Below, piece by piece: positions 1 through 64,000 of a stretch of 64,000 nt of DNA. The DNA is from a virus. The position numbers and the translations under genes are program-made. The notes beneath the pieces are model-generated. The model was not told where the DNA came from. It ran no database searches and saw only the letters and a program-made list of their open reading frames with translations. Location of the stretch: IMG/VR virus record IMGVR_UViG_3300001765_000033, positions 1 to 64,000 of that record, one strand, 5' to 3'. Position 1 is the first letter of the stretch; the number at the start of each line of letters is the position of its first letter.

Positions 1-120
1 ACTGAATACTATGTAAGAAAAGCAACAGCATCAGAGAATTATGATTTCTCTGCTTATAACAATTGCCCTCATACAGTTCCAGAGCTAATGGCCGAACTCG
101 GGTTATAATCATTTAGCATA
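1..120 (+). CDS. 3' end of an upstream gene (partial, unknown)
   Basis: Open frame TEYYVRK...GYNHLA* from the window start to TAA at 118-120. Confidence 0.5.
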
Positions 121-170
121 AATATTTAATCATGTAAACTTAACGGGCGAAAACCAAAACTACAAAATAA

Positions 171-2987
171 ATGCTAGGTTTTTACCCATTAACGTCAAGA
201 CCCTTATCAGGGACACCATTAATACAATATGAATTATCGTTAGATTCTTCTAGTTTTGCCGTTTCTGGTGCCAATGCAACCTTAGTAAAATCAAAAACAC
301 TGAATCTGGCAGCAGATTCTTTTGTCGTTTCTGGTGCTGCATCTTCTTTATACCAAGCAAAAACAGTTTCGCTCGATTCTGCTACATTCTCTGAAACTGG
401 ATCATCGGCGACATTAGCTAAGTCTACGATTGTTGATTTAAATTCTGCAGTATTCTCAGAAACTGGATCGGCAGCAACTTTAACAAGGCAGAAATATTTA
501 AATTCTGCTTCTGATTCATTTGTTATATCTGGCAATTCTGCCACATTAATAAAAGACGCAAACATCAATTTAAACTCCAGTTCGTTTATTGAAACTGGAT
601 CATCTGCAACTTTAACCAAGCAATATTATGTAAACGGAGAATCTGCCACATTTTCTGAAACTGGATCATTAGCCAATTTAATCAAAACTACAATTGTTAA
701 TTTAAATTCATCCAGTTTTACATACTCAGGATCAGCAGCAACTTTAACCAGACAGAAATATTTAAATCTAGGTGTTGATTCATTCTCAGAAACTGGATCA
801 TCTGCAACCCTAATAAAATATTCCACAGTAAATCTAAATTCTGCTGCATTTACTTACTCTGGATCATTAGCGACATTAACTAGGCAATATCCATTAAATG
901 CTGCTTCTGCATCGTTTGTAGAATCTGGTTCAGTATCTTACCTAACAGTACAGAAATATTTAAATCTAGGATCAAACTCATTCGCAGTTTCTGGTGCTGT
1001 TGGGTGGTTATTAAAAGCATATTATCTTAATCTTGATTCTGGCACATTTTCATTAACTGGAAATTCTGTCACTCAGACTGCAGCAAGGCAAATAAACCTA
1101 GCATCGACTGCCTATTCAGAAACTGGAAATTCAGCGACAATAGGATATCAAAGGAATTTTAATTCTCAGTCTTCAAATTTTACATTAACAGGACAGTCTG
1201 CTAGTTTCATTTTAACTAAGGAAATACAAGGAAATCCTGCCATATTTGTATTGGCAGGATTTCCTGCGACATTATTAAAAACTACTCCAAGTGCGTATGA
1301 ATCTGCTCAGTTTGACATTGAAGGGTATTCTTGTGCTCTTACTAAGCAGTCATTACTAAAATCAGATTCTACTTCTTATTCTGAAACAGGCCAGCCAGCT
1401 AATTTACTTAAAGCAAAATTAATACAAAGCGATTCAGCGACAGTTAGTATTGTTGGATATCAAACGAATTTCAATAAGCAATCATTACTAACCTTAGCCT
1501 CAACTGCTTATTCAGAGACAGGACAGCCAGTTAGCTTAATTGCAACTAGGCAAATGAACTGCAGTTCTGCCTCATTTATATTAAATGGACCGCCAGCAGC
1601 ATTATTAAAGGCTATACCTAATTCATATGATTCTGCCGCATTTGATATTGTTGGATATGACGCAACTCTTACTAAGATATCGCTATTAACCTTAGCATCA
1701 ACTGCTTATTCAGAAACCGGAAATACTGCAAGTTTATATCATAGTAAGGTAATTCAATCTAATTCTGAAGCATACTCATTAACCGGATATTCAGCATTAA
1801 TATGTAAAGCCACAATATCTAGTTTTGATTCAGATTCATTTTCATTAACAGGATCAAATACATATAATTATAAATCATATTATCTGAATCTTGGTAGTGG
1901 TAGTTACTCAGTATCAGGACAGCAAGCTAAATTCGATTTAGTATCAAAATTAAATTCTGCTTCTTATTCAGTAACAGGCAATTTAATTTATGCGTCTATA
2001 TCATCAAATCTTAATCAATGGAATATATCTGTTGATGGACAAAATGCTGAGTTAATAAAATCATATCTAAGATCAAACGATTCTGCTGCGTATTCTGTTT
2101 CTGGATTATCGGCATCCTTAATCAAGCAGAAAATATTAAACTTAGCCTCAACTGCTTATACTGAAACTGGAAATGCTGCTTGGTTATGTAAAGGATATGT
2201 TTTAAATTCTGCTGCTGGAAATATATTAATTTCTGGTGCTGATGCAGAGTTAATTACTCCAGTAAAATTTACCATCGATGCAGGCTCATTTGATGTAATT
2301 GGAGCACCGACCAACCTCTGCAAACATACAGTATTAAGCTTAGATTCTACTGTATTCTCAATATCTCTACGAACTACATCAAAAGATTTGGTTTTTGTTT
2401 GTGAGTCTGCAAGTATATCTGTAGCCGGGGCCAATTTAACAACGCTTCACCATAGATATGTAAGCCTTGAGTCAGGTTTAATAACAACGACCGGATCAGC
2501 GTTTTCTGCCTTTCTATCAAAAGTAATTAACTCTCAAGCAGGACATTTTAATCTAACTGGTAATAATTCTACTGAGTATCGAAATAGGGTATTAAGTGCA
2601 ACACCAGATGCAATTAATCTAACTGGTAATAATTCTACTGATTATCATAATAGAAAATTAAATGCGGAGTCTTCTACAGTTAATGCAACTGGTAATGAAG
2701 CAGAATTTTATAGAAGTTTATATATTGGCTTAGATGCATCCACATATAATATATCTGGATCGACAATATCTAAACACCATATATTCTACTCGACTTTAGA
2801 TTCAAGCACATTTAATATTAATGGACAAGATGTAGATTTATTAAAAGATTATACTAGGGGCGGCGAGTTTAATGTATCAGGTAATAATATAGAGTGTTTA
2901 TTGAAGCTTAATATATTTGAGCCAAATTATGATTATATGATTTATTATAGAAGCAAGAAATCTGATGTTGTATTCGATTTCGTCTAA
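171..2987 (+). CDS. Ser/Thr-rich repeat virion fibre/scaffold protein
   Basis: 938 aa of roughly 21-22-aa repeats (LxLxSxxFxxTGxxAxLxK); late-type CATAAATA at 117-124; directly precedes neck genes. Confidence 0.6.
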   Translation: MLGFYPLTSRPLSGTPLIQYELSLDSSSFAVSGANATLVKSKTLNLAADSFVVSGAASSLYQAKTVSLDSATFSETGSSATLAKSTIVDLNSAVFSETGSAATLTRQKYLNSASDSFVISGNSATLIKDANINLNSSSFIETGSSATLTKQYYVNGESATFSETGSLANLIKTTIVNLNSSSFTYSGSAATLTRQKYLNLGVDSFSETGSSATLIKYSTVNLNSAAFTYSGSLATLTRQYPLNAASASFVESGSVSYLTVQKYLNLGSNSFAVSGAVGWLLKAYYLNLDSGTFSLTGNSVTQTAARQINLASTAYSETGNSATIGYQRNFNSQSSNFTLTGQSASFILTKEIQGNPAIFVLAGFPATLLKTTPSAYESAQFDIEGYSCALTKQSLLKSDSTSYSETGQPANLLKAKLIQSDSATVSIVGYQTNFNKQSLLTLASTAYSETGQPVSLIATRQMNCSSASFILNGPPAALLKAIPNSYDSAAFDIVGYDATLTKISLLTLASTAYSETGNTASLYHSKVIQSNSEAYSLTGYSALICKATISSFDSDSFSLTGSNTYNYKSYYLNLGSGSYSVSGQQAKFDLVSKLNSASYSVTGNLIYASISSNLNQWNISVDGQNAELIKSYLRSNDSAAYSVSGLSASLIKQKILNLASTAYTETGNAAWLCKGYVLNSAAGNILISGADAELITPVKFTIDAGSFDVIGAPTNLCKHTVLSLDSTVFSISLRTTSKDLVFVCESASISVAGANLTTLHHRYVSLESGLITTTGSAFSAFLSKVINSQAGHFNLTGNNSTEYRNRVLSATPDAINLTGNNSTDYHNRKLNAESSTVNATGNEAEFYRSLYIGLDASTYNISGSTISKHHIFYSTLDSSTFNINGQDVDLLKDYTRGGEFNVSGNNIECLLKLNIFEPNYDYMIYYRSKKSDVVFDFV

Positions 2988-3006
2988 ATATTAAAAAGGA
3001 CACACT

Positions 3007-3936
3007 ATGGACATTCAATCAAGACAAGATTTAGTAGATTACTCATTGCGACAGCTTGGTGGTGGAGTGATCAACATTGAAATTACGCCAGAGCAGCTAG
3101 AGGATGCTGTCACTGATGCTATACAATATTATCAAGAATATCACTATGATGGTATCGAAAGAGATTACATAAAATACCAAGTTAAGCCAACAGCAGTGAC
3201 GGTGTTAGATGCTATTGGGTTTGTTATCGGCGATACAATTACCACTACTGAAGGTGGCAGTGCTAAGATTTATGATATCATTGGTAATATAATCTACACC
3301 CAAAGAAATTACGGAGTAGTATTTAAATCTGGACAAACTATTACTAATGCTCTAGTTTCTACCGATATTGTTTCAGTAAAACTTGAAGCAATGGATTTAG
3401 GATATATCGATTTGCCAGATAATATATTTTCTGTGTTGAGAGTAGTTAATACATCAGGCATTTTGCAGAGTCAGGATATTTTATTCAATATTCAATATCA
3501 GATTATGTCTAATGAAATAAGAAACATAACCGCTGGTTCAGCAAATTATCTATATTCAACCATGAATTATCTAGGGCATCTAGATTTTATTCTAAGAAAA
3601 GAGAAATCATTTAGATTCAATCGAAGAATAAACAAGATATTTTTTGATTCTTCGTGGGAATTGCAAGCAGGCCAATGGTTTGTTTTTGAAGTTTATTTCA
3701 CGCTTGACCCTGAAGTATATCAGGAAGTATATAACGACAGATGGTTAAAGAGATATGTTACAGCCAAAGTGAAAAGATTATGGGGTACGAATCTTAAAAA
3801 ATACAATGGTATGACATTGCCAGGAGGAATCCAATATAATGGTCAGATCACATATGACGAAGCAATGCAAGAGTTAGCAGAATTAGAATTAGAAGCATCT
3901 GGTTCTGGTGTTCCTTTGGGTCTTTTCATTGGATAA
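3007..3936 (+). CDS. gp13: Neck protein gp13
   Basis: LRQLGGGVINIEIT, WLKRYVTAKVKRLWGTNLKKY, LPGG motifs; T4 synteny. Confidence 0.92.
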   Translation: MDIQSRQDLVDYSLRQLGGGVINIEITPEQLEDAVTDAIQYYQEYHYDGIERDYIKYQVKPTAVTVLDAIGFVIGDTITTTEGGSAKIYDIIGNIIYTQRNYGVVFKSGQTITNALVSTDIVSVKLEAMDLGYIDLPDNIFSVLRVVNTSGILQSQDILFNIQYQIMSNEIRNITAGSANYLYSTMNYLGHLDFILRKEKSFRFNRRINKIFFDSSWELQAGQWFVFEVYFTLDPEVYQEVYNDRWLKRYVTAKVKRLWGTNLKKYNGMTLPGGIQYNGQITYDEAMQELAELELEASGSGVPLGLFIG

Positions 3937-3939
3937 ACA

Positions 3940-4683
3940 ATGACAGCATTAATAAACAAATATTTTATAAAAAACTCTCCGCTAGAACAGTCTTTATTTG
4001 AAAAGATAAAGACAGAATCTATCAAGGTGATGGGTAGGACGTATATGTACTTACCTAGAGAAGTTTTTGCTATAAACCAAATTCTAGGTGAAGATGTTTC
4101 ATCTAAGTTTTCTACTGCCATTGAGATTGAAATGTATATGGAAGAGAACACTGGATTCTCAGGCGACAATGAAATGTATGGAAAATTTGGGCTTGAAATT
4201 GCCTCAAGCTATACTCTCGTGGTATCAAAATCAAGATGGGAAAAAGAAGTTATTAAGTCAGAAAACGAATTCATGCTGGTCAAAAATAGACCACAAGAGG
4301 GCGATTTAATATTTGACCCAATGACAAAATTTATTTTTGAGATAAAATTTGTTGATCATGATGCGCCATTCTTTGAAGTAAGCAAGAATTATGTATACAA
4401 ACTATCATGTGAAGCATTCCAATATGCATCAGAATCTTTTGATACTGGCGTAGAAGAGATTGATAGACTCGAAGACCTGAATACAAACGATGTTCTTAAT
4501 AATCAAATTACTCAAGAATCTGGATTCATGATACTCCAAGAAAATGGCGGTACTTTATTACAAGATATGCCAGAAATTCCAGATTTCACCTCTGGTAAAG
4601 ATGGATATGACAAATCTCAAGAGTTTGAAGATGTAATTCCACAATTGGAATTTTCAGTATCTAACCCATTTGCGAGTAGGTAA
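3940..4683 (+). CDS. gp14: Neck protein gp14
   Basis: YLPRE, GED..SKF, KFGLEI, RPQEGDLI, C-terminal NPF. Confidence 0.92.
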   Translation: MTALINKYFIKNSPLEQSLFEKIKTESIKVMGRTYMYLPREVFAINQILGEDVSSKFSTAIEIEMYMEENTGFSGDNEMYGKFGLEIASSYTLVVSKSRWEKEVIKSENEFMLVKNRPQEGDLIFDPMTKFIFEIKFVDHDAPFFEVSKNYVYKLSCEAFQYASESFDTGVEEIDRLEDLNTNDVLNNQITQESGFMILQENGGTLLQDMPEIPDFTSGKDGYDKSQEFEDVIPQLEFSVSNPFASR

Positions 4684-4685
4684 TT

Positions 4686-5441
4686 ATGAGTTTATTTAAA
4701 GATAATGCGTTTTACAATAAATCCATTCAGAAGTTTATTGCCGGTTTTGGCAATGTTTTCGTTGGCATGACAATAACTGAAGAAGATGAAAATTGCAATA
4801 CCACAAAAATCATAAGGGTTCCTATTGCATACGGACCTAAAAATAAATGGTTGTCCAGATTAACCTCTGAACCAGATTTAGAGTCTACCCATGTAAAAAT
4901 GACGATGCCTAGAATTGCATTTGAGGTCACTGATTATAAATTCGACCCGACCAGAAAAATTGGCACTCAAGGTTCATACATTCCTGGGAAAATTGGAGAA
5001 AAATCGACTAAGGTTTTCAATCCTGTTCCTTATGATGTTACAGTAAAAATGTACACAATTGCAAAAGATCAAGAGGATTCTCTTAGGATGCTTGAACAAA
5101 TCTTACCATATTTCTCTCCAATTTTAGAAATAAAAATTCTACAATTTCCAGAACTTGGTATGATGAAATCGATACCAGTTCAGTTAGATAGCGTGTCAGT
5201 GGATGACAATTATGATTCATCAGTACAGACTCTTAGAACAGTGGTGCAAACTTTTAATTTCACAGCAAAATTAGATTTGTTTGGACCTATATTCTCTACA
5301 GACAAGGTTATCAAAAGAACTATTATTGATATTTCTACTAAGAAGTTAACTCAAATTGATGAAACATATACTGCTGAAGTGGTTCCTTTTGATGCTAATA
5401 AAGAAGATGTATATACTATAAAAGAAAATTGGGAATTATAA
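4686..5441 (+). CDS. gp15: Tail sheath stabilizer/completion protein gp15
   Basis: VPIAYGPK, MPRIAFE, PVPYD, EQILPYF. Confidence 0.92.
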   Translation: MSLFKDNAFYNKSIQKFIAGFGNVFVGMTITEEDENCNTTKIIRVPIAYGPKNKWLSRLTSEPDLESTHVKMTMPRIAFEVTDYKFDPTRKIGTQGSYIPGKIGEKSTKVFNPVPYDVTVKMYTIAKDQEDSLRMLEQILPYFSPILEIKILQFPELGMMKSIPVQLDSVSVDDNYDSSVQTLRTVVQTFNFTAKLDLFGPIFSTDKVIKRTIIDISTKKLTQIDETYTAEVVPFDANKEDVYTIKENWEL

Positions 5442-5442
5442 A

Positions 5443-5898
5443 ATGAGCAATTTAGATAATGTTTTTAATGTGGAAGAATCACCTGTTGCAACCTCAATTA
5501 TGATTCCAGAAGGTGAATTAAATCCTCTATCAGACAAAGGCGAAGAGTCTGAATTGGATTCTGCTTATGTTAGAAAAAATCAGATTGAATTTATTGAGAT
5601 AAGCAAAGCAGCTGTCAATACTGCAATGAGGATAGCATCAGAATCAGAGGCACCAAGGGCAATCGAGACTTTAGCCTTGATGCTAAAAACAGCATCTGAA
5701 ATGAATCGCCAATTGGTGCAGCAGCATAAGGATAAGGCAGAGGTTAAACAGATGAAAAGTGGTAAAGGTGTTGCTGCTATTTCTAATGGCGGGACTACAA
5801 ATAACATTATTATGAGTGGATCATTGGCAGATATAACTAGAATGTTGCGGGATGCTGAGAATGCAAAGAACGCGAATAGCATGATTGTTGAAGGGTAA
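5443..5898 (+). CDS. gp16: Terminase small subunit gp16
   Basis: SEAPRAIE and TTNNIIMSGSLADI motifs; position before gp17. Confidence 0.85.
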   Translation: MSNLDNVFNVEESPVATSIMIPEGELNPLSDKGEESELDSAYVRKNQIEFIEISKAAVNTAMRIASESEAPRAIETLALMLKTASEMNRQLVQQHKDKAEVKQMKSGKGVAAISNGGTTNNIIMSGSLADITRMLRDAENAKNANSMIVEG

Positions 5899-5910
5899 AG
5901 GAATTGCATT

Positions 5911-6315
5911 ATGGAATTGGGTGAACTTAACGCAGAATATGAACATATAGCATTTAAAAATAATCCAAATTTAAGACCGTGCGGTATTAAATTTGAATAT
6001 ACTATGGAACAAATGATTGAGATTCAGAAGTGTATGAAAGACCCGATATATTTTATCGAAAATTATTTTAGGGTTATTCATCCAGATAAAGGCTCCGTTC
6101 TGATGAAACTTTATGATTATCAAAAAAAGATGATACTAGCATATCATAATAATAGGAGAGTTGTCGCAATGGCATCTCGCCAACTTGGAAAATGTTGCAC
6201 ACTAAATACTAAAGTTAGTTTAAAAAACAAAAAGACTGGTATAATCTACCAGTTAACTTTAGGAGAATTTTATGAGTGGCAAGTATTTAAAGAATTGTTT
6301 GGTGTGTTCGTGTGA
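5911..6315 (+). CDS. gp17: Terminase large subunit gp17, N-extein (94 aa) fused to 40-aa N-intein
   Basis: NPNL, KDPIYFIENY, LYDYQ and Walker A RQLGK, then CCTLNTKV (intein block A). Confidence 0.9.
   Translation: MELGELNAEYEHIAFKNNPNLRPCGIKFEYTMEQMIEIQKCMKDPIYFIENYFRVIHPDKGSVLMKLYDYQKKMILAYHNNRRVVAMASRQLGKCCTLNTKVSLKNKKTGIIYQLTLGEFYEWQVFKELFGVFV
6193..6312 (+). mobile_element. Split intein N-fragment (40 aa)
   Basis: Cys1 directly after Walker A Lys; stop after 40 residues. Confidence 0.85.
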
Positions 6316-7366
6316 ATTTGAGGCAACACACCTAAATTGCAAGAAATGTATTCCGTGTAAATCTAGACTTTTTTGCAGTGAGTGCGATAAAGAAACTCAT
6401 AAGAGTTTTAGTCACGGAAGAATTAAATGTTTGGAGTGTAGAGTGAATGAAACGCACGAAAAATACACAGAAGAAAATTCATACGAATGGATTGAGTGTA
6501 GATTTTGTGGATATAGAGCAGAAGACTTGGGCGGTCATTTACGAGCAGCACACAATACAAATGCTGATGAATATGGAATATCTAAAAGTCAAAGACAAAG
6601 AGACAGGGTAAAAGGAGAAAACAACCCTGCATACCAGCACGGAGGAAAATTGTCACCTTGGTCTAAAAAATCTTTATATCACACAGAAGAACAAATAGAA
6701 CAAAGTCGAAAATTAGCTAAAGAAAATATGCTAGCTAATCCTGAAAGTGGCCCAAATACGTTAAATGTTGAGTATTACATCGCAAAAGGAATGTCTTTAG
6801 AAGATGCTAAAAAGGCGTTATCTGAACGTCAATCGACATTCTCTTTAGAAAAATGTATTGAGAAACACGGAGAAGTTGAAGGAACAAAAATCTGGCAAGC
6901 AAGACAAGATAAATGGCAAGCGACTTTAGATTTAAAAACGGACGATGAAAAGGCCGAAATTAATTTAAAAAAGATTTGGAAAGGCGGAGAAGTTTCAAAA
7001 GTAGAAACAGAATTTGCAGAAAAATTAAAAGCTAAGGTTGATATAACAAGACAATTTATTATAAGGAACAATATTCACCATTTTGTGTGTGATGTTTTAT
7101 TTGGTAAAAAAATTATCGAATTTAACGGAGATTATTGGCACGCTAACCCTAAAAAATATCAAAAAGACGATTTATTATACAACGGAAAATCTGCTAAATC
7201 CATTTGGAAGAAGGATAAATATAAATTAGATTACTTAAAATCTCTTGGTTATGAAGTGATGACCGTTTGGGAAACCGAATATAAAAAAGATAAAACAGGA
7301 ACCATATCTGAATGCATACTATTTCTGACAGGAGAACACGAAAATTCGTTGACACAATTCATGTAG
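6272..7366 (+). CDS. Free-standing homing endonuclease, Zn ribbons plus Vsr/DUF559-like nuclease
   Basis: Multiple CxxC, KGENNP motif, C-terminal IIEFNGDYWH...GYEVMTVWE. Confidence 0.85.
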   Translation: MSGKYLKNCLVCSCEFEATHLNCKKCIPCKSRLFCSECDKETHKSFSHGRIKCLECRVNETHEKYTEENSYEWIECRFCGYRAEDLGGHLRAAHNTNADEYGISKSQRQRDRVKGENNPAYQHGGKLSPWSKKSLYHTEEQIEQSRKLAKENMLANPESGPNTLNVEYYIAKGMSLEDAKKALSERQSTFSLEKCIEKHGEVEGTKIWQARQDKWQATLDLKTDDEKAEINLKKIWKGGEVSKVETEFAEKLKAKVDITRQFIIRNNIHHFVCDVLFGKKIIEFNGDYWHANPKKYQKDDLLYNGKSAKSIWKKDKYKLDYLKSLGYEVMTVWETEYKKDKTGTISECILFLTGEHENSLTQFM

Positions 7367-7674
7367 ATGATTGGGAGATTGAAACTGAATCTGGGTGGGT
7401 TGATATTGAATATATCAACAAAACGATTCCTTATGAGGTTTATCAATTAAAAACTGATAATTGTTGTCTTGAGTGTGCGGATACTCACATTGTTTTTAGA
7501 GAAGACCATTCAGAAGTTTTTGTTCAAGATTTATTTCCTGATGATGTTATTATAGGCGAAAATGGCTTAGAAAAGGTAATCTCAGTAACAAAAACTGATC
7601 GTTTAGAAAATATGTATGATTTAACCGTTGGTGGTGATCATACTTTTTATGCTGAAGGTTTGTTGCACCATAAT
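7312..7674 (+). mobile_element. Split intein C-fragment (121 aa)
   Basis: Block B-like CADTH, blocks F/G ending His-Asn, Thr at +1. Confidence 0.88.
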
Positions 7675-9042
7675 ACTACTACATCTGCTGCATATATTTT
7701 ATGGTACGGATTATTCAATGATCTAAAAACTTCTGCTGTACTTGCTAACAAACAAGCCACTGCATTTGAAATTATGGATCGTATTAAATTTGGTTATGAA
7801 GAATTGCCACTTTTTTTACAACAAGGAATTAAAACTTGGAATAGAGGCTCTATTGTTTTAGAAAATGGTTCTCAAATTTTCGGCGCTGCCACATCAAAAT
7901 CGGCAATTCGGGGTCGGACAATTTCTGGAATCCTCATGATGGATGAGGGAGCATTTATCCCCAACACTCAAGCTGAAGAATTTTTCACGGCAGTTTTCCC
8001 AACATTATCAGCATCAAAAGAAGCTAAATTTATTTTGACATCAACCCCAAATGGTTTCAATTTTTTCCATAAGATTTGGAGTGATGCTGAAAAAGGCATA
8101 AATGGGTTTTTTCCAATCAGATCGATGTGGTACGAACACCCAGATCGTGATCAAAAATGGTATGAAGAACAAAAAGCTGCATTAGGGCCATTAAAAACAG
8201 CGCAAGAATGCGATTGTAATTTTAATGGCAGTGCGATGCAATTGCTAGCGCCACATACAATGTCATCTCTATCCTACTCAACCCCAATCCAAATATTCAC
8301 AGAAAAATATCAAGGTCTAAAACTTTATACTCTCAGTAAACCAGAAAATCATTATGTCATGACGGTTGACGTATCTCGCGGTAGACATTTAGATGCGTCT
8401 GCATTCTTAATAATCGACGTAACCAAGCAACCATACACCATAGCGGCATCATATTCTAACAATGAAGTTGCTCCATTGATGTATGCCGCTATTATACACA
8501 CGATGGCTAAGCAATATAATGATGCCTATATATTAGTGGAAATTAATGATATCGGTGGTCAGGTCGCAGAGTCATTACATTATGATTTTGAATATGGAAA
8601 TATGTTTTGGTCGAAATCGGGAGAAATTCTAGGTAAAAGGGGCGCAGACCCTTATCCTGGTATTAGGACAACGAAAAAAACAAAAAGAATTGGGTGTGCA
8701 AATTTAAAAGACATGGTTGAAAAGCAAAACTTTTTAATTAATGATTTTCAGCTTATTCGAGAATTATCTACTTTCGTACAATCTACAACTGGATCATATG
8801 AAGCAGATGAAGGATTTCATGATGATATGGTTATGTGTGGAGTATTATTTGCTTGGCTGGCCTCTCAGGTTTGGTTTAAAGATTTAACCGATCAAGATAT
8901 GCGTCAAGAAATGTATGCAAAACAATTAGAAACAATTGAAGAGGAATTGACCCCATTTGGATTTATATCCAATGCAGCAAATGATTTTATAGAAACCCCA
9001 AGGGATATTAATTCAAAAGAAGCCCTTGAGTTTTTCTTTTGA
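7312..9042 (+). CDS. gp17: Terminase large subunit gp17, 121-aa C-intein plus C-extein
   Basis: Intein end MYDLTV...LHHN|TTT, then ANK, Walker B MMDEGAF, STPNG, DVSRG, HDDMVM. Confidence 0.92.
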   Translation: MHTISDRRTRKFVDTIHVDDWEIETESGWVDIEYINKTIPYEVYQLKTDNCCLECADTHIVFREDHSEVFVQDLFPDDVIIGENGLEKVISVTKTDRLENMYDLTVGGDHTFYAEGLLHHNTTTSAAYILWYGLFNDLKTSAVLANKQATAFEIMDRIKFGYEELPLFLQQGIKTWNRGSIVLENGSQIFGAATSKSAIRGRTISGILMMDEGAFIPNTQAEEFFTAVFPTLSASKEAKFILTSTPNGFNFFHKIWSDAEKGINGFFPIRSMWYEHPDRDQKWYEEQKAALGPLKTAQECDCNFNGSAMQLLAPHTMSSLSYSTPIQIFTEKYQGLKLYTLSKPENHYVMTVDVSRGRHLDASAFLIIDVTKQPYTIAASYSNNEVAPLMYAAIIHTMAKQYNDAYILVEINDIGGQVAESLHYDFEYGNMFWSKSGEILGKRGADPYPGIRTTKKTKRIGCANLKDMVEKQNFLINDFQLIRELSTFVQSTTGSYEADEGFHDDMVMCGVLFAWLASQVWFKDLTDQDMRQEMYAKQLETIEEELTPFGFISNAANDFIETPRDINSKEALEFFF

Positions 9043-9110
9043 CTAAATATAACATACGCGAGTAGTTTCGTTGTGTTTTACAAATTTTGAATGATTATTA
9101 AGGAGAGTTT

Positions 9111-11465
9111 ATGTTATCACCAGGCGTAGAGATTAAAGAAAAAGACCTAACACTGATTGTACCAAATGTTTCTAGTACCACAGGTGGTATTGCTGGCAGA
9201 TTTACCAATGGGCCTATTGGGGTTCCTTATTTGTTATCTAGCGAGGCTGAACTAGCTGATGTTTTTGGTCCACCAAATGATATTAATTACCCAGAGTGGT
9301 TTACTGCTGCTGAATTTTTGAAATATTCTGGTGCTATGTATGTGGTTCGTGCTACTGCTACCGACACTCAGACAGCTACCCAAAAAATTCCTACTGTTGG
9401 AAAAGAAATCGTCCTTAAATCTCAAACAGATTTTGAAGATAAGCTATCCATGAGCACGGAATTTGCTTTTGGCACATATGGATTGTGGGCATCAAGACTG
9501 CCAGGGGCTATCGGTAATTCTATCGCAGTTGTTGCTGTTGATGCTGGCAATTGGGTCAATTTTTCATCGTATGCAAGTAATAATTTTAGCAAATATGGTA
9601 CTTCATTAGCTTCTCTATTTTCTCAATCGCCTAAAATGTCTGGATGGCTACAATCACAGATGCCAGTAGGCTCTGGCGCAGTATTTTCAGTAGTTACTAC
9701 TGGAGGTTCAGTTTCTGCTGTTAACGTAACTAAGGGCGGTTCTGGCTATTCGACAGGCACGTATTTAGAATTCAATGGTGCTGGTTCAGGTGCTGATTTT
9801 ACTCCAACAGTTGAAAATGGTGTTATCACTAAAATTAACATTAAGAGTGGTGGTGCTGGTTATACTGTTGCTCCAACCGTAGTAATTTCGGCTCCAGCTG
9901 ATATTGGAACTGGTCGCACCGCAACCGCAACCGCAACTCTTGGTTCTGGTGATACTGCTACTAAAGTAGTAGCAATAACCATTGTAGATGGCGGCAAAAA
10001 CTATACTGCCAGCGACAACATCGCCTTTACTATTACTGGTTCAAACTCAGAAATTGCTGTACTATTTGTGCCAAAACTAAATGATAGCGAGAGTTCTCAA
10101 GTAAATGGTATCACAGACGGTGTTATTGTGGGCATGACAAAAGTTTCTGGTGGTATCAATTATGGCACTGCTTCAGTAACTGCAACCGCATTTAACGCTT
10201 CGCTAAACGATGAACTTCATGTGATGGTTATCGATACTACTGGAAAAATTTCTGGCACTGTAAATAAAGTTTTGGAAGTATATGAAGGTCTATCAAAAGT
10301 ATCAGATGCATCAAATGCATTTGGCACTGATAATTATTACCAAACCGTTATTAACAACAACTCAAAGTATATCTACTGGCTAAAAAGCCCAACTGATGGT
10401 GCTCTAGAATATGATCTAACTGTAGATGCAAATAAACTAGCATGGGACGTTAGAGGCGCTGAAGTAGCAAATGGCACTAAGTCATTCAAACTTTTCAAGT
10501 CTACATTCTCAAAGCCAGCTTCATTAGTTTCTGGAACCGATGGTACTACGGTAACTGATGGTCAAGTTAAAGAGGGATATTCTTTGCTAGCCAATAACGA
10601 TCAATATGAAATTGCGTGTTTCCCATGTGCTGCGTTTAGCCCAGATGTTATTAAACACGTCATCGAAAATGTAGCTTATGCTCGCAAAGATGCTATGGCT
10701 TTCGTGTCTCCATATAATGTGTCTACTTCAAATCTAGCCACATCAAAATTTGGTTTGCTAAAGACCGCAAATGATATTGTAAATTTCAAGAATATCGAAA
10801 TTGCAGTTTCAGATCAATATGCACAATATGCAGTAATGGATTCTGGTTGGAAGTATATGTTTGACAAATACAACAACAAATATCGTTGGGTTCCTCTAAA
10901 TGGAGATATTGCTGGCGTTGTTGCTCGTTTGGAATTAATTTCTGAGCCTTGGTTCAGCCCAGGTGGTTATGATCGCGGTGGTATCAAGAATGTTCTAAAA
11001 CTTTCATGGAATCCTACTCAAATTGAACGTGATGTAATCTATCCAAAGGGCATTAATCCAGTGGTTGTGTTGCCAGCTGGTGGTGGTGTTATGTTGTATG
11101 GTGATCGTACCATGACAAGCAAACCAAGTGCATTTGATCGTATCAATGTCCGTCGCTTGTTTAATATCTTAGAGAAATCAATTAGTACAATGGCTAAATA
11201 CAAGCTCTTTGAAATTAATGATACATTCACACGTAGCGATTTCAAGAGTAAAGTAGACAGTTATCTGCGTGACGTTCAAGGTCGTCGTGGTATCACAGAT
11301 TATATGGTTCGTTGCGATGAAACAAATAATACTTCTGATGTTATTGACCGTAATGAATTTAGAGCAGCCGTGCTTTGTAAACCAGCCCGGAGCATTAATT
11401 TTATTACTCTATCTTTTGTAGCAGTTTCTACTGGTGTAGCATTTAGCACGGTTGTTGGAGCTTAA
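9111..11465 (+). CDS. gp18: Tail sheath protein gp18
   Basis: SPGVEIKEKDLT, PWFSPGG, FDRINVRRLF, KPARSINFI. Confidence 0.96.
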   Translation: MLSPGVEIKEKDLTLIVPNVSSTTGGIAGRFTNGPIGVPYLLSSEAELADVFGPPNDINYPEWFTAAEFLKYSGAMYVVRATATDTQTATQKIPTVGKEIVLKSQTDFEDKLSMSTEFAFGTYGLWASRLPGAIGNSIAVVAVDAGNWVNFSSYASNNFSKYGTSLASLFSQSPKMSGWLQSQMPVGSGAVFSVVTTGGSVSAVNVTKGGSGYSTGTYLEFNGAGSGADFTPTVENGVITKINIKSGGAGYTVAPTVVISAPADIGTGRTATATATLGSGDTATKVVAITIVDGGKNYTASDNIAFTITGSNSEIAVLFVPKLNDSESSQVNGITDGVIVGMTKVSGGINYGTASVTATAFNASLNDELHVMVIDTTGKISGTVNKVLEVYEGLSKVSDASNAFGTDNYYQTVINNNSKYIYWLKSPTDGALEYDLTVDANKLAWDVRGAEVANGTKSFKLFKSTFSKPASLVSGTDGTTVTDGQVKEGYSLLANNDQYEIACFPCAAFSPDVIKHVIENVAYARKDAMAFVSPYNVSTSNLATSKFGLLKTANDIVNFKNIEIAVSDQYAQYAVMDSGWKYMFDKYNNKYRWVPLNGDIAGVVARLELISEPWFSPGGYDRGGIKNVLKLSWNPTQIERDVIYPKGINPVVVLPAGGGVMLYGDRTMTSKPSAFDRINVRRLFNILEKSISTMAKYKLFEINDTFTRSDFKSKVDSYLRDVQGRRGITDYMVRCDETNNTSDVIDRNEFRAAVLCKPARSINFITLSFVAVSTGVAFSTVVGA

Positions 11466-11548
11466 TAAAATGCAAATGGGGATTATTTCCCATTAACATA
11501 TGCTACTAAATATAAAAATTAATAGAGATAAATAAGGAGATAATGTAA

Positions 11549-12136
11549 ATGTCTATTCTAGATTTCAAAAGTTCGCTCATCGGAGGTGGTGCAAGACCTA
11601 ATAATTTTAGGGTTGAACTATCTTTTCCTAGTGTAGTTTCCGGTACAGGAGATGCTGCGAGGAAAAATCAGTTTCTGTGCCACGCAACAACATTACCAGG
11701 GTCATCTGTAGGTATCGCAATGGCAAATTATCGTGGGCGCGAAGTACCATTGGCTGGCGAACGCACATTTCAGCCTTGGACAATTAATGTCTATAACGAC
11801 ACCGATTTTCTAATTCGTGATGCATTTGAATCTTGGATGAACAAGATCAATGATGTTAAAGAAAATACTGGTATCACAAACCCTATGTTGTACACCGCAT
11901 CAGCAACTGTACATCAGCTAGATCGTAACGGAGCCACTCTTAAATCTTACACATTAGCTGATGCTTGGCCTACTCAAATCGGCGAAATCCAGTTAGATTT
12001 TAGCCAAAATCAACAGATTGAATCTTTCCCAGTTACTTTCGTATACACATACTGGACTGCTCAAACATCTTCTGGTGCAATTGGCGGTTCTATCGGAATT
12101 AACACACCTGTTGGTGGTATCGGTGGCGCTATCTAA
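11549..12136 (+). CDS. gp19: Tail tube protein gp19
   Basis: GGARPNNF, LPGS, AGERTF.PW, DTDF.IR..FE.W. Confidence 0.95.
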   Translation: MSILDFKSSLIGGGARPNNFRVELSFPSVVSGTGDAARKNQFLCHATTLPGSSVGIAMANYRGREVPLAGERTFQPWTINVYNDTDFLIRDAFESWMNKINDVKENTGITNPMLYTASATVHQLDRNGATLKSYTLADAWPTQIGEIQLDFSQNQQIESFPVTFVYTYWTAQTSSGAIGGSIGINTPVGGIGGAI

Positions 12137-12181
12137 ATAATAGTGAATACATTACATTATGAAATTATTTAAAGGTTTTAG

Positions 12182-15127
12182 ATGGCATTAAATTTATTTG
12201 GGTTAGAAATAAAGAGGATCGAAAAGGCACAGGAAATTTCTGCTCCTTTATCTCCACCAAGAAATGATGATGGTGCTCAAGATACTGCATCATCACTTGG
12301 TTCTCTTTACTATGGAGTGTATCTAGACACTTCTGGTTCAGTTCAATCTGAATTTAATGCTATTCAAACCTATAGACAAATATCTCAATATCCTGAAATT
12401 GATATTGCTATTCAAGATATTGTTAATGAAGCAATTCCACACGAAAATGCATCAAAGCAAGTTCAAATTTCGTTTGAAGAAGATGCTGAATATTCTGATG
12501 AATTAAAAGAAACTATCTCTGAAGAGTTTGATACAGTTTTGAAACTTCTTAATTATAATGAAATTTCATCTGATATTTTCAGGCAATGGTATGTAGATAG
12601 CAGAATTGCTTTCCAAGTTTTAGTAGATAAAGCAGATTTGAGTCGTGGTATTGTTGAACTTCGACCATTAGAAGCTTTGAAATTGAGAAAAGTTCGTGAG
12701 ATTCAAAAACAAAAGACTGCCCTTGGTATTGATTCAATTGCTAAGGTTGAAGAGTATTTTTTGTACAACGAAGCAGGATTTGCTCTAAGCGGAAAAGGTG
12801 GTAATTCTGTTGGACAAACAAATAATAATCAGAGTGTACAAACTGGGGTTAAATTAAATACAGATTCTGTGCTTTATACACCTTCAGGTATTTTTGATAC
12901 CAATGGAACTACAGTTATTGGGTATTTAAATAAGTGTTTAGCTAAAGGCACTAGAATCAGAACTTCTAATGGATGGAAGCAAATTGAAGATTTAAATATT
13001 GGCGACGAACTTTATTATTTTGACACAAAAAATAATAAAGTCGGTTTAACAAAAGTATCTGAAAAATGGAACAATGGAACAAAATCTACGGTCATTATTA
13101 GAACATTGCATTCGTCGATTAATTGTACAGCAGATCATCCAATATATGTATTCGACAATAAATCCAAAATATCTGAGTATATAAATGCTGAAAATTTAGA
13201 TGCGACAAAACACCAAGTTTACTTGCCTATTAATGAAACGACGGATGGTGAAACCATCGACTTTCCTGCATCAAAAAGAGAAATTGTATCTTCGGTTGTT
13301 AATTCAACCGAATGGATAAATTTTGATTACAAAGGTAAGAAAAAAACAATTTTTGAAGTAGCAGATAAAATTGGAATAAACAAGCATAGGTTATATACTT
13401 TTGTTTATGGAAATATGCCAATTAACTCAATTATGGCAGAAAAGGCATCTGAACTATTAAAAGAAATTTCTGGATTTGAATTAAAATTAGAAAGCAGATT
13501 ATTTGGTAATTATGTGTATGGCACAAATTTACCAAATAATGTTGATGTTGATTTTGCTAAATTATTCGGATTTTTGATTGGTGATGGTTGGATTAATGAT
13601 AGAAAAGATGGAAAAAGAATTGGATTTTCTGAGGGCGTATATCCTGAATTAAATGAAGAATATTCTTCATTAATAATAAAGTATTTTGAAAATTGTAAAA
13701 GAGTCGTCAGTAAAAATCGCAAATCACAATATATGTCTTATTTTTGTAATAATGTTCATGCTGTAGAATTATTACAAAATATGGGATTTATCAGTGGAGC
13801 AAAAACAAAAAGAATTCCTGAATGGGTTTTTAGAGCTTCTAATGAAATAAAAATTTCATTTATACAAGGCTTGATGGACGCAGATGGCAGCGAAGTTGAT
13901 ACTAATAATGAAACATGGTCTTATGTTATAGGATTAGCAAACGAACTTTTAATAAAAGATATTAAAGAATTATGGACCTCTATCGGTTTCTGTTCTGGAA
14001 AAATAACCAAAGTAATACAAAAAGCGGGATTGACAATATTAGACAGCAAGCCAATTGGAGAAACAATAGCTTGGAGATTATATCTTTCTAAAAAGAAACT
14101 TCCAAATACAGAAAATATCATAGAAATTAAACGAGCAGATGATATTGAAGTATATGATATTGAAGTTGAAAATGAAGAGCATAATTTTATAGCAAATGGC
14201 ATCGTAGTTCACAATTGTATCAGACCTATCAACCAACTTAGGATGATGGAAGATGCTATGGTTGTTCAGCGTATCGCTAGAGCACCAGAACGCAGAATTT
14301 TTTATATTGACGTTGGATCATTGCCTAAAGCCAAAGCAGAGCAATACGTTAAAGATATTATGAATCAATATCGAAACAAAATTGTTTATAATGGAGAAAC
14401 AGGCCAACTTTCAGCAGATAAAAAGTATATGTCAACCTTAGAAGATTTCTTTATTCCTCAAAGGGAATCTAAAGGAACTAAGATCGAGACATTGCCCGGT
14501 ATGCAGAATAATGGTATTGAAGATACACAATATTTTAAAGAGCGAGTTTACGAAGCTCTTAATATTCCAAAGTCTAGACTGCAACCAGAAACTGGATTTA
14601 GTATTGGTAGGTCAACTGAGGTAACTCGTGATGAAGTTAAATTTCAAAAATTTATTGATCGCCTTCGTCGAAAATTCTCTAGAATATTCTATGACTCATT
14701 AAAAACTCAACTTATTCTAAAAGGTATTTGTAATAACCTAGAATGGGAAGAAATTCGTCAGAATCTTTATTTTGAATTCCAAAAAGATAATGCATTCTCT
14801 GAGCTAAAAGATATTGAAGTATTAACATCTAAATTAGGGCTATTGCAACAAGCCGATCAATACTTGGGTAAATATTTCAGTAAAGAGTATGTAAATCGTC
14901 ACATTCTACATTTTAATGATGAAGAGTTGGAAAGAATGCAGGAACAAATTGAAATGGAAAAGGGTGATCCTACGGCGCAACCAACAATTCCTGGTATGCC
15001 TCCTGGTATGGACCCTTCAATGATGGGTGGTGATCCTAATGCTCAAGGGGGTCAATTTGATGATCCTAATGCACCACCAGATTTTGATCCGAATAATCCA
15101 CAATCTCAACCAACACAAGGACAATAA
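12182..15127 (+). CDS. gp20: Portal protein gp20 containing an intein
   Basis: NQLRMMEDA, RAPERRIFYIDVG, EDFFIP, RDEVKF. Confidence 0.95.
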   Translation: MALNLFGLEIKRIEKAQEISAPLSPPRNDDGAQDTASSLGSLYYGVYLDTSGSVQSEFNAIQTYRQISQYPEIDIAIQDIVNEAIPHENASKQVQISFEEDAEYSDELKETISEEFDTVLKLLNYNEISSDIFRQWYVDSRIAFQVLVDKADLSRGIVELRPLEALKLRKVREIQKQKTALGIDSIAKVEEYFLYNEAGFALSGKGGNSVGQTNNNQSVQTGVKLNTDSVLYTPSGIFDTNGTTVIGYLNKCLAKGTRIRTSNGWKQIEDLNIGDELYYFDTKNNKVGLTKVSEKWNNGTKSTVIIRTLHSSINCTADHPIYVFDNKSKISEYINAENLDATKHQVYLPINETTDGETIDFPASKREIVSSVVNSTEWINFDYKGKKKTIFEVADKIGINKHRLYTFVYGNMPINSIMAEKASELLKEISGFELKLESRLFGNYVYGTNLPNNVDVDFAKLFGFLIGDGWINDRKDGKRIGFSEGVYPELNEEYSSLIIKYFENCKRVVSKNRKSQYMSYFCNNVHAVELLQNMGFISGAKTKRIPEWVFRASNEIKISFIQGLMDADGSEVDTNNETWSYVIGLANELLIKDIKELWTSIGFCSGKITKVIQKAGLTILDSKPIGETIAWRLYLSKKKLPNTENIIEIKRADDIEVYDIEVENEEHNFIANGIVVHNCIRPINQLRMMEDAMVVQRIARAPERRIFYIDVGSLPKAKAEQYVKDIMNQYRNKIVYNGETGQLSADKKYMSTLEDFFIPQRESKGTKIETLPGMQNNGIEDTQYFKERVYEALNIPKSRLQPETGFSIGRSTEVTRDEVKFQKFIDRLRRKFSRIFYDSLKTQLILKGICNNLEWEEIRQNLYFEFQKDNAFSELKDIEVLTSKLGLLQQADQYLGKYFSKEYVNRHILHFNDEELERMQEQIEMEKGDPTAQPTIPGMPPGMDPSMMGGDPNAQGGQFDDPNAPPDFDPNNPQSQPTQGQ
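12935..14215 (+). mobile_element. LAGLIDADG intein (427 aa) in portal
   Basis: YLNK|CLAKGT...TADH...LFGFLIGDG...FIQGLMDADG...VYDIEV...VHN|CIRP. Confidence 0.93.
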
Positions 15128-15757
15128 ATGATTACCGAAGCACAATTAGAATATAAAATAAATTTATTTGCCGAATATATGTCAGAAATGTCAGGAGAAG
15201 TTGTTTCTGAGAATAATATGTCTGATGCTGATGCAGATGAAATTTCTAGTATTCTATTAGATTACTTTATCGAAAATTATCATCAACCATCACTCAAAGA
15301 AGCTGCATTCAATTGTATCACTGGAATTGACCCAAATCAAGAATTGTATGAAGATATTGCGGAATTATTCTTAGATGAATCGATTGGCGGGTTTATTTCT
15401 GGCGCTGCTCATTTTATTGGAAATGCTTCAGCAAAAAGAAACGATAGGAAAGCTGCTAATGCAACTAACAAAGCTCAGAATAAGTTTTCAAACGCAGATT
15501 CAAAAGCAAGATCAACCGCATCTAACGGTTTGGTGAAAGCATATAGAACTGGTAGAGCAGCCAAATTAGGAAACAAATTAGCCAATGCTCAAAGAAAATC
15601 TTCTGATGCAAATTCTGCTCTAAGAGACAGAATGCAAAGAACTGACGCTATGAAGCAAAAAATCGATAATAAAATTTCAAGCGTTAAAAATAGTATAACA
15701 AATGCTCCAAAAAAAGCTGCACATGCTCTAGGGTCTTTTGTTGGTAGATTTGCATAA
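15128..15757 (+). CDS. Head-module protein, acidic N-half and basic C-half (putative core/internal protein)
   Basis: Position between portal and core genes; charge switch at FLDE|S. Confidence 0.5.
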   Translation: MITEAQLEYKINLFAEYMSEMSGEVVSENNMSDADADEISSILLDYFIENYHQPSLKEAAFNCITGIDPNQELYEDIAELFLDESIGGFISGAAHFIGNASAKRNDRKAANATNKAQNKFSNADSKARSTASNGLVKAYRTGRAAKLGNKLANAQRKSSDANSALRDRMQRTDAMKQKIDNKISSVKNSITNAPKKAAHALGSFVGRFA

Positions 15758-15778
15758 ATATTTTAAAGGATAATAAAA

Positions 15779-16120
15779 ATGAACAAAATCGAAGACATGG
15801 TTAATAGCCTAGTTCAAGGCGACAAAGAAGCAGCAGCAGATATGTTTAATGACATCTTTTCTGAAAAAGCAGCAGAAGTTTTGAATCAATATTCACAGGA
15901 AATTGGCAAGACTTTTTTTGATGGTCAAGTTAAAGAAGCTGTTCACCCAACACAAGCCTCTCAATATGAAGCTGATTGTAAGAGAACAGGAAAATCTCAT
16001 TCTCAGTTGGCTGATGAACATGACAAATATGCAAAACATATGAGAAGTTTAGGTAAGGATGGTCTAGCAGTCAGATCAGAACTGATGGCAAAAGATCACA
16101 GAGAATTAGCAGGAAAATAA
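15779..16120 (+). CDS. Prohead core protein, gp67-like, with C-terminal extension
   Basis: Acidic helical N-terminus (QGDKEAAADMFNDIF); synteny. Confidence 0.55.
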   Translation: MNKIEDMVNSLVQGDKEAAADMFNDIFSEKAAEVLNQYSQEIGKTFFDGQVKEAVHPTQASQYEADCKRTGKSHSQLADEHDKYAKHMRSLGKDGLAVRSELMAKDHRELAGK

Positions 16121-16121
16121 A

Positions 16122-16661
16122 ATGAAACTAATTCAATTAAAACGAACTGTTGGAATTAGCGCCGCAAACTATGCAGCTGGTAATTGGACATGGACGACAT
16201 TAACGCCACATTACCTAGCAGTTGGTGACACATTCACAGTTGTTGACCCTAGACAAAGTAATACTTTTGTAGCTACTGCTTTAGCAGGAACTACTGGCTC
16301 TACTATTGTTTTTGCATCTACAGACACTGGTTTGATTAAGCCTACTGCTCTTTTGCTTGACAATTATGGCACTGGCGTAACTGGACAGCAAACACCATTT
16401 ACATTTAGTTTCGTTGACTCCATTAGTGGATTAATTCATGTGGTTTCAAACGGCACTGCAACGACAACCGTTAAAGCCCAAGGTTCTCTCGATGGAATTC
16501 ATTGGATTGATATTGCTGCTGCAACAGCTATTACTGCAGGTAGTCAGTTAGAAATTCCAGTTACTAAACCATATGTCTATGGGGTTTTAAATTTTACAGC
16601 TGCAGTAGCTTCTGCAGGCGGTGGAGTTAATACTATCAAGGCTTATAAGGCAGGATGCTAA
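16122..16661 (+). CDS. Putative virion structural protein (beta-rich)
   Basis: Thr/Gly-rich ORF inside the head operon. Confidence 0.5.
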   Translation: MKLIQLKRTVGISAANYAAGNWTWTTLTPHYLAVGDTFTVVDPRQSNTFVATALAGTTGSTIVFASTDTGLIKPTALLLDNYGTGVTGQQTPFTFSFVDSISGLIHVVSNGTATTTVKAQGSLDGIHWIDIAAATAITAGSQLEIPVTKPYVYGVLNFTAAVASAGGGVNTIKAYKAGC

Positions 16662-16662
16662 A

Positions 16663-17307
16663 ATGAAATTACTACAAGAACTAAATGAATCTGTCGATTT
16701 CTTAATCGAAGATTCTAAAGCAGGAAAAAAGTATATGATTGAAGGGCCATTTCTTTCATATGATACCCCAAATAAAAATGGTAGATTATATCCAGAATCT
16801 GTAATGAGAAAAGCAGTTGGCAAATATAATGAAGAATTTGTAAGTAAGAATCGTGCAATTTCCGAATTGGGTCATCCACCAAATCCGACAGTCAATCTAG
16901 AACGTGTTTCTCATGTAATTAAATCATTAAATTTTAACGAATCTACAAAAGCAGTTATCGGTAAGGCCGAAATTATCGAAACACCAATGGGTAAGATTGC
17001 TAGAAATTTGATGGAAGCTGGCGTAAAACTTGGAGTATCTTCAAGGGGTCTAGGTTCAGTTAAAGCTTTGAATGGATTAAATCACGTTCAGGAAGATTTC
17101 GTTATTTCCGCTATTGATATTGTTGGTGATCCCAGTGGACATGGATGCACTGTTGAAGGTATCTATGAAAACGCAGATTGGGTTTTGAAAAATGGCGAAT
17201 GGGTTCAACTGATGGTAGATATTCAAAAGAAACAAATTGATGAATCTGTTTTACTTAAAAAGTATAATAGTTTCTTAAAGAATCTGGCTAACGGGCAATA
17301 TAAATAA
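16663..17307 (+). CDS. gp21: Prohead protease gp21
   Basis: NKNGRLYP, ELGHP, GVSSRGLGS; ATG at 16663 preferred to GTG at 16621. Confidence 0.95.
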   Translation: MKLLQELNESVDFLIEDSKAGKKYMIEGPFLSYDTPNKNGRLYPESVMRKAVGKYNEEFVSKNRAISELGHPPNPTVNLERVSHVIKSLNFNESTKAVIGKAEIIETPMGKIARNLMEAGVKLGVSSRGLGSVKALNGLNHVQEDFVISAIDIVGDPSGHGCTVEGIYENADWVLKNGEWVQLMVDIQKKQIDESVLLKKYNSFLKNLANGQYK

Positions 17308-17393
17308 TAATATACATTGCGCATTAACCAAAAATAATTGATGGAAATACGTGAAGAATTGAAAATGCTAAATATTAATAATAGGAGAATTAA

Positions 17394-18653
17394 ATGACTT
17401 TAGAAGAACGCATTAAGGCATTGCTAGAAAGCAGCCAAACTAAAAAAGAATTAGACGAAGCTAAATTTAAATTTGCCAAAGATGGTTCTGGTGAAGTTGA
17501 TACTTCTGGCGATGAAAAAGATTCTGAAGACGAAGATCAAGAGGATCAAGATTCAGAAGACCAAACTGATGACGAAAAAGATGGCGATGATCAAGAGGAT
17601 GATGACGAAAAAGACACCGATTTCTCAAAAGAAACCAAAAAGAATCAAATCGCTGTAAAAGAAGACGCATCAAATGAAATGCTAAAAGCTGGTGCTTCAA
17701 AGAAAGAAGCTGGTGGTAAATTAAAAGAGCCACCTAATTCTGGCGACAAGCAAGATGATGCTGGTTTGAATGCAAAGTTGAAGGCTGGATTTGGAAAAAA
17801 AGATATTCCTGCACGCTCGGTCAAAGGGTTTCCTGCTGCACAAAATACGTCCAATTCAGCCAATCAGGTTGATACTCAATCTCTACCATCAAAACCAAAT
17901 AAGGTCACTGTCGGTGAATCAATGTCAGTTTTATTTGATGGCGAAGAGTTATCAGAAGAATTTAAATCAAAAGCAGAAACAATTTTTGAGTCTGCAGTAA
18001 ATATTTTAGTTGAGCAACGAGTTGCTGAATTAGAAGAAGAATTTCAGGCAAAGATTGAAGAATTGTCTGAAGAAGTGAGTGAGCAAGTAGAAGAAGCTGT
18101 TGCCCAAGTGCAAAATGAATTAGTCGAAAATATTGATGGGTTTTTAGATTCTGTTGTAAAACAGTGGGTGAGCGACAATCATGTAGCATTGGAAAGCGGT
18201 ATCAAGGTAGAAATGGTTACTAATTTTATTGATGGATTGAAAACTCTCTTTACAGAGAATTATATTGAAGTACCAGAAGATAAACTGGACGTGGTAGAAG
18301 AGCAAGCAAACCAAATTGCTGAGTTAGAAGATGCCTTAGTCGCTATCAATGAAGATAACGAACAATTAGCAGAAGGATTCGTAGAGTTGAAGAAATCTAC
18401 TCTTATTGAATCTGCAGCTAAAGGTTTAACTCTAAAGCAAAAAGAAAAGTTTGCATCACTCTGCGAAGGTCTGGAATATGCCTCTGATGAAGAGTATGTA
18501 AGTAAGGTAAAAACTATCCGCGAATCTTATTTCAAGGGTGGTGAAGAATCTAAAGGTTCATTTGAACAAGTAACAGAAGAAGTCATTGTTCCTAGCGACA
18601 TGATGAACAAATATGTTACTACTCTAAGTGGCCCACTAAAGTTCTCAAAGTAA
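17394..18653 (+). CDS. gp22: Prohead core scaffold gp22
   Basis: LSEEFKSKAETIFE, LFTENYIEVPE, IRESYF. Confidence 0.92.
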   Translation: MTLEERIKALLESSQTKKELDEAKFKFAKDGSGEVDTSGDEKDSEDEDQEDQDSEDQTDDEKDGDDQEDDDEKDTDFSKETKKNQIAVKEDASNEMLKAGASKKEAGGKLKEPPNSGDKQDDAGLNAKLKAGFGKKDIPARSVKGFPAAQNTSNSANQVDTQSLPSKPNKVTVGESMSVLFDGEELSEEFKSKAETIFESAVNILVEQRVAELEEEFQAKIEELSEEVSEQVEEAVAQVQNELVENIDGFLDSVVKQWVSDNHVALESGIKVEMVTNFIDGLKTLFTENYIEVPEDKLDVVEEQANQIAELEDALVAINEDNEQLAEGFVELKKSTLIESAAKGLTLKQKEKFASLCEGLEYASDEEYVSKVKTIRESYFKGGEESKGSFEQVTEEVIVPSDMMNKYVTTLSGPLKFSK

Positions 18654-18666
18654 GTTTTTAAAAATC

Positions 18667-18683
18667 GAGGGATAGATTCCCTC
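18667..18683 (+). promoter_or_regulatory. Stem-loop in the 5' leader of gp23
   Basis: GAGGGA-TAGAT-TCCCTC upstream of the RBS. Confidence 0.5.
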
Positions 18684-18703
18684 TTCAATAAAAGGAAAAT
18701 AAT

Positions 18704-19996
18704 ATGTTAACCGAATCACAATTAATGGAAAAATGGAACCCAGTTCTAAACCATCCTGATCTACCAGCAATCGAGTCTTTCCACAAGAAGCGCACGATGG
18801 CAGTTATGCTTGAAAATCAAGAGGCTTCTATGGCTTCTGAAAAGCAAATGCTCCAAGAAGCTGGTAACTATGCCTCTCAAGCTGCTAACTATGACCCAAT
18901 TCTAATTGGGCTAGTTCGTCGTTCTATGCCACAGTTGATCGCTTATGACATTTGTGGTGTACAACCAATGTCTGGTCCTTCTGGTTTGATCTTCGCTATG
19001 AAGACTCGCTACGGTGGCAATGATAATACGACTGCTCCAACAGCACGTGAAGAAGCATTGTTCAACGAAGCCGACACCGATTACTCTGGTACTGGCACTC
19101 ACGCTGGCACAAACCCATTTTCATTGGGTACTATTGCTAAAGGTATTACATCTGTTGAAGCTTTCAACACTGCAACTACTCCAACTTCTGCTGAAGTTAA
19201 AGACCCAGCTGAAATGTCATTCTCAATCGAAAAGATGACTGTTACTGCAAGTTCTCGTGCATTGAAAGCTGGTTATTCAATCGAATTGCAACAAGATTTG
19301 AAGGCAGTGCATGGTCTAGACGCAGAAGCTGAATTGAGCAACATTCTCTCTTCAGAAATCACTGCTGAAATCAACCGCGAAGTTGTCCGTACAGTGTACA
19401 AAGCTGCTAAAACTGGTTGCCAAAATACAACTACTGCTGGCACTTTTGACCTAGACGTAGACGCAAATGGTCGCTGGTCAGTTGAGCGTTTCAAAGGTCT
19501 AATGTTCCAAATCGAACGTGAAGCCAATTTTATCGGCCAACAAACCCGTAGAGGTCGTGGTAATTTCTTGCTAGTATCTGCTGACGTTGCTTCAGCATTA
19601 GCAATGACTGGTACTCTAGACTATAAGACTGGCATTTCTGCTGGTTTGAATGTTGACGATACCTCTACCACTTTTGCTGGTACTCTAAATGGTAAGTTCA
19701 AGGTATATATTGATCCATATCTCTCTAACGGTGATAATGCTAATCAGTTTATGCTAGTTGGTTATCGTGGTACTTCTCCATTCGACGCTGGTGCCTTTTA
19801 TTGCCCATATGTTCCACTACAATTGCTACGTGCTGTTGATCCAACAACTTTCCAACCAAAGATTGGTTTCAAGACTCGTTACGCTATTGCTGGTCATCCT
19901 ATGGCACTAACTAACACAACTGGTGTATTGTCAGATACCCTAGCTTCTGGTGTAAATACCTATTTTCGTTTGAGCAAGATTTTGAATCTTTCCTAA
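18704..19996 (+). CDS. gp23: Major capsid protein gp23
   Basis: GVQPMSGPSGLIFA, ELQQDLKAVHGLDAE, YCPYVPL, FQPKIGFKTRY. Confidence 0.98.
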   Translation: MLTESQLMEKWNPVLNHPDLPAIESFHKKRTMAVMLENQEASMASEKQMLQEAGNYASQAANYDPILIGLVRRSMPQLIAYDICGVQPMSGPSGLIFAMKTRYGGNDNTTAPTAREEALFNEADTDYSGTGTHAGTNPFSLGTIAKGITSVEAFNTATTPTSAEVKDPAEMSFSIEKMTVTASSRALKAGYSIELQQDLKAVHGLDAEAELSNILSSEITAEINREVVRTVYKAAKTGCQNTTTAGTFDLDVDANGRWSVERFKGLMFQIEREANFIGQQTRRGRGNFLLVSADVASALAMTGTLDYKTGISAGLNVDDTSTTFAGTLNGKFKVYIDPYLSNGDNANQFMLVGYRGTSPFDAGAFYCPYVPLQLLRAVDPTTFQPKIGFKTRYAIAGHPMALTNTTGVLSDTLASGVNTYFRLSKILNLS

Positions 19997-20048
19997 TCAA
20001 ATCAGCAACTTACGCCATTTACTTGATGTAAGTTGTCAAGATTCCATA

Positions 20049-20071
20049 AGACCCGCTTCGGCGGGTTTTTT
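20049..20071 (+). terminator. Rho-independent terminator after gp23
   Basis: ACCCGC-TTCG-GCGGGT followed by a T-run (CUUCGG tetraloop). Confidence 0.92.
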
Positions 20072-20162
20072 ATTGCTTAAAATTTATTTAACATTACAAC
20101 CCAAGTTAGATTTCATATTTGCTAAATATATGGTATAATGTTAAATATCTAAAAAGGAACAT

Positions 20163-21650
20163 ATGGCAAATTATAATCAGGAAATCTTAGACTTGGTAGA
20201 AAAAATTTCAGATAAGAGCTATATGATAAAGCTATCTCTGAATAAAGAATCAAAAAAGAAAATTGAAGATGCAACTTCTTTTATGGACAATTTCTATAAA
20301 AAGCTGCCACTAAAGATTCGATGCTTAACTATCATCAATGATTGGACCAAAGAAACCTTCCCTAAGTGTCCAAATTGTGGAGAACCAGTTTCTTATGATA
20401 AAGAGTACCAAGCATCTTTTAACAAATTCTGCTCCGATAAATGCTCAAAAGAATTTGGAAGATTTCCAGAAGAAATAAAATTAAAATTATTAGATAAAGA
20501 GTATATGTACGACCTTAGATTTAATAAGAAAATGTCATATGAAGGAATGGGCAAACTGATAGGCGCATCAGAATTAACTATACGGATATATTGCATATAT
20601 CATAGATTTACTATGGTTGACATGAAAAAATCTGATGCTGCAATATCCATAAAATTAATGAATAAAGAATATCTAATTTCTGAATACGAATCTGGAAAAA
20701 CATTTCAGGAAATTGCAGACCAAATCGGAAGCTCTAAGGCCACAGTCGCGCTAGCTTTCAAAGAGCATGAAATAGAGGCTAAGGCATCAAACTCATATCC
20801 AAGAAAATTCAATAAACGATCTATTCCAGAAATAGAAATGGAAGATTATATAAAATCTCTAGGGGTTGTCACAACTTCATCAAACAGGATTTTAGAAGGT
20901 GGACTAGAGATTGATATTCTTTGTGGTGATGGGTCGATAGGATTTGAGTACAACGGCACATATTCTCACTCAGAAGCTGGCGGTAAAGATAGAAATTATC
21001 ATCTGAATAAAACAACTTTAGCCAAAGAAAATGGCATTAAACTATATCATATTTTTGGCGATTCTTGGACAATAAAAAAAGACATAACAAAATCAGTCAT
21101 CGCATCTAAGCTTGGGATATATAAAAATAAAGTATTTGCTAGAAAATGCAAAATCGTTGATCTTGAAAAGTACATCAAAAGTTCATTCTTAGATCAAAAT
21201 CATTTACAAGGTAACGACAATTCATCGTATGACTATGGTCTTTCGTTTGAAGGGGAAATAGTCGCGGTGATGACTTTTTGTAAGTCTAGATTCAATAAAA
21301 ACTATGATTGGGAATTATCTAGGTTTGCATGTAAACAAAATACATCAGTTGTCGGTGGGTTTTCAAGGCTACTTTCCAAATTCAGGAAAGACCACTTAGG
21401 TACAATAATTTCCTATGCTGATATGACTGTTAGTTTTGGTGATGTTTATTCTCACAACGGGTTCAAATTGTTAAAAGTTAACCCTCCTTCATATTCATAT
21501 ATCACAGAAAGAATGCAGGTAAGGCAGCACAGGGCTGGATTTATGAAAAGTAGAATCGATGCTGGAGAACTGTCAGAATCAGATGCAATGAAGCTAAAAG
21601 GCTATCATAAAGTGTGGAACTGTGGAACTATGACATTTGTTTTGGAATGA
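20163..21650 (+). CDS. Hef-like free-standing homing endonuclease
   Basis: CPNC...FCSDKC Zn finger, HTH-like segments, EIDI...FEYNGTYSH nuclease motif, C-terminal ARKC...WELSRF...ISYAD domain. Confidence 0.7.
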   Translation: MANYNQEILDLVEKISDKSYMIKLSLNKESKKKIEDATSFMDNFYKKLPLKIRCLTIINDWTKETFPKCPNCGEPVSYDKEYQASFNKFCSDKCSKEFGRFPEEIKLKLLDKEYMYDLRFNKKMSYEGMGKLIGASELTIRIYCIYHRFTMVDMKKSDAAISIKLMNKEYLISEYESGKTFQEIADQIGSSKATVALAFKEHEIEAKASNSYPRKFNKRSIPEIEMEDYIKSLGVVTTSSNRILEGGLEIDILCGDGSIGFEYNGTYSHSEAGGKDRNYHLNKTTLAKENGIKLYHIFGDSWTIKKDITKSVIASKLGIYKNKVFARKCKIVDLEKYIKSSFLDQNHLQGNDNSSYDYGLSFEGEIVAVMTFCKSRFNKNYDWELSRFACKQNTSVVGGFSRLLSKFRKDHLGTIISYADMTVSFGDVYSHNGFKLLKVNPPSYSYITERMQVRQHRAGFMKSRIDAGELSESDAMKLKGYHKVWNCGTMTFVLE

Positions 21651-21696
21651 CATAAAAACAACACTTTTCAAAAAAGTTCACACGACCTCAAAAATT

Positions 21697-21715
21697 CATG
21701 ATACAATTCAGTCTT
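21697..21715 (+). promoter_or_regulatory. Early-type promoter -10/start motif
   Basis: CATGATACAATTCAGTCTT, identical at 56175-56193. Confidence 0.65.
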
Positions 21716-21746
21716 ACACAGAAACAAACCAACCGAAAGAATTAAA

Positions 21747-22031
21747 ATGAGCATGAATCTTTTACTTGAAGCAACACGTGAAGTCACAGTTAACAAAACC
21801 GGAAAAATTGCGGTAGAAACTTGCGCATTTAGTCTGTGGCAGACGCCTACAAAAGTAACAGATGCTGCACTGGAAAATACTAATCCGAAAGCTGTTTATA
21901 TTGCTTGGTGTAAAGAAGATTCTCAAGACGTGACAGAATCATTTTATGCAGATAGCCACATCAAAGAACTTGAAGAGTGGATTAAAGAATGTGAAGATGA
22001 AGGTTATGAAATCGAATGGAGTGCAATTTAA
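21747..22031 (+). CDS. Hypothetical early protein
   Basis: 94-aa ORF downstream of the promoter motif. Confidence 0.6.
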   Translation: MSMNLLLEATREVTVNKTGKIAVETCAFSLWQTPTKVTDAALENTNPKAVYIAWCKEDSQDVTESFYADSHIKELEEWIKECEDEGYEIEWSAI

Positions 22032-22034
22032 ATC

Positions 22035-22208
22035 ATGACAAACTCTACAGAATACACAGTCAACCAAGACAACAAAAAGTTAGCTAAATGGTTTGCCTCT
22101 AGAAATGGTGCAAATCAACAGGTTATGAAAATGTTCAACACTATCAAACAACAAAAAGATAGTTTGGACTCGATGATTAAAGCAGGAAGATTTCACGCCA
22201 CTGCGTGA
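22035..22208 (+). CDS. Small hypothetical protein (57 aa, not in ORF track)
   Basis: ATG 22035, MTNSTEYTVNQ...RFHATA*. Confidence 0.45.
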   Translation: MTNSTEYTVNQDNKKLAKWFASRNGANQQVMKMFNTIKQQKDSLDSMIKAGRFHATA

Positions 22209-22262
22209 CACGATTCCGTCAACCCATCTTCATTGGACTAATATCCTCCAAAATCTTTTTGA

Positions 22263-22595
22263 TTATTTTCCGATATCTTGGACAACAATCCATTTGTCCA
22301 ATACTACAGTGCGAGTTCTATTCGCAACATCAATAAGCTGAATATCATACCAATATGTTCCTGGCTGTTGATCGGCTTGGATTGGCGATAAAACAAACTC
22401 ACATTTTCCTGTTCTGGCATCGGTGACAGTTCCATTTATTGCGAACAAATTATTATCTGCAGTTGTCGGAGATTGAGCAGGATCAACCGTCAATATAACA
22501 GAGCATCCTGATATATTAATTCCAGTCGTCAATTCGGTATCAATAATTTGAAATTGTTCTGGATAAGTGTCTCCACGTTTTCTGGTAACAGGCAT
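22263..22595 (-). CDS. BppU-N-like Ig-fold adaptor protein
   Basis: RGDT...GTYWYDIQL...DKWIV pattern. Confidence 0.55.
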   Translation of the reverse strand: MPVTRKRGDTYPEQFQIIDTELTTGINISGCSVILTVDPAQSPTTADNNLFAINGTVTDARTGKCEFVLSPIQADQQPGTYWYDIQLIDVANRTRTVVLDKWIVVQDIGK

Positions 22596-22614
22596 TTTTA
22601 AACTTTCTTTGCTT

Positions 22615-25167
22615 TTAAGATGCTTTCGTTGCTCTTAAATTTAGTGTTATATTCTTAATATTTAGATTAGGCGTTACTTGCTTTGCTTTTAATGGTTTTG
22701 TCACTTGCTTTGCTGCAGAAAATCCAATTCTAGGTGTACCAATTTGAGCCGCAATAATAATTGCGCCGACACTACAAGAATTTGTTTGATCGGCATTTGA
22801 ACCTTCATAGAAAAGAGACAATGTAATAGCTGGAGTTGGATTTACATTATCTTGAGTCCCATTTGTTCCGATTAATCTCTGAATCTGAGTTATGGCACCG
22901 ACAATATTTGTCGCTGTCTGAACTGGATCAGAAGTAACCAGAGCATACGAAATAACGATAGCAGCACCAGATGATGCACTGGTTTGGCTGCTATTTGCAC
23001 TGCCTAAATTATGTGCTTGATTAACTACTGCCGTATCCGTAGATGCAGTCTGAGTCACATTTGCGCCAGCAAGTTTGTGATCTATTTTTATTGCTGCAGT
23101 TGCAGACGCATTAGACTCTACAGAATTTGTGCCAAGCAATATTTGATTCTGCGTTACATTTGCTGTGCCAGAAGTTTTAGTTGCAACATCACCAAGAACA
23201 ACGGTTTGCTGAATCTGGCTGATCGTGGCTGAAGAAGAATTGTTTAATTCATTGGAATTTGGGACATTCAAAGACTGACCCAAAATAATACCCACACCCT
23301 CTGAAGTGTTATTGGCCGAACAATTTGATGCTAGAGTAACATGAGTCTGCTTGATTGTAGAATCAGCAGAAACAGCAGCGGCAACGGCATTTACATGCAC
23401 CGTGACATGCGTTTGTGTCACTGGAGTGCCTTGGGATACGGATGAGCCTACACAGGCTGCAGCGACTGTTATTTGAATCTGAGAGACTACGGAATTCTGT
23501 GATGTTGATGTTTGTATATCACTGCCAACTGATAAAGAACTCGTAGATACAACAGCACCAGATTCTAAAGTTGCTGTCGATGCAGTGTTGCCTGTTGATG
23601 CTGCAGCAGCTACTAAAGTTGAACTTTCTAGAGTAGAATTTGAAACTGTATTACCTGATGCAGAAACTGGTATTACTACCGAACCAGTTTGTGTTGTTGA
23701 GTTTGAAACCGAGTTAGAAACCTGAGAGACAACAAAAATACCAGATGCAGTTTCTGATGTTGAATTTGAAACTGAGTTTGATGCCGATGTTCCTAGAAAT
23801 ACAGCTAAACCAGATTGAGTATTTGCTGTCGATACAGTATTGCCTGTTTCACTTGCAGCATATGCCAATCCTACAGTTTCTGATGTGGAATTTGAAACTG
23901 TATTTCCTGTTTCGGTTGCCGTATATACTAAACCAACGGTTTCTAAGGTTGAATTTGAAACTGAGTTTGATGTTTGTGAAACTTGATATGTCGTTTCTAC
24001 AGTTTCAGTTTCAGTTACGTTTAGAGTATCAGAAACGGTTTCATTGTATGTTGCATTTGTAGGCGTTACATCGGTATCTAACTCTATCCACGAAACTTTA
24101 ACATTAATCGTAGATGGAACAACTACGCCAGTTTCTGATGTTGAATTTGAAACTGAGTTTGAGGTCGAAGAGCCTAGAGCTATTAATTGATTATCTTGAG
24201 TATTTGCAGTGGATACAGAATTTCCAGTTTCTGATACCGCAAAAATACCTTGTCCAGTTTCTAGAGCCGAGTTGGAAACCGAGTTGGAAACCTGAGAGAC
24301 AACAAAAATACCAGATGCAGTTTCTGATGTTGAATTTGAAACTGAGTTTGATGTTGATGTTCCTAGAAATACTACTTGGCTATCTTGAGTATTATCGGTA
24401 GCGATTGATTCAGATATAGAAACATTCTTAATCGGACCATCTGTATTAAATTCTGCCCAAGTAACTTTACCATCAACACCAGTTGCTTCTGCACCAACGA
24501 AAATAGGTTTTTCAATCGGAGTAAATAGCTGCCAAGGGTTATCTGATATTAATTTAATTTCTGCATCTGATAATGCTCTATCCCATACTGCGATTAATGG
24601 TGAAGATGAACTTGAGCTACCATAAGCAAAATTCGCACCCATTTTAATAGATGGCGAAGCACCAAGCCACATTGCATTTGTATTTGCTGTTGAGCCAGTT
24701 AAAATACCTTTTTCATAAATTTTCTGAGTAACTAAATCATATGTTGCACACGCAACAACATAATCCGTTGTATTGAGTGTATTTGAACTAATAGTTGCTA
24801 TATTATTGTTTTCAGAATAAGCATTCAATATTCTTAGCTTATCACTATCGGTTTTAAACCCAAATCCGTAGCTGCCAGTATTTGTTGAGCTTACTTGTGC
24901 AGAAGAAACTAAATTAATTGCTGAAAATTTAATAATAGCAAATAATGTTATACCATTTGTAGGTATTTTTCTTAATGGTTGATAGGATGGTGCAGTACCA
25001 CCAATTTCAAATCCGTATTTCCCAACAGATAAAATACCACTTCCGCTATGCGCTTTTAGACTATCTCCAGTAACTGCCGATACTAACCCTCTAGTAACCG
25101 GATTACTCCAATCAATACCAACAGCACCTTGCGGCTGAGAACTCCTAATTATTTTCTGAGTGCTCAT
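22615..25167 (-). CDS. Fibre/scaffold protein: N-terminal LamG-like module plus two repeat tracts
   Basis: IDWSNP...NPWQLF module, then SNSVSNSTSET repeats and QxHxL-type repeats. Confidence 0.55.
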   Translation of the reverse strand: MSTQKIIRSSQPQGAVGIDWSNPVTRGLVSAVTGDSLKAHSGSGILSVGKYGFEIGGTAPSYQPLRKIPTNGITLFAIIKFSAINLVSSAQVSSTNTGSYGFGFKTDSDKLRILNAYSENNNIATISSNTLNTTDYVVACATYDLVTQKIYEKGILTGSTANTNAMWLGASPSIKMGANFAYGSSSSSSPLIAVWDRALSDAEIKLISDNPWQLFTPIEKPIFVGAEATGVDGKVTWAEFNTDGPIKNVSISESIATDNTQDSQVVFLGTSTSNSVSNSTSETASGIFVVSQVSNSVSNSALETGQGIFAVSETGNSVSTANTQDNQLIALGSSTSNSVSNSTSETGVVVPSTINVKVSWIELDTDVTPTNATYNETVSDTLNVTETETVETTYQVSQTSNSVSNSTLETVGLVYTATETGNTVSNSTSETVGLAYAASETGNTVSTANTQSGLAVFLGTSASNSVSNSTSETASGIFVVSQVSNSVSNSTTQTGSVVIPVSASGNTVSNSTLESSTLVAAAASTGNTASTATLESGAVVSTSSLSVGSDIQTSTSQNSVVSQIQITVAAACVGSSVSQGTPVTQTHVTVHVNAVAAAVSADSTIKQTHVTLASNCSANNTSEGVGIILGQSLNVPNSNELNNSSSATISQIQQTVVLGDVATKTSGTANVTQNQILLGTNSVESNASATAAIKIDHKLAGANVTQTASTDTAVVNQAHNLGSANSSQTSASSGAAIVISYALVTSDPVQTATNIVGAITQIQRLIGTNGTQDNVNPTPAITLSLFYEGSNADQTNSCSVGAIIIAAQIGTPRIGFSAAKQVTKPLKAKQVTPNLNIKNITLNLRATKAS
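23717..24370. repeat. About 80-bp near-exact direct repeat within the scaffold gene (~23717-23800 and ~24287-24370)
   Basis: CCTGAGAGACAACAAAAATACCAGATGCAGTTTCTGATGTTGAATTTGAAACTGAGTTTGATG occurs twice. Confidence 0.85.
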
Positions 25168-26681
25168 GTTGATACTCCAGTATATCTTTGTACTGGTTTA
25201 AATAGCTGCCAAGGATTTTTAGTAAAACTAATAAGTTCTGCCTCTGACCATGATGCTACGGTTACTCCGACCATTAGGAGAGTGCCACTTAATTCTCTAG
25301 ACCCAATAAACGGATCACCCCCTATAATTTTATCGGTTCCAGCCAAAACACCAGCAGATAGGGATAAAAGACCATTTGTAACGGTTCTTGTGTGTGATTT
25401 ACCATTAACACACAAAATAACCTTGTTAGGGTATATTGAATGAGCGCATACCATTACTTTATTAAGTTCTAAAGGTAGATTTGTATTATATTGATAATCA
25501 GTTCCATTCCAATCATACTTGTAGCCATCTGTGTGAAGCTGATTTCCGAACAATCCATTTCTATCGAAAAATGTAGAACTCCAGTTAGTGAATGCGTCTA
25601 AAACAAAAACACTAAAGTACGTTACGTTGTTAACTGCCCCAATATCTTTCAACTTAACCATCGACCCACCAGAATTACCGTAAGGATATTTTTTGCCTAT
25701 ACCACCAACAGTAGAAACTATAGATTTTGTAACTCCATCAACAACTTTATCCCCAGTAGAAAACAGATTATAATTTCCGATAGCTGGCACATATAAAAGC
25801 AATCCATTTCTAAGAAGTCTATTATTAAAATCTACTTCAGTTGTACTCTGCGGTTGGCTAGTCCTAATAATTTGCTTACTAGGCATAACGATAGAACTAC
25901 TAATTTTAGGAACCGAAGTACCCATCATCATAGATTTTCTAGGAGTAAAATAATTACTAGGGACTATGATTTGCTTTGGTTTTGAAATCTCAAATTGAGG
26001 ATTAGCATCTACAGGTTTAAATAGCTGCCAAGGGTTATCGGATAATGATTTGACTTCTGCGTCTGATAGTGCTCTAGCGAATCTTCCTGATATAGTTATT
26101 TCCGCATCTGTTGTGAATCCTAATGGAGTTGGATTTAAATCGTTTTGAGTCCAAACACCATTAACACCTTTTTGATTAATATTAGCAACTTCTGCCACTT
26201 TATTGCCATCTCTATAAAGTCTTCTTTTTACTCCGTCCCTAGAATGGACTAAAAATCCTCTGAGTGCTGGAGCATTTTCTCCAGAGCTATACATATCACC
26301 ATCTTCATATATACCCCAATTACCAGATATAGCTGGAGTAGTCATAGCCATACAACAAGACCCGGACCAAGTACCACAACCATATTGATATGTACCATAA
26401 GCAATATTAAACTTAGTGTACAACAAAAAATCTGTTAAATTACTTGTACCTATATTATGATATGATCCCCATATCGAAGAATCTGAAGCAGCTGGTTTAT
26501 ATGCTATTCCAGTTTTATTGGAAACTCTTCTAATATTTCCTGTGATGCCAACTGGCTTATTATTTGTAACATCATACCCATTAGATAAAAGAGCAACCAA
26601 CCCTCTTGTAATAGGATTACTCCAATCTATACCACATGGACCTTGTGGTTGGCTAGTTCTTGGGATTTTAAATATACTCAT
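25164..26681 (-). CDS. Tandem LamG/ConA-like module protein
   Basis: Two modules bounded by SQPQ... and ...NPWQLFKP. Confidence 0.55.
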   Translation of the reverse strand: MSIFKIPRTSQPQGPCGIDWSNPITRGLVALLSNGYDVTNNKPVGITGNIRRVSNKTGIAYKPAASDSSIWGSYHNIGTSNLTDFLLYTKFNIAYGTYQYGCGTWSGSCCMAMTTPAISGNWGIYEDGDMYSSGENAPALRGFLVHSRDGVKRRLYRDGNKVAEVANINQKGVNGVWTQNDLNPTPLGFTTDAEITISGRFARALSDAEVKSLSDNPWQLFKPVDANPQFEISKPKQIIVPSNYFTPRKSMMMGTSVPKISSSIVMPSKQIIRTSQPQSTTEVDFNNRLLRNGLLLYVPAIGNYNLFSTGDKVVDGVTKSIVSTVGGIGKKYPYGNSGGSMVKLKDIGAVNNVTYFSVFVLDAFTNWSSTFFDRNGLFGNQLHTDGYKYDWNGTDYQYNTNLPLELNKVMVCAHSIYPNKVILCVNGKSHTRTVTNGLLSLSAGVLAGTDKIIGGDPFIGSRELSGTLLMVGVTVASWSEAELISFTKNPWQLFKPVQRYTGVST

Positions 26682-28171
26682 TTATTACCCCAAATTAGTT
26701 TAGAATCAGGTTTAAAGATTTGCCAAGGGTTATCGGATAATGATTTGACTTCAGTATCACTTATTGATCTACGAAAAAGTATCACCGATGAAGTTGTAGT
26801 ATTTGCACCTAGATTCTGATCAATAGACACTTCGCCTAAAGTAAGGTTTTGTGATGTATTACTATTGATATTTGTAATACCTGCATTAGTAAATGAAGAA
26901 GTAATCCAAATTTTATCGGTATGATCAAATCGATTAACAATTAAAGTTGTTCCTATTCTACGCCCAACAAAGGTGTATTCATGACCTGCCTGCCAACTTC
27001 CTGTAGTGGTAGCTGCATAGGAATTAGTACCAACACAGACATTGAATCTTAATTCAGACGTAGTGAATCCACTATTTGCACCTAAACACCATTCATCATT
27101 TATTGGTTCTAAACCAGTTTTCCATTTACCTATAGCAAGATATCCAGATGTAGAATTTAAAGTAAATCTAATAAACACTGTGAAATCATTAGTACCTATT
27201 TTAGTTGCTTGTGTATTGGGTAGAACAACTCTATTTAAATATGTGCCCGAAGCTGTAGCAGAAATTCCAGAGGCGGTAGTTTGTGATGATCCACCAGTGC
27301 CAAATAATATAGGATTGCCACTGACTAACTCCACCCCACTTTCAAAATCGCACACATAAGAAGCATCTTTTATGTTATTTTTATTGTAAATTGTAGTAAT
27401 AATCTGAGCACTAGGAATTACTAAGTCAGTTCCTCTTAATTCTGATTCTCTCATACTCCAAGGAGTTTTAGGAGAATAGGAAATGTACTTTTGTTGAGGT
27501 TTGAATATCTGGAATGGATTTGATTCTAAAGAATTTAGTTGCTGAATAGATGACAGTTTATCTGCCCACATGTAAACTGCTACTATAGTAAAAGACGTTG
27601 CATATTCAATATTATTTTCCGATTGACCTAAACAAAATGTTGTTTTTCCTGCAGCTAATGGCACAGTAAACGTAGTTGATGCTTTAGCACCTTTATTTAC
27701 CCAATTAAGTAAAGTACCTTCGCTATTAGAACCTCGTCCACAATATGTATTAACGGTGTATTGAGTAACTCCAGAATACCCTGTTATAACTAAACTAGGT
27801 GCCCAAGAAACAATTTGTAATCCCTGCAGCATTGTTAAACATCCATCGTGTCTGACAACAGACTGCCCACTGCTAGTATCGTTCTGTACTGCAATAATTA
27901 ACCAAGCTACGTCAGTCTTTCCACCAAATAAACCAGAAGAATTATAAAGTAATCCTGAAGTATTAGGAGTAATTCCTCTACCTTTGGGAGTAGTATTGCT
28001 TTTTCCGTTATAAATATTTGTAGGTACTCTTTTACCTATTAAACTTGTTGTAGTAATAGCTGGAATAAATACCTCAGTCAATCCTCGTGTTAAAGGATGA
28101 CTCCAATCAATTGCAGGATTAGGAGGTAAGCTGGTATATTCCTGATTGAGAATTAAATTTTTATCTGCCAT
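26678..28171 (-). CDS. Tandem LamG/ConA-like module protein
   Basis: IDWSHPLTRGL; NPFQIFKP and NPWQIFKP module ends. Confidence 0.55.
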   Translation of the reverse strand: MADKNLILNQEYTSLPPNPAIDWSHPLTRGLTEVFIPAITTTSLIGKRVPTNIYNGKSNTTPKGRGITPNTSGLLYNSSGLFGGKTDVAWLIIAVQNDTSSGQSVVRHDGCLTMLQGLQIVSWAPSLVITGYSGVTQYTVNTYCGRGSNSEGTLLNWVNKGAKASTTFTVPLAAGKTTFCLGQSENNIEYATSFTIVAVYMWADKLSSIQQLNSLESNPFQIFKPQQKYISYSPKTPWSMRESELRGTDLVIPSAQIITTIYNKNNIKDASYVCDFESGVELVSGNPILFGTGGSSQTTASGISATASGTYLNRVVLPNTQATKIGTNDFTVFIRFTLNSTSGYLAIGKWKTGLEPINDEWCLGANSGFTTSELRFNVCVGTNSYAATTTGSWQAGHEYTFVGRRIGTTLIVNRFDHTDKIWITSSFTNAGITNINSNTSQNLTLGEVSIDQNLGANTTTSSVILFRRSISDTEVKSLSDNPWQIFKPDSKLIWGNK

Positions 28172-28206
28172 CTTAGACCCTTAGAGGTTCAACCCCCTAA
28201 AGAGGT

Positions 28207-28701
28207 CTAGTTGTAGTAAATTTCAGTGGTAGAAGCTGAGTTTCCAGAAGCTGCTAAAGCGACACCAGTTTGATTCTGAACTAAGATACCCCATTTGCGT
28301 GGTAGAACACCAAGAGCAGATACTAAGGACATTGGTTCAGATTTAAACTGAATCGATGCAGTATGACAATTGATAGAACCTAGAAATTTCAGGTTATTTG
28401 ATGTTGCTGACATAGTTACTGCAGCATCAGCGCCAGTAATAACTTCAGCAGTAGCACCACCACCTGGGTATGTTGGAGAACCAGTAGAATCTTCTACTCC
28501 ATAAGCATACACATAAACATTGGTAGAACTTGATGGAGTAATAGCCCCTACGGTAACTTTTACAGAAACCATAATGTCAGTGATGTTATTCGTAGTGCTA
28601 GTATCTCTAGCCTGTGCAGCAGCATAAGCAGTAGTTGATGATGCTAAACTGTTCATTGACGTAAAAGTCAATGCTGTTGATGTTCCAAAATTAAGTGCCA
28701 T
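28207..28701 (-). CDS. Putative virion structural protein
   Basis: Beta-rich 164 aa in the appendage locus. Confidence 0.5.
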   Translation of the reverse strand: MALNFGTSTALTFTSMNSLASSTTAYAAAQARDTSTTNNITDIMVSVKVTVGAITPSSSTNVYVYAYGVEDSTGSPTYPGGGATAEVITGADAAVTMSATSNNLKFLGSINCHTASIQFKSEPMSLVSALGVLPRKWGILVQNQTGVALAASGNSASTTEIYYN

Positions 28702-28704
28702 GAC

Positions 28705-29115
28705 TTAGACTCCCTTTTCGATTGCGTCACCGCATTGTAGATATGTAACAGGATCAGGAACTGAACCCATTACCATTAATTCGTCTGCTTGAGCCTGAGT
28801 AATAATACTAGCAGCAACAAGACCACCAAACATTTGAGCAACGATTGGCAAACTCATATCGATATTTTCATAACGTGCATTTGCAACGTCCATGACAGCA
28901 ACAGCAGCCAAATTAGCAGCATGATTTGTGTCAGCAGCAACTGCTTTAATTGCCCACCAAGTACCATTGGTTTGCAGATATGCCTGAACATCAGCAATAG
29001 GTGTCTTGATAGTTTTCACTCTGCCAACATTTACTTTGGCAGCGACAACGTGATGATTTCCAGCAGCAATTTCCGCTGGTGTGCATTTAGCAACGATTTC
29101 CTGATATAATGTCAT
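28705..29115 (-). CDS. Hypothetical protein (appendage locus)
   Basis: 136-aa ORF directly after a late promoter. Confidence 0.55.
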   Translation of the reverse strand: MTLYQEIVAKCTPAEIAAGNHHVVAAKVNVGRVKTIKTPIADVQAYLQTNGTWWAIKAVAADTNHAANLAAVAVMDVANARYENIDMSLPIVAQMFGGLVAASIITQAQADELMVMGSVPDPVTYLQCGDAIEKGV

Positions 29116-29148
29116 GTTTTAATCTCTTTATTTGTTAACGGTTATGTA

Positions 29149-29156
29149 TATTTATA
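29149..29156 (-). promoter_or_regulatory. T4-type late promoter TATAAATA
   Basis: Exact T4 late consensus upstream of 29115. Confidence 0.7.
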
Positions 29157-29595
29157 CTATTGAAATTACCATTGATAATGGATATGTGGTAGGATTTTGA
29201 ATCGTAGATATTTGCGATTCATTTAAAACGAATTGATATGTAGTATTTAAACCATCCAGAATTTGACTCCAGACGCATCCAGATAAAAATATATCATTTT
29301 GCTTTAACTTAACACCCAAAGTAGAATTTGATTGGCTTGATGCTCTTACAGATAAAACTGGTATTCCTACAATTGGAAAAACAAAAGCAGGTAATAACAT
29401 TTCTGTTGATGTTGCGGTTGATGTTGCAATGTAGGTTGAATCATTTGGAGTAGATTCGTTAATCATATCAGAAAGAGTAGAACCAGAACTAGGAACCCAA
29501 TTTCCTTTAGATATATCAGAAAGTGGTCTGACAATGAGTGATGCAGATGAAACATCACCTAAAGCACCAAATGATAATGAGTTAAATCCTAACAT
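29152..29595 (-). CDS. Structural protein, paralog of 34408-35469
   Basis: Shared P.xDIS.G.W and LKQ...GC.W.QIL motifs. Confidence 0.55.
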   Translation of the reverse strand: MLGFNSLSFGALGDVSSASLIVRPLSDISKGNWVPSSGSTLSDMINESTPNDSTYIATSTATSTEMLLPAFVFPIVGIPVLSVRASSQSNSTLGVKLKQNDIFLSGCVWSQILDGLNTTYQFVLNESQISTIQNPTTYPLSMVISIV

Positions 29596-29993
29596 TATTG
29601 GACCTCAAATCTCCAGTCATATCCAATAACTTCTTCTAAGGTAGTCAATGATTTTATTTTGTCATTGTGCCATCCATTTTTACCAGCAATTACTGCTTCT
29701 AGATATGATAATTGACTTGCTTTTTCAAGAACTTTATCTTTAAGAACTTCTAAAGTAATTCCTCTTGTTGTTGCTTCAATTTGAAGAGAAGGACATTCTG
29801 GATATGCTTTTGCTTCAGCCAATTTTAATGACCATGATGATGCCTCGTAAGGAGAAATTGGACTAAGAATTTTGCTTCTTAGATATGCAGCCCATTGATC
29901 ACATTGTTTAATGACGAATGTTTTAGCATCCTCTAAACTTTCAAATTCAGGGGTTTCCCCGTTGAATGCCCCTTCAAGAGTACAGATATTCAT
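29595..29993 (-). CDS. Putative tail-fibre assembly chaperone-like protein
   Basis: E..SW..K..EA.A...L..EA..RGI pattern after Gly-rich genes. Confidence 0.45.
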   Translation of the reverse strand: MNICTLEGAFNGETPEFESLEDAKTFVIKQCDQWAAYLRSKILSPISPYEASSWSLKLAEAKAYPECPSLQIEATTRGITLEVLKDKVLEKASQLSYLEAVIAGKNGWHNDKIKSLTTLEEVIGYDWRFEVQ

Positions 29994-30013
29994 GTTTGTT
30001 CCTAGAAAAATTT

Positions 30014-30874
30014 TCAGAAAAATGAAATGATGACAAGCCCGTTACCACCGTTACCACCGTTACCACCAGTGACTCCAGCACCGCCACCGCCACCGCCACA
30101 GCACTGACCACCGTTGCCACCGTTGCCTGCTGTGGTGCCTGTGGCCCATGCTGTGCCACCGCCTGATCCGGCTGAGTAGTAAGGGAATGGAGTCCAGAGG
30201 GTTGATCCAGCATTGCCGCTTGTCATTGCGCCGCCGCCATAATTAATCGGTAGCATTCCAGCGAAAGTTGCCGACACAAGCCCGCCACTAAAATCTGAAG
30301 TAGATGCGGCAGCGAGTGATCCTCCACCGCCACCGCCTTGGCCGATTGCTGCATTGCCAGCAGTACCGCCTTGGCCAGTCACAGCACCCGCTGCACCGCC
30401 TGCACCGCCGTTGGATAAGTTTGTGGCAATCGTTTGGGCTATGTTTACGTTGTTTGTAGTTCCAGAAGCGCCAACAGACCCGGCAGCAGCAGACCCGGCA
30501 CCACCAGCACCCCCTCCGGTTGTGTTCTGAATAATGGAAATGGTCGTAGGGATTTCTATTCGGGAGAGTCCACCAGCAGTTGCAGCAGCACCACCGGATA
30601 TTCCTCCAGTGCCACCCGCACCAACAATAACGTACATCGCAGAACTGAGCATTGCTAATGGAACTATGTTGATGGCCCTACCACCGCCACCGCCACCGCC
30701 ACCACCACCTTTAACAACACCCTGTGCAGCAGTGAACCCAGCACCACCGCCACCACCAGCACCTTGGCAATAGACCCATGCGCCCTGTGCCCAACGTGGG
30801 ATGTCAATGGTATAATTACCGGGAGAATTGAAGATCGTTTTATCTGATCCTACTATATGTGATAAATCGTACAT
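30014..30874 (-). CDS. Glycine-rich fibre/adhesin paralog 3
   Basis: MYDLSH...YTIDIPRWA; GGGGG tracts; TAATG start overlap. Confidence 0.65.
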   Translation of the reverse strand: MYDLSHIVGSDKTIFNSPGNYTIDIPRWAQGAWVYCQGAGGGGGAGFTAAQGVVKGGGGGGGGGGRAINIVPLAMLSSAMYVIVGAGGTGGISGGAAATAGGLSRIEIPTTISIIQNTTGGGAGGAGSAAAGSVGASGTTNNVNIAQTIATNLSNGGAGGAAGAVTGQGGTAGNAAIGQGGGGGGSLAAASTSDFSGGLVSATFAGMLPINYGGGAMTSGNAGSTLWTPFPYYSAGSGGGTAWATGTTAGNGGNGGQCCGGGGGGAGVTGGNGGNGGNGLVIISFF

Positions 30875-31767
30875 TACCAAAATCCTACAATAATTAGACC
30901 ATCACCACCACGACCACCTGAACCACCTATGAGTCCAGCGCCACCGCCACCGCCACCGCATCCAAATGCTCCATTGCCTCCATTGCCTCCATTGCCGTTG
31001 AATGATGTGCCACCGCCAGACCCAGCGAGAGAGAGTGGGAATGGGGTAAAAATGGATGATCCGTTCCCACCCGGTTCAGCAGCACCAGCAACACCGAAAG
31101 GTAGTGAAGGTATTAACGTGGGAAATGGAGAATTGCTCTGACCACCAGCAAAGTTAGACCCAGCACTAGCACCAAGTGAGCCACCACCAGCACCACCAGC
31201 GGTGACGCCTGTTGCGTTAGACGTACCATTCATACCACCGATAGCACCACCAGCACCGCCAGCAACAGCATTAAAACTATTTGCGTATAGGATTGTAGGG
31301 ATTGTAGGGGCTGTTGTAGTTCCTGCAGTACCTACTGCACCAGCACCAGCACCACCACCAAAACCACCACCACCAGCGTTTCCAATGCCACAATGTACGA
31401 GAGTTGAACCCCATGTTATATAAGCATGTGTTGCCCAATTAGCCATCGTTCCATTGCCAGCTGTAGCACCATCAGCACCTGTCACACCACCTCTACCGCC
31501 ATCACCAACAAAAAGTTGAAGTGATGCATTTAACAACATATTTGTAGGTAGCATCGACATTATGCGCCCACCACCACCACCACCACCACCTCCACCTTTG
31601 GCATTAACTGAGGTATTAGAACCACCACCACCACCGCCGCCACCCGGCCCAACCATGTAAAGGAAAGCATTCCTAGCCCACCGTGGAATATCGATAGTGT
31701 AAATACCAGCAGCATTAAACACCGTCTGCTGTGTGACTCTACCAACCAAGTATGTGAAGTCGTACAT
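30874..31767 (-). CDS. Glycine-rich fibre/adhesin paralog 2
   Basis: MYDFTY...YTIDIPRWA; ends GGRGGDGLIIVGFW. Confidence 0.65.
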   Translation of the reverse strand: MYDFTYLVGRVTQQTVFNAAGIYTIDIPRWARNAFLYMVGPGGGGGGGGSNTSVNAKGGGGGGGGGGRIMSMLPTNMLLNASLQLFVGDGGRGGVTGADGATAGNGTMANWATHAYITWGSTLVHCGIGNAGGGGFGGGAGAGAVGTAGTTTAPTIPTILYANSFNAVAGGAGGAIGGMNGTSNATGVTAGGAGGGSLGASAGSNFAGGQSNSPFPTLIPSLPFGVAGAAEPGGNGSSIFTPFPLSLAGSGGGTSFNGNGGNGGNGAFGCGGGGGGAGLIGGSGGRGGDGLIIVGFW

Positions 31768-32654
31768 TACCAGAACCCCACGATCACTAAGCCATCACCA
31801 CCACGACCACCAGAGCCTCCGGCGATACCTGCTCCGCCACCACCACCACCACAGCCGAAGCCGCCAGAGCCTCCGTTGCCTGCTGTGCCATCAAAGGATG
31901 TCGCACCACCACTACCAGCGATAGAGAATGGGAATGGTGTCATTACAGATGAACCATTTAGTCCATTTTTAGCAGAGTTGTATCCTCCGCTTAGTGTAGG
32001 TATCAATGCTTGAAACCTGGAGTTACAGTTACCACCAGTGAAGTTGGCACCAGCACTTGCTCCAAGTGATGCTCCACCACCACCACCTGCAGTGATACCA
32101 CCAACATTATTGTTCCCGATACCACCAGCAATCACACCAGCAGACCCACCAGTAGCAGCACTTACATTGGTTGAATACGCGCAGATGTGCAGGGTGGGGG
32201 GCACAGTGATTCCAGCAGAGCCTACATTACCAGCAGCAGCACCACCACCTACCCCACCTCCGCCGTTAGACGCATTACCTAGATTCACTGTTGCCGAACC
32301 CCACACTATTTCAGCCGTACTTAACCCGCCTGCACTTCCATTAGCCGCAGTAGCTCCTGTGGCGCCCGTAGCACCACCGGCACCACCAGCACCTACAGTT
32401 ATTCTCAGCGAAGCATTAAGCAGCATCTTGCACGGCAGCACAGAGAAAATCCTACCGCCACCGCCACCGGCACCGCCCCCACCTTTGGCTGAAGCGAGTA
32501 CGTTTGACCCGCCACCGCCACCGCCACCAGCAGCACCAACCATATAAAGGTTAACCCCGTTCGCCCACCGTGGAATGTCTATAGTGAAACTACCCGCCGC
32601 AGAAAAAACATGCTGCTGAGTAACACGACCCGTTAAATGGGAAAGGTCATACAT
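31767..32654 (-). CDS. Glycine-rich fibre/adhesin paralog 1
   Basis: MYDLSH...FTIDIPRWA; ends GGRGGDGLVIVGFW. Confidence 0.65.
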   Translation of the reverse strand: MYDLSHLTGRVTQQHVFSAAGSFTIDIPRWANGVNLYMVGAAGGGGGGGSNVLASAKGGGGAGGGGGRIFSVLPCKMLLNASLRITVGAGGAGGATGATGATAANGSAGGLSTAEIVWGSATVNLGNASNGGGGVGGGAAAGNVGSAGITVPPTLHICAYSTNVSAATGGSAGVIAGGIGNNNVGGITAGGGGGASLGASAGANFTGGNCNSRFQALIPTLSGGYNSAKNGLNGSSVMTPFPFSIAGSGGATSFDGTAGNGGSGGFGCGGGGGGAGIAGGSGGRGGDGLVIVGFW

Positions 32655-33410
32655 TTAGTATGAACCACCTATACAAGACACCTGCCAACCACTGGTCACA
32701 GTCGCAGACAGCCCAACATAAATGGTATACCCAGGTGGTAAGGCTAAGTTAAGTGGGTAATCGATTTCAGCAGTGGCAGCAGTTGTTGAGGAGGTGACCG
32801 AAGCTAATGTAATCTCACCAAACAGGAATTGGCTGCCTGTCAGCGGATCATCCAGCGTGCCTGTCTCGGGCATTGCAGTTTGCACGAACGTAGTCGTCGC
32901 GCTGCTGAAATAGTATTGGGCTGTGCCTGTTGCAGCACCCACTGTAGTGACATAAACACGATACGACTCAGCACCGGCAATTGAAGGTAGAGTCCAAGTG
33001 ATTGACCCTGTTACACCTGAAGCTACCGACACCGAGGCAGAGTATGTGCCGATGGGTGTTTGGCTATCATCAGGCCCGATACCAACGACTGTGGCGAAAT
33101 AAGCACCAGCAATCATCGTCCCACCGGAGTTTGACCCCACACCGGTGGGTGCTGCAGGTGTGCCTGTGCTGAAGTTTGTGTTTGCCGTACCACGGTTGAT
33201 GTAGATACGTGCCACGGTTGCACCACCCGTACTGCCACGCGCTTTAAACCGCAGACGTTGAACGAATCCACCGTTACTAGCATCAGCAACGAAAACGCAT
33301 TTATTATATGGGCTTACGCCATTGTAATCATTTGCTGCTGTTGTCAGAAGAAAACTCTGACCGATTGCACCAACTTTAGAATAGATCGGCTCGACATTTG
33401 GATTTGCCAT
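32655..33410 (-). CDS. Putative structural protein with internal FN3-like insert
   Basis: PAAPT...W..PSIAGAESYRVY; ends LPPGY...GGSY. Confidence 0.5.
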   Translation of the reverse strand: MANPNVEPIYSKVGAIGQSFLLTTAANDYNGVSPYNKCVFVADASNGGFVQRLRFKARGSTGGATVARIYINRGTANTNFSTGTPAAPTGVGSNSGGTMIAGAYFATVVGIGPDDSQTPIGTYSASVSVASGVTGSITWTLPSIAGAESYRVYVTTVGAATGTAQYYFSSATTTFVQTAMPETGTLDDPLTGSQFLFGEITLASVTSSTTAATAEIDYPLNLALPPGYTIYVGLSATVTSGWQVSCIGGSY

Positions 33411-33428
33411 TATTATTTCCTTTTAATT

Positions 33429-33788
33429 TTAAGGCATTGCATTGCCAATAGCAATTTGGTACATTTGACCAGAGCTATTATACTTATTGATCACATTTGC
33501 TGGTAATGTACAAAATACTTCTTTTACACCAGCAATAAAATCTACTGCAGCATTTGAATTACTACTTTCAAAAACTGCCATTCTTACCAATGTAGTAGAA
33601 TTTGATAGATATCCTGATCCTATTTCCCATTGAGTACCACCTTGAGAAACGATACCATAATAAAAAGTTTCTCCAACAACAAAAGCATTGGAGAAACTTT
33701 GAAATTGAACTACTGGACCAAGTAAAGCAATATCACCAGTTGAAATGCTGGTGGTAGTTTCCTTTACTCTATCATGAACTTTAAACAT
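33429..33788 (-). CDS. Fibre-associated protein (DRVKET type)
   Basis: DRVKETTT...WEIG.G...KEVFCTLPA, a pattern seen in phage fibre proteins. Confidence 0.55.
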   Translation of the reverse strand: MFKVHDRVKETTTSISTGDIALLGPVVQFQSFSNAFVVGETFYYGIVSQGGTQWEIGSGYLSNSTTLVRMAVFESSNSNAAVDFIAGVKEVFCTLPANVINKYNSSGQMYQIAIGNAMP

Positions 33789-34390
33789 TAGCTTAGAGTG
33801 GTAGAGTAAGTTACATTAAGCTGATCACCAGAAGATACAACTTTACCAGCACCAAACAAACCATATGAATACAAAATTGCATTTGCGGTTGCAGTATCAG
33901 AAACTACACCTAAGTTACCTACAGCAGCAGCATTAAGAAGATTCAATGAAACTCCATAAATTGTACCACCAGCACCAGCAATCGTTGCATTAACTGCAGC
34001 AGAAGTTGATTTAACTCCAGAAGCTGAAGCTGAAAATTGTGGAGAACCACGTGTAGCAATGACCGTGTTAGCAATCTCAGTAAATACATGAACTGCATAT
34101 GTGAATGTAGCTAGAGCAGCGGTGTTTGAATTAACGAAACCCATTCTGAAAAACATATTCACTGAAGCAAGAGCACCTGTACCTGCAGAGCCAGCAATCA
34201 TGGTAGTATTCAAAAGGAAATCTTTTCCTTGTGTAGTTACCAGATTATCAAACTCTTCGACCCATTTTAGATTACCTTCTGAGTCTAAGCAAGTGGCAAC
34301 ATAACGACCATGTGCTTCCATTTGATTTGATTGATTGGCACCACGAGTTACTGATGCGGTTACGATATCCGTTGATGTTGATTTTTCCAT
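33788..34390 (-). CDS. Putative fibre subunit
   Basis: GNLKW.E...NLV...GK; ends SGDQLNVTYS. Confidence 0.5.
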   Translation of the reverse strand: MEKSTSTDIVTASVTRGANQSNQMEAHGRYVATCLDSEGNLKWVEEFDNLVTTQGKDFLLNTTMIAGSAGTGALASVNMFFRMGFVNSNTAALATFTYAVHVFTEIANTVIATRGSPQFSASASGVKSTSAAVNATIAGAGGTIYGVSLNLLNAAAVGNLGVVSDTATANAILYSYGLFGAGKVVSSGDQLNVTYSTTLS

Positions 34391-34407
34391 TTTAAATTTC
34401 CTTTTGT

Positions 34408-35469
34408 TTATATATTTATATTTAATGTTATAGACACTGGATTATAAGCAGGGTCAGTAATTGCTGCTCGTTGTCCAGCATCAAGAGCAAATTCGTATGT
34501 AGTATCGGTTGTAGTTAAAATTTGTGTCCAAATACACCCAGGAATAACTGAGCCAGATTGTTTTAAAGATACCGTTAAATTATTTCCGATAGGGCTAGAA
34601 CCTCTGACTTTAAGAACTACGTTTGAGCCTACTGGATATATAAAATGAGGTAAGGCTAATTCTGTAGTTCCTGCTAAGGTAGTACTGATATAATCTGCAT
34701 CCGATGGTGTTGTTGGTTCGTCTACCACCGTACATAAATCTACCGTTGCTGGTATTAATCCTATTGTTGACGAAATTCTGCGTTTATAAGATTGATCGGC
34801 ATTAGCATTATGAGATAATAATCCTGTTGGTCCCTCTACTGCATTTAATTTATATGATGATGTAAGTCTGTAGCTAATAGGGGTGGATGCTACGTCAGTA
34901 AATCCGATTGGCGGTGCTCCCATAGCAGTGCCAGTTTGTCCTTGAAACCATATCGCATAAACTGCATCACCAGCTTTTACGTCTATAGATGGTGTAGAAT
35001 AATCTCCTGCAGGATTGCTAGTTCTATTAGCTATAGCGGATGTTCTTATTGGGCTTGTTAAATTAACATTAGCCCATGCAGTAATTCTTAAAATTCCTAC
35101 CTGAAAGGGTATACTCGATAATACTATTGAGGCTACATCACCTCTAGCCAACCAAGTCGATAAGTTAGAATAAGATTCTCCTACAGCATTTAACAAAGTC
35201 CACCCAGCCGACATTGATGGTTCAGTAGCTATTGGCGCCCCATTGAATACAGATACTTCAGCAATTAAAATATCAGTATCTAATGTCCCAACAGGTTTTA
35301 TTCCTGTTAATCCGTCAATCGTGCCAGTTACTTCTGCATACCCTCTAAACTCAATAGATTTATTTACATTAGCAATCCAAGTACCCGCAGAAATATCTCT
35401 GGATGGCTGAACTACAGATACATCATGTAGTTCAGAAGTTGCACCTTGTAGAAGTACCGAAAACCACAT
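34408..35469 (-). CDS. Structural protein with inserted beta domain, paralog of 29152-29595
   Basis: Shared termini plus an insert of about 200 aa. Confidence 0.55.
   Translation of the reverse strand: MWFSVLLQGATSELHDVSVVQPSRDISAGTWIANVNKSIEFRGYAEVTGTIDGLTGIKPVGTLDTDILIAEVSVFNGAPIATEPSMSAGWTLLNAVGESYSNLSTWLARGDVASIVLSSIPFQVGILRITAWANVNLTSPIRTSAIANRTSNPAGDYSTPSIDVKAGDAVYAIWFQGQTGTAMGAPPIGFTDVASTPISYRLTSSYKLNAVEGPTGLLSHNANADQSYKRRISSTIGLIPATVDLCTVVDEPTTPSDADYISTTLAGTTELALPHFIYPVGSNVVLKVRGSSPIGNNLTVSLKQSGSVIPGCIWTQILTTTDTTYEFALDAGQRAAITDPAYNPVSITLNINI
34413..34420 (-). promoter_or_regulatory. T4-type late promoter TATAAATA
   Basis: Exact consensus upstream of 34390. Confidence 0.65.
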
Positions 35470-36728
35470 TATCCAGCTTTCCAGTAAGAGATTCTAGCGT
35501 AACCATCACCACCTTTTCCACCGACAGCCGAACCGCCTGCACCACCCCCGCCTGATCCATATCCAGTAGCGGCAGCGCCATTTACTCCACCATTTCCGCC
35601 CTTACCACCTTTGCCAAATAATGAAAATGCACCACAACCACCACCACCATAAGAGTTTGTTCCTGTAGTTGAACCTGTGCCACCGCCAGCACCAGTACCC
35701 ATAAAAGCTTGTGCCCATCGATTTCCCTGTGATGCGTTACCCCCATTACTACCAGCAACAGATGCCACAGAATTTGAGCCGCCACCGCCACCACCAGAAG
35801 CACTCCATGTAACACCATCAAATGCTGCAGTAAAAGCAAGCTCGCCGCCAACGCCGCCACCACCACCAATAGCACCAGCAGCGCCAACAGTAGCTTGTAC
35901 GCCACCACTCACGCCACCACTCACGCCACCAGACCCCAATGTTGCAGCACCTGTTACCGGTCCCACTGTTGCCGCCCCATACAGTAGTAAACTTCCATCT
36001 ATTGCAGTTAAGGGTAATAACCCAGTTATAGTAGTATTACCACCAGACCCAGCGAAAGCACCACCACCAGCACCATTAGACCCTACTCCCACAGTTACAG
36101 TTAACGTAGATAATGGATTAGCAGACGCCCTAGCACCGATAATAGACATAGCACTGCCACCTCCACCTCCACCTCCATTATAGATATTACCAGTACCACC
36201 AGACCCACCCCCAGCACCGCCTCCGCAACCGTCTATAGTAAGTTCAGCAACACCCTCTGGCACAATCCAAGACCAAGGACCATTAGGTGATGTAACATCA
36301 GCAACACCATTTGTGACAATTCCTGTACCACGAATAAACTCAACGACATATTGCTTAGGAACCATTGAAGGCCCAACACTGCCTTCTGGTGCTCTGATAG
36401 ACCAAACGATTGATCGGTCAGTGCCTGCAGTTTTTCTAAGAGTTATATCCCATCCAGATAATAATGCAAATGCTGGTATAACATAAAGTGGTTCAGATTG
36501 AACACCGGAAATTGCTATATGTTGAATTACTCTTTGAGTAGCTCCAACCGTAGCTTTTTCTTTGATTAAAATTTCGTATGATTCGGTTGCAGTTAATGTG
36601 CTAAAATCAATGAAGGCTTGGTAGATACCAGAAACTGTGTTACTAGCTAATGTTGTTGATGCACTAACTATACTGAATTCAGTAGACCCTATTGTGGCAG
36701 AGCCACCATGTGTTTGAGTTAATGCCAT
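35469..36728 (-). CDS. Glycine-rich fibre/adhesin with extra N-terminal domain
   Basis: VVEFIRGTG...NGPW.W.VP.GVAE; Gly tracts. Confidence 0.6.
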   Translation of the reverse strand: MALTQTHGGSATIGSTEFSIVSASTTLASNTVSGIYQAFIDFSTLTATESYEILIKEKATVGATQRVIQHIAISGVQSEPLYVIPAFALLSGWDITLRKTAGTDRSIVWSIRAPEGSVGPSMVPKQYVVEFIRGTGIVTNGVADVTSPNGPWSWIVPEGVAELTIDGCGGGAGGGSGGTGNIYNGGGGGGGSAMSIIGARASANPLSTLTVTVGVGSNGAGGGAFAGSGGNTTITGLLPLTAIDGSLLLYGAATVGPVTGAATLGSGGVSGGVSGGVQATVGAAGAIGGGGGVGGELAFTAAFDGVTWSASGGGGGGSNSVASVAGSNGGNASQGNRWAQAFMGTGAGGGTGSTTGTNSYGGGGCGAFSLFGKGGKGGNGGVNGAAATGYGSGGGGAGGSAVGGKGGDGYARISYWKAG

Positions 36729-37661
36729 TTAATCTGCACTCCAGTATGTAAATCTTATGTATGCATCACCACCAGCACCACCAGCAGCATTACCACCACC
36801 ACCACCACCGCCGTAACCATATCCAGTGCCAGCAGATGCTGGAGAATTGCCGTTACCAGCATTACCAGGACGACCAAATAATGAGTAACCACCGGCACCA
36901 CCGCCACCAAAACTTTGAGTCGTGTTTGTTGTTCCTGTAGAGGACATAACTGACTGCGGCACAAATGCATGTGGTGCGTTATACCCACCATTTGCCCCTG
37001 CTACAGTTACTGTAGTGGATGCACCACCACCACCACCTGCAGAAGCAAACCATTCTCCAGCATTACCCATTGATATAACTGCAAAACCACCACCAGAGCC
37101 AACAGTCGGAGATGCTTGAGTTGTTCCTCCCCCTGCCCCAGAAGCCATTCTTCCTGCCCAAGCATCGTCATTACCAGCATTAGCCCCAGTTCCTCCGCCA
37201 CCAGAAGTACCAGCATTACCAACTTGACTCAAACGAAATTTAAATGTACCAGAAACCGGACTCACTGTATATTGCGAGGCAAGAGTCATTACAGTATTGC
37301 CAAGACCAGTAATAGTCGTTTGTCCAGAAGCGGCACCAGCAGCACCAGCAGCACCACCTCCACCGCCAGCAGTTAATGTAACAGTTACGTTATTGCCAGG
37401 TATTAGCCATAATTTAAATCCAGTAACACAGGCACCACTACCACCACCTCCGCCCCCAGCCATTGAGTTTCCAACATTGTATCCTCCGCCCCCACCAGAC
37501 CCAGAATTACAACCATCCATTGTTGCTTCAGCGACTCCATAAGGAACCGCCCAAGTCCAAGGTCCATTCAACGATGTAGCATCAACAACGCCATCAGTAA
37601 CAACCCCTGTACCACGGATAAACTCTACAACATGCTGTCTTAATCTAGCCCCACCAATCAT
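36729..37661 (-). CDS. Glycine-rich fibre/adhesin
   Basis: Same VVEFIRGTG...GPW motif as the neighbouring gene. Confidence 0.6.
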   Translation of the reverse strand: MIGGARLRQHVVEFIRGTGVVTDGVVDATSLNGPWTWAVPYGVAEATMDGCNSGSGGGGGYNVGNSMAGGGGGGSGACVTGFKLWLIPGNNVTVTLTAGGGGGAAGAAGAASGQTTITGLGNTVMTLASQYTVSPVSGTFKFRLSQVGNAGTSGGGGTGANAGNDDAWAGRMASGAGGGTTQASPTVGSGGGFAVISMGNAGEWFASAGGGGGASTTVTVAGANGGYNAPHAFVPQSVMSSTGTTNTTQSFGGGGAGGYSLFGRPGNAGNGNSPASAGTGYGYGGGGGGGNAAGGAGGDAYIRFTYWSAD

Positions 37662-38107
37662 GGTGCTACCCCTGCTAAAATCTGTGCTGGACGATCTACC
37701 CCAATAAGACCTAAAGCAGCATAAAGTCCAAGCATTGGCGGAATCGCTGGGTCTTCAAGATGCACTTCCGATGCAGCATAAAAATTCTTATATCCAGTTC
37801 GCAGACTTCTTTTTTGTTCAGCAGTCAGCAAAGCATTTGTTTCAAAAGTGACTTCCAATTCATCACAAAGTTCTTGCTCTGCAATCGTAAATAATCTTCT
37901 GAATTCTAGATGAGTCAGGACTTTTTTTGTTATAATAGGGAGTGGTTCAGGTGCAGTGAAAACACCATCAGCGTAAGTAAATCCTACACTCTCAGAACCA
38001 GTTTGTTCAAGACACAAATAATCTGGATAAAATAAAAGTGCTCTCTCAACTGAATCAGCAGAAATGCAGTTTTCAACTTTACCGTCTTTAATTAATAACA
38101 CATTCAT
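37658..38107 (-). CDS. Putative fibre assembly chaperone-like protein
   Basis: IKDGKVEN.I, G.TY.DG.F.AP, LT.LEFR.LFT. Confidence 0.5.
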   Translation of the reverse strand: MNVLLIKDGKVENCISADSVERALLFYPDYLCLEQTGSESVGFTYADGVFTAPEPLPIITKKVLTHLEFRRLFTIAEQELCDELEVTFETNALLTAEQKRSLRTGYKNFYAASEVHLEDPAIPPMLGLYAALGLIGVDRPAQILAGVAP

Positions 38108-38124
38108 TATATATTATCCTAAAA

Positions 38125-38517
38125 TTAAGTTGGTTGGTTTGAAGTATATGTGATATTAGCAATAGGAAAGTTAATGGTATTTCCTGATGTAATTGGTTGG
38201 TTTGAAGTTTCATCAGTAACCCAAATAACATTTGCAGAACCATCGGTAAATGCAATATGTAAATCTGGTGATGCTGAAGTTGCTGTTGCCAATCCACTTT
38301 TATTATTGGTAGTTGCGGTTAAAACTCTATTATTTCCAGAAGACGTGATATTGAAATCACCAGAAACCATAGTAACACCAGCGTTCAATTTATTTGCAAC
38401 CACAGTCGCATATGAATCGCCAGCAGCGTATGTGCTCAAAAGCAACATCTGTGTTGCTGTATTTTTAATATCATTTAGGCCATTATCTAAAACGCCTGCT
38501 CGTACCCATTTAGCCAT
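38125..38517 (-). CDS. Putative fibre subunit
   Basis: 130-aa beta-rich first gene of the operon; ends ITSGNTINFP. Confidence 0.5.
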   Translation of the reverse strand: MAKWVRAGVLDNGLNDIKNTATQMLLLSTYAAGDSYATVVANKLNAGVTMVSGDFNITSSGNNRVLTATTNNKSGLATATSASPDLHIAFTDGSANVIWVTDETSNQPITSGNTINFPIANITYTSNQPT

Positions 38518-38550
38518 TTATATACCTCTTTAAGATGTGGTTGTTTTTAT

Positions 38551-38558
38551 TATTTATA
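38551..38558 (-). promoter_or_regulatory. T4-type late promoter TATAAATA
   Basis: Exact consensus upstream of 38517. Confidence 0.7.
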
Positions 38559-39854
38559 CTAAGATTCATTAGCAATTTTTTCGTGCCAATTTATTTTATC
38601 TTGGGCTGTCCTACGAATCGACTGATTAGGATGATTTAGCGCAGCTTTCCAATGTTCCATTTTTGAATTTTTTTGACTCACTGCAGATAATGCGGTTTCG
38701 TGATCTTTATTTTTAAGAGCATCATGTATGTTTTCATCTGATGCATTAGGATGCATCGCTGCAATATGTCTTACTCTTGGAGTGTCATTTTTTAATGCTT
38801 CTTTGATGTTATCGCTATTTGCGTGTATGTTACTTATGGCACCAATTTTAACCATTTGATCAGAATCCTTTAGAGCTTTGCTTATATTCTCTGGCGTAGC
38901 ATTTTTATGTTTTGCTGCCCATCTGCGAACCAGTGGAGCTTCATCATCTAATGCAGCATGGATATGTGAACCAGCTATACTAGGATGCTCTAAGGTCGCT
39001 AATTTTTGGTACGAATTCCCAGTTTTTAATGCTTTATGTAAGGTTTCATCCGTGGCATTATGATTATATTTTGCTGGTGTATTGTCGTCATCATATAAAT
39101 CCTCGTGCTTAGTGTGTATAGCATCTTCATGGTGAATTGGATAGTGATGTTTCGTGAATTTATCTACAGCAGCATTAGCAGTTTCTGGAAATGCTCCATA
39201 TTTTTTCTGCTCTCGATGATATGAAATATTATTACCATCGTCAGATACATGTTTTTTGATTAAAGTTCTACCTAAAATATCTTTAGAATCGTATTCACCA
39301 TGTTCGTTTGGTTTTGCGTCCTTATGAACATGTAATGCAGACATAGTACCATGATGCAACTCATGAGTCATTGCTTCCCATGCTGGACCAGGAACATAAC
39401 CATCTTTTACCGCTTTTGCACAAGAATCCCAATGAGTGCCAGTTGATGCAGAGGCTACTTCGCCTTTGTGTCTGCTGATTACAAGTTTTGAATTTCCATC
39501 TTCTGATTTATTTCTATGATAATGACCATAAGAATCAACAATATGTTGTGGAGCTTTTGCTTGTCCAAGATATTTTGTCGTCTTTACAGTTCTCCCTGAT
39601 TTTAATATCACATGTTCATTATCTTCATGACTTTTATCTCCCTTTGAATGAATGTACTCTTTAACCGAATCTGGCATATCATTCTTAAAAGGAATCTCAA
39701 TATGATGATTTCCTTTACCAAAAACTTTATCATGCATTTTCTGTGTTTTTGAATCAACTTTGGTATCTAGTAGATGTTTTGTTTCTTTTTCGCCGATAGC
39801 TTTATGCAAATCTTTGGTTGATTCTGACAACTGAATATATTCTTTGAATCTCAT
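38559..39854 (-). CDS. His-rich protein with C-terminal HEAT/LRV-like repeats; putative internal head protein
   Basis: Leader MRFKEYIQLSE; repeats I..AL.D....VR..A..H.NA. Confidence 0.6.
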   Translation of the reverse strand: MRFKEYIQLSESTKDLHKAIGEKETKHLLDTKVDSKTQKMHDKVFGKGNHHIEIPFKNDMPDSVKEYIHSKGDKSHEDNEHVILKSGRTVKTTKYLGQAKAPQHIVDSYGHYHRNKSEDGNSKLVISRHKGEVASASTGTHWDSCAKAVKDGYVPGPAWEAMTHELHHGTMSALHVHKDAKPNEHGEYDSKDILGRTLIKKHVSDDGNNISYHREQKKYGAFPETANAAVDKFTKHHYPIHHEDAIHTKHEDLYDDDNTPAKYNHNATDETLHKALKTGNSYQKLATLEHPSIAGSHIHAALDDEAPLVRRWAAKHKNATPENISKALKDSDQMVKIGAISNIHANSDNIKEALKNDTPRVRHIAAMHPNASDENIHDALKNKDHETALSAVSQKNSKMEHWKAALNHPNQSIRRTAQDKINWHEKIANES

Positions 39855-39856
39855 TT

Positions 39857-40301
39857 TTAATCCTTTGGAATATTTAGTACAATATTATTTTCCCAATAAC
39901 TTTTCTTACCAATATAAGCAGATTCGCCTTTTTTAACCAAAGGTTTCCATGCTTCTGATCTTTTTTTGCTTTTCTCCACGTCAAACCCCTTGTAGTCATC
40001 ACCAACCCACTGATGCTTATGATGCCATATCCAAGGGTCTTTTAACGCCTTGGTGGTCTTTGTGGTGCCATCTGTATTGACTTTAACGCTGTCACCAACT
40101 GTCGGTTCTGGAGCAGTATCAAAATCATGCGATTTGATAAATGACATTGAATTTGTTTTTCTGTCATGCTTTACTGCGGCATAATCAAAATCTTTTGGTA
40201 AATGTGTGTTCGTAGTCTTTATGGACGTAAGTACAACCACCAATATCTTTACCAATTTTCTTTTCTTTTATTTCTGCAAGGTATTCTTTGAATGATTTCA
40301 T
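39857..40301 (-). pseudogene. Frameshifted gene resembling the accessory domain of DNA phosphorothioation-associated putative methyltransferases
   Basis: ATG 40301 gives MKSFKEYLAE...IGKDIGGCTYVHKDYEH (stop at 40185); continues in another frame HLPKDFDY...SF..S.DFDT..EP...PWIWHHK..WV..DY. Confidence 0.55.
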
Positions 40302-40305
40302 TTAG

Positions 40306-40336
40306 TATAAATATTAAACAACTTATTATATTTATC
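40306..40336. promoter_or_regulatory. Crossed divergent late promoters
   Basis: TATAAATA (+, 40306-40313) and GATAAATA (-, 40329-40336) in a 40-bp intergenic gap. Confidence 0.65.
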
Positions 40337-40341
40337 CTAAC

Positions 40342-41007
40342 ATGAAAACTTTATACGATTTCTTAATTGAGGCTATAGAACATAAAATAGCTGGTCAAAT
40401 AGGCTCAGCAACAACTCAAGTTGCCACAACTGGCGGGTCATTTGAAAAATCAGGAGCAGAACTTAAAGATAAAATTCCAGATAACGGAAGAGTATTAAAT
40501 TATGGTGCTGGATTAGATCATACGACAGAAGCATTAAAAAAAGGTCTTGGTGGAAAAGATTCTAAGCATAAAGTAGAAGATTACGAACCATTTCCAGAAA
40601 GAAGAAAATCTAAACCGACATATATTAAATCTGAAGATATTCCTACAGATTCACATCATGCGGTAGTTTGCCATAACGTAGTTAATGTTGTTGACCGTGA
40701 GACTAGGGATCATATTATGCACCACATATTTTCTACAACAAAAGAAGGTGGACATATTCATATCATCGCCAGAAAATTTAAAGGTGATGTTGATGGTGCA
40801 AAAAATGCTAGACCAGGAAATGAAAAAGGTTCTTTGTTAATTAAAAAAGGCAGTCAGGAAGTTTACCAAAAAGGTTTTGATGGTAGTGAACTTAGTGATT
40901 ATGTAAAAGACCTGGCAGAAAAGCACGGTCATAAAGTAGAAGTATCTAAACTTGGTTTTGGTGCATCTGGAGTAAAAATTAAAATGATTAAAAAGAATAA
41001 GGAATAA
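40342..41007 (+). CDS. Class I SAM-dependent methyltransferase-like protein; putative internal head protein
   Basis: VLNYGAG motif I, DYEP, NVVNVV, YQKGF...EL..YV; leader MKTLYDFLIE. Confidence 0.6.
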   Translation: MKTLYDFLIEAIEHKIAGQIGSATTQVATTGGSFEKSGAELKDKIPDNGRVLNYGAGLDHTTEALKKGLGGKDSKHKVEDYEPFPERRKSKPTYIKSEDIPTDSHHAVVCHNVVNVVDRETRDHIMHHIFSTTKEGGHIHIIARKFKGDVDGAKNARPGNEKGSLLIKKGSQEVYQKGFDGSELSDYVKDLAEKHGHKVEVSKLGFGASGVKIKMIKKNKE

Positions 41008-41010
41008 GTC

Positions 41011-41895
41011 ATGTTATCATTCAAAGAATTTCTGCAAAATGTAATTGTTGAAAATTTGCACCCAGAATTGCAGAGTGTTGTAACTTCAACAAATTCTAAC
41101 ATTTCAAAACAAACTCAGTTATCTAAAAAGATAAAAGATTTGACTTCTCGTGGAGAATCTACTGGTATTGAAGGTAATATGCCAAAAGGATCATCGAGAG
41201 CATATCTACAACATAAAGACGAACACCACACTGTGATTGATGGTAAACCTGCTTCATTTAAAACGGGAACTAAAGTAGCTATAACCGCCACTTTAGACAA
41301 ACATCACAATAAAAAAGCATATGATGGTAAGAATTTAGGTCAGATGCAAAATGAGGCTGAAGGTGGTGATCATTGGGCAAATAAAAATTACAGAATTCTT
41401 ACTAAACATGATGATAAAAACGAATATACTACAAATAAAGAATCTGGAATATTTCCACCTTTAGTTGATCATGATCATGATCATCATAATTGGACTCATG
41501 TTGGGCATTCAAGAGATATTAAAGGTCCAGAATTTAAAAAACTGACTAAATGTAAGTCTCATCCAGAGGGCATATCACATAAAGATTTTTGTGAATCTAT
41601 GGAGAGATTTCATAATAGAAATAATGGTAAACATTGGACTCAAAGTGAAGGAAGAGAACATCAACTCGATCATATAGATAGTCATCCATTGGTTCAAAAA
41701 TTTCAAGATTATCATGGGAACACTGGAGCACCACCACATGATTATAGACAAATTAAAAACATGGGAGTTTTTGAGCATCCAGATGGCTCAAAGCACATTG
41801 TTGCTAGAGATCATGGATTTAATTCTGACGTTCAAAGAGCGTATCAAGTAGCAAATAAAAACAGAAATATACACGAATTTAATAGATATAGATAA
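41011..41895 (+). CDS. Protein-kinase-like fold protein; putative internal head protein
   Basis: KGSSRAY, TKVA, QNEAE, HDYRQIKN, DHG; leader MLSFKEFL. Confidence 0.5.
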   Translation: MLSFKEFLQNVIVENLHPELQSVVTSTNSNISKQTQLSKKIKDLTSRGESTGIEGNMPKGSSRAYLQHKDEHHTVIDGKPASFKTGTKVAITATLDKHHNKKAYDGKNLGQMQNEAEGGDHWANKNYRILTKHDDKNEYTTNKESGIFPPLVDHDHDHHNWTHVGHSRDIKGPEFKKLTKCKSHPEGISHKDFCESMERFHNRNNGKHWTQSEGREHQLDHIDSHPLVQKFQDYHGNTGAPPHDYRQIKNMGVFEHPDGSKHIVARDHGFNSDVQRAYQVANKNRNIHEFNRYR

Positions 41896-41896
41896 T

Positions 41897-42292
41897 ATGG
41901 AATACTTAAAAGCAATTATTGATATATTCACAAATAATATAGGAATATTAAATAATATTATATTAGCTGGTTTCTTTTTATTTTTCGTTTATATAATAAA
42001 CAAAGCAAGCAAAGATAAACATAACAAATTAAATTGGGCTGATATGTTTTTGGATTCTAAAACCCAAAAAATGTCATTAACAAAAGTTGGAAATTTCTGG
42101 GGTATTGGAATTTCAAGCTGGATAGCTATTTACTTTGCTCAGAAAATCCCAGCAGATAAAATTGCAGATTTGTATTCCTATGTTTTCGGAATTTGGATGG
42201 CATTCCTACTGGGTTCATATTCTGTATCGTCTGTTTTGAAAACAAAAGATGGAAGTGTAACTGAAATAAAAAAAGAAAGTGAAAAAGAATGA
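41897..42292 (+). CDS. Small membrane protein (holin-like)
   Basis: Three hydrophobic segments and a charged C-terminal tail. Confidence 0.45.
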   Translation: MEYLKAIIDIFTNNIGILNNIILAGFFLFFVYIINKASKDKHNKLNWADMFLDSKTQKMSLTKVGNFWGIGISSWIAIYFAQKIPADKIADLYSYVFGIWMAFLLGSYSVSSVLKTKDGSVTEIKKESEKE

Positions 42293-42783
42293 CTTGTAAT
42301 GTAGAACAAATTGGTCAACTTTTGTCATATGACGGTTCACCGGTGTCATTTGATGCTCTAGGACAACATGCATTCAAAATGGATTTTGCAAAAATTCCAA
42401 ACACTATGTTTTTTCTGCAAGGTGTTACATTTCCTGGACTTTCAGTTTCCATTGTAGAACAAGCAACACCACATCTGGATTTTCAGGAAATAGGAACAAA
42501 AGTTAGATATGATCCTTTGATAATCCATTTCTTAGTAGATGCAAGAATGAGAAATCATTTTGAAATAACTAATTGGTTAAAGGAAATGACAGAAGCAAGA
42601 AATCAACGAGAGTATGTTTCTGATGCTTTGATGACCATCAATGACTCCATGCAAATAAGATTCATTGATGCTTTCCCTGTTAGCATCGGAAGTATTGAAT
42701 TTGTTTCAAATCAAGATTCGTTGAAATATATCCAATGTTCAGCAACATTTAATTTTGACTGGTTTGAAATAATTCCAATCTAA
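42289..42783 (+). CDS. gp3: Tail completion/tube terminator gp3-like
   Basis: FF.Q.V.FPG.S, YDPL...F.VD..M.N, F.DAFPVSIG, C.ATF. Confidence 0.8.
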   Translation: MTCNVEQIGQLLSYDGSPVSFDALGQHAFKMDFAKIPNTMFFLQGVTFPGLSVSIVEQATPHLDFQEIGTKVRYDPLIIHFLVDARMRNHFEITNWLKEMTEARNQREYVSDALMTINDSMQIRFIDAFPVSIGSIEFVSNQDSLKYIQCSATFNFDWFEIIPI

Positions 42784-42799
42784 ATTCTTGATGTTTGTA

Positions 42800-43000
42800 A
42801 AATAAATTCTAAAACACCAGAATTACTGAGCGAAGCGAAGGCGAACGAAGTGAGCTAAGAATCTCATTTGCAAACTAGAATTTCTGGTTCAATTTCTGAA
42901 CACAATTACCACCAAAAATATAAAAGTTTCTAATTGGTTTCTTAGCTCACTTCGTTCGCCTTCGCTTCGCTCAGTAATTCTGGTGTTTTAGAATTTATTT
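42800..43000. repeat. 62-bp perfect inverted repeat with 77-bp spacer
   Basis: 42800-42861 is the exact reverse complement of 42939-43000. Confidence 0.95.
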
Positions 43001-43292
43001 AAAATCATTTCTAGAAACCATTAAAATTTATCACTTACGACTAAATATATTCTCTTAATTAGAGGGGACTGCGAGAGCTTAACAGGTTCTATGGTTCTTG
43101 TCAAGCACTTTCTTCAAATTGACCATACTTCCCGATGAACGGCAGTGATTAGCCGATGAACGGTAAACATTTGTAAGTTTCTGTAAGGCCGCCTTTTTGC
43201 TGTTTCTAGTGTTTTCCATAGGAATTCTGCTTTTCAGGTTAAAATAGGACACTAAATAGGAAGTCAACCAAACGTGACTTGAGGACTAAATT

Positions 43293-43736
43293 ATGAAACT
43301 TACCATTGACGACATCATTGCAGAGTGGAAAGCAGACAACACTATCGATGAAACCAAGCTACCGTCAGAGCTAATGAAGACACCACTGCTTCATTCAAAA
43401 TATCTTGAGGTCTATCTTCAGATCAAAAGAAAATTCATTGCAGCCACAGCATCCTACAACAAGCTAAAATTCCTAAGAAAGAAATATTTCAGAGGCGAAA
43501 TGACTCGGGAAGAACTTGATGCTCAAGGATGGGGCCAATATCAGGGTCTGAAAATGTCTCAGACCGAATTCAATTCAATGTCAGAAATTGATCCTATGCT
43601 TAGTGACGAATGGGTCAAAGTTGAGTACCTAAAGAGTCTTGTTGAAGGTCTTACCTACATTCTCAAAGAAATCCAAAACAGAGGTTATACCATAAAAACG
43701 ATGGTAGAGTACAACAAAATGATGATGGGTGGCTAA
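43293..43736 (+). CDS. uvsY: Recombination mediator UvsY
   Basis: W..D..ID, P.LHSKYL, I.NRGY.IK; precedes uvsW. Confidence 0.88.
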   Translation: MKLTIDDIIAEWKADNTIDETKLPSELMKTPLLHSKYLEVYLQIKRKFIAATASYNKLKFLRKKYFRGEMTREELDAQGWGQYQGLKMSQTEFNSMSEIDPMLSDEWVKVEYLKSLVEGLTYILKEIQNRGYTIKTMVEYNKMMMGG

Positions 43737-45264
43737 AATGACAGACAATGTTACCATAACAAAGTTCAATGAAGTCTGGTTTTATGTCGAATGCTCTACT
43801 GACATAAAGTACGAATTGAATGATCATTTTCAGTTTGAGGCTAACAACGCCAAATATCATCCATTGGTAAAGCTTGGTCGATGGGATGGTATGATCAGGA
43901 TGTTCAATCCTCAAAAATCATTGCTACACATCGGATTGCTGCCACTTTTAGAAGATTTTTGTCAGGCTAGAGAGTACACCTTATCGTTTAAAAATCATCC
44001 AGAGTTTGGCAGTCCAGTTTATGTTTCTGTGCTACCTGATCAAGATGTTATCGACTATGTTGATTCTTTGGACATTCATTCTGGTGGTAATAAGATAACT
44101 CCATATGATTATCAGTATGATGCTATTAAATTGGGAGTATTGAAGCGAAGAGCAGTATGCATTAGCGCAACAGGTTCTGGCAAAAGTCTCATGATTTACG
44201 GCATATCCAGACATACACTTTCATTGGGATATAAGGTTTTGATCATTTGTCCTACGGTTCAGCTTACCGAACAAATGGCATCAGATTTTGCTGATTACTC
44301 CAGCCACAACGGATGGGATGCAGAATCAAATATTCACAAGATTCATTCTGGAAAAGAAAAAGAGTCAAATAAATCTATTACGATTTCTACTTGGCAGAGT
44401 CTGTTAAAGATGCCAGCCGAATATTTCAATAAATTTTCATGTGTTATCTGTGACGAAGTGCATCTGGCATCTGGCAAATCCATAACTGATATTATGGAAA
44501 AATGCACAGATGCAAATATTAGACTTGGATTTACTGGTTCCTTGGATAAGAGTTTGACAAATAAACTTCAGATTCAGGCGTTATTTGGAAAAATAACTAA
44601 AGTATCATCATCAAGAGATTTGATTGATAAGGGGCACTTGACAGAAATCAAAATATCTGCTATAATGCTTGATTACTCTGTAAATACCAAAGCAGCATTA
44701 AAGTTATTCCTTGATAAAGACAAGAAAACTGCATATCAGAGAGAAATTAAATTTTTAACTGCGCATGAAAAGAGAAATAAATTCATTTCAAATTTGGCTG
44801 CTTCTACAAAAGAAAATACTTTGGTATTTTTTAACTTAATTGAGCACGGTAAAACATTATTTGAGTTGATAAAAGAAAAAGCACCAGATAAAAAAGTTTA
44901 CTTTATTGACGGTCATGTAGATGTAGATATTCGTGAGGAATATAGAGAAGAAATTGAAGCTAGGAATGATCTTGTTATCGTAGCATCTAGCCAAACTTCA
45001 GCAACTGGAGTTAATTTTAAAAATCTGCATCACATTGTTTTTGCTGCTCCGACAAAATCTTTGGTTAGGGTCTTACAATCGATTGGTAGAGGTCTGAGAA
45101 AATCAAAAGGAAAAGATATAGTTAAGCTATATGACATTGGTGATAATTTAACGAAATCGAAAGTTAAAAAGAACCATACTTATAATCATTTTATTGAAAG
45201 GTTGGCCATTTATGCTAAAGAAGATTTTTCCTACAAACTTATTGATTTGGTTATCGAAAAATGA
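43729..45264 (+). CDS. uvsW: DNA helicase UvsW
   Basis: WDG.I, ATGSGKS, DEVH, QSIGRGLR. Confidence 0.95.
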   Translation: MAKMTDNVTITKFNEVWFYVECSTDIKYELNDHFQFEANNAKYHPLVKLGRWDGMIRMFNPQKSLLHIGLLPLLEDFCQAREYTLSFKNHPEFGSPVYVSVLPDQDVIDYVDSLDIHSGGNKITPYDYQYDAIKLGVLKRRAVCISATGSGKSLMIYGISRHTLSLGYKVLIICPTVQLTEQMASDFADYSSHNGWDAESNIHKIHSGKEKESNKSITISTWQSLLKMPAEYFNKFSCVICDEVHLASGKSITDIMEKCTDANIRLGFTGSLDKSLTNKLQIQALFGKITKVSSSRDLIDKGHLTEIKISAIMLDYSVNTKAALKLFLDKDKKTAYQREIKFLTAHEKRNKFISNLAASTKENTLVFFNLIEHGKTLFELIKEKAPDKKVYFIDGHVDVDIREEYREEIEARNDLVIVASSQTSATGVNFKNLHHIVFAAPTKSLVRVLQSIGRGLRKSKGKDIVKLYDIGDNLTKSKVKKNHTYNHFIERLAIYAKEDFSYKLIDLVIEK

Positions 45265-45740
45265 CAAATAGCCCATTCGTATGTATTAAATTACAATCTG
45301 GAGAAACATTATTTGCCGAAGTTATTAGCAACACCAAAGAAAAAATAAGAGTATTGCATCCGATGCTTACTAAAACTTCTGTGATGCAAAACAAACAAGA
45401 TGGCTTTATGCTGTCCAATTGGATTCCGTGGGTAGACGAAGTAGAATTTGATATTTCTTTATTCCAGATCATTTATATCGGCGCATTGAAAGAAATGTTT
45501 ATTAAATTTTATGGCTCAAATGTCATTAAAGAAGAATTTAATAAAATAAATGCTAGGGGGTTTGCTAGGGTAGAAGATGGTGAAAATCCTAAAGTTGTTA
45601 CCGCTGAAATTGTTGAAGAAATGAGAAACTTACTTGATTTGTATTCGATGAAATATAATTTAGATTCCGACGAATTTAAAGAAAGATTTTCTTTGGATGA
45701 AATTGATACCGACACCGATACTAAAAAAGTTTTACATTAA
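45261..45740 (+). CDS. Conserved hypothetical protein between uvsW and gp55
   Basis: IKLQSGE N-terminus; synteny in T4-like phages. Confidence 0.65.
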   Translation: MTNSPFVCIKLQSGETLFAEVISNTKEKIRVLHPMLTKTSVMQNKQDGFMLSNWIPWVDEVEFDISLFQIIYIGALKEMFIKFYGSNVIKEEFNKINARGFARVEDGENPKVVTAEIVEEMRNLLDLYSMKYNLDSDEFKERFSLDEIDTDTDTKKVLH

Positions 45741-45748
45741 GGGGTTCA

Positions 45749-46294
45749 ATGGCATCAAAAAATTATGTAAATAATAAGGACTTTTTAAACAGCCTTATTG
45801 CTAGAAAAGAAGAAAATGAAAGGTTGGCGCTAGAAGGAAAAGAAAAAGCACCGATCAGCAGATATCTAGGTCATGTTGTTATGGAGATTGCTAGACGATT
45901 GGCATACCGACCTAATTTCATAAATTATAGCTATCGTGAGGATTTGATTGGTGATGCTATCGAAGTTGGTCTAAAAGGACTTGACAAATTTGATTGTTCT
46001 TATGAAAATCCTTTTGCTTACATCACTCAAATCATGTGGAATGCCTTCATTCGCAGAATACAAATTGAGAATGGACAGCAGGCGATTAAGGGTGCTTTAA
46101 TAGCCGATATGCCACTTAGTGAGTTGTTTGATACCCAAGAGCATGACGAAGATGGCATTCAATATTCATCGCATATCATGAGCTACCTAAGAGATAATAA
46201 TTTTTATCATGCATCGGTTGAAGTCTCTGACGTAAAAACAATCGAAGTAAAAGATGGTAAAAAGCCTAGTGGTTTAGAAGTATTTTTTGAGTGA
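45749..46294 (+). CDS. gp55: Late sigma factor gp55
   Basis: YVNNKDF, RPNFINYSYREDLIGD, NPFAYITQI. Confidence 0.95.
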   Translation: MASKNYVNNKDFLNSLIARKEENERLALEGKEKAPISRYLGHVVMEIARRLAYRPNFINYSYREDLIGDAIEVGLKGLDKFDCSYENPFAYITQIMWNAFIRRIQIENGQQAIKGALIADMPLSELFDTQEHDEDGIQYSSHIMSYLRDNNFYHASVEVSDVKTIEVKDGKKPSGLEVFFE

Positions 46295-46297
46295 TTT

Positions 46298-47359
46298 ATG
46301 GCACGTATTATTTTGCTTGGGGACACCCACGTAGGTGTTAGAAATGCTAGCCCAATCCTGTGTGACTATCAGATAAAGTTTTTCAAAGAGTTGCTATTTC
46401 CATACATGAAAAAGAATGGATTGACAACGATTTTTCAAACTGGTGATGTTTTCGACACAAGAAAATTCAGCAATCATTTTATCATCGATAAATGGAAGCG
46501 CGATGTTTTCGATTACATGCAAGAAAACAACATAATTTTTCATTGCATCATTGGAAACCACGATGCTCTTTACAAAAACACTCTTAGCGTCAATTCGCCG
46601 ACTCTGTTTTTATCATCGTACAAAAATGTTATCGTCCACTCAACACCAGAAGATATAGATTTTGATGGCACATCGATTTTAGCTCTACCTTGGATTTGCC
46701 AAGACAACCAAGCAGAGTCATATGATAAAATAAGGACTTCAAAATCACCTATCGTTATTGGACACCTTGAGTTGGCAAAGTTTGAAATGTATCGTGGGCA
46801 GCTTTGTGAATATGGAATGGATCACACACTTTTTGAAAAATATGAACATGTTTTCTCTGGACATTTTCATCATAAAAGTGACTACGGAAACATTGCTTAC
46901 CTTGGATGCCCTTACGAATTCACGTGGATAGATTACAATGACCCAAGAGGGTTTCATGTTTTTGACACTAAGACATATAAAAATAAATTTGTCCAAAATA
47001 AGGACACTTTGTTTAGAAAAGTAGAGTATAATGATAAGGATAAAGACTCCAGCTATTGGAAGTCTTTTGATATGGCTTTGTATAAGGACAAATATGTAAA
47101 ATTAGTTGTTGTCAATAAAACCGACATTATTCAGTTTGACATGCTGGTCGCGTCTTTTTATGCTTCTGGTGCTGCAGACTTTAAGATCGTTGAAGATTTA
47201 ATTGAAGATGACGTAGAGATTGATGATGAGATTGAAACTGAGGCGTCCATTGATTTGGTTGATCTTTATATCGATGCCTTCAATTTTGATGGAGACAAGG
47301 TTAAACTTAAAACAATGATGAAGTCTTTATACGTTGAAGCTCTCGCAACATTGGAGTAA
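46298..47359 (+). CDS. gp47: Recombination nuclease gp47 (Mre11/SbcD-like)
   Basis: GDTH, GDVFD, GNHD, GHLE, SGHFH. Confidence 0.95.
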   Translation: MARIILLGDTHVGVRNASPILCDYQIKFFKELLFPYMKKNGLTTIFQTGDVFDTRKFSNHFIIDKWKRDVFDYMQENNIIFHCIIGNHDALYKNTLSVNSPTLFLSSYKNVIVHSTPEDIDFDGTSILALPWICQDNQAESYDKIRTSKSPIVIGHLELAKFEMYRGQLCEYGMDHTLFEKYEHVFSGHFHHKSDYGNIAYLGCPYEFTWIDYNDPRGFHVFDTKTYKNKFVQNKDTLFRKVEYNDKDKDSSYWKSFDMALYKDKYVKLVVVNKTDIIQFDMLVASFYASGAADFKIVEDLIEDDVEIDDEIETEASIDLVDLYIDAFNFDGDKVKLKTMMKSLYVEALATLE

Positions 47360-47362
47360 AAT

Positions 47363-49069
47363 TTGATAAAATTTGAATATATACAGGCACAGAATTTTAT
47401 GTCTGTCGGGAACTCACCTATTAAAATCGAAGTCAATAAAGATCAGTCTACCCTAGTAACTGGTAAAAATGGTTCTGGAAAATCACAGTTGTTACCAGAT
47501 GGTATGTGTTTTTGTTTGTACGGAAAGCCCTATAGGAACATCAATAAACCGAACTTGATAAATTCAATCAACGGTAAAAAGTGTTTGGTAGAAGTTGGAT
47601 TCTCATCAAACGGTAAATCCTATCTTGTTAAGCGAGGCATGAAGCCAACAATTTTTGAAATTTATGAAAATGAAAAGTTGTTGAATCAGGATGCAGACTC
47701 AAGAGATTACCAAAAAATTCTTGAGCAGCAAATTCTTAAAATGAATTATCGGGCATTCACTCAGGTCGTTATTATCGGTACAGCAGCGTTTGTTCCTTTT
47801 ATGAAATTAAAACCAGAACATCGTAGAGAATTCATTGAGGATTTGCTTGATATCAGAGTGTTTTCTGTGATGAATAAGCATTTGGCGGTCAAGGTAAAAG
47901 AGGTCAAAGACGAGCTGAAATTGGTGACTGCTGAGATTGCTTCAGCGAAAGAAATTATTGCTGTTATAGAAGGTCATGTTGAATCCCATAAAGACGATCT
48001 AAAAAATAAAATTGCATCTCTTAAATCTGAAAAACAGACAATAGTAGATGCTTCAAAATTGATAGTAGAAGAAAAAGAAGCATTGGATGATTATTTGGGC
48101 AATAAATTGGTATCAATTGATACCATGAAATCGTATCAAAAAGCACATGAAAAAACTAAGGAAACAAAAAGAACGATAGAATTTAAGCGCGATAAATATG
48201 TTGCAGAGTTAGAAAATTTGGCGGAGGTTTGTTATGCCTGCTCTCAAAAATTACCCCACGAACACAAAGAAACTTTACGGATTTCCATCCAAGAAAACAT
48301 AGACAACTGCGACAAAACAATAGCATTGTGTGTCTCAAGGGAAGTAGAGTTGATCGAGTCATATAAAAATTTGAGTGATCTTACGCAAGAGGCGATCCAA
48401 ATCGAAAATCAGATTCATTTTAAAAATGAGAAAATTTATGGGAATTCTCTTCTGATTAAAAAAATCAATAGTGATTTTTTGGGATTGGAGAATGATTTGT
48501 CCAAAGAAACGCCAGACAAATCAAAGCTAAAATCTACAGCCAAGAAAATTATTTCTTTGGTTAAACGAAAAAAAGAGTTGCTAGAGACTCAACAGCTTCA
48601 ATCGGCAGCGCAAGTATTATTGCATGATAGCGGAATTAAATCTAAAATTATCAAGCAATACATTCCAACTATCAACAAATTTGTTAACAAATATCTGAAT
48701 AAGCTGGACCTTTTTGTGAATTTTAATTTAGACGAAAATTTCAATGAGGTCGTTAAATCGAGACATCGTGATCAGTTCACATATGATTCTTTCAGCGAGG
48801 GAGAAAAAACACGGATTTCTCTAGCTTTAATTTTCACTTGGAGAGCAATTGCTGCTATGAAAAATTCAGTGAATGCTAATTTAATCGTGCTTGATGAAGT
48901 GGCTGATGCGTCGATGGACACAGAAGGGTTTGATCAATGTGTGAATTTATTTCATAGTATGAAAAACAACAATGTGTTTGTAGTTTCACATCGTGAAATT
49001 ATCTCTGATAAATTTGATGCTGTCCTAAAATTTGAAAAAAAGAACAATTTTACTTCTATAACGCAATAA
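47363..49069 (+). CDS. gp46: Recombination ATPase gp46 (Rad50/SbcC-like)
   Basis: GKNGSGKS, CxxC hook, FSEGEK, LDEV, SH. Confidence 0.95.
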   Translation: MIKFEYIQAQNFMSVGNSPIKIEVNKDQSTLVTGKNGSGKSQLLPDGMCFCLYGKPYRNINKPNLINSINGKKCLVEVGFSSNGKSYLVKRGMKPTIFEIYENEKLLNQDADSRDYQKILEQQILKMNYRAFTQVVIIGTAAFVPFMKLKPEHRREFIEDLLDIRVFSVMNKHLAVKVKEVKDELKLVTAEIASAKEIIAVIEGHVESHKDDLKNKIASLKSEKQTIVDASKLIVEEKEALDDYLGNKLVSIDTMKSYQKAHEKTKETKRTIEFKRDKYVAELENLAEVCYACSQKLPHEHKETLRISIQENIDNCDKTIALCVSREVELIESYKNLSDLTQEAIQIENQIHFKNEKIYGNSLLIKKINSDFLGLENDLSKETPDKSKLKSTAKKIISLVKRKKELLETQQLQSAAQVLLHDSGIKSKIIKQYIPTINKFVNKYLNKLDLFVNFNLDENFNEVVKSRHRDQFTYDSFSEGEKTRISLALIFTWRAIAAMKNSVNANLIVLDEVADASMDTEGFDQCVNLFHSMKNNNVFVVSHREIISDKFDAVLKFEKKNNFTSITQ

Positions 49070-49110
49070 TTTGTGGTACTATATAGACTTCACTACTAAT
49101 AAAGTTTACT

Positions 49111-49302
49111 ATGATAACGTATGACGATGACTCTATTCGATGCACTAAAGATTTTGATGCTGTCAACTTTTCTTTGCCTGAACCAGAAGTGTCTGTTTTT
49201 AGCTACACAGAAGAATTAAATGATGTTTTTTTGCAGTGGTCTGAGATTGATCTAAAAAGCATGGTATACTCTAGTTCTTCCAAACACCTTTTAGACGAAT
49301 AA
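49111..49302 (+). CDS. Hypothetical protein
   Basis: 63-aa ORF after TGTGGTACTAT, abutting rIIA. Confidence 0.4.
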   Translation: MITYDDDSIRCTKDFDAVNFSLPEPEVSVFSYTEELNDVFLQWSEIDLKSMVYSSSSKHLLDE

Positions 49303-49303
49303 A

Positions 49304-51382
49304 ATGCAATTAAATCAGCATAGCAACCCAAGCACTTCCAACATTGCATCCAAGGTGCAATTCGGGATTTCAAAGAACAGCACAAAGTTGTTCTCGATGT
49401 TGTCTACTTCATTGTATAGCAACAAAGAGCTTGCTGTGCTGTTTGAAATTGGAGCAAATTGCTCTGATGCACATGCTTTGAATGGCAATCAATACAAGCC
49501 TTGGGATTTGATTTGCCCAACGTCACTCGATCCAACAATTCGCTTTCGTGATTATGGGCCAGGTTTGTCTGAAGATCAGGTTTATTCTCTGCTGACAACT
49601 TATGGTGAATCCACAAAAGCAAATTCCAATGAGTTCATTGGAGCTTATGGTATTGGGTCAAAATCACCAGCAGCAGTGACTTCAAACTGGACTGTCATCA
49701 GCCGATTTGAAGGTGTGCTGACTGAATACTTGGTGTTCATTGACCAAAATGGTGTCCCTTCATTGTCAAAGATTCGTGAAGATTTGGATGATGTTTCTGG
49801 TCTTGAGGTTATCATTCCAGTGACACTAAATCGTTTTTATCTTTGGACTGACAAGATCAAAGTTGCTTATGCAAATTATAAGGTTCGCCCGAATGTAATC
49901 AATTATGTGCCATCTTATCCAGAAAATACCTCAGTAGCTTCTGGGGAAAATTGGAATTTGCATGGCGCAGTTTCGTATGGTAATCAGATTAAGTTTATTA
50001 CTACGCAACGGGAATACAGCTTTTCCGACAACGTAAAACATGAATTTGAAAAAGAAGATTTCATGAAGTTGTTGAGCACATCTATAAGTGTTCATTTTCC
50101 GATTGGTACTTTGGAAACATCTTTGTCTCGGGAAGATATTCAATACACACGCCACACGATTGAAAATATTCGCAAAACAATGCGTCAGGTTTTTGCTGAT
50201 GTTCGTGCGGAAATTGACACTATCTTAGCGCCCTCTACAGATCGTTTTCAGTTTTGTGAGAATGTCTATCTTGCTGCCAACAAATTTTTTGGTAGCGATG
50301 GTGGAATTTTGCAAATTCTGCAGATTGCAAGCCCTAATACATTCGGTATTGTCAATCGTGAAAATTTGCGTAACTATGAATTGAAGTTACAAAACTTTGA
50401 AAAAGAATGCAAGCCTAAAATCTTTAATGGTATTTCTTCAGTCAATGCTTTGACGAATCGATCAACCTGCTTTAAGTCTTTCAATATCATGATGGATAAA
50501 ACTCATGGTTTGATTGATAATTTTACCGTTAAATTATCAATGTCGGCTATTGGTAGAATCGTTATCGTTATTAATGATAGCAAAAATACCATCGCTAAAG
50601 TCAAATATAATCTAAAAGGAAAATATGCTCTTATTTCTGATAAAAACGTATTCCCTGAAGAATTGCAGCGACTTGTTATTCTATCGTCTTCGCTTGCATT
50701 GGCTCCAAAAGAAGTTAAGGTAAAAGTAAAGCGAGTTAAGCCAGCTTATGATATGTGGGAAATTCGTAAGAACTCGTTTGGACGTGTAGATTACAACACT
50801 CTTACTGACATGTCACACCCTTATGTTGCAGTTTCATTCACTGACAGTTTCAAAACTTCCAGTATGTCAACATTGCATTATAAATTGTGGCAAGCACTTA
50901 AAGACGATTCTAGCCTTAATATTGTTGCTCGTAAAGAAGGGGCAGACCTACCAAAGAATGTGGTAGACATTGAAGAATATGCTAACAATTATGTAGCAAC
51001 CCATAACACAGATGCTTTTTTCATAGAGCACAATGCTTACAATTTAATCAACCAAATTGATTATGATTATTCTTTTGCTGTCAATAGGCTAAAATCATCA
51101 TCTATTTGTACAACTGGAAATAGCAAATGGAATGAACTACAGCAAATGATAAAAACTGCGAGGTCTACTGCACCAAAAGACTCTGAAATTTCAACCAAAA
51201 TTTATAACACGCTGTTGCGTATTTGTACCATCCTTGGTGTTGCACCAAAGACACAACAATCATCAATGACACTTGACCAAATCAAGAATTCGTTGTATAC
51301 TACATATCCTATGCTAAAGTATGTTAACAGAGATGTTGATATGACTGCGCTAGAATCTTATCTTAATTTAACCGGAAAATAA
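49304..51382 (+). CDS. rIIA: rIIA protein
   Basis: LYSNK, N..DAH, RDYGPGL, STK, IGAYGIGSKSP, LSRE. Confidence 0.9.
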   Translation: MQLNQHSNPSTSNIASKVQFGISKNSTKLFSMLSTSLYSNKELAVLFEIGANCSDAHALNGNQYKPWDLICPTSLDPTIRFRDYGPGLSEDQVYSLLTTYGESTKANSNEFIGAYGIGSKSPAAVTSNWTVISRFEGVLTEYLVFIDQNGVPSLSKIREDLDDVSGLEVIIPVTLNRFYLWTDKIKVAYANYKVRPNVINYVPSYPENTSVASGENWNLHGAVSYGNQIKFITTQREYSFSDNVKHEFEKEDFMKLLSTSISVHFPIGTLETSLSREDIQYTRHTIENIRKTMRQVFADVRAEIDTILAPSTDRFQFCENVYLAANKFFGSDGGILQILQIASPNTFGIVNRENLRNYELKLQNFEKECKPKIFNGISSVNALTNRSTCFKSFNIMMDKTHGLIDNFTVKLSMSAIGRIVIVINDSKNTIAKVKYNLKGKYALISDKNVFPEELQRLVILSSSLALAPKEVKVKVKRVKPAYDMWEIRKNSFGRVDYNTLTDMSHPYVAVSFTDSFKTSSMSTLHYKLWQALKDDSSLNIVARKEGADLPKNVVDIEEYANNYVATHNTDAFFIEHNAYNLINQIDYDYSFAVNRLKSSSICTTGNSKWNELQQMIKTARSTAPKDSEISTKIYNTLLRICTILGVAPKTQQSSMTLDQIKNSLYTTYPMLKYVNRDVDMTALESYLNLTGK

Positions 51383-51391
51383 GGAATCATC

Positions 51392-52411
51392 ATGACACAT
51401 ACTTTTTTTATGACGGACGATCAAGTAACATTGATCAATTTGAGCAATGGCAATCGAGTTACCATCCATAGTGGCGACTCTCGTTTTGCAGAATTTTCAA
51501 AACTGGTGGCTGAAGGTGATTTTGTAAAAGCAGAATCCCTTGACGTTAAGGCAGTCGTTGCCACATTTGCCAGTGACTCAAATACCAAAGATTTTCGCGT
51601 GGAAATCAAAAATGGCGTCGGTTCTATCTACATTAACAATGTTTCTTATTTGCTTGAGCAAACTATTGTTAACAAGATCATCAAGATGCAGGCTCAGGGA
51701 TTTGATTCTAAGCCATTGATTGCTTTCCTGAAGAATTTGTATAACAACCCAAGCAAGGTTGCCGTTCAAGAGCTTTATTTGTTCTTGGAAAAAGCAGAAT
51801 TGCCAATTACTACAGATGGTTGCTTTATTGCATACAAGGTAATCCGCAACAATTACCTAGATATTCATTCTTCTACGTTTGATAACTCAGTTGGTGCAGT
51901 GTGCTCAATGCCTCGCTTTGAAGTGGACGATGTTCGTTCAAATACATGTTCAGCTGGTTTGCATTTTTGCAGTCGCAGTTATCTATCTCAGTTTGGTTCT
52001 GGCCGCATGGACGATGACCGTTGCGTCTTGGTTAAGATTAATCCTGCTGATGTGGTGTCTATTCCATCCGATTACAACAATGCAAAAGGACGCACATGCC
52101 GCTATGAAGTTGTTGGTGAAGTTACCGCCGAAAACTGGCGCAGTGATTTGACAAACAAGGACTTTACTGAAAGTGCTGTGGTCGATGATTATGACGAAGA
52201 TGAAGACGAGTATGACGAAGACGAATTTGATGAAGCTGAAGCTGAATATAAAACATTTTCGCAAACATTGGCTTCTCGTATCGTAGACGATGGTTACTAT
52301 TTTGATGATACAGTTGATCGTTGGCGCAATGAGTCAGGTCGGATGGTTTCTCGTGTGACACTATCTGATCTTTTTGATGTCGATGTTTCAGATATCGTAG
52401 AACTAGAATAA
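51392..52411 (+). CDS. rIIB: rIIB protein
   Basis: ELYLFL, ITTDGCFIAYK, CSAGLH, P.DVVSIP.DY. Confidence 0.92.
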   Translation: MTHTFFMTDDQVTLINLSNGNRVTIHSGDSRFAEFSKLVAEGDFVKAESLDVKAVVATFASDSNTKDFRVEIKNGVGSIYINNVSYLLEQTIVNKIIKMQAQGFDSKPLIAFLKNLYNNPSKVAVQELYLFLEKAELPITTDGCFIAYKVIRNNYLDIHSSTFDNSVGAVCSMPRFEVDDVRSNTCSAGLHFCSRSYLSQFGSGRMDDDRCVLVKINPADVVSIPSDYNNAKGRTCRYEVVGEVTAENWRSDLTNKDFTESAVVDDYDEDEDEYDEDEFDEAEAEYKTFSQTLASRIVDDGYYFDDTVDRWRNESGRMVSRVTLSDLFDVDVSDIVELE

Positions 52412-52423
52412 AAATTCTAACAT

Positions 52424-52464
52424 TTAAAGACCTAACTGTGCTAAAATGGCAGTTAGGTCTTTAA
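52424..52464 (+). terminator. 15-bp hairpin after rIIB with TGcTAAAAT in the loop
   Basis: TTAAAGACCTAACTG / CAGTTAGGTCTTTAA. Confidence 0.7.
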
Positions 52465-52480
52465 CGCATCTAAGGAAATA

Positions 52481-52792
52481 ATGACAAAAGGTATAAAATT
52501 TGATCAAGGTAAACCAGAGTATGGTTTGATTCCGCCACATGCTTTACATGAAATGGTTAAGGTGTTGACGGTTGGCGCATCTAAGTATGCTAGAGATAAT
52601 TGGCAGATTGTGTCAGATCGTGAACGAAGATATTTTGATGCCCTACAACGACATTTATGGGCATGGAAACGAGGCGAAAAATATGATGCTGAAGACGGGT
52701 TACACCATTTAGCTCATGCTGCTTGCTGTGTATTTTTTCTATATGAAGTAGATGAAATTTTTGGTGAAAATTTAAATAATGAAGGAAAATAA
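52481..52792 (+). CDS. DUF5664 dATP/dGTP diphosphohydrolase-like protein
   Basis: KFDQGK, GASKY..DNW, RH..AW..GE..D...GL.HLAHA. Confidence 0.8.
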   Translation: MTKGIKFDQGKPEYGLIPPHALHEMVKVLTVGASKYARDNWQIVSDRERRYFDALQRHLWAWKRGEKYDAEDGLHHLAHAACCVFFLYEVDEIFGENLNNEGK

Positions 52793-53457
52793 TGTTAATC
52801 TCTAAACAAACACTGGATATCGCTAAGAATTTTGCTGCTATTAATAGCAATTTCTTGATTAAGAAAGGCAAAATTCAACAGACAATGAGTGTGTCTCGTG
52901 ATATTATGGCTGAAATCGAATTCGCAGAAGACTTTCCTCAAGAGGCTGGTATCTTTAATATGAACGAATTCCTTGGAGTAATCTCACTGTTTTCTACTCC
53001 AGACTTTGCATTTGATACAAAATATGTCACTGTCAGCGAAGGTAAAAATAAAATCAAATATGTTTATGCTGATGCATCGTTACTAACAGTGCCTAATAAA
53101 ACTCTCGTTATGCCTACTCCAGAAGTGACCCTTGACCTATCAGAAGATAGCTTAAAAAAGATGCAGAAGGCTGCGAATGTTTTGTCAGTTGGTGATCTAG
53201 CTATCATTGGTGATGGTAAGACATTGACCGCAAAAGTGTTTGATATCAAAAATCCGACCAGTAACAATTTTGAATTGGAATTGGGTGAACACACAGGAAA
53301 CGAGTTTGAAGTTTATTTCAAGTTAGATAAGTTAGTTAAGCTGTATCCTGGCAGCTATACGGTGCAGGTATCGTCTAAGAAAATTAGCCAATTCAAGCAC
53401 AATGACATTAACCTAAAAGTATGGATTGCGATTGAAGCTAACTCAAAATTTGTTTGA
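52792..53457 (+). CDS. gp45: Sliding clamp gp45
   Basis: KNFAAIN, GIF...EFL, WIAIE. Confidence 0.92.
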   Translation: MLISKQTLDIAKNFAAINSNFLIKKGKIQQTMSVSRDIMAEIEFAEDFPQEAGIFNMNEFLGVISLFSTPDFAFDTKYVTVSEGKNKIKYVYADASLLTVPNKTLVMPTPEVTLDLSEDSLKKMQKAANVLSVGDLAIIGDGKTLTAKVFDIKNPTSNNFELELGEHTGNEFEVYFKLDKLVKLYPGSYTVQVSSKKISQFKHNDINLKVWIAIEANSKFV

Positions 53458-53459
53458 TC

Positions 53460-54413
53460 ATGGCGTTATACCAAAAAGAAAATCAGTATGTCTGGAGCGA
53501 AAAATTTAGACCCAATAGGATTGCTGATTTAATTTTACCAGAGCATATTAAATCTACCTTGCTTGGATATGTTAAGCAAGGTAAGATTCCAAATCTGCTG
53601 TTTTCTGGTGGTGCGGGTCAAGGAAAAACTTCTGCCGCTAGAGCATTGTGTGAAGAGGTAGGTTGTGATTATATTTTAATCAATGCGTCCAATGAAGGTA
53701 GCGTTGATGTTCTACGAACAAAAATAACGCAATTTGCGTCCACAACTTCTTTTAGTGATGCTAAAAAAGTTATCATTTTGGATGAATTTGATCATGCTGG
53801 TGCTATTTTTTCGGTAGCACTACGAGCATTCATCGAAGAGTATTCATCAAATTGCACTTTTATTTTGACCTGCAATTTTCCAAAAAGAATTATTGAGCCA
53901 ATTCATTCTCGTTGCGGGTTCGTTGATTTTAAGATTGCAGCTAAAGAACGGCCAGAATTGGCGAATCAATTTTATAAACGTGTCATACAAATTCTCGAAA
54001 ATGAAAATGTAGAATACGATAAAAAGGTTGTTAGCGAAGTCGTTTCAAAGCACTTTCCAGACTTCAGAAGGTGCCTTAGTGAGCTTCAAAAATATTCTGC
54101 GTCTGGTAGGATAGATTCTGGTATTTTGGTCAACATGGACGAGGCATCGTTCAAATTGTTGATAACTTCACTGAAGGCTAAAAAATGGATGGACATGCGC
54201 AAATGGGTTTCTAACAATCCAGACATCGATTCTGCTCAGTTTTTCAGAATGTTTTATGATACTGCAGTTCAATTGGTTAAACCAAAATGCATTCCAGAGT
54301 TGATTCTTTTGATCAGCCAGTATCAGATTTATGCCTCTCAAGTTGCTGATCAGGAAATTAACAATGTCGCCTTCTTAACGGAAATGCTGACTGGCAGCAT
54401 TGAATTCAATTGA
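53460..54413 (+). CDS. gp44: Clamp loader large subunit gp44
   Basis: W.EKFRP, GQGKT, LDEFD, SRC, FPDFR. Confidence 0.95.
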   Translation: MALYQKENQYVWSEKFRPNRIADLILPEHIKSTLLGYVKQGKIPNLLFSGGAGQGKTSAARALCEEVGCDYILINASNEGSVDVLRTKITQFASTTSFSDAKKVIILDEFDHAGAIFSVALRAFIEEYSSNCTFILTCNFPKRIIEPIHSRCGFVDFKIAAKERPELANQFYKRVIQILENENVEYDKKVVSEVVSKHFPDFRRCLSELQKYSASGRIDSGILVNMDEASFKLLITSLKAKKWMDMRKWVSNNPDIDSAQFFRMFYDTAVQLVKPKCIPELILLISQYQIYASQVADQEINNVAFLTEMLTGSIEFN

Positions 54414-54778
54414 GTCCATTTGATTATGTGAAGTCATTCTCATCCAAAGAAAATGTTTGGACAGAAGATGATGGCAAAAATTACGAACCGTGGATGATAA
54501 ATAAAAGCTTATCGTTCATGAAGGATTGTATTTTTGCTGCTAATGAAATGAATAAAAAATTCAACTTGGATAAAAAGTTGCAACATGATTTTCTTTTTAA
54601 TTTCATTCCAAAGGGTAAAAGATTTGGTGCATGGATGAAAAAAGAAATCGATCCGAATGTTCAAATTATTTCTGAATATTTTTGTATAAATAATGTGTTG
54701 GCAGAGAAATATATTTCTCTTCTGACACAAGAACAATTACAAGAAATCAAAAATAAAATGAACAGAGGTGGCAGGTGA
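54410..54778 (+). CDS. gp62: Clamp loader small subunit gp62
   Basis: SPFDY, Y.P.MIN..LS, ANEMN, KRF..W. Confidence 0.9.
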   Translation: MSPFDYVKSFSSKENVWTEDDGKNYEPWMINKSLSFMKDCIFAANEMNKKFNLDKKLQHDFLFNFIPKGKRFGAWMKKEIDPNVQIISEYFCINNVLAEKYISLLTQEQLQEIKNKMNRGGR

Positions 54779-55173
54779 ATGATGAATTAAATATTGGAGT
54801 TGCCGTTGAATTAAAAAATCCAGATGACTTTCTTTTAATCAAAGAGTCATTAACGAGAATTGGTGTAGCTAATATAAAAGATAAAAAGTTATACCAAAGT
54901 GTGAATTTACTTCATAAAAGAGGTAAATATTATATTATGCACTTTAAGGAAATGTTTCTGCTAGATGGTAAATCTGCAGACATTTCTGATGAAGATATTG
55001 GACGAAGAAATTTGATCGTGTCGTTATTGCAAGATTGGGGTTTGCTCAAAGTTAAAAATTTAGAGCAAATTGCCTTTAAGTCTTCAATGTCAACAATTAA
55101 AATTTTATCGTTCGTTGAGAAATCGCAGTGGTCGTGTATCCCTAAATACACAATTGGAAATCGTAAACACTAA
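54775..55173 (+). CDS. regA: Translational repressor RegA
   Basis: DDFL.IKE.LTRIG, LYQS..LLHK.GKYYI.HFKE. Confidence 0.95.
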   Translation: MNDELNIGVAVELKNPDDFLLIKESLTRIGVANIKDKKLYQSVNLLHKRGKYYIMHFKEMFLLDGKSADISDEDIGRRNLIVSLLQDWGLLKVKNLEQIAFKSSMSTIKILSFVEKSQWSCIPKYTIGNRKH

Positions 55174-55188
55174 ATAATGGAGTAAAGT

Positions 55189-55386
55189 ATGGATGAAAAA
55201 CTAAATTTGTCGCTAGAAGTAAAAGATATTAATAACACTTTGAACGCATTGGGTCAAATGCCTTATGTTCAGGTTGTTGATTTGATTGGAAATATTAAAT
55301 CACAAGCAGAATCACAGCTACAACGGAAACAGCAACAAGCAGAATCTGTTGAGCAAAAACCGCAGTTTCTACAAGAATCTGCGTAA
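55189..55386 (+). CDS. Hypothetical protein
   Basis: L..LG..PY..V..LI pattern; good RBS. Confidence 0.6.
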   Translation: MDEKLNLSLEVKDINNTLNALGQMPYVQVVDLIGNIKSQAESQLQRKQQQAESVEQKPQFLQESA

Positions 55387-55472
55387 TAAAAATTTGGGGA
55401 GTATTTCTCCAAATCATTGATGCCCATTATGGGGTCAATGCCATTTAAATCGTCCTTAAAGGAGAAAATAAA

Positions 55473-55919
55473 ATGAGTATATCACGTCAATATATGCCCA
55501 GCAATTGGGTTGGTTTCGAGTCATTTTTTAATGATCTTGATCGTTTGTCTTTATCCGGTGATCGGAGTCCAAATTGGCCCCCATACAACATCAAAAAAAT
55601 TGATGACACTAACTTTGCAATTGAACTTGCAATTTCTGGTTTCGCAATTAAAGATGTTGTTATTACATCAAAAGAAAACGTCTTGACTATCGTGGGCGAT
55701 CAGCCAACTACAGATGATAATCAATATATCTACAAAGGTATCGCATCGAGGAAATTTTCAAGGTCGTTCACCATCGCTGATAATGTATTTATCAAAAATG
55801 CATCTTTGGTAAATGGTATGTTGACTGTATACCTTGAACGAATTTTACTAGAGGCAAAGAAAATGAAGACAATCGAGATTCTTCCCGATGATCCAGTGCC
55901 AAAAATTGCACTGACCTGA
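55473..55919 (+). CDS. hsp20: Small heat shock protein Hsp20
   Basis: PPYNI, ELAISGF, YKGIASRKF.RSF, NGML.V.L. Confidence 0.93.
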   Translation: MSISRQYMPSNWVGFESFFNDLDRLSLSGDRSPNWPPYNIKKIDDTNFAIELAISGFAIKDVVITSKENVLTIVGDQPTTDDNQYIYKGIASRKFSRSFTIADNVFIKNASLVNGMLTVYLERILLEAKKMKTIEILPDDPVPKIALT

Positions 55920-55930
55920 TCTAAATAATT

Positions 55931-55950
55931 GAGGGCGCAAGCCCTCTTTT
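55931..55950 (+). terminator. Terminator after hsp20
   Basis: GAGGGC-GCAA-GCCCTC-TTTT. Confidence 0.8.
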
Positions 55951-55971
55951 CAATTTCAGGGAGATACAAAA

Positions 55972-56166
55972 ATGCTAAAGTCCTTTGAAAAAGTTTGCTC
56001 AAATCAGTGGATTTTCAAAATGTCCGTTGATGATTATATGAAGTCGGTGATGTTGGTTTCTATAAATTTTCCTCATGACTGGACTAACGTAAGATTTTTT
56101 AAGTGTGTCGAAGACGCAACACTTTTTGCAAATTGTTTAAATATTCAAGGAAAAATCATAACCTAA
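55972..56166 (+). CDS. Hypothetical protein
   Basis: GGAG RBS; 64 aa. Confidence 0.5.
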   Translation: MLKSFEKVCSNQWIFKMSVDDYMKSVMLVSINFPHDWTNVRFFKCVEDATLFANCLNIQGKIIT

Positions 56167-56220
56167 GAGTAAAGCATGATACAATTCAGTCTTCAGCAAA
56201 CACTTTAGGATTGAATCATC

Positions 56221-56535
56221 ATGGCAAACGTCCTCACTGTCGGTATCTTCAATGTTAGCATCGTAGAAATCGGTGAAAAGTATGGTAATGGTGCAGTAAA
56301 CAATTATTCTGAGCCTTTGGTTGTTTTTCATGACAACCGTTTCGTTCGTCCTGACATTGGTTGGGTTCACGGTCAACAAGTGTCTTCTTATTTGGTGTCT
56401 ACCATGCTTGAACGTAACTCTCGTTATGGTCTGAACTTGGATGGTGGAATCCCTGAGTGGTCTGTCAGTGCTTCCGACATGAATAAAGTTTCTTTGTGGT
56501 TGAACGAATATTTGTTGCAATCCGTAGAATTCTGA
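56221..56535 (+). CDS. Hypothetical early protein
   Basis: Follows promoter motif; ends L.LDGGIPEW. Confidence 0.65.
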   Translation: MANVLTVGIFNVSIVEIGEKYGNGAVNNYSEPLVVFHDNRFVRPDIGWVHGQQVSSYLVSTMLERNSRYGLNLDGGIPEWSVSASDMNKVSLWLNEYLLQSVEF

Positions 56536-56577
56536 GTTATAATTCAGTTCTTCCAATAAACTTCGTAGGATTTTATT

Positions 56578-56754
56578 ATGAAACACGATTCTTGGGTTCC
56601 TGCTTGTGGTGGTACTGAATTGCCTTTCAAGACTCGTTCTGGTAAGGTTTTGCAATATATGTGGAACCGTACCACTGGTGATCACGCTTACTACTGTGTG
56701 ACCGATGATCTTTTCTTGTCTGATGAAGACGCTCGTTTGTATTTAGGAGTTTGA
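56578..56754 (+). CDS. Small hypothetical protein (58 aa, not in ORF track)
   Basis: AGGA RBS; MKHDSWVPACGGTE.PF...; own promoter motif at 56534. Confidence 0.65.
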   Translation: MKHDSWVPACGGTELPFKTRSGKVLQYMWNRTTGDHAYYCVTDDLFLSDEDARLYLGV

Positions 56755-57107
56755 TTGTGAATAAAACTGCATGGGTAGCTTGGTCCAATACTGATTTGAA
56801 TGAGGGTAGAGGGTTAATTTTTCCTCTTTTTGTCTGCGAATTAAAAGAAACCGCATTGCGAAAAGGTAAAGGACATGATGTACAAGGGTCAGATTGTAGC
56901 GTCACAGAAGTCGAGCTTGTACAGAAAGGTTCTTTAGTGTATGGTCCTATTGTCCTCATTCCTGGATCAAAAGAAGATATTGCATTAGCAGCCAAAAATA
57001 AAATTGCAGACGAACGAAAAGAAAAACTTAAAGAAGTGATAGGTAGAGCTAAAGACCTTGGGATGTCTGATAAAGATATTAATTTGTTGTTGCAAGGTTT
57101 AGTGTAA
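56751..57107 (+). CDS. Hypothetical protein
   Basis: NTDLNEGRG; coupled to neighbours. Confidence 0.6.
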   Translation: MIVNKTAWVAWSNTDLNEGRGLIFPLFVCELKETALRKGKGHDVQGSDCSVTEVELVQKGSLVYGPIVLIPGSKEDIALAAKNKIADERKEKLKEVIGRAKDLGMSDKDINLLLQGLV

Positions 57108-57367
57108 TGCGTACAAAATTTTTACCATCATGTAGGTCGTGTGAACATTACAGTGTTCACAAAGAAACTGAAAGTTGGGAAATGCCTCACATTGCTTGGT
57201 GGGGTCATTTGTGTGATGCAAAACCTGGTGTTTCAAATTTGAGACAATTTCCGTTTCAAAACACCAAGTGTGCTAAACACTCCAATAAAAATAAGAGTGT
57301 TCCTGCTGGCTACACTGAAGAAGAGCTTGAACGCGACAGCCCTTACAATGGTTGGTTGTCAGAATGA
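57107..57367 (+). CDS. Hypothetical Cys-containing protein
   Basis: TAATG overlap; CxxC. Confidence 0.55.
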   Translation: MRTKFLPSCRSCEHYSVHKETESWEMPHIAWWGHLCDAKPGVSNLRQFPFQNTKCAKHSNKNKSVPAGYTEEELERDSPYNGWLSE

Positions 57368-57451
57368 GACACTTTTAAAAATATTTGTGCTTGGTTTCGT
57401 TTTTGATAAAAATTGCTGCTATAATTCAGTCATCGGCAACAAAACCGGAAA

Positions 57452-58657
57452 TTGAAAATGTCAAACTTCTACGAAATTCCTTCTCACAACTTCAGCTTCT
57501 TGGAAGCCCACATCGAAAAGCTGAACAAGACTGCCACGAAACTCGGTTGCGTTCCGACCGAAATGTTTGTGATGTTTCCTTTTTCCAAGAACATCGGTAC
57601 TGCCGATGAGCCTAAGTTCATCGAGTTTCTGAAGGTGTCTGTTGATGGTAAGTCTCCTGTTTTGGATGGTTGGACTTTCATTGGTAAGCGTGAGCCAATT
57701 GAAGGTTCCACTTCTGTCTTGACAAAAACTGCTCCTAATTCGGTAGTACCTGTTGAATTTTCTGATGACCATGCTCTGAAATGCGATCATTGCCACAAGA
57801 AAAATTCTCGTCGCATTTTCACCTATTTGGTTCAAAAAGAAGAGCAAACTCTTGAAGTTGGTAAAACTTGCCTGAAAGATTTCATCGGTCATGGTGATCC
57901 AGAAAAGCTTGCTGCTTATGCTGAATCGCTGTTTGATATCAATTCTTATGCTCAATCTTTGATTGACCCAGATTACATGGGTGGTGGTCGTGTTGTTTTG
58001 ACTGCTGATCTTGAATACATGGTTACTCTTGCTGTTGCTCAAATTCGCCAACACGGGTTTGTGTCAGGTAAGCTTGCTTCAGAAGAAATGATTATTGCGA
58101 CTTCTTCTTATGTCCACGATCACCTTTTTCCTCCCATGTTTTCTAAACTCAATGAGCACACGATTAGCTTTAATGAGCAAGATGAAAAGAATGCAGTTGC
58201 TGCTATTGCTTTCTTGAAAAATCATCCTAAAGCTGGTGTCGAAGAGTTTTGGACAAATCTTTCTAAGATCGTTTCTCTTGACTATGCGCCAGGTAAAATG
58301 CTTGGTTACATTTGTGCCGGTGTCAATTTCTACCTGAAATCTCTCGTTGTTTCCTCTGGTGATTTTGATCAAGCTCCGATTGCAGAAGCTGGTCAAAAAG
58401 TCGAAGTTTCTGGTGAAGTTTTGTCAGCTTTTGCTTACGATACAGCTTTCGGCACAAAACACATTTTTACAGTCAAGACCGATTCTAACAAGCTGATCAA
58501 AATGTTTACATGTAGTGGTTGGAATGTCGAAAAGGGTTCTCGTGTTTGCATCAAGGGCAAGGTTGGTTCTTTTGAAGTCGAGTCTTTTGCTCGTAGCCCA
58601 TTCAAAGGTAAATTCGTCACGACAATGGCTCCACGAGCCAAAATCGTTCTAGCCTAA
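57452..58657 (+). CDS. Early protein with Zn-binding motif and C-terminal OB-fold-like region
   Basis: CDHC...R...VG.TCLKDF; follows promoter motif. Confidence 0.6.
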   Translation: MKMSNFYEIPSHNFSFLEAHIEKLNKTATKLGCVPTEMFVMFPFSKNIGTADEPKFIEFLKVSVDGKSPVLDGWTFIGKREPIEGSTSVLTKTAPNSVVPVEFSDDHALKCDHCHKKNSRRIFTYLVQKEEQTLEVGKTCLKDFIGHGDPEKLAAYAESLFDINSYAQSLIDPDYMGGGRVVLTADLEYMVTLAVAQIRQHGFVSGKLASEEMIIATSSYVHDHLFPPMFSKLNEHTISFNEQDEKNAVAAIAFLKNHPKAGVEEFWTNLSKIVSLDYAPGKMLGYICAGVNFYLKSLVVSSGDFDQAPIAEAGQKVEVSGEVLSAFAYDTAFGTKHIFTVKTDSNKLIKMFTCSGWNVEKGSRVCIKGKVGSFEVESFARSPFKGKFVTTMAPRAKIVLA

Positions 58658-58674
58658 AAATTAGGTAAATAACA

Positions 58675-58707
58675 AGGCCTGTGGTACAATATCACAGGTC
58701 TTTTTTT
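58675..58707 (+). terminator. Terminator hairpin with TGgTACAAT at the loop, upstream of gp43
   Basis: AGGCCTGTG-GTACAATAT-CACAGGTCT followed by a T-run. Confidence 0.75.
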
Positions 58708-58718
58708 ATTGGAGAATT

Positions 58719-60206
58719 ATGGATTTTTATACAGACGTTCGCAGGTATGGAAATAATATTTTGTTTCGTGGAATAAACAACGGAAAGCAAGAAATTGGTA
58801 AGGTAAAGTTTCAGCCGACTTTGTTCGTTAAATCAAAGGACAAAAATTCAGAATGGAAATCGTTGTATGGCGATCCTCTTGAGCCTAAAAAGTTTGCTGA
58901 TATCAATGAGGCAAAGGGATATCTAGAAAAGTATAAGGACGTTAATGGGTTTGAAGTTCATGGTATGGAAGATTATCAATATCAATTTATTGCTGAAAAA
59001 TATCCGACTAAGATTGATTACGATGTTAACCAAATGAAAATTTCAATCATAGACATTGAGGTCATTGATCCGACTGGTAATACCCCTTTTCCTGATGTTC
59101 AGGAAGCTCAAGTGCCAATTGTGTTGATTTCTTTGGTTGATAAAACTTCTGGAAAAACCGATGTTTTTGGCTGGAAAGATTACATCAAAGATTTAGATGA
59201 TAATTTTGAATATCATAATTACAAATCTGAAAACGAAATGTTGAAAGCTTTTGTTGGCTTTTGGCAGCAGAATTATCCTCATATTTTTTCTGGATGGAAT
59301 ACACTAACATTCGATACTCCATATTTGGTAAATCGAATTCGCAGAGTTCTCAGTGATGATTGGGTAAATAAGTTATCTCCGCATGGTATCGTAAAAGAAA
59401 AAATAAAAAAAGGCATGAACGGGCAAGAGATTCAGACATATGAGATATATGGTATTGTTGAATTAGATTATTTGGAATTATATCGAAAATTTACCTATGG
59501 TAGCAGAGAATCTTATACTTTAGGATTTATTTCTGAATTGGAGTTGGGGGAAACGAAATTAGAAATTGAAAGTGAATCTTTTTATGATAGCTATGTAAAT
59601 CATTATCATCAACTTATCAAATATAACGCCATCGATTCTCAGTTAGTGAATAAGATTGATTCTAAAATGCGTTTGTTAGAATTGATTATATCTATTGCAT
59701 ATATGGCTAAATGTAATATGTCAGATGTATTTGGCCCGGTGAAAACTTGGGATGTTTTCATTTACAATTATATGATAACTAAGAAAATAGTTCCTCCACC
59801 TAAAAAACATTCATCTGGTGGTTCGTTTGAGGGCGCATGGGTGAAAGAACCAGTTCCTGGTATGTATGGGTGGATGGTGTCTTTTGACGCAACCAGCCTC
59901 TATCCAACGATCATTAGGCAGTGGAATATGAGTCCAGAGACTTACGTTTCTGATTACAGCGAACCTATAAAAGTTGTTGACGTTCTTTCGTGTGAGCAAG
60001 GTCTATCTAAATACGCTTTCGATAACAATTGTTCGGTAGCGGCAAACGGCACTTTTTATCGAAAGGATAAAAAGGGTATATTACCATCTTTGATGGAAAA
60101 TATGATGATTCAAAGAACTGTCGTAAAAAAGGAAATGCTAAAATTAGAGCAAGAATATCAGGACATTAAAGAAGAGCTAATGAAACGCGGCGTAAGTTGT
60201 AAGTAA
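58719..60206 (+). CDS. gp43: DNA polymerase gp43, N-terminal half (gp43A: exonuclease plus motif A)
   Basis: DIEV, GWN..TFD.PY, YNAID, SFDATSLYP; stops in the first fingers helix. Confidence 0.93.
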   Translation: MDFYTDVRRYGNNILFRGINNGKQEIGKVKFQPTLFVKSKDKNSEWKSLYGDPLEPKKFADINEAKGYLEKYKDVNGFEVHGMEDYQYQFIAEKYPTKIDYDVNQMKISIIDIEVIDPTGNTPFPDVQEAQVPIVLISLVDKTSGKTDVFGWKDYIKDLDDNFEYHNYKSENEMLKAFVGFWQQNYPHIFSGWNTLTFDTPYLVNRIRRVLSDDWVNKLSPHGIVKEKIKKGMNGQEIQTYEIYGIVELDYLELYRKFTYGSRESYTLGFISELELGETKLEIESESFYDSYVNHYHQLIKYNAIDSQLVNKIDSKMRLLELIISIAYMAKCNMSDVFGPVKTWDVFIYNYMITKKIVPPPKKHSSGGSFEGAWVKEPVPGMYGWMVSFDATSLYPTIIRQWNMSPETYVSDYSEPIKVVDVLSCEQGLSKYAFDNNCSVAANGTFYRKDKKGILPSLMENMMIQRTVVKKEMLKLEQEYQDIKEELMKRGVSCK

Positions 60207-60263
60207 GGTGATAATTTAATAAATGATAAATAGTATGGTAGTCTTATTCAATCAAGGAACCAT

Positions 60264-61457
60264 ATGTTACCAATTAACACTTTTCATTATGACAGATATA
60301 TTCGATTTTTATCTCTATTACCAAAAAGAGATAAACCAAAAGCTAAATTTAGTGGATTAGAAAAACATCACATATACCCAAAATCTTTCGGTGGAACTGA
60401 TGATTTAAGTAATTTGATATATTTAACTTGCCGAGAACATTATCTAGCCCATTGGATGCTTGCTAAGGCGTATGGCGGAGTTATGTGGTTTGCGTTTAAT
60501 CAAATGAAGCGAGTCATACAAGGCGATATTAAGAAAAGCAGTTTATATTCTTTATCCAGAAAATATATTTCTGAGCAAATAAGTATTTCTAATACTGGAA
60601 ATACTATGAGTGATTATGCTAAAAACCTTAAGACTATTATGTTTTCCGGTAAAGTTTGGGTAAAAAATAAAGATGATTATTCCGATTATATGTTAATTTC
60701 TAATACTGATGAGAGATATTTAAGTGGTGAATATGTTGGAATTCAAACTGGATTGCTTAGGTCTGAAAGTTCTAAGAAAAATATGGCAGATAAAAACGGA
60801 CTGAGAGGAAAAGTTAGTGCGTATAATATCCAAACTAAGGAAGTGTCGTATTTTTATGAAAGTGAAATTCCATTAGACTATATAAAAGGCAGAACCCCCG
60901 AATTTAAGAATATAATATCAGAAAGATACACAGATATGAAATTTTATAAGAATTTTGATACTGGTGAAACCAAAAGAATAAAAGATGGTAGCCCAATACC
61001 ATATGGATTTATTCTTCACAGAAATTTGGATGATATGCAGAATGGATTGAACAAAATGAACGATCCTAATAGTATGTTAGTTTATGATGTATCGTCCAAA
61101 ATTTCAAAAATAATACCCAAAACCGAATTTAATTCAAGTAAATTTTATACTTCTGTGGCTACCACTGCAAATGCTGTTGTTTTTGAAAATTATGTTTTTG
61201 ATTCCGTAGATACATTTAATAAACTTCTTCCGGATTTTAAAAAAATTAGTAAAAAAAATGCTACGGATAAAATCAAAATGGGTAAGCTACAGAAGAGAAA
61301 ATTCTGTGAAAAATTTAAAGATATGTGTTATAATGATATAGGTTTCTTCGTAATTAAAATTACGGAGTTAGTTTGGAATGAAGATATGATTTTTATAAGG
61401 AAAATTGATGAATCTCTCGCAAATGAGTGTAGAAGAATTGTTATGTGCGAAGCATAA
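60264..61457 (+). CDS. HNH homing endonuclease (mob-like)
   Basis: EKHHIYPKSFGGTDDLSNLIYLTCREHYLAH. Confidence 0.88.
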   Translation: MLPINTFHYDRYIRFLSLLPKRDKPKAKFSGLEKHHIYPKSFGGTDDLSNLIYLTCREHYLAHWMLAKAYGGVMWFAFNQMKRVIQGDIKKSSLYSLSRKYISEQISISNTGNTMSDYAKNLKTIMFSGKVWVKNKDDYSDYMLISNTDERYLSGEYVGIQTGLLRSESSKKNMADKNGLRGKVSAYNIQTKEVSYFYESEIPLDYIKGRTPEFKNIISERYTDMKFYKNFDTGETKRIKDGSPIPYGFILHRNLDDMQNGLNKMNDPNSMLVYDVSSKISKIIPKTEFNSSKFYTSVATTANAVVFENYVFDSVDTFNKLLPDFKKISKKNATDKIKMGKLQKRKFCEKFKDMCYNDIGFFVIKITELVWNEDMIFIRKIDESLANECRRIVMCEA

Positions 61458-61512
61458 TCTTGAAAGTAAAATTTCTGCTTTAAATAATGAGCAGATGGCG
61501 ATAAAAATCCTT
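61408..61512 (+). CDS. gp43: gp43B exon 1 (35 codons, not in ORF track)
   Basis: AAGGA RBS and ATG 61408; MNLSQMSVEEL...NNEQMAIKIL supplies the Q..K part of PolB motif B. Confidence 0.82.
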
Positions 61513-61760
61513 AGAATTTGTGAGGCTTGATTCGGTAACGAATTTTGAAAACCCTGTGAATTCGGTGAAACTCCAGAACGGACAATACCGAGCCAAACCC
61601 AAAATGGGAAGCGTGTAACGACTAGATCGAAAGATCGTACATTCAAGTGAATGGAAGCGCAGGGCATCCTATTAGGATGATGATATAGTCTGATCTGTAT
61701 AGGAATATACAGCAGCTTAATAAGCGGGATAAGATTAACGATCTTATTTGAACATAAATG
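61513..61760 (+). mobile_element. Group I self-splicing intron (248 nt, no ORF)
   Basis: 5' exon ends in U with P1 CCUU/GAGG; terminal G; P10 AGAAUU/AAUUCU; core GAAUUCGGUGAAAC, AAUACCGAGCCAA; P7 GACUA/UAGUC; splicing restores KILNNSLYG. Confidence 0.88.
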
Positions 61761-62750
61761 AATAATTCTTTATATGGCGCTATAACTCAGAACAGCTTTA
61801 GGTATTACATTTTGGCAATTGGTGAGGCTATCACTTTGTCAGGGCAAGCCAGTAATCGACATTTAGAATTGCATCTAAATAAGTATTTCAATAAAATATT
61901 GAAGACTGATGATATTGATTATGTGGCGTATTCGGATACCGATTCAAATTATATCAATTTTGATAGCATAGTGAATAAGCTATGCAAAGATAAATCGGAC
62001 ACGATTAATATTGTGGAGTTTCTTGAAAAGCTTGCATTAAAATTACAAGATACTGTTATTAAAGAATCAACAGATCATATTTTCAATTTGTGTAATTGTT
62101 TTGAAAATTTGATGAGTTATAAAATCGATACGGTTTCCGAAAAGGCAATTTGGACTTCAAAGAAACGATACTGCATGATAGTCCATAGCGCAGAATTGGT
62201 TAGGTATCATCCTCCGAAACTTAAAATCATGGGTATGGATATTATTAAATCCAGCACACCAAAAGCTATTCGTGCGGAATTAAAATCTTGTTTGCCTATT
62301 ATTTTTAATAAAGGTGAGATTGCTTTAAGAGAATTTGTGACATCCGTTAAAGATCGATTCTATTCTTTACCAGTTTCTGATATCGCATTCCCTCGCGGCA
62401 CAAATGACATTGAAAAGTGGATGGATGGTAATGGATATAAGATCAGAGTGCCTGTTCATGTGCGCGGTTCTATAAATTACAACAATCTCACTACTTCATT
62501 CCCGAAGTATGATAAAATACGCAGTGGCGATAAAATTAAATATGTGTATCTGAAAATTCCAAACACGATAAAGGAAAATGTTATATCATTTCCAACATCA
62601 AAAACTTTGCCACTCGAATTTGGATTGGAAAAATATATTGATAAAGAACTTCAGTTTGAAAAAGCGTTCTTAAATCCACTGGAAGCAATCACTAACGCAA
62701 TAGGTTGGCAACTGGAAGAGAAGTCAGATTTGAGTGAGTTCTTTTGCTAA
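61761..62750 (+). CDS. gp43: gp43B exon 2 (palm/thumb)
   Basis: NSLYGA, AITLSGQ, YSDTDS, KKRY, SSTP, clamp-binding LSEFF. Confidence 0.92.
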   Translation, partial: NNSLYGAITQNSFRYYILAIGEAITLSGQASNRHLELHLNKYFNKILKTDDIDYVAYSDTDSNYINFDSIVNKLCKDKSDTINIVEFLEKLALKLQDTVIKESTDHIFNLCNCFENLMSYKIDTVSEKAIWTSKKRYCMIVHSAELVRYHPPKLKIMGMDIIKSSTPKAIRAELKSCLPIIFNKGEIALREFVTSVKDRFYSLPVSDIAFPRGTNDIEKWMDGNGYKIRVPVHVRGSINYNNLTTSFPKYDKIRSGDKIKYVYLKIPNTIKENVISFPTSKTLPLEFGLEKYIDKELQFEKAFLNPLEAITNAIGWQLEEKSDLSEFFC

Positions 62751-62982
62751 TCACTATTTCATCATGAAACAAAAACTTACACAATCTGACATTAAGCAAC
62801 TTCTGATCTATCAGCAGGCACTTTTGAAGTTAGCTTCTGAAATATCAAACCTGATATATACCAAATCTTCTTACGAAAGTCAAGATGTTTTTGTAAAAAA
62901 TGTCGCTTCTGTGGTACAATCGACAGCTAAGGTATGCGACTCTATCGATGTTCCTTACCAGCTTATCGAATCAAATTTTTAA
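62734..62982 (+). CDS. Hypothetical protein
   Basis: ORF only; start uncertain. Confidence 0.4.
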   Translation: MSSFANHYFIMKQKLTQSDIKQLLIYQQALLKLASEISNLIYTKSSYESQDVFVKNVASVVQSTAKVCDSIDVPYQLIESNF

Positions 62983-62993
62983 AGGATAATATA

Positions 62994-63428
62994 ATGGCAA
63001 AGAAAAAAGCCGAAAAAGCCGAAAAAGCTGAAGCAGTAGACGAACCTAAAGTAGATCATATCGAAAACTGGTCGGTTTTCGGTGCTAAAATGGCTATTGT
63101 CGATGTACATACTCATCTTGGCGACAATGATAAGAAACTTTATCAGCCAGCAATATCAATTTTGCTAGATGATTTTTCTGACGAAGAGGATACCGCAGAA
63201 AATCGAAAATTTATTTCTATCGTCCTAGATAAGATTTATAAAGACGTTAATGAAGCAATTTATACTTCTGTTAATTGTGCTATGTCCATGTTCGATAATG
63301 TGGCGAATAAAGTAAATGTTTATGACGTAAATCATGAAATGTCGAAAGAATATTCTGTGGATAAAGTTTTTGCAAAGATGGAAAAGGCGTCTAGAAATAA
63401 GTATAAATCCAGTGTAAGTTTTTGGTAA
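62994..63428 (+). CDS. Hypothetical protein
   Basis: AAGGA RBS before ATG 62994 (MAKKKAEK). Confidence 0.6.
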   Translation: MAKKKAEKAEKAEAVDEPKVDHIENWSVFGAKMAIVDVHTHLGDNDKKLYQPAISILLDDFSDEEDTAENRKFISIVLDKIYKDVNEAIYTSVNCAMSMFDNVANKVNVYDVNHEMSKEYSVDKVFAKMEKASRNKYKSSVSFW

Positions 63429-63441
63429 AAAAGGAAATTAA

Positions 63442-64000
63442 ATGGCAGAATCAATGATTGAACGGTTACGAAAAAATAGCACTATCAAGGCAACTTCTGC
63501 CCTTAGTGATTCAAAATTATATAATAATATTGATGAAACTTCGACCGATATTTTTGCAATGAATATTGCTTTATCTGGAAGTATTAATGGTGGTTTGAAA
63601 TCTGGTATTACTACAATTTGTGGATTATCTCGGCATTTTAAAACAATGTATGGCATGATTCTAGCATCGGCATATTTGAAAAAGAACAAAGACTCAGTTT
63701 TCATTTTCTACGATAATGAATTTGGTGCAAATAAAGATACAATGTCATCTTTGGGTATTGATACCTCTAGGGTGTTGCATACTCCAATTACAGATATTGA
63801 AGAGTTGACATTTGATATTGTGAAGCAGTTAAAAGGCATCGAGCGTGGTGAAAAAGTTTTCATCATGATTGACAGTATAGGAAATATTGCCAGTAAAAAA
63901 GAGGTCGAAAATGCAGAGAATGAAAAATCTGTTTCGGACCTCACGAGACAACGAATGCTAAAATCAATGTACCGAATAATTACGCCATACTTACGATTAA
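63442..64000 (+). CDS. uvsX: RecA-like recombinase UvsX (5' part, truncated by window)
   Basis: NIALSG...GG, G.SRHFKT, FYDNEFG, IDSIGNIASKKE. Confidence 0.92.
   Translation, partial: MAESMIERLRKNSTIKATSALSDSKLYNNIDETSTDIFAMNIALSGSINGGLKSGITTICGLSRHFKTMYGMILASAYLKKNKDSVFIFYDNEFGANKDTMSSLGIDTSRVLHTPITDIEELTFDIVKQLKGIERGEKVFIMIDSIGNIASKKEVENAENEKSVSDLTRQRMLKSMYRIITPYLRL

Follow-up and report, generated by a model that had tools for sequence, protein, structure and literature searches.

A terL gene interrupted in Walker A by the halves of a split intein and a free-standing EDxHD endonuclease gene in an uncultured T4-like phage

Organization of the terL locus

We analyzed a window of 64,000 nucleotides (positions 1 to 64,000 of IMG/VR record IMGVR_UViG_3300001765_000033) from an uncultured T4-like phage. 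ORF calling showed that terL, the gene of the large terminase subunit, consists of two ORFs (5911-6315 and 7312-9042) that share one reading frame, and the ORF of an endonuclease sits between them in another frame (Table 1). The first terL ORF encodes 134 aa and ends in ASRQLGK followed by CCTLNTKVSLKNKKTGIIYQLTLGEFYEWQVFKELFGVFV and a stop codon, exactly 40 residues beyond GK. The second encodes 576 aa and opens with 121 residues up to YAEGLLHHN, followed by TTTSAAYILW. The endonuclease ORF shares 44 nt with the first terL ORF and 55 nt (7312-7366) with the second. The local gene order of gp16, terL and tail sheath is that of T4. No near-identical DNA was found among GenBank phages, and no sigma-70 promoters or terminators within the unit rose above the shuffled background. 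A single terL was detected in the 94.6-kb record, which is about 53% complete; the rest of the genome could still hold a second, intact copy.

Table 1. Features of the terL locus in the window
Feature	Position	Strand	Evidence or remark
Small terminase subunit (gp16-like)	5443..5898	+	Pfam DNA_Packaging, E 2e-8; directly upstream of terL
TerL N-extein, 94 aa, to the first half of Walker A (SRQLGK)	5911..6192	+	PHROG terminase large subunit, E 3e-25
IntN, 40 aa plus stop	6193..6315	+	Alignment with contiguous inteins
Shine-Dalgarno AGGAG (6261-6265) and endonuclease ATG (6272)	6261..6274	+	Sequence reading
Free-standing homing endonuclease gene (putative), 364 aa	6272..7366	+	AlphaFold model, fold search, residue conservation
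IntC, 121 aa	7312..7674	+	Structure model, family profile, conservation
TerL C-extein, 455 aa plus stop	7675..9042	+	Pfam Terminase_6N, E 1e-11; Terminase_6C, E 8e-13
Tail sheath ORF	9111..11465		Phage_sheath domain matches; downstream of terL

The N-extein aligned with residues 13-94 of intein-free TerL homologues and stopped exactly at GK. The C-extein starts at Thr+1 (TTT), which completes Walker A, and contains the remaining ATPase sequence together with the RNase H-like nuclease; it was colinear with intein-free homologues across residues 1-441. In four intein-free relatives (L002-L005), with 54 to 63% identity to the C-extein of the window, residue 94 of the N-extein is followed directly by residue 1 of the C-extein in a single frame, and the junction in L002 reads ...TARQQGKTTVSAAYFVWY. 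Since GK is directly joined to TT in these relatives, the intein boundaries are no chance match. The P-loop must form one continuous loop for ATP binding. Between IntN and IntC, the terL frame contains 43 stop codons, and terL is thus not a frameshifted contiguous gene; this candidate was rejected.

The intein halves and the endonuclease gene

IntN is composed of Cys1, two strands, the helix alpha1 (LGEFYEW) and a 13-aa tail, which is the 5' end of the endonuclease ORF read in another frame. Cys1 directly follows RQLGK and was invariant in 23 N-fragments, and 22 metagenomic N-fragments terminate like the IntN of the window. A PDB search with IntN gave no match; it was placed in the HINT fold solely by alignment to contiguous inteins, in which it matched the first ~35 residues of those in phages Magnus and Kuja, and IntC was modeled alone.

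IntC contains blocks B (C-A-D-T-H), F (MYDLTV) and G (LLHHN), and its first 18 codons overlap the 3' end of the endonuclease gene. The block B histidine is residue 59 of IntC and hence lies in the C-fragment. H59, D103 and N121 were invariant in 44 IntC homologues, whereas three residues before the invariant His59 block B has Ala rather than the usual Thr (family consensus A-D-x-H). The junction in the window is LLHHN/T; among 89 loci, 51 have Thr at +1 and 38 have Ser. As a nucleophile at this position, Thr is weaker than Cys.

The IntC model had a pLDDT of 86.3, and the PDB matches listed for it were inteins or intein-like HINT domains, with query-normalized TM-scores of 0.6 to 0.75 against the VidaL, RadA, gp41-1 and Cat inteins. 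Within the fold it covers the region present in the atypically split CatC chain (TM-score of 0.77, CatC-normalized). The IntC family profile matched gp41-1 (E 9e-14), VidaL (E 1.5e-13) and CatC (E 2.7e-11). Aligned together, IntN and IntC cover the whole contiguous 159-aa intein of Klebsiella phage Magnus, and the break falls in the variable-length loop after alpha1. Cys1 after the N-extein, the C-terminal His-Asn with Thr+1 and the HINT fold are features of a class 1 intein.

The AGGAG and ATG of the endonuclease gene are embedded in the IntN codons L-G-E-F-Y-E, and the ATG lies within the same Tyr-Glu codons in two relatives, L016 (start 3168) and L090 (start 1738). The overlap between the endonuclease gene and IntC is 25 nt in both of them, as opposed to 55 nt in the window. 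The N-terminal region of the encoded protein is Cys-rich, with five CxxC pairs and helical repeats, and an EDxHD/Vsr-like nuclease domain occupies the C-terminal part at about residues 255-353 (7034-7330). A single-sequence PDB search gave no match and the Pfam DUF559/MTES_1575 matches were weak; the likeness was found by a fold search with the AlphaFold model (pLDDT 85.7), in which I-Bth0305I (3R3P, target TM-score of 0.72 to 0.74) was the best PDB match, followed by Vsr (1CW0/1VSR). D274, E283, H290 and E334 were invariant in 46 endonuclease homologues, and N285, D287 and D315 were nearly so. The endonuclease was 38 to 44% identical to its nearest relatives, compared to 61 to 69% for the intein.

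Dassa et al. reported a hairpin or late promoter upstream of such endonuclease genes (PMC2677866), and neither was found upstream of the endonuclease gene here. The T4 late promoter TATAAATA was absent near the cassette, its 7 copies in the window being not above chance, and a search for RNA hairpins sequestering the endonuclease or IntC start gave no signal (z-scores of 0.03 and 0.45).

These results bear out most of a sequence-only reading of the same DNA. It had described terL as broken in Walker A by an atypically split intein, with a 40-aa IntN after RQLGK and a 121-aa IntC before TTT, and had placed the break near the intein N-terminus, leaving block B in the C-fragment. The fractured-gene layout with a Vsr-like endonuclease that it named is likewise present: a free-standing EDxHD gene lies between the split-intein halves with a 3' overlap, and unbroken homologues of the host gene occur elsewhere.

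Distribution of the cassette and the predicted trans-splicing

The same reading had considered such splits rare, which the searches contradict. An IntC homologue adjoined 78 of the best 80 endonuclease relatives in IMG/VR, and the endonuclease gene was nearly always just upstream of it; among the best 150 IntC protein cluster representatives, 131 begin with IntC. The nuclease gene has been lost and the split kept in L006.

Three cultured phages carry the same split, namely Delftia phage PhiW-14, Vibrio phage vB_VmeM-32 and Salicola phage SCTP-2. The split terL of PhiW-14 has no nuclease gene. The terL halves are ~80 kb apart on opposite strands in vB_VmeM-32 and ~173 kb apart in SCTP-2. Since the latter two phages are viable with their terL halves 80 and 173 kb apart, we infer that the intein family of the window is able to trans-splice.

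Compared with the relative P0024, IntC showed 95% identity, against 83% for the C-extein (Fisher p 0.001). Among the N-fragment relatives, conservation of IntN compared to the N-extein was higher against P0004 and lower against P0003. Such discordant identities of intein and extein point to mobility and recent exchange.

We consider it very probable that terL has been fractured at Walker A by a cassette of an S2-split class 1 intein and an EDxHD endonuclease, and that TerL is restored by trans-splicing. This mobile cassette would have entered Walker A between the codons for Lys and Thr (GK/T); it would comprise a class 1 intein that is split at the S2 site, behind the first helix, together with a homing endonuclease gene of the EDxHD/Vsr-like type. 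Two polypeptides would be made, N-extein with IntN (134 aa) and IntC with C-extein (576 aa), and the short IntN would dock into IntC, which forms a HINT fold that is almost complete. The residues for the trans-splicing chemistry would be Cys1, the His of block B, the Asp of block F, the His-Asn pair at the C-terminus and Thr+1, and the predicted product is an intact TerL (549 aa, with a calculated mass of ~61 kDa) with SRQLGK-TTT, as needed for DNA packaging. The endonuclease would have a translation start of its own, the AGGAG and ATG within the IntN codons. Its most likely role is to cut the intein-less terL of co-infecting relatives, and repair would copy the whole cassette (homing).

The split intein could work in a cassette that is now fixed and immobile, with an endonuclease that is no longer an active homing enzyme. 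L006 and PhiW-14, which keep the split after loss of the nuclease gene, would fit this, as would the much lower conservation of the endonuclease than of the intein among the nearest relatives. However, the endonuclease ORF is intact with all family-invariant residues present, and the discordant identities suggest recent exchange; we regard an immobile cassette as unlikely, though a real contender.

A further possibility is that the intein halves are inactive relics and the TerL pieces associate non-covalently. Fractured genes without inteins do exist, e.g., the SbcD-like locus of Dassa et al. (PMC2677866), and block B lacks its canonical Thr. Against this, Cys1, His59, Asp103, His120-Asn121 and Thr/Ser+1 are conserved across 44 to 89 homologues, conservation in the comparison with P0024 is higher for the intein than for the extein, and the break falls in the middle of a loop whose continuity ATP binding requires. 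Inactive relics are thus very improbable.

[quoted passage not shown] No Rfam family matched over 5400-9200 at E <= 1, on which ground a group I intron was rejected, and no canonical slippery heptamer was seen on reading both overlaps by eye. The terL pieces are each bounded by a stop or start codon of their own, and the intein blocks flank the break exactly.

Least credible is an assembly or sequencing artefact that hides an uninterrupted intein, perhaps one that includes an endonuclease domain in frame. The contig does come from a metagenome assembly and the terL pieces share a frame, but the latter follows from common descent, all between them being coding so that indels come in threes. The 43 stop codons, an intervening ORF that encodes an intact, conserved protein in a different frame, the same layout in dozens of independent contigs and the opposite strands of the halves in the cultured vB_VmeM-32 speak against an artefact.

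Comparison with known systems

The sequence-only reading had assigned the intein to the AceL/GOS-TerL type, which holds for the architecture but not for the allele. AceL-TerL, GOS-TerL and the consensus Cat intein (PDB 6DSL) share with the window the TerL host, the S2 split after alpha1 (as defined in PMC13014065) and separate ORFs for a short IntN and a long IntC containing block B. The AceL-TerL, GOS-TerL and Cat inteins have Cys+1, with fragments of 25/104 and 37/115 aa (PMC11766414). Judged via PDB 6DSL and the published +1 residues, that allele has Cys+1 next to Walker B, whereas by its sequence the window carries a Walker A, Thr+1 allele. A Cys+1 IntC adjoining Walker B in L160 matched CatC (6DSL_B, E 7e-9). 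When searched as a single sequence, the IntC of the window did not match CatC at E <= 1, and with the family profile CatC is no nearer than gp41-1 or VidaL.

The contiguous TerL mini-inteins of Ackermannviridae (e.g., Klebsiella phage Magnus, annotated 159 aa) lie at the same GK/T site. They are homologous to the intein of the window, with ~35% IntC identity and the same Cys1, His-Asn and Thr+1, but form one polypeptide and have no nuclease gene. In the window, a stop codon, the endonuclease gene of 1 kb and another start codon take the place of the loop that follows alpha1.

Taken together, the data allow a broader reading that we hold tentatively, at slightly below even chances. A large, biochemically uncharacterized family of S2-split inteins with Cys1 and Thr/Ser+1, separate from AceL/GOS/Cat, may occupy the bond between GK and T or S in P-loops, travel with EDxHD endonucleases and have moved between unrelated ATPases (TerL in the window and a DnaB-like helicase in L113). 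If so, these would be new split inteins orthogonal to the known ones, and the IntN could probably be trimmed to about 27 to 30 aa. Atypically split natural inteins with short N-fragments are sought as labeling tools, and to our knowledge few have been characterized (AceL-TerL, GOS-TerL, VidaL and PolB16). Being abundant, diverse, present in cultured phages and Thr/Ser+1, the Walker A family could provide orthogonal split-intein candidates.

The layout of split intein and endonuclease gene has been known since 2009 and is common in phage metagenomes, and conceptually the locus adds nothing beyond Dassa et al. (PMC2677866). The 'Terminase' locus from Lake Gatun described in that study contains a gp17 terminase and a 122-aa IntC, with the intein broken at an unusual point. 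By the published description, that locus and the one in the window both involve a myoviral terminase of the gp17 type, have an endonuclease gene that separates the halves, and leave every motif except N1 in the C-part (122 and 121 aa). The 55-bp overlap of the endonuclease 3' end with the downstream start in the window is within the 6 to 69 bp of Dassa et al. (PMC2677866). Unlike the Lake Gatun locus, that of the window is complete within a 94.6-kb phage contig. It would be a further example of an essential late function, here DNA packaging, that relies on post-translational ligation forced on the phage by a selfish element.

I-Bth0305I, the EDxHD prototype (PMC3239194; 3R3P), and the endonuclease of the window both have a C-terminal Vsr-like nuclease fold and are both associated with mobile intervening sequences. 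D274, N285, H290 and D315 of the window protein show the Asp, Asn, His and Asp spacing of I-Bth0305I, and by this spacing the window residues would correspond to its D196/N208/H213. The gene of I-Bth0305I lies within a group I intron of recA, and the protein carries N-terminal NUMOD repeats (PMC3239194), whereas the endonuclease gene of the window is free-standing between intein halves and its product has a Cys-rich N-terminal region.

Split terminase locus and insertion site

The genes around the split large terminase gene (terL) followed the T4 order of gp16-like gene, terL and tail sheath gene, and Terminase_6N had a single match in the entire source record, which is linear, 94.6 kb long and an estimated ~53% complete, and of which the window makes up the first 64 kb. 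The sequence-only reading had placed a fracture of terL in Walker A, with a 40-residue N-terminal intein half (IntN) and a 121-residue C-terminal half (IntC), and the open reading frames matched it to the residue. The C-extein that follows LLHHN matched Pfam Terminase_6N and Terminase_6C and comprised the ATPase and nuclease of TerL in full. The endonuclease ORF overlapped the N-fragment ORF by 44 nt and the C-fragment ORF by 55 nt, and 43 stop codons lay in the terL frame across the gap. The split terL locus is real, and the proposed split-intein and endonuclease layout was upheld in substance.

Features of the split terL locus in the window
Feature	Position	Description
gp16-like small terminase	5443..5898	upstream of terL
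N-extein + IntN ORF	5911..6315	94 TerL residues to SRQLGK, then 40 residues from Cys-Cys-Thr-Leu-Asn
Endonuclease ORF	6272..7366	364 aa; between the terL pieces, in another frame
IntC + C-extein ORF	7312..9042	121 residues to LLHHN, then TTTSAAYILW
Tail sheath	9111..11465	downstream of terL

Uninterrupted terL genes were present in the closest four of 80 related IMG/VR loci (L002 to L005), where C-extein residue 1 came in frame straight after N-extein residue 94; the intein-free junction reads ARQQGKTTVSAAYFVWY in L002 and ARQQGKTSVSAAYFVWF in L004. The insert therefore lies exactly between the Walker A Lys and Thr (GK↓T). Searches of the terL/endonuclease unit revealed neither an intron nor a late promoter, hairpin or terminator. 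Positions 30001-38000 of the window had a G+C content of 0.43-0.53, versus ~0.34 in the remainder, and a strongly negative GC skew.

Fold, break position and allele of the intein

IntN and IntC aligned full-length with the contiguous same-site inteins of Klebsiella phage Magnus (annotated, 159 aa) and Vibrio phage Kuja, and the alignment placed the break in a variable-length loop after the first helix and before the conserved RKF motif. A profile from 44 IntC homologues matched the solved inteins gp41-1 (9e-14), VidaL (1.5e-13) and CatC (2.7e-11), the C-fragment of the AceL-TerL/GOS-TerL consensus intein Cat. The AlphaFold model of IntC (pLDDT 86.3) matched inteins and intein-like HINT domains and covered the CatC chain (6DSL_B) with a CatC-normalised TM-score of 0.77; the break is therefore at S2, the position known from AceL-TerL and GOS-TerL (PMC13014065). 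Cys1 was invariant among N-fragments, as were His59, Asp103 and Asn121 of IntC, and block B of IntC deviated in reading A-D-x-H, without the usual Thr.

The earlier assignment to the AceL/GOS-TerL type held for the break topology but not for the allele. Both have an S2-type break, whereas the window intein has Thr+1 at Walker A and the characterised AceL-TerL and GOS-TerL have Cys+1 (PMC11766414). In 89 loci of the window's intein family, the +1 residue was Thr in 51 and Ser in 38; none had Cys. Besides the Walker A Thr+1 split, the terL of one related locus, L160, carries another atypically split intein, with a 27-aa IntN, Cys1 and Cys+1, that immediately precedes the Walker B strand (RGKS↓C...HN↓CSLLYIDE). 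The best PDB match of this second IntC was CatC (7e-9, aligned through ...SHA-CE), whereas the window IntC did not reach an E of 1 against CatC in a search of the same kind. Because the +1 residues differ and CatC is matched by the Cys+1 IntC of L160 and not by that of the window, we conclude from the comparison with 6DSL and the published +1 residues that there are probably two separate alleles of shared break topology, that of AceL/GOS/Cat beside Walker B and that of the window at Walker A. No characterisation of split alleles at the Walker A site was found in the open literature searched.

In L160 (2418-6189; IMGVR_UViG_3300001749_000022), three atypically split inteins divide terL into at least four pieces. 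The Walker A intein is accompanied by a chimeric endonuclease whose N-terminus is of the EDxHD type and whose nuclease is of the MUG113 type, and the Cat-like one by a GIY-YIG-like endonuclease gene that bears NUMOD3; the last ORF ends with the start of the third intein (QEFE↓C).

Spread and separated halves

Among 1.84 billion cluster representatives, 803 proteins matched IntC at E <= 1e-3, and its position at the protein start in 131 of the 150 best matches, counted by hand, marks these as split C-fragments. Nearly all of the best 80 endonuclease relatives in IMG/VR lay immediately upstream of an IntC homologue, and 78 adjoined one. Splits without any nuclease gene occurred in locus L006 and Delftia phage PhiW-14. 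In the latter, a 155-aa ORF unannotated in GenBank (L085:1982-2449; GQ357915.1), between gp16 and the annotated gp17, consists of the TerL N-extein and a 43-aa IntN, and gp17 begins with IntC; L006 is split similarly, with an ATGA stop/start overlap.

In the cultured, T4-like Vibrio phage vB_VmeM-32 (KU160494.1; L083 and L170, 1102-3216 and 79947-80624), opposite strands carry the TerL halves, with ~80 kb between them. Gene 00107, annotated "hypothetical protein", is the N-fragment and has gp15-gp16 as neighbours; the C-fragment adjoins gp18 and is itself interrupted at Walker B by an additional, contiguous intein (YVDE↓C...HN↓CAF). Neither intein is named as such in the GenBank record or the paper, and the paper does not mention TerL splitting. 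Salicola jumbo phage SCTP-2 (MF360958.1; L082 and L172, 256428-257321 and 429395-429718) has an IntN-bearing TerL N-fragment ~173 kb from an IntC-starting gene. Since plaque-forming carriers of the split need TerL, we strongly infer that the window's intein family must trans-splice. The IntC-starting gene of SCTP-2 ends in an apparent further intein N-part (LLY↓CLDGETTVKL...), which suggests at least three terL pieces in this phage.

Endonuclease and signs of cassette mobility

The window endonuclease gave weak Pfam matches to DUF559 and MTES_1575. Its model, built on 46 homologues (pLDDT 85.7), showed a C-terminal alpha/beta domain whose best PDB matches were the catalytic domain of I-Bth0305I (3R3P, TM-score on target 0.72-0.74), prototype of the Vsr-like EDxHD group, and then E. 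coli Vsr. D274, E283 and H290 were invariant among the homologues and N285 and D315 nearly so, with a spacing that, on an inferred residue mapping, matches D196/N208/H213 of I-Bth0305I (PMC3239194). The N-terminal 240 residues, which contain helical repeats and five CxxC pairs, presumably bind DNA. The locus is a complete, well-supported example of the 'fractured genes' described by Dassa et al. 2009 (PMC2677866), and thus a further member of a known arrangement, at the Walker A site.

Within the IntN codons L-G-E-F-Y-E lie the start codon of the endonuclease (ATG, 6272) and a strong AGGAG (6261-6265), and the start codon has the equivalent Tyr-Glu position in two related loci (L016 and L090). 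Hence the last 13 residues of IntN and the first 18 of IntC arise as by-products when the endonuclease ORF is read in another frame, which fits the reported shortening of the GOS-TerL IntN from 37 to 27 aa (PMC11766414).

Compared with the nearest protein relative (P0024), IntC residues 19-121 were 95% identical, against 83% for the C-extein (Fisher p 0.001). IntN and N-extein identities were 92% and 70% to one N-fragment relative (P0004), and 58% and 85% to another (P0003). Such mismatched identities are the pattern that cassette exchange between phage lineages would produce.

L113:1780-4745 (IMGVR_UViG_3300025867_000010) encodes a DnaB-like helicase (Pfam DnaB_C, E 4e-19) whose P-loop (GETNVGK↓S) is split by the same kind of cassette of intein and EDxHD endonuclease, with IntC 50% and IntN 63% identical to those of the window; the cassette family is therefore not restricted to terminases. 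About 20 more loci have this 'HN↓S(M/I/L)W' extein type.

L091:1484-4516 (IMGVR_UViG_3300043398_000171) has the terL/IntN/endonuclease/IntC layout of the window, and its terL frame runs through the whole endonuclease gene with zero stop codons, giving a single 1010-aa ORF. The conserved endonuclease occupies the +1 frame (1830..2786), and its codons have third-position T in 0/107 cases before AA-, AG- and GA-starting codons and in 66/210 elsewhere; the corresponding frequency in seven other loci was 27-45%. L091 thus has the look of a split intein that overprinting has joined again into a cis-splicing precursor, kept by selection on synonymous sites.

Follow-up and report, generated by a model that had tools for sequence, protein, structure and literature searches.

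Organization of the locus

The window, by which we mean the whole stretch of 64,000 nucleotides that was analysed, is taken from a 94.6-kb IMG/VR virus record (IMGVR_UViG_3300001765_000033) with a completeness estimate of about 53%. The phage is a deep-branching T4-like one, and a UvsX-like gene stands downstream of the polymerase in the ORF list. The polymerase itself is encoded by two genes, 43A and 43B, with an endonuclease gene between them and a group I intron in the second, laid out as follows:

58719..60206, + strand: gene 43A, N-terminal polymerase subunit, 495 aa (ORF list, Pfam)
60207..60263, + strand: 57-nt intercistronic spacer with a late-promoter-like box, a possible hairpin and a Shine-Dalgarno (SD) sequence (motif match, folding)
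60264..61457, + strand: free-standing gene for a predicted Mob-type HNH homing endonuclease, 397 aa (ORF list, PHROG, Pfam)
61408..61512, + strand: gene 43B exon 1, 35 codons, MNLSQMSVEELL...QMAIKIL (sequence reading)
61509..61525, + strand: P1 helix, exon CCUU (61509-61512) with internal guide GAGG (61522-61525) (Rfam alignment)
61513..61760, + strand: ORF-less group I intron, 248 nt, terminal G at 61760 (RF00028, in-frame exon joining, covariation)
61761..62750, + strand: gene 43B exon 2, NNSLYG... to the C-terminus, 329 codons plus stop (Pfam DNA_pol_B, identity)

The HNH stop codon is separated from the intron start by 55 nt (61458-61512), all of them within exon 1 of 43B. An earlier note on this DNA had drawn attention to the locus as a candidate for collaborative homing; the positions on which it built (HNH end at 61457, intron start at 61513, gap of 55 nt) are all exact on the ORF list and by direct reading of the sequence.

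The split polymerase

The reading frames demonstrate a PolB gene that is broken at the tip of the fingers and is predicted to be expressed from two cistrons, 43A and 43B. Alignment with the nearest unsplit relative, L111, places the break and reveals about 25 extra residues there, 9 of them C-terminal in 43A and 16 N-terminal in 43B. The 43A protein comprises the exonuclease domain, motif A and the first fingers helix (Pfam DNA_pol_B_exo1, E 3e-20; DNA_pol_B, E 2e-13), and is about 43% identical to cyanomyovirus polymerases, the best identity found. Its C-terminus, ...EELMKRGVSCK-stop, carries a motif, ...E-E-M-K-R-R-G (EELMKRG in the window), that is common to split polymerases of different clades and absent from plain ones. 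The 43B gene starts with an ATG at 61408, which falls within the final 50 nt of the HNH ORF but in another frame, behind an SD of its own (AAGGAA, 61397-61402), and its N-terminus is similar to those of other split 43B genes. Exon 2 matches Pfam DNA_pol_B at 20.5 bits and is 38-46% identical to the C-terminal halves of T4-like polymerases.

It could be supposed that the split is only apparent, with the HNH ORF lying inside a larger second intron, or twintron, that joins 43A to 43B in the RNA; comparable insertions are annotated as introns in some records, e.g. that of Acinetobacter phage AB-Navy4. A permissive Rfam scan of 60100-61560 yielded nothing credible in the way of a second ribozyme around the HNH gene, and we therefore reject the second intron and take the HNH gene to be free-standing and the polymerase to be truly split. 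Moreover, 43A ends in a stop codon after a C-terminal extension common to other split genes, 43B has its own SD and ATG, the P1 helix of the single intron stands directly at motif B, and the split 43A and 43B proteins of Aeromonas phage 25, the closest precedent discussed below, co-purify and are active according to a review. In the face of these observations, a polymerase made whole by RNA splicing is very improbable.

The earlier note went further and held the HNH gene and the intron responsible for splitting the host gene. This is not borne out, as splits at the same fingers tip are found with a spacer only (L112, L153, L248) or with unrelated inserts; since splits without any nuclease exist, no causal role of the HNH gene in the present one follows from the data. 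The HNH gene may have entered an already existing split, and the same caution on the origin of the split has been argued in a review for phage 25 versus 44RR.

The HNH endonuclease gene

The HNH gene is a cistron of its own, with its own SD (AAGGAA, 60254-60259) and ATG, present in a single copy in the 94.6-kb record and only sporadically found among related polymerases. Its product matches PHROG 655 'homing endonuclease' over residues 28-294 (E 5e-30) and is about 30% identical, by tblastn, to genes named 'mobile endonuclease' or 'HNH endonuclease' in T4-like phages that infect Acinetobacter, Vibrio and enterobacteria. Pfam HNH and HNH_5 match residues 28-58 at 20.1 bits, just under their cut-offs (21.4 for HNH). 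The HNH motif is N-terminal, EKHH...N...H...H at residues 33-63, and includes the catalytic His, Asn and His; when the protein is aligned with eight environmental homologues (27-41% identity), E33, H35, H36, N50, H59 and H63 do not vary, and NUMOD3 DNA-binding motifs are present in relatives of the protein. The ORF is full length (397 aa vs. 389-414 in homologues) and contains no stops. On its sequence, then, this is an intact homing endonuclease gene of the Mob type. An AlphaFold model of the protein (pLDDT 72.5, pTM 0.38) gave no Foldseek match in the PDB at E <= 0.001, with weak HNH-domain rows only, and a profile search of PDB sequences with the protein returned marginal HNH matches only.

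Several related cassettes show decay: the HNH N-terminus of L017 lies in a different frame, the inverted HNH gene of L170 is spread over two frames, and the proteins of L005 and L009 are shortened to 251-263 aa. The window's own Pfam HNH score falls just under the cut-off. It could be argued from these that the window's HNH gene is likewise an inactive remnant of a homing cycle, leaving only the intron functional because its splicing is needed for the phage to live. The full-length ORF, the presence in the window of every HNH-motif residue that is invariant in the family, and the good SD and promoter-like box before the gene all speak against such a remnant, which we consider quite improbable.

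The promoter-like box, GATAAATA, lies in the spacer at 60225-60232 and matches ATAAATA; of the nine HNH cassettes, eight have a box of this (N)TAAATA type, which resembles the T4 late promoter, at 6-35 nt upstream of the HNH start. In read-through RNA, a possible hairpin (60233-60239 with 60259-60265; -11.2 kcal/mol) would mask the start codon and part of the SD; it would not be formable in a transcript starting at 60239, just past the box. This ribosome-binding-site-sequestering hairpin shows no greater stability than shuffled sequence (z -1.0), and we therefore hold only loosely to the reading that box and hairpin might together control the HNH gene. Comparable control of expression is known for T4 endonucleases from a review.

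The group I intron

Rfam model RF00028 matches 61503-61712 over its full extent (model 1-253), scoring 96.2 bits (E 1.5e-23) where the gathering score is 50. The 5' splice site follows U61512, which forms the U61512.G61522 pair in P1 (CCUU/GAGG), and the 3' splice site follows G61760, the only in-frame option; these two points together place the intron at 61513-61760, with a length of 248 nt. The predicted exon joining, AAA ATC CTT / AAT AAT TCT TTA TAT GGC, reads K-I-L/N-N-S-L-Y-G in frame, which is canonical motif B, with AAAATCCTT followed by AATAATTCT at the predicted ligated junction. Thus the intron does break the KxxxNSxYG codons, as the earlier note had observed. It also lacks a nuclease, again in agreement with that note, there being no sense ORF in the 248 nt; the only long frame, a 99-aa antisense ORF (61368-61667) that belongs to no Pfam family, was considered as an intron-encoded nuclease and rejected.

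The Rfam match ends 48 nt before the true 3' end and misses a P9.x hairpin and a GAACAUAAAUG tail that are common to relatives. A hairpin with a UAACG loop and a GAACAUAAUG-like 3' tail, both outside the Rfam model, are found in all members of the lineage. From IMG/VR and GenBank phages, 14 homologous polymerase introns were recovered, 58-75% identical to that of the window. The nearest of them (75% identity), in L265, occupies the same site, in a polymerase that is unsplit and has no endonuclease. An alignment of eight sequences, folded with RNAalifold, has compensatory double changes in 41 of the 63 consensus pairs; the P7 and J8/7 segments are invariant in the intron alignment, the splice-site U.G pair is kept in all 7 of the alignable homologues, and the P1 pairs covary with the exon sequence. 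The compensatory changes and a guide that tracks the exon indicate that the structure of the intron is under selection, and the intron is almost certainly a working ribozyme.

Comparison with known systems

The earlier note looked to T3-like phages and cyanophages for precedents of an intron mobilized by a neighbouring nuclease. Such pairs do exist, as collaborative homing has been described for the DNA-polymerase intron of T3-like phages with a free-standing HNH enzyme (Bonocora and Shub 2009) and for the psbA intron of cyanophage S-PM2 with F-CphI (Zeng et al. 2009) (PMC3984707, PMC2790892). The window resembles them in having an ORF-less intron and an adjacent free-standing endonuclease gene, 55 nt apart. 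Their host genes, PolA and psbA, are unsplit, however, while the window's polymerase is split, and their enzymes have been demonstrated to cleave DNA without the intron at the very site of its insertion, which is a hypothesis for the window's enzyme.

The closest precedent is a different one, that of the T4-like Aeromonas phage 25. Reviews (PMC2988022, PMC2993671) describe its gene 43 as split into 43A and 43B, the two being separated by a free-standing endonuclease of the seg type (GIY-YIG). The group I intron in its 43B codes for no endonuclease and is predicted to rely on that GIY-YIG enzyme; according to the reviews, work by Petrov, Ratnayaka and Karam showed it to be self-splicing. We confirmed this layout on the GenBank record, where the intron follows NSLYGA plus 1 nt, and found the same arrangement, with the same intron site, in Escherichia phage vB_EcoM_G2285. 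The fingers-tip split into 43A and 43B, the spacer, the free-standing endonuclease gene and the ORF-less intron in 43B come in the same order in phage 25 as in the window, and the introns of phage 25 and G2285 are homologous to the window's (60-63% identity), with the same core, the UAACG hairpin and a tail of the GAACAUAAUG type. The two loci differ in that the endonuclease is seg-like GIY-YIG in phage 25 and Mob-type HNH in the window; in that the window's intron is inserted after KIL, 22 nt upstream of the phage 25 site, with another guide sequence; and in that the endonuclease and 43B genes abut in phage 25, whereas in the window the start of 43B overlaps the endonuclease ORF by 50 nt. Between the host polymerases, identity is only about 32%. 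The architecture is therefore already known from phage 25, and what the window presents is another nuclease family and a shifted intron site.

For the endonuclease itself, the instructive parallel is MobE of T4, an N-terminal Mob-type HNH enzyme of the same family as the window's, also encoded by a free-standing gene between two parts of a replication/nucleotide-metabolism operon. MobE nicks nrdB of T2 about 100-130 nt into the gene, away from the intron insertion site, and thereby confers mobility in trans on the nrdB intron nearby (Wilson and Edgell 2009, PMC2790892). In that system an intron that has no working endonuclease depends on MobE for its mobility; the nrdB intron holds a defunct ORF, while that of the window is ORF-less.

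Occurrence in related phages

Relatives were collected from IMG/VR in three independent samples: (a) by way of the HNH family, (b) by way of the polymerase, taking the 80 polymerases nearest to the window's with a search alignment made from five 43B sequences, and (c) by way of an intron sequence pattern, blind to nucleases. In sample (a), the closest HNH homologues again occupy the gap that separates 43A from 43B; this is so in nine distinct polymerase alleles, and in six of the nine, the window included, the intron is found just downstream. The order 43A, HNH gene, 43B exon 1, intron, exon 2 is thus repeated in L004, L005-7, L008, L011 and L017, whose polymerases are 29-36% identical to that of the window, while L009, L010 and L042 have the HNH gene and no intron.

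About 70 of the 80 polymerases in sample (b) are plain, that is, unsplit and intron-less. Splits at the fingers tip occur in this sample with a spacer only (L112, L153), with a small ORF of no known family (L095, L098), with a DUF559-type nuclease (L154), with 3.5 kb of other genes (L130) and with a DUF559-type nuclease together with the intron (L087); L126 is split at another position by a different HNH gene. None of the roughly 60 nuclease-free polymerases of sample (b) has the intron. Sample (c) added alleles in which the intron sits in an unsplit polymerase (L265, L218, L250), one in which it accompanies a bare-spacer split with no adjacent nuclease (L248), and one with an inverted, frameshifted HNH gene (L170).

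Co-occurrence in relatives, by which the earlier note had proposed to check the partnership of nuclease and intron, therefore exists, with the intron in 6 of 9 HNH alleles, though there are also four intron-only and three HNH-only alleles. The pairing recurs in five other divergent polymerase lineages, but the HNH-only and intron-only alleles, the DUF559-type partner in L087 and the predominance of plain polymerases make it facultative as well as real.

Counted from the K codon of motif B, the intron is inserted at nt 7 (L170), nt 8 (L005, L087), nt 9 (the window, L004, L265), nt 19 (L008, L011, L017, L218, L250), nt 20 (L248) and nt 31 (phage 25, G2285). A tree of the introns groups them by insertion site and not by partner, L005 (HNH) and L087 (DUF559-type) being sisters with 100/99 support. 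In a FastTree tree of 74 polymerases, the cassettes are scattered, so that at least 10 changes in the split or cassette and at least 5 in the intron are required, and nearly every cassette-bearing polymerase has a plain sister, that of the window being L111, at 48% identity. The distribution fits a picture in which nucleases would come and go at the split, while the intron lineage persists and occasionally moves, both often being carried together.

These data also bear on an alternative in which there is no cooperation at all. The HNH gene would spread only itself, with the fingers tip, where a break is tolerated, serving as its landing pad; the intron would be an older resident of motif B, kept by vertical descent or occasional reverse splicing, and the two would be neighbours merely through a shared preference for a conserved gene. 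HNH-only alleles (L009, L010, L042) and intron-only alleles (L265, L218, L250, L248) are what would be expected, as are the unrelated inserts that also occur at the fingers tip. The clustering of the introns by site, with L005 and L087 as sisters in spite of their different nucleases, points the same way, and the six positions in the motif, each with a matching guide, suit reverse splicing better than homing. Against this stands the absence of the intron from the nuclease-free polymerases of the polymerase-based sample. In the work of Petrov, Ratnayaka and Karam (J Mol Biol 2010), moreover, the phage 25 endonuclease is reported to cleave intron-free homologues of its 43B site. Finally, any break made by an endonuclease in the polymerase would co-convert an intron that lies 55 nt past the HNH stop codon. 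Co-conversion tracts in T4 reach about 2 kb (PMC2790892). On balance we regard independent arrival of the two elements as unlikely, while taking it seriously as an alternative.

Phylogenetically independent contrasts come to six pairs, too few for significance; the intron follows the nuclease in 2-3 of them and goes the opposite way in none (p = 0.25). Exon 1 identity is slightly raised in comparison with L248 (0.49 vs. 0.31), the pattern being inconsistent across cassette-flanking exons, and no clear co-conversion signal was seen in the exons that flank the cassette. Searches for close relatives by megablast against phages found none, as did a search of IMG/VR with 43A, which matched one truncated contig, and a search of metagenomes with 43B, whose best matches (42-52%) are all plain. 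With no close relative in the collections searched, no recent gain or loss of either element is visible.

Probable mobility of the cassette

Taken together, these observations lead us to favour, with a probability of roughly 0.6, the reading that the polymerase gene of this deep-branching T4-like phage carries a composite selfish cassette, in which the endonuclease co-mobilizes the intron. The intron would self-splice and restore KILNNSLYG, and the endonuclease would be made late, from its own TAAATA-type promoter. In a mixed infection, it would then nick or cleave, within the motif-B region or close to it, those polymerase alleles in related phages that lack the endonuclease gene, and recombinational repair templated by the donor would copy the endonuclease gene together with the intron, through co-conversion over about 300 nt.

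Two forms of such a cycle can be envisaged. In strict collaborative homing, the enzyme would cut exactly at the insertion site, and the intron would protect the phage's own genome from it; in trans homing of the MobE type, the cut would fall nearby and the intron would merely hitch-hike. In L009, an HNH-only allele, the AAAATCCTA site is still intact, an indirect argument that self-immunity in this family is not strictly dependent on the intron. It is likely that the HNH enzyme co-mobilizes the intron in one way or the other, and the earlier note's interpretation of the locus as a collaborative-homing candidate is a reasonable one, though only partly supported.

A wider reading can be put forward tentatively, in which T4-like polymerases possess, in the motif-B intron combined with the fingers-tip split, a platform that is portable. 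A single lineage of the intron would then have come to occupy six positions within 25 nt, with its guide re-tuned each time; it would have switched its nuclease partner among three families, HNH, GIY-YIG and DUF559-type; and the split could perhaps travel with conserved extensions, ...E-E-M-K-R-R-G at the end of 43A and M-x-L-S-x-x-E-L at the start of 43B. Were the platform real, the series of alleles (plain; with split, nuclease or intron only; with both; with an inverted nuclease) would represent snapshots of the assembly and dismantling of a mobile intron.

The significance of the locus is overall modest. It adds an HNH-based and differently sited example to the one polymerase with a split, an endonuclease and an ORF-less intron that has been studied experimentally. 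The layout is not peculiar to one Aeromonas phage, as it is met again in uncultured T4-like phages, where the nucleases are interchangeable and the intron takes several positions, and those who annotate such genomes should bear in mind that the polymerase genes of these phages may be in three pieces.

Additional insertions in the polymerase genes

Several relatives carry a second interruption of exon 2 in 43B, one of the two genes of the split PolB polymerase, and three or four selfish elements therefore occur together in their polymerases. The intein-like insert concerned extends from ...VTEDHS... to ...VHN|S, and within or adjoining it is a separate ORF whose end resembles a DUF559-type nuclease. 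The 43A gene of L087, a locus with a DUF559-type nuclease and an intron, is broken in addition to these elements.

Insertions in polymerase genes of relatives
L005:6122-8652, intein-like sequence in 43B exon 2, near motif C; likewise in L006 and L007
L017:6473-7015, intein-like sequence at the same place; also in the intron-only loci L218 and L250 and the related loci L198 and L238
L087:2043-3038, insertion of about 1 kb breaking 43A
L087:2161-2889, opposite strand, HNH ORF inside that insertion

The polymerase of Acinetobacter phage AB-Navy4 (OL770259.1, 45160-50840) is annotated in its record as 'interrupted by intron'. The insert is 3.8 kb long and holds six ORFs, one of them an opposite-strand HNH, and Rfam found no group I intron in it; the gene appears to be split, not interrupted by an intron. 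In another relative (L042:4974-7868), 43A is followed by an HNH gene of the window's HNH family and then, in place of 43B, by nrdB- and nrdA-like genes; the other polymerase half must be located elsewhere in that genome.

Sequences around the split

Features of the window
58674-58702, strong terminator-like hairpin (13-bp stem, then a T run) in the interval that separates the 43A start from the 401-aa ORF upstream of it
60180-60206, E-E-M-K-R-R-G-like tail at the 43A C-terminus
61368-61667, minus strand, 99-aa ORF across the intron and exon 1

The antisense ORF, which matches nothing in Pfam, is probably spurious. The spacer preceding the HNH gene shares a 13-nt string, TAAATAGTATGGT, with its counterpart in L004, a relative with both HNH gene and intron (60226-60240 in the window, 4961-4975 in L004), despite polymerases that are only about 36% identical.

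The E-E-M-K-R-R-G-like tail also ends the 43A proteins of L004, L087, L112, L153, L154 and L130. It is common to split polymerases of different clades and absent from unsplit relatives, and may represent a portable interaction or split module.
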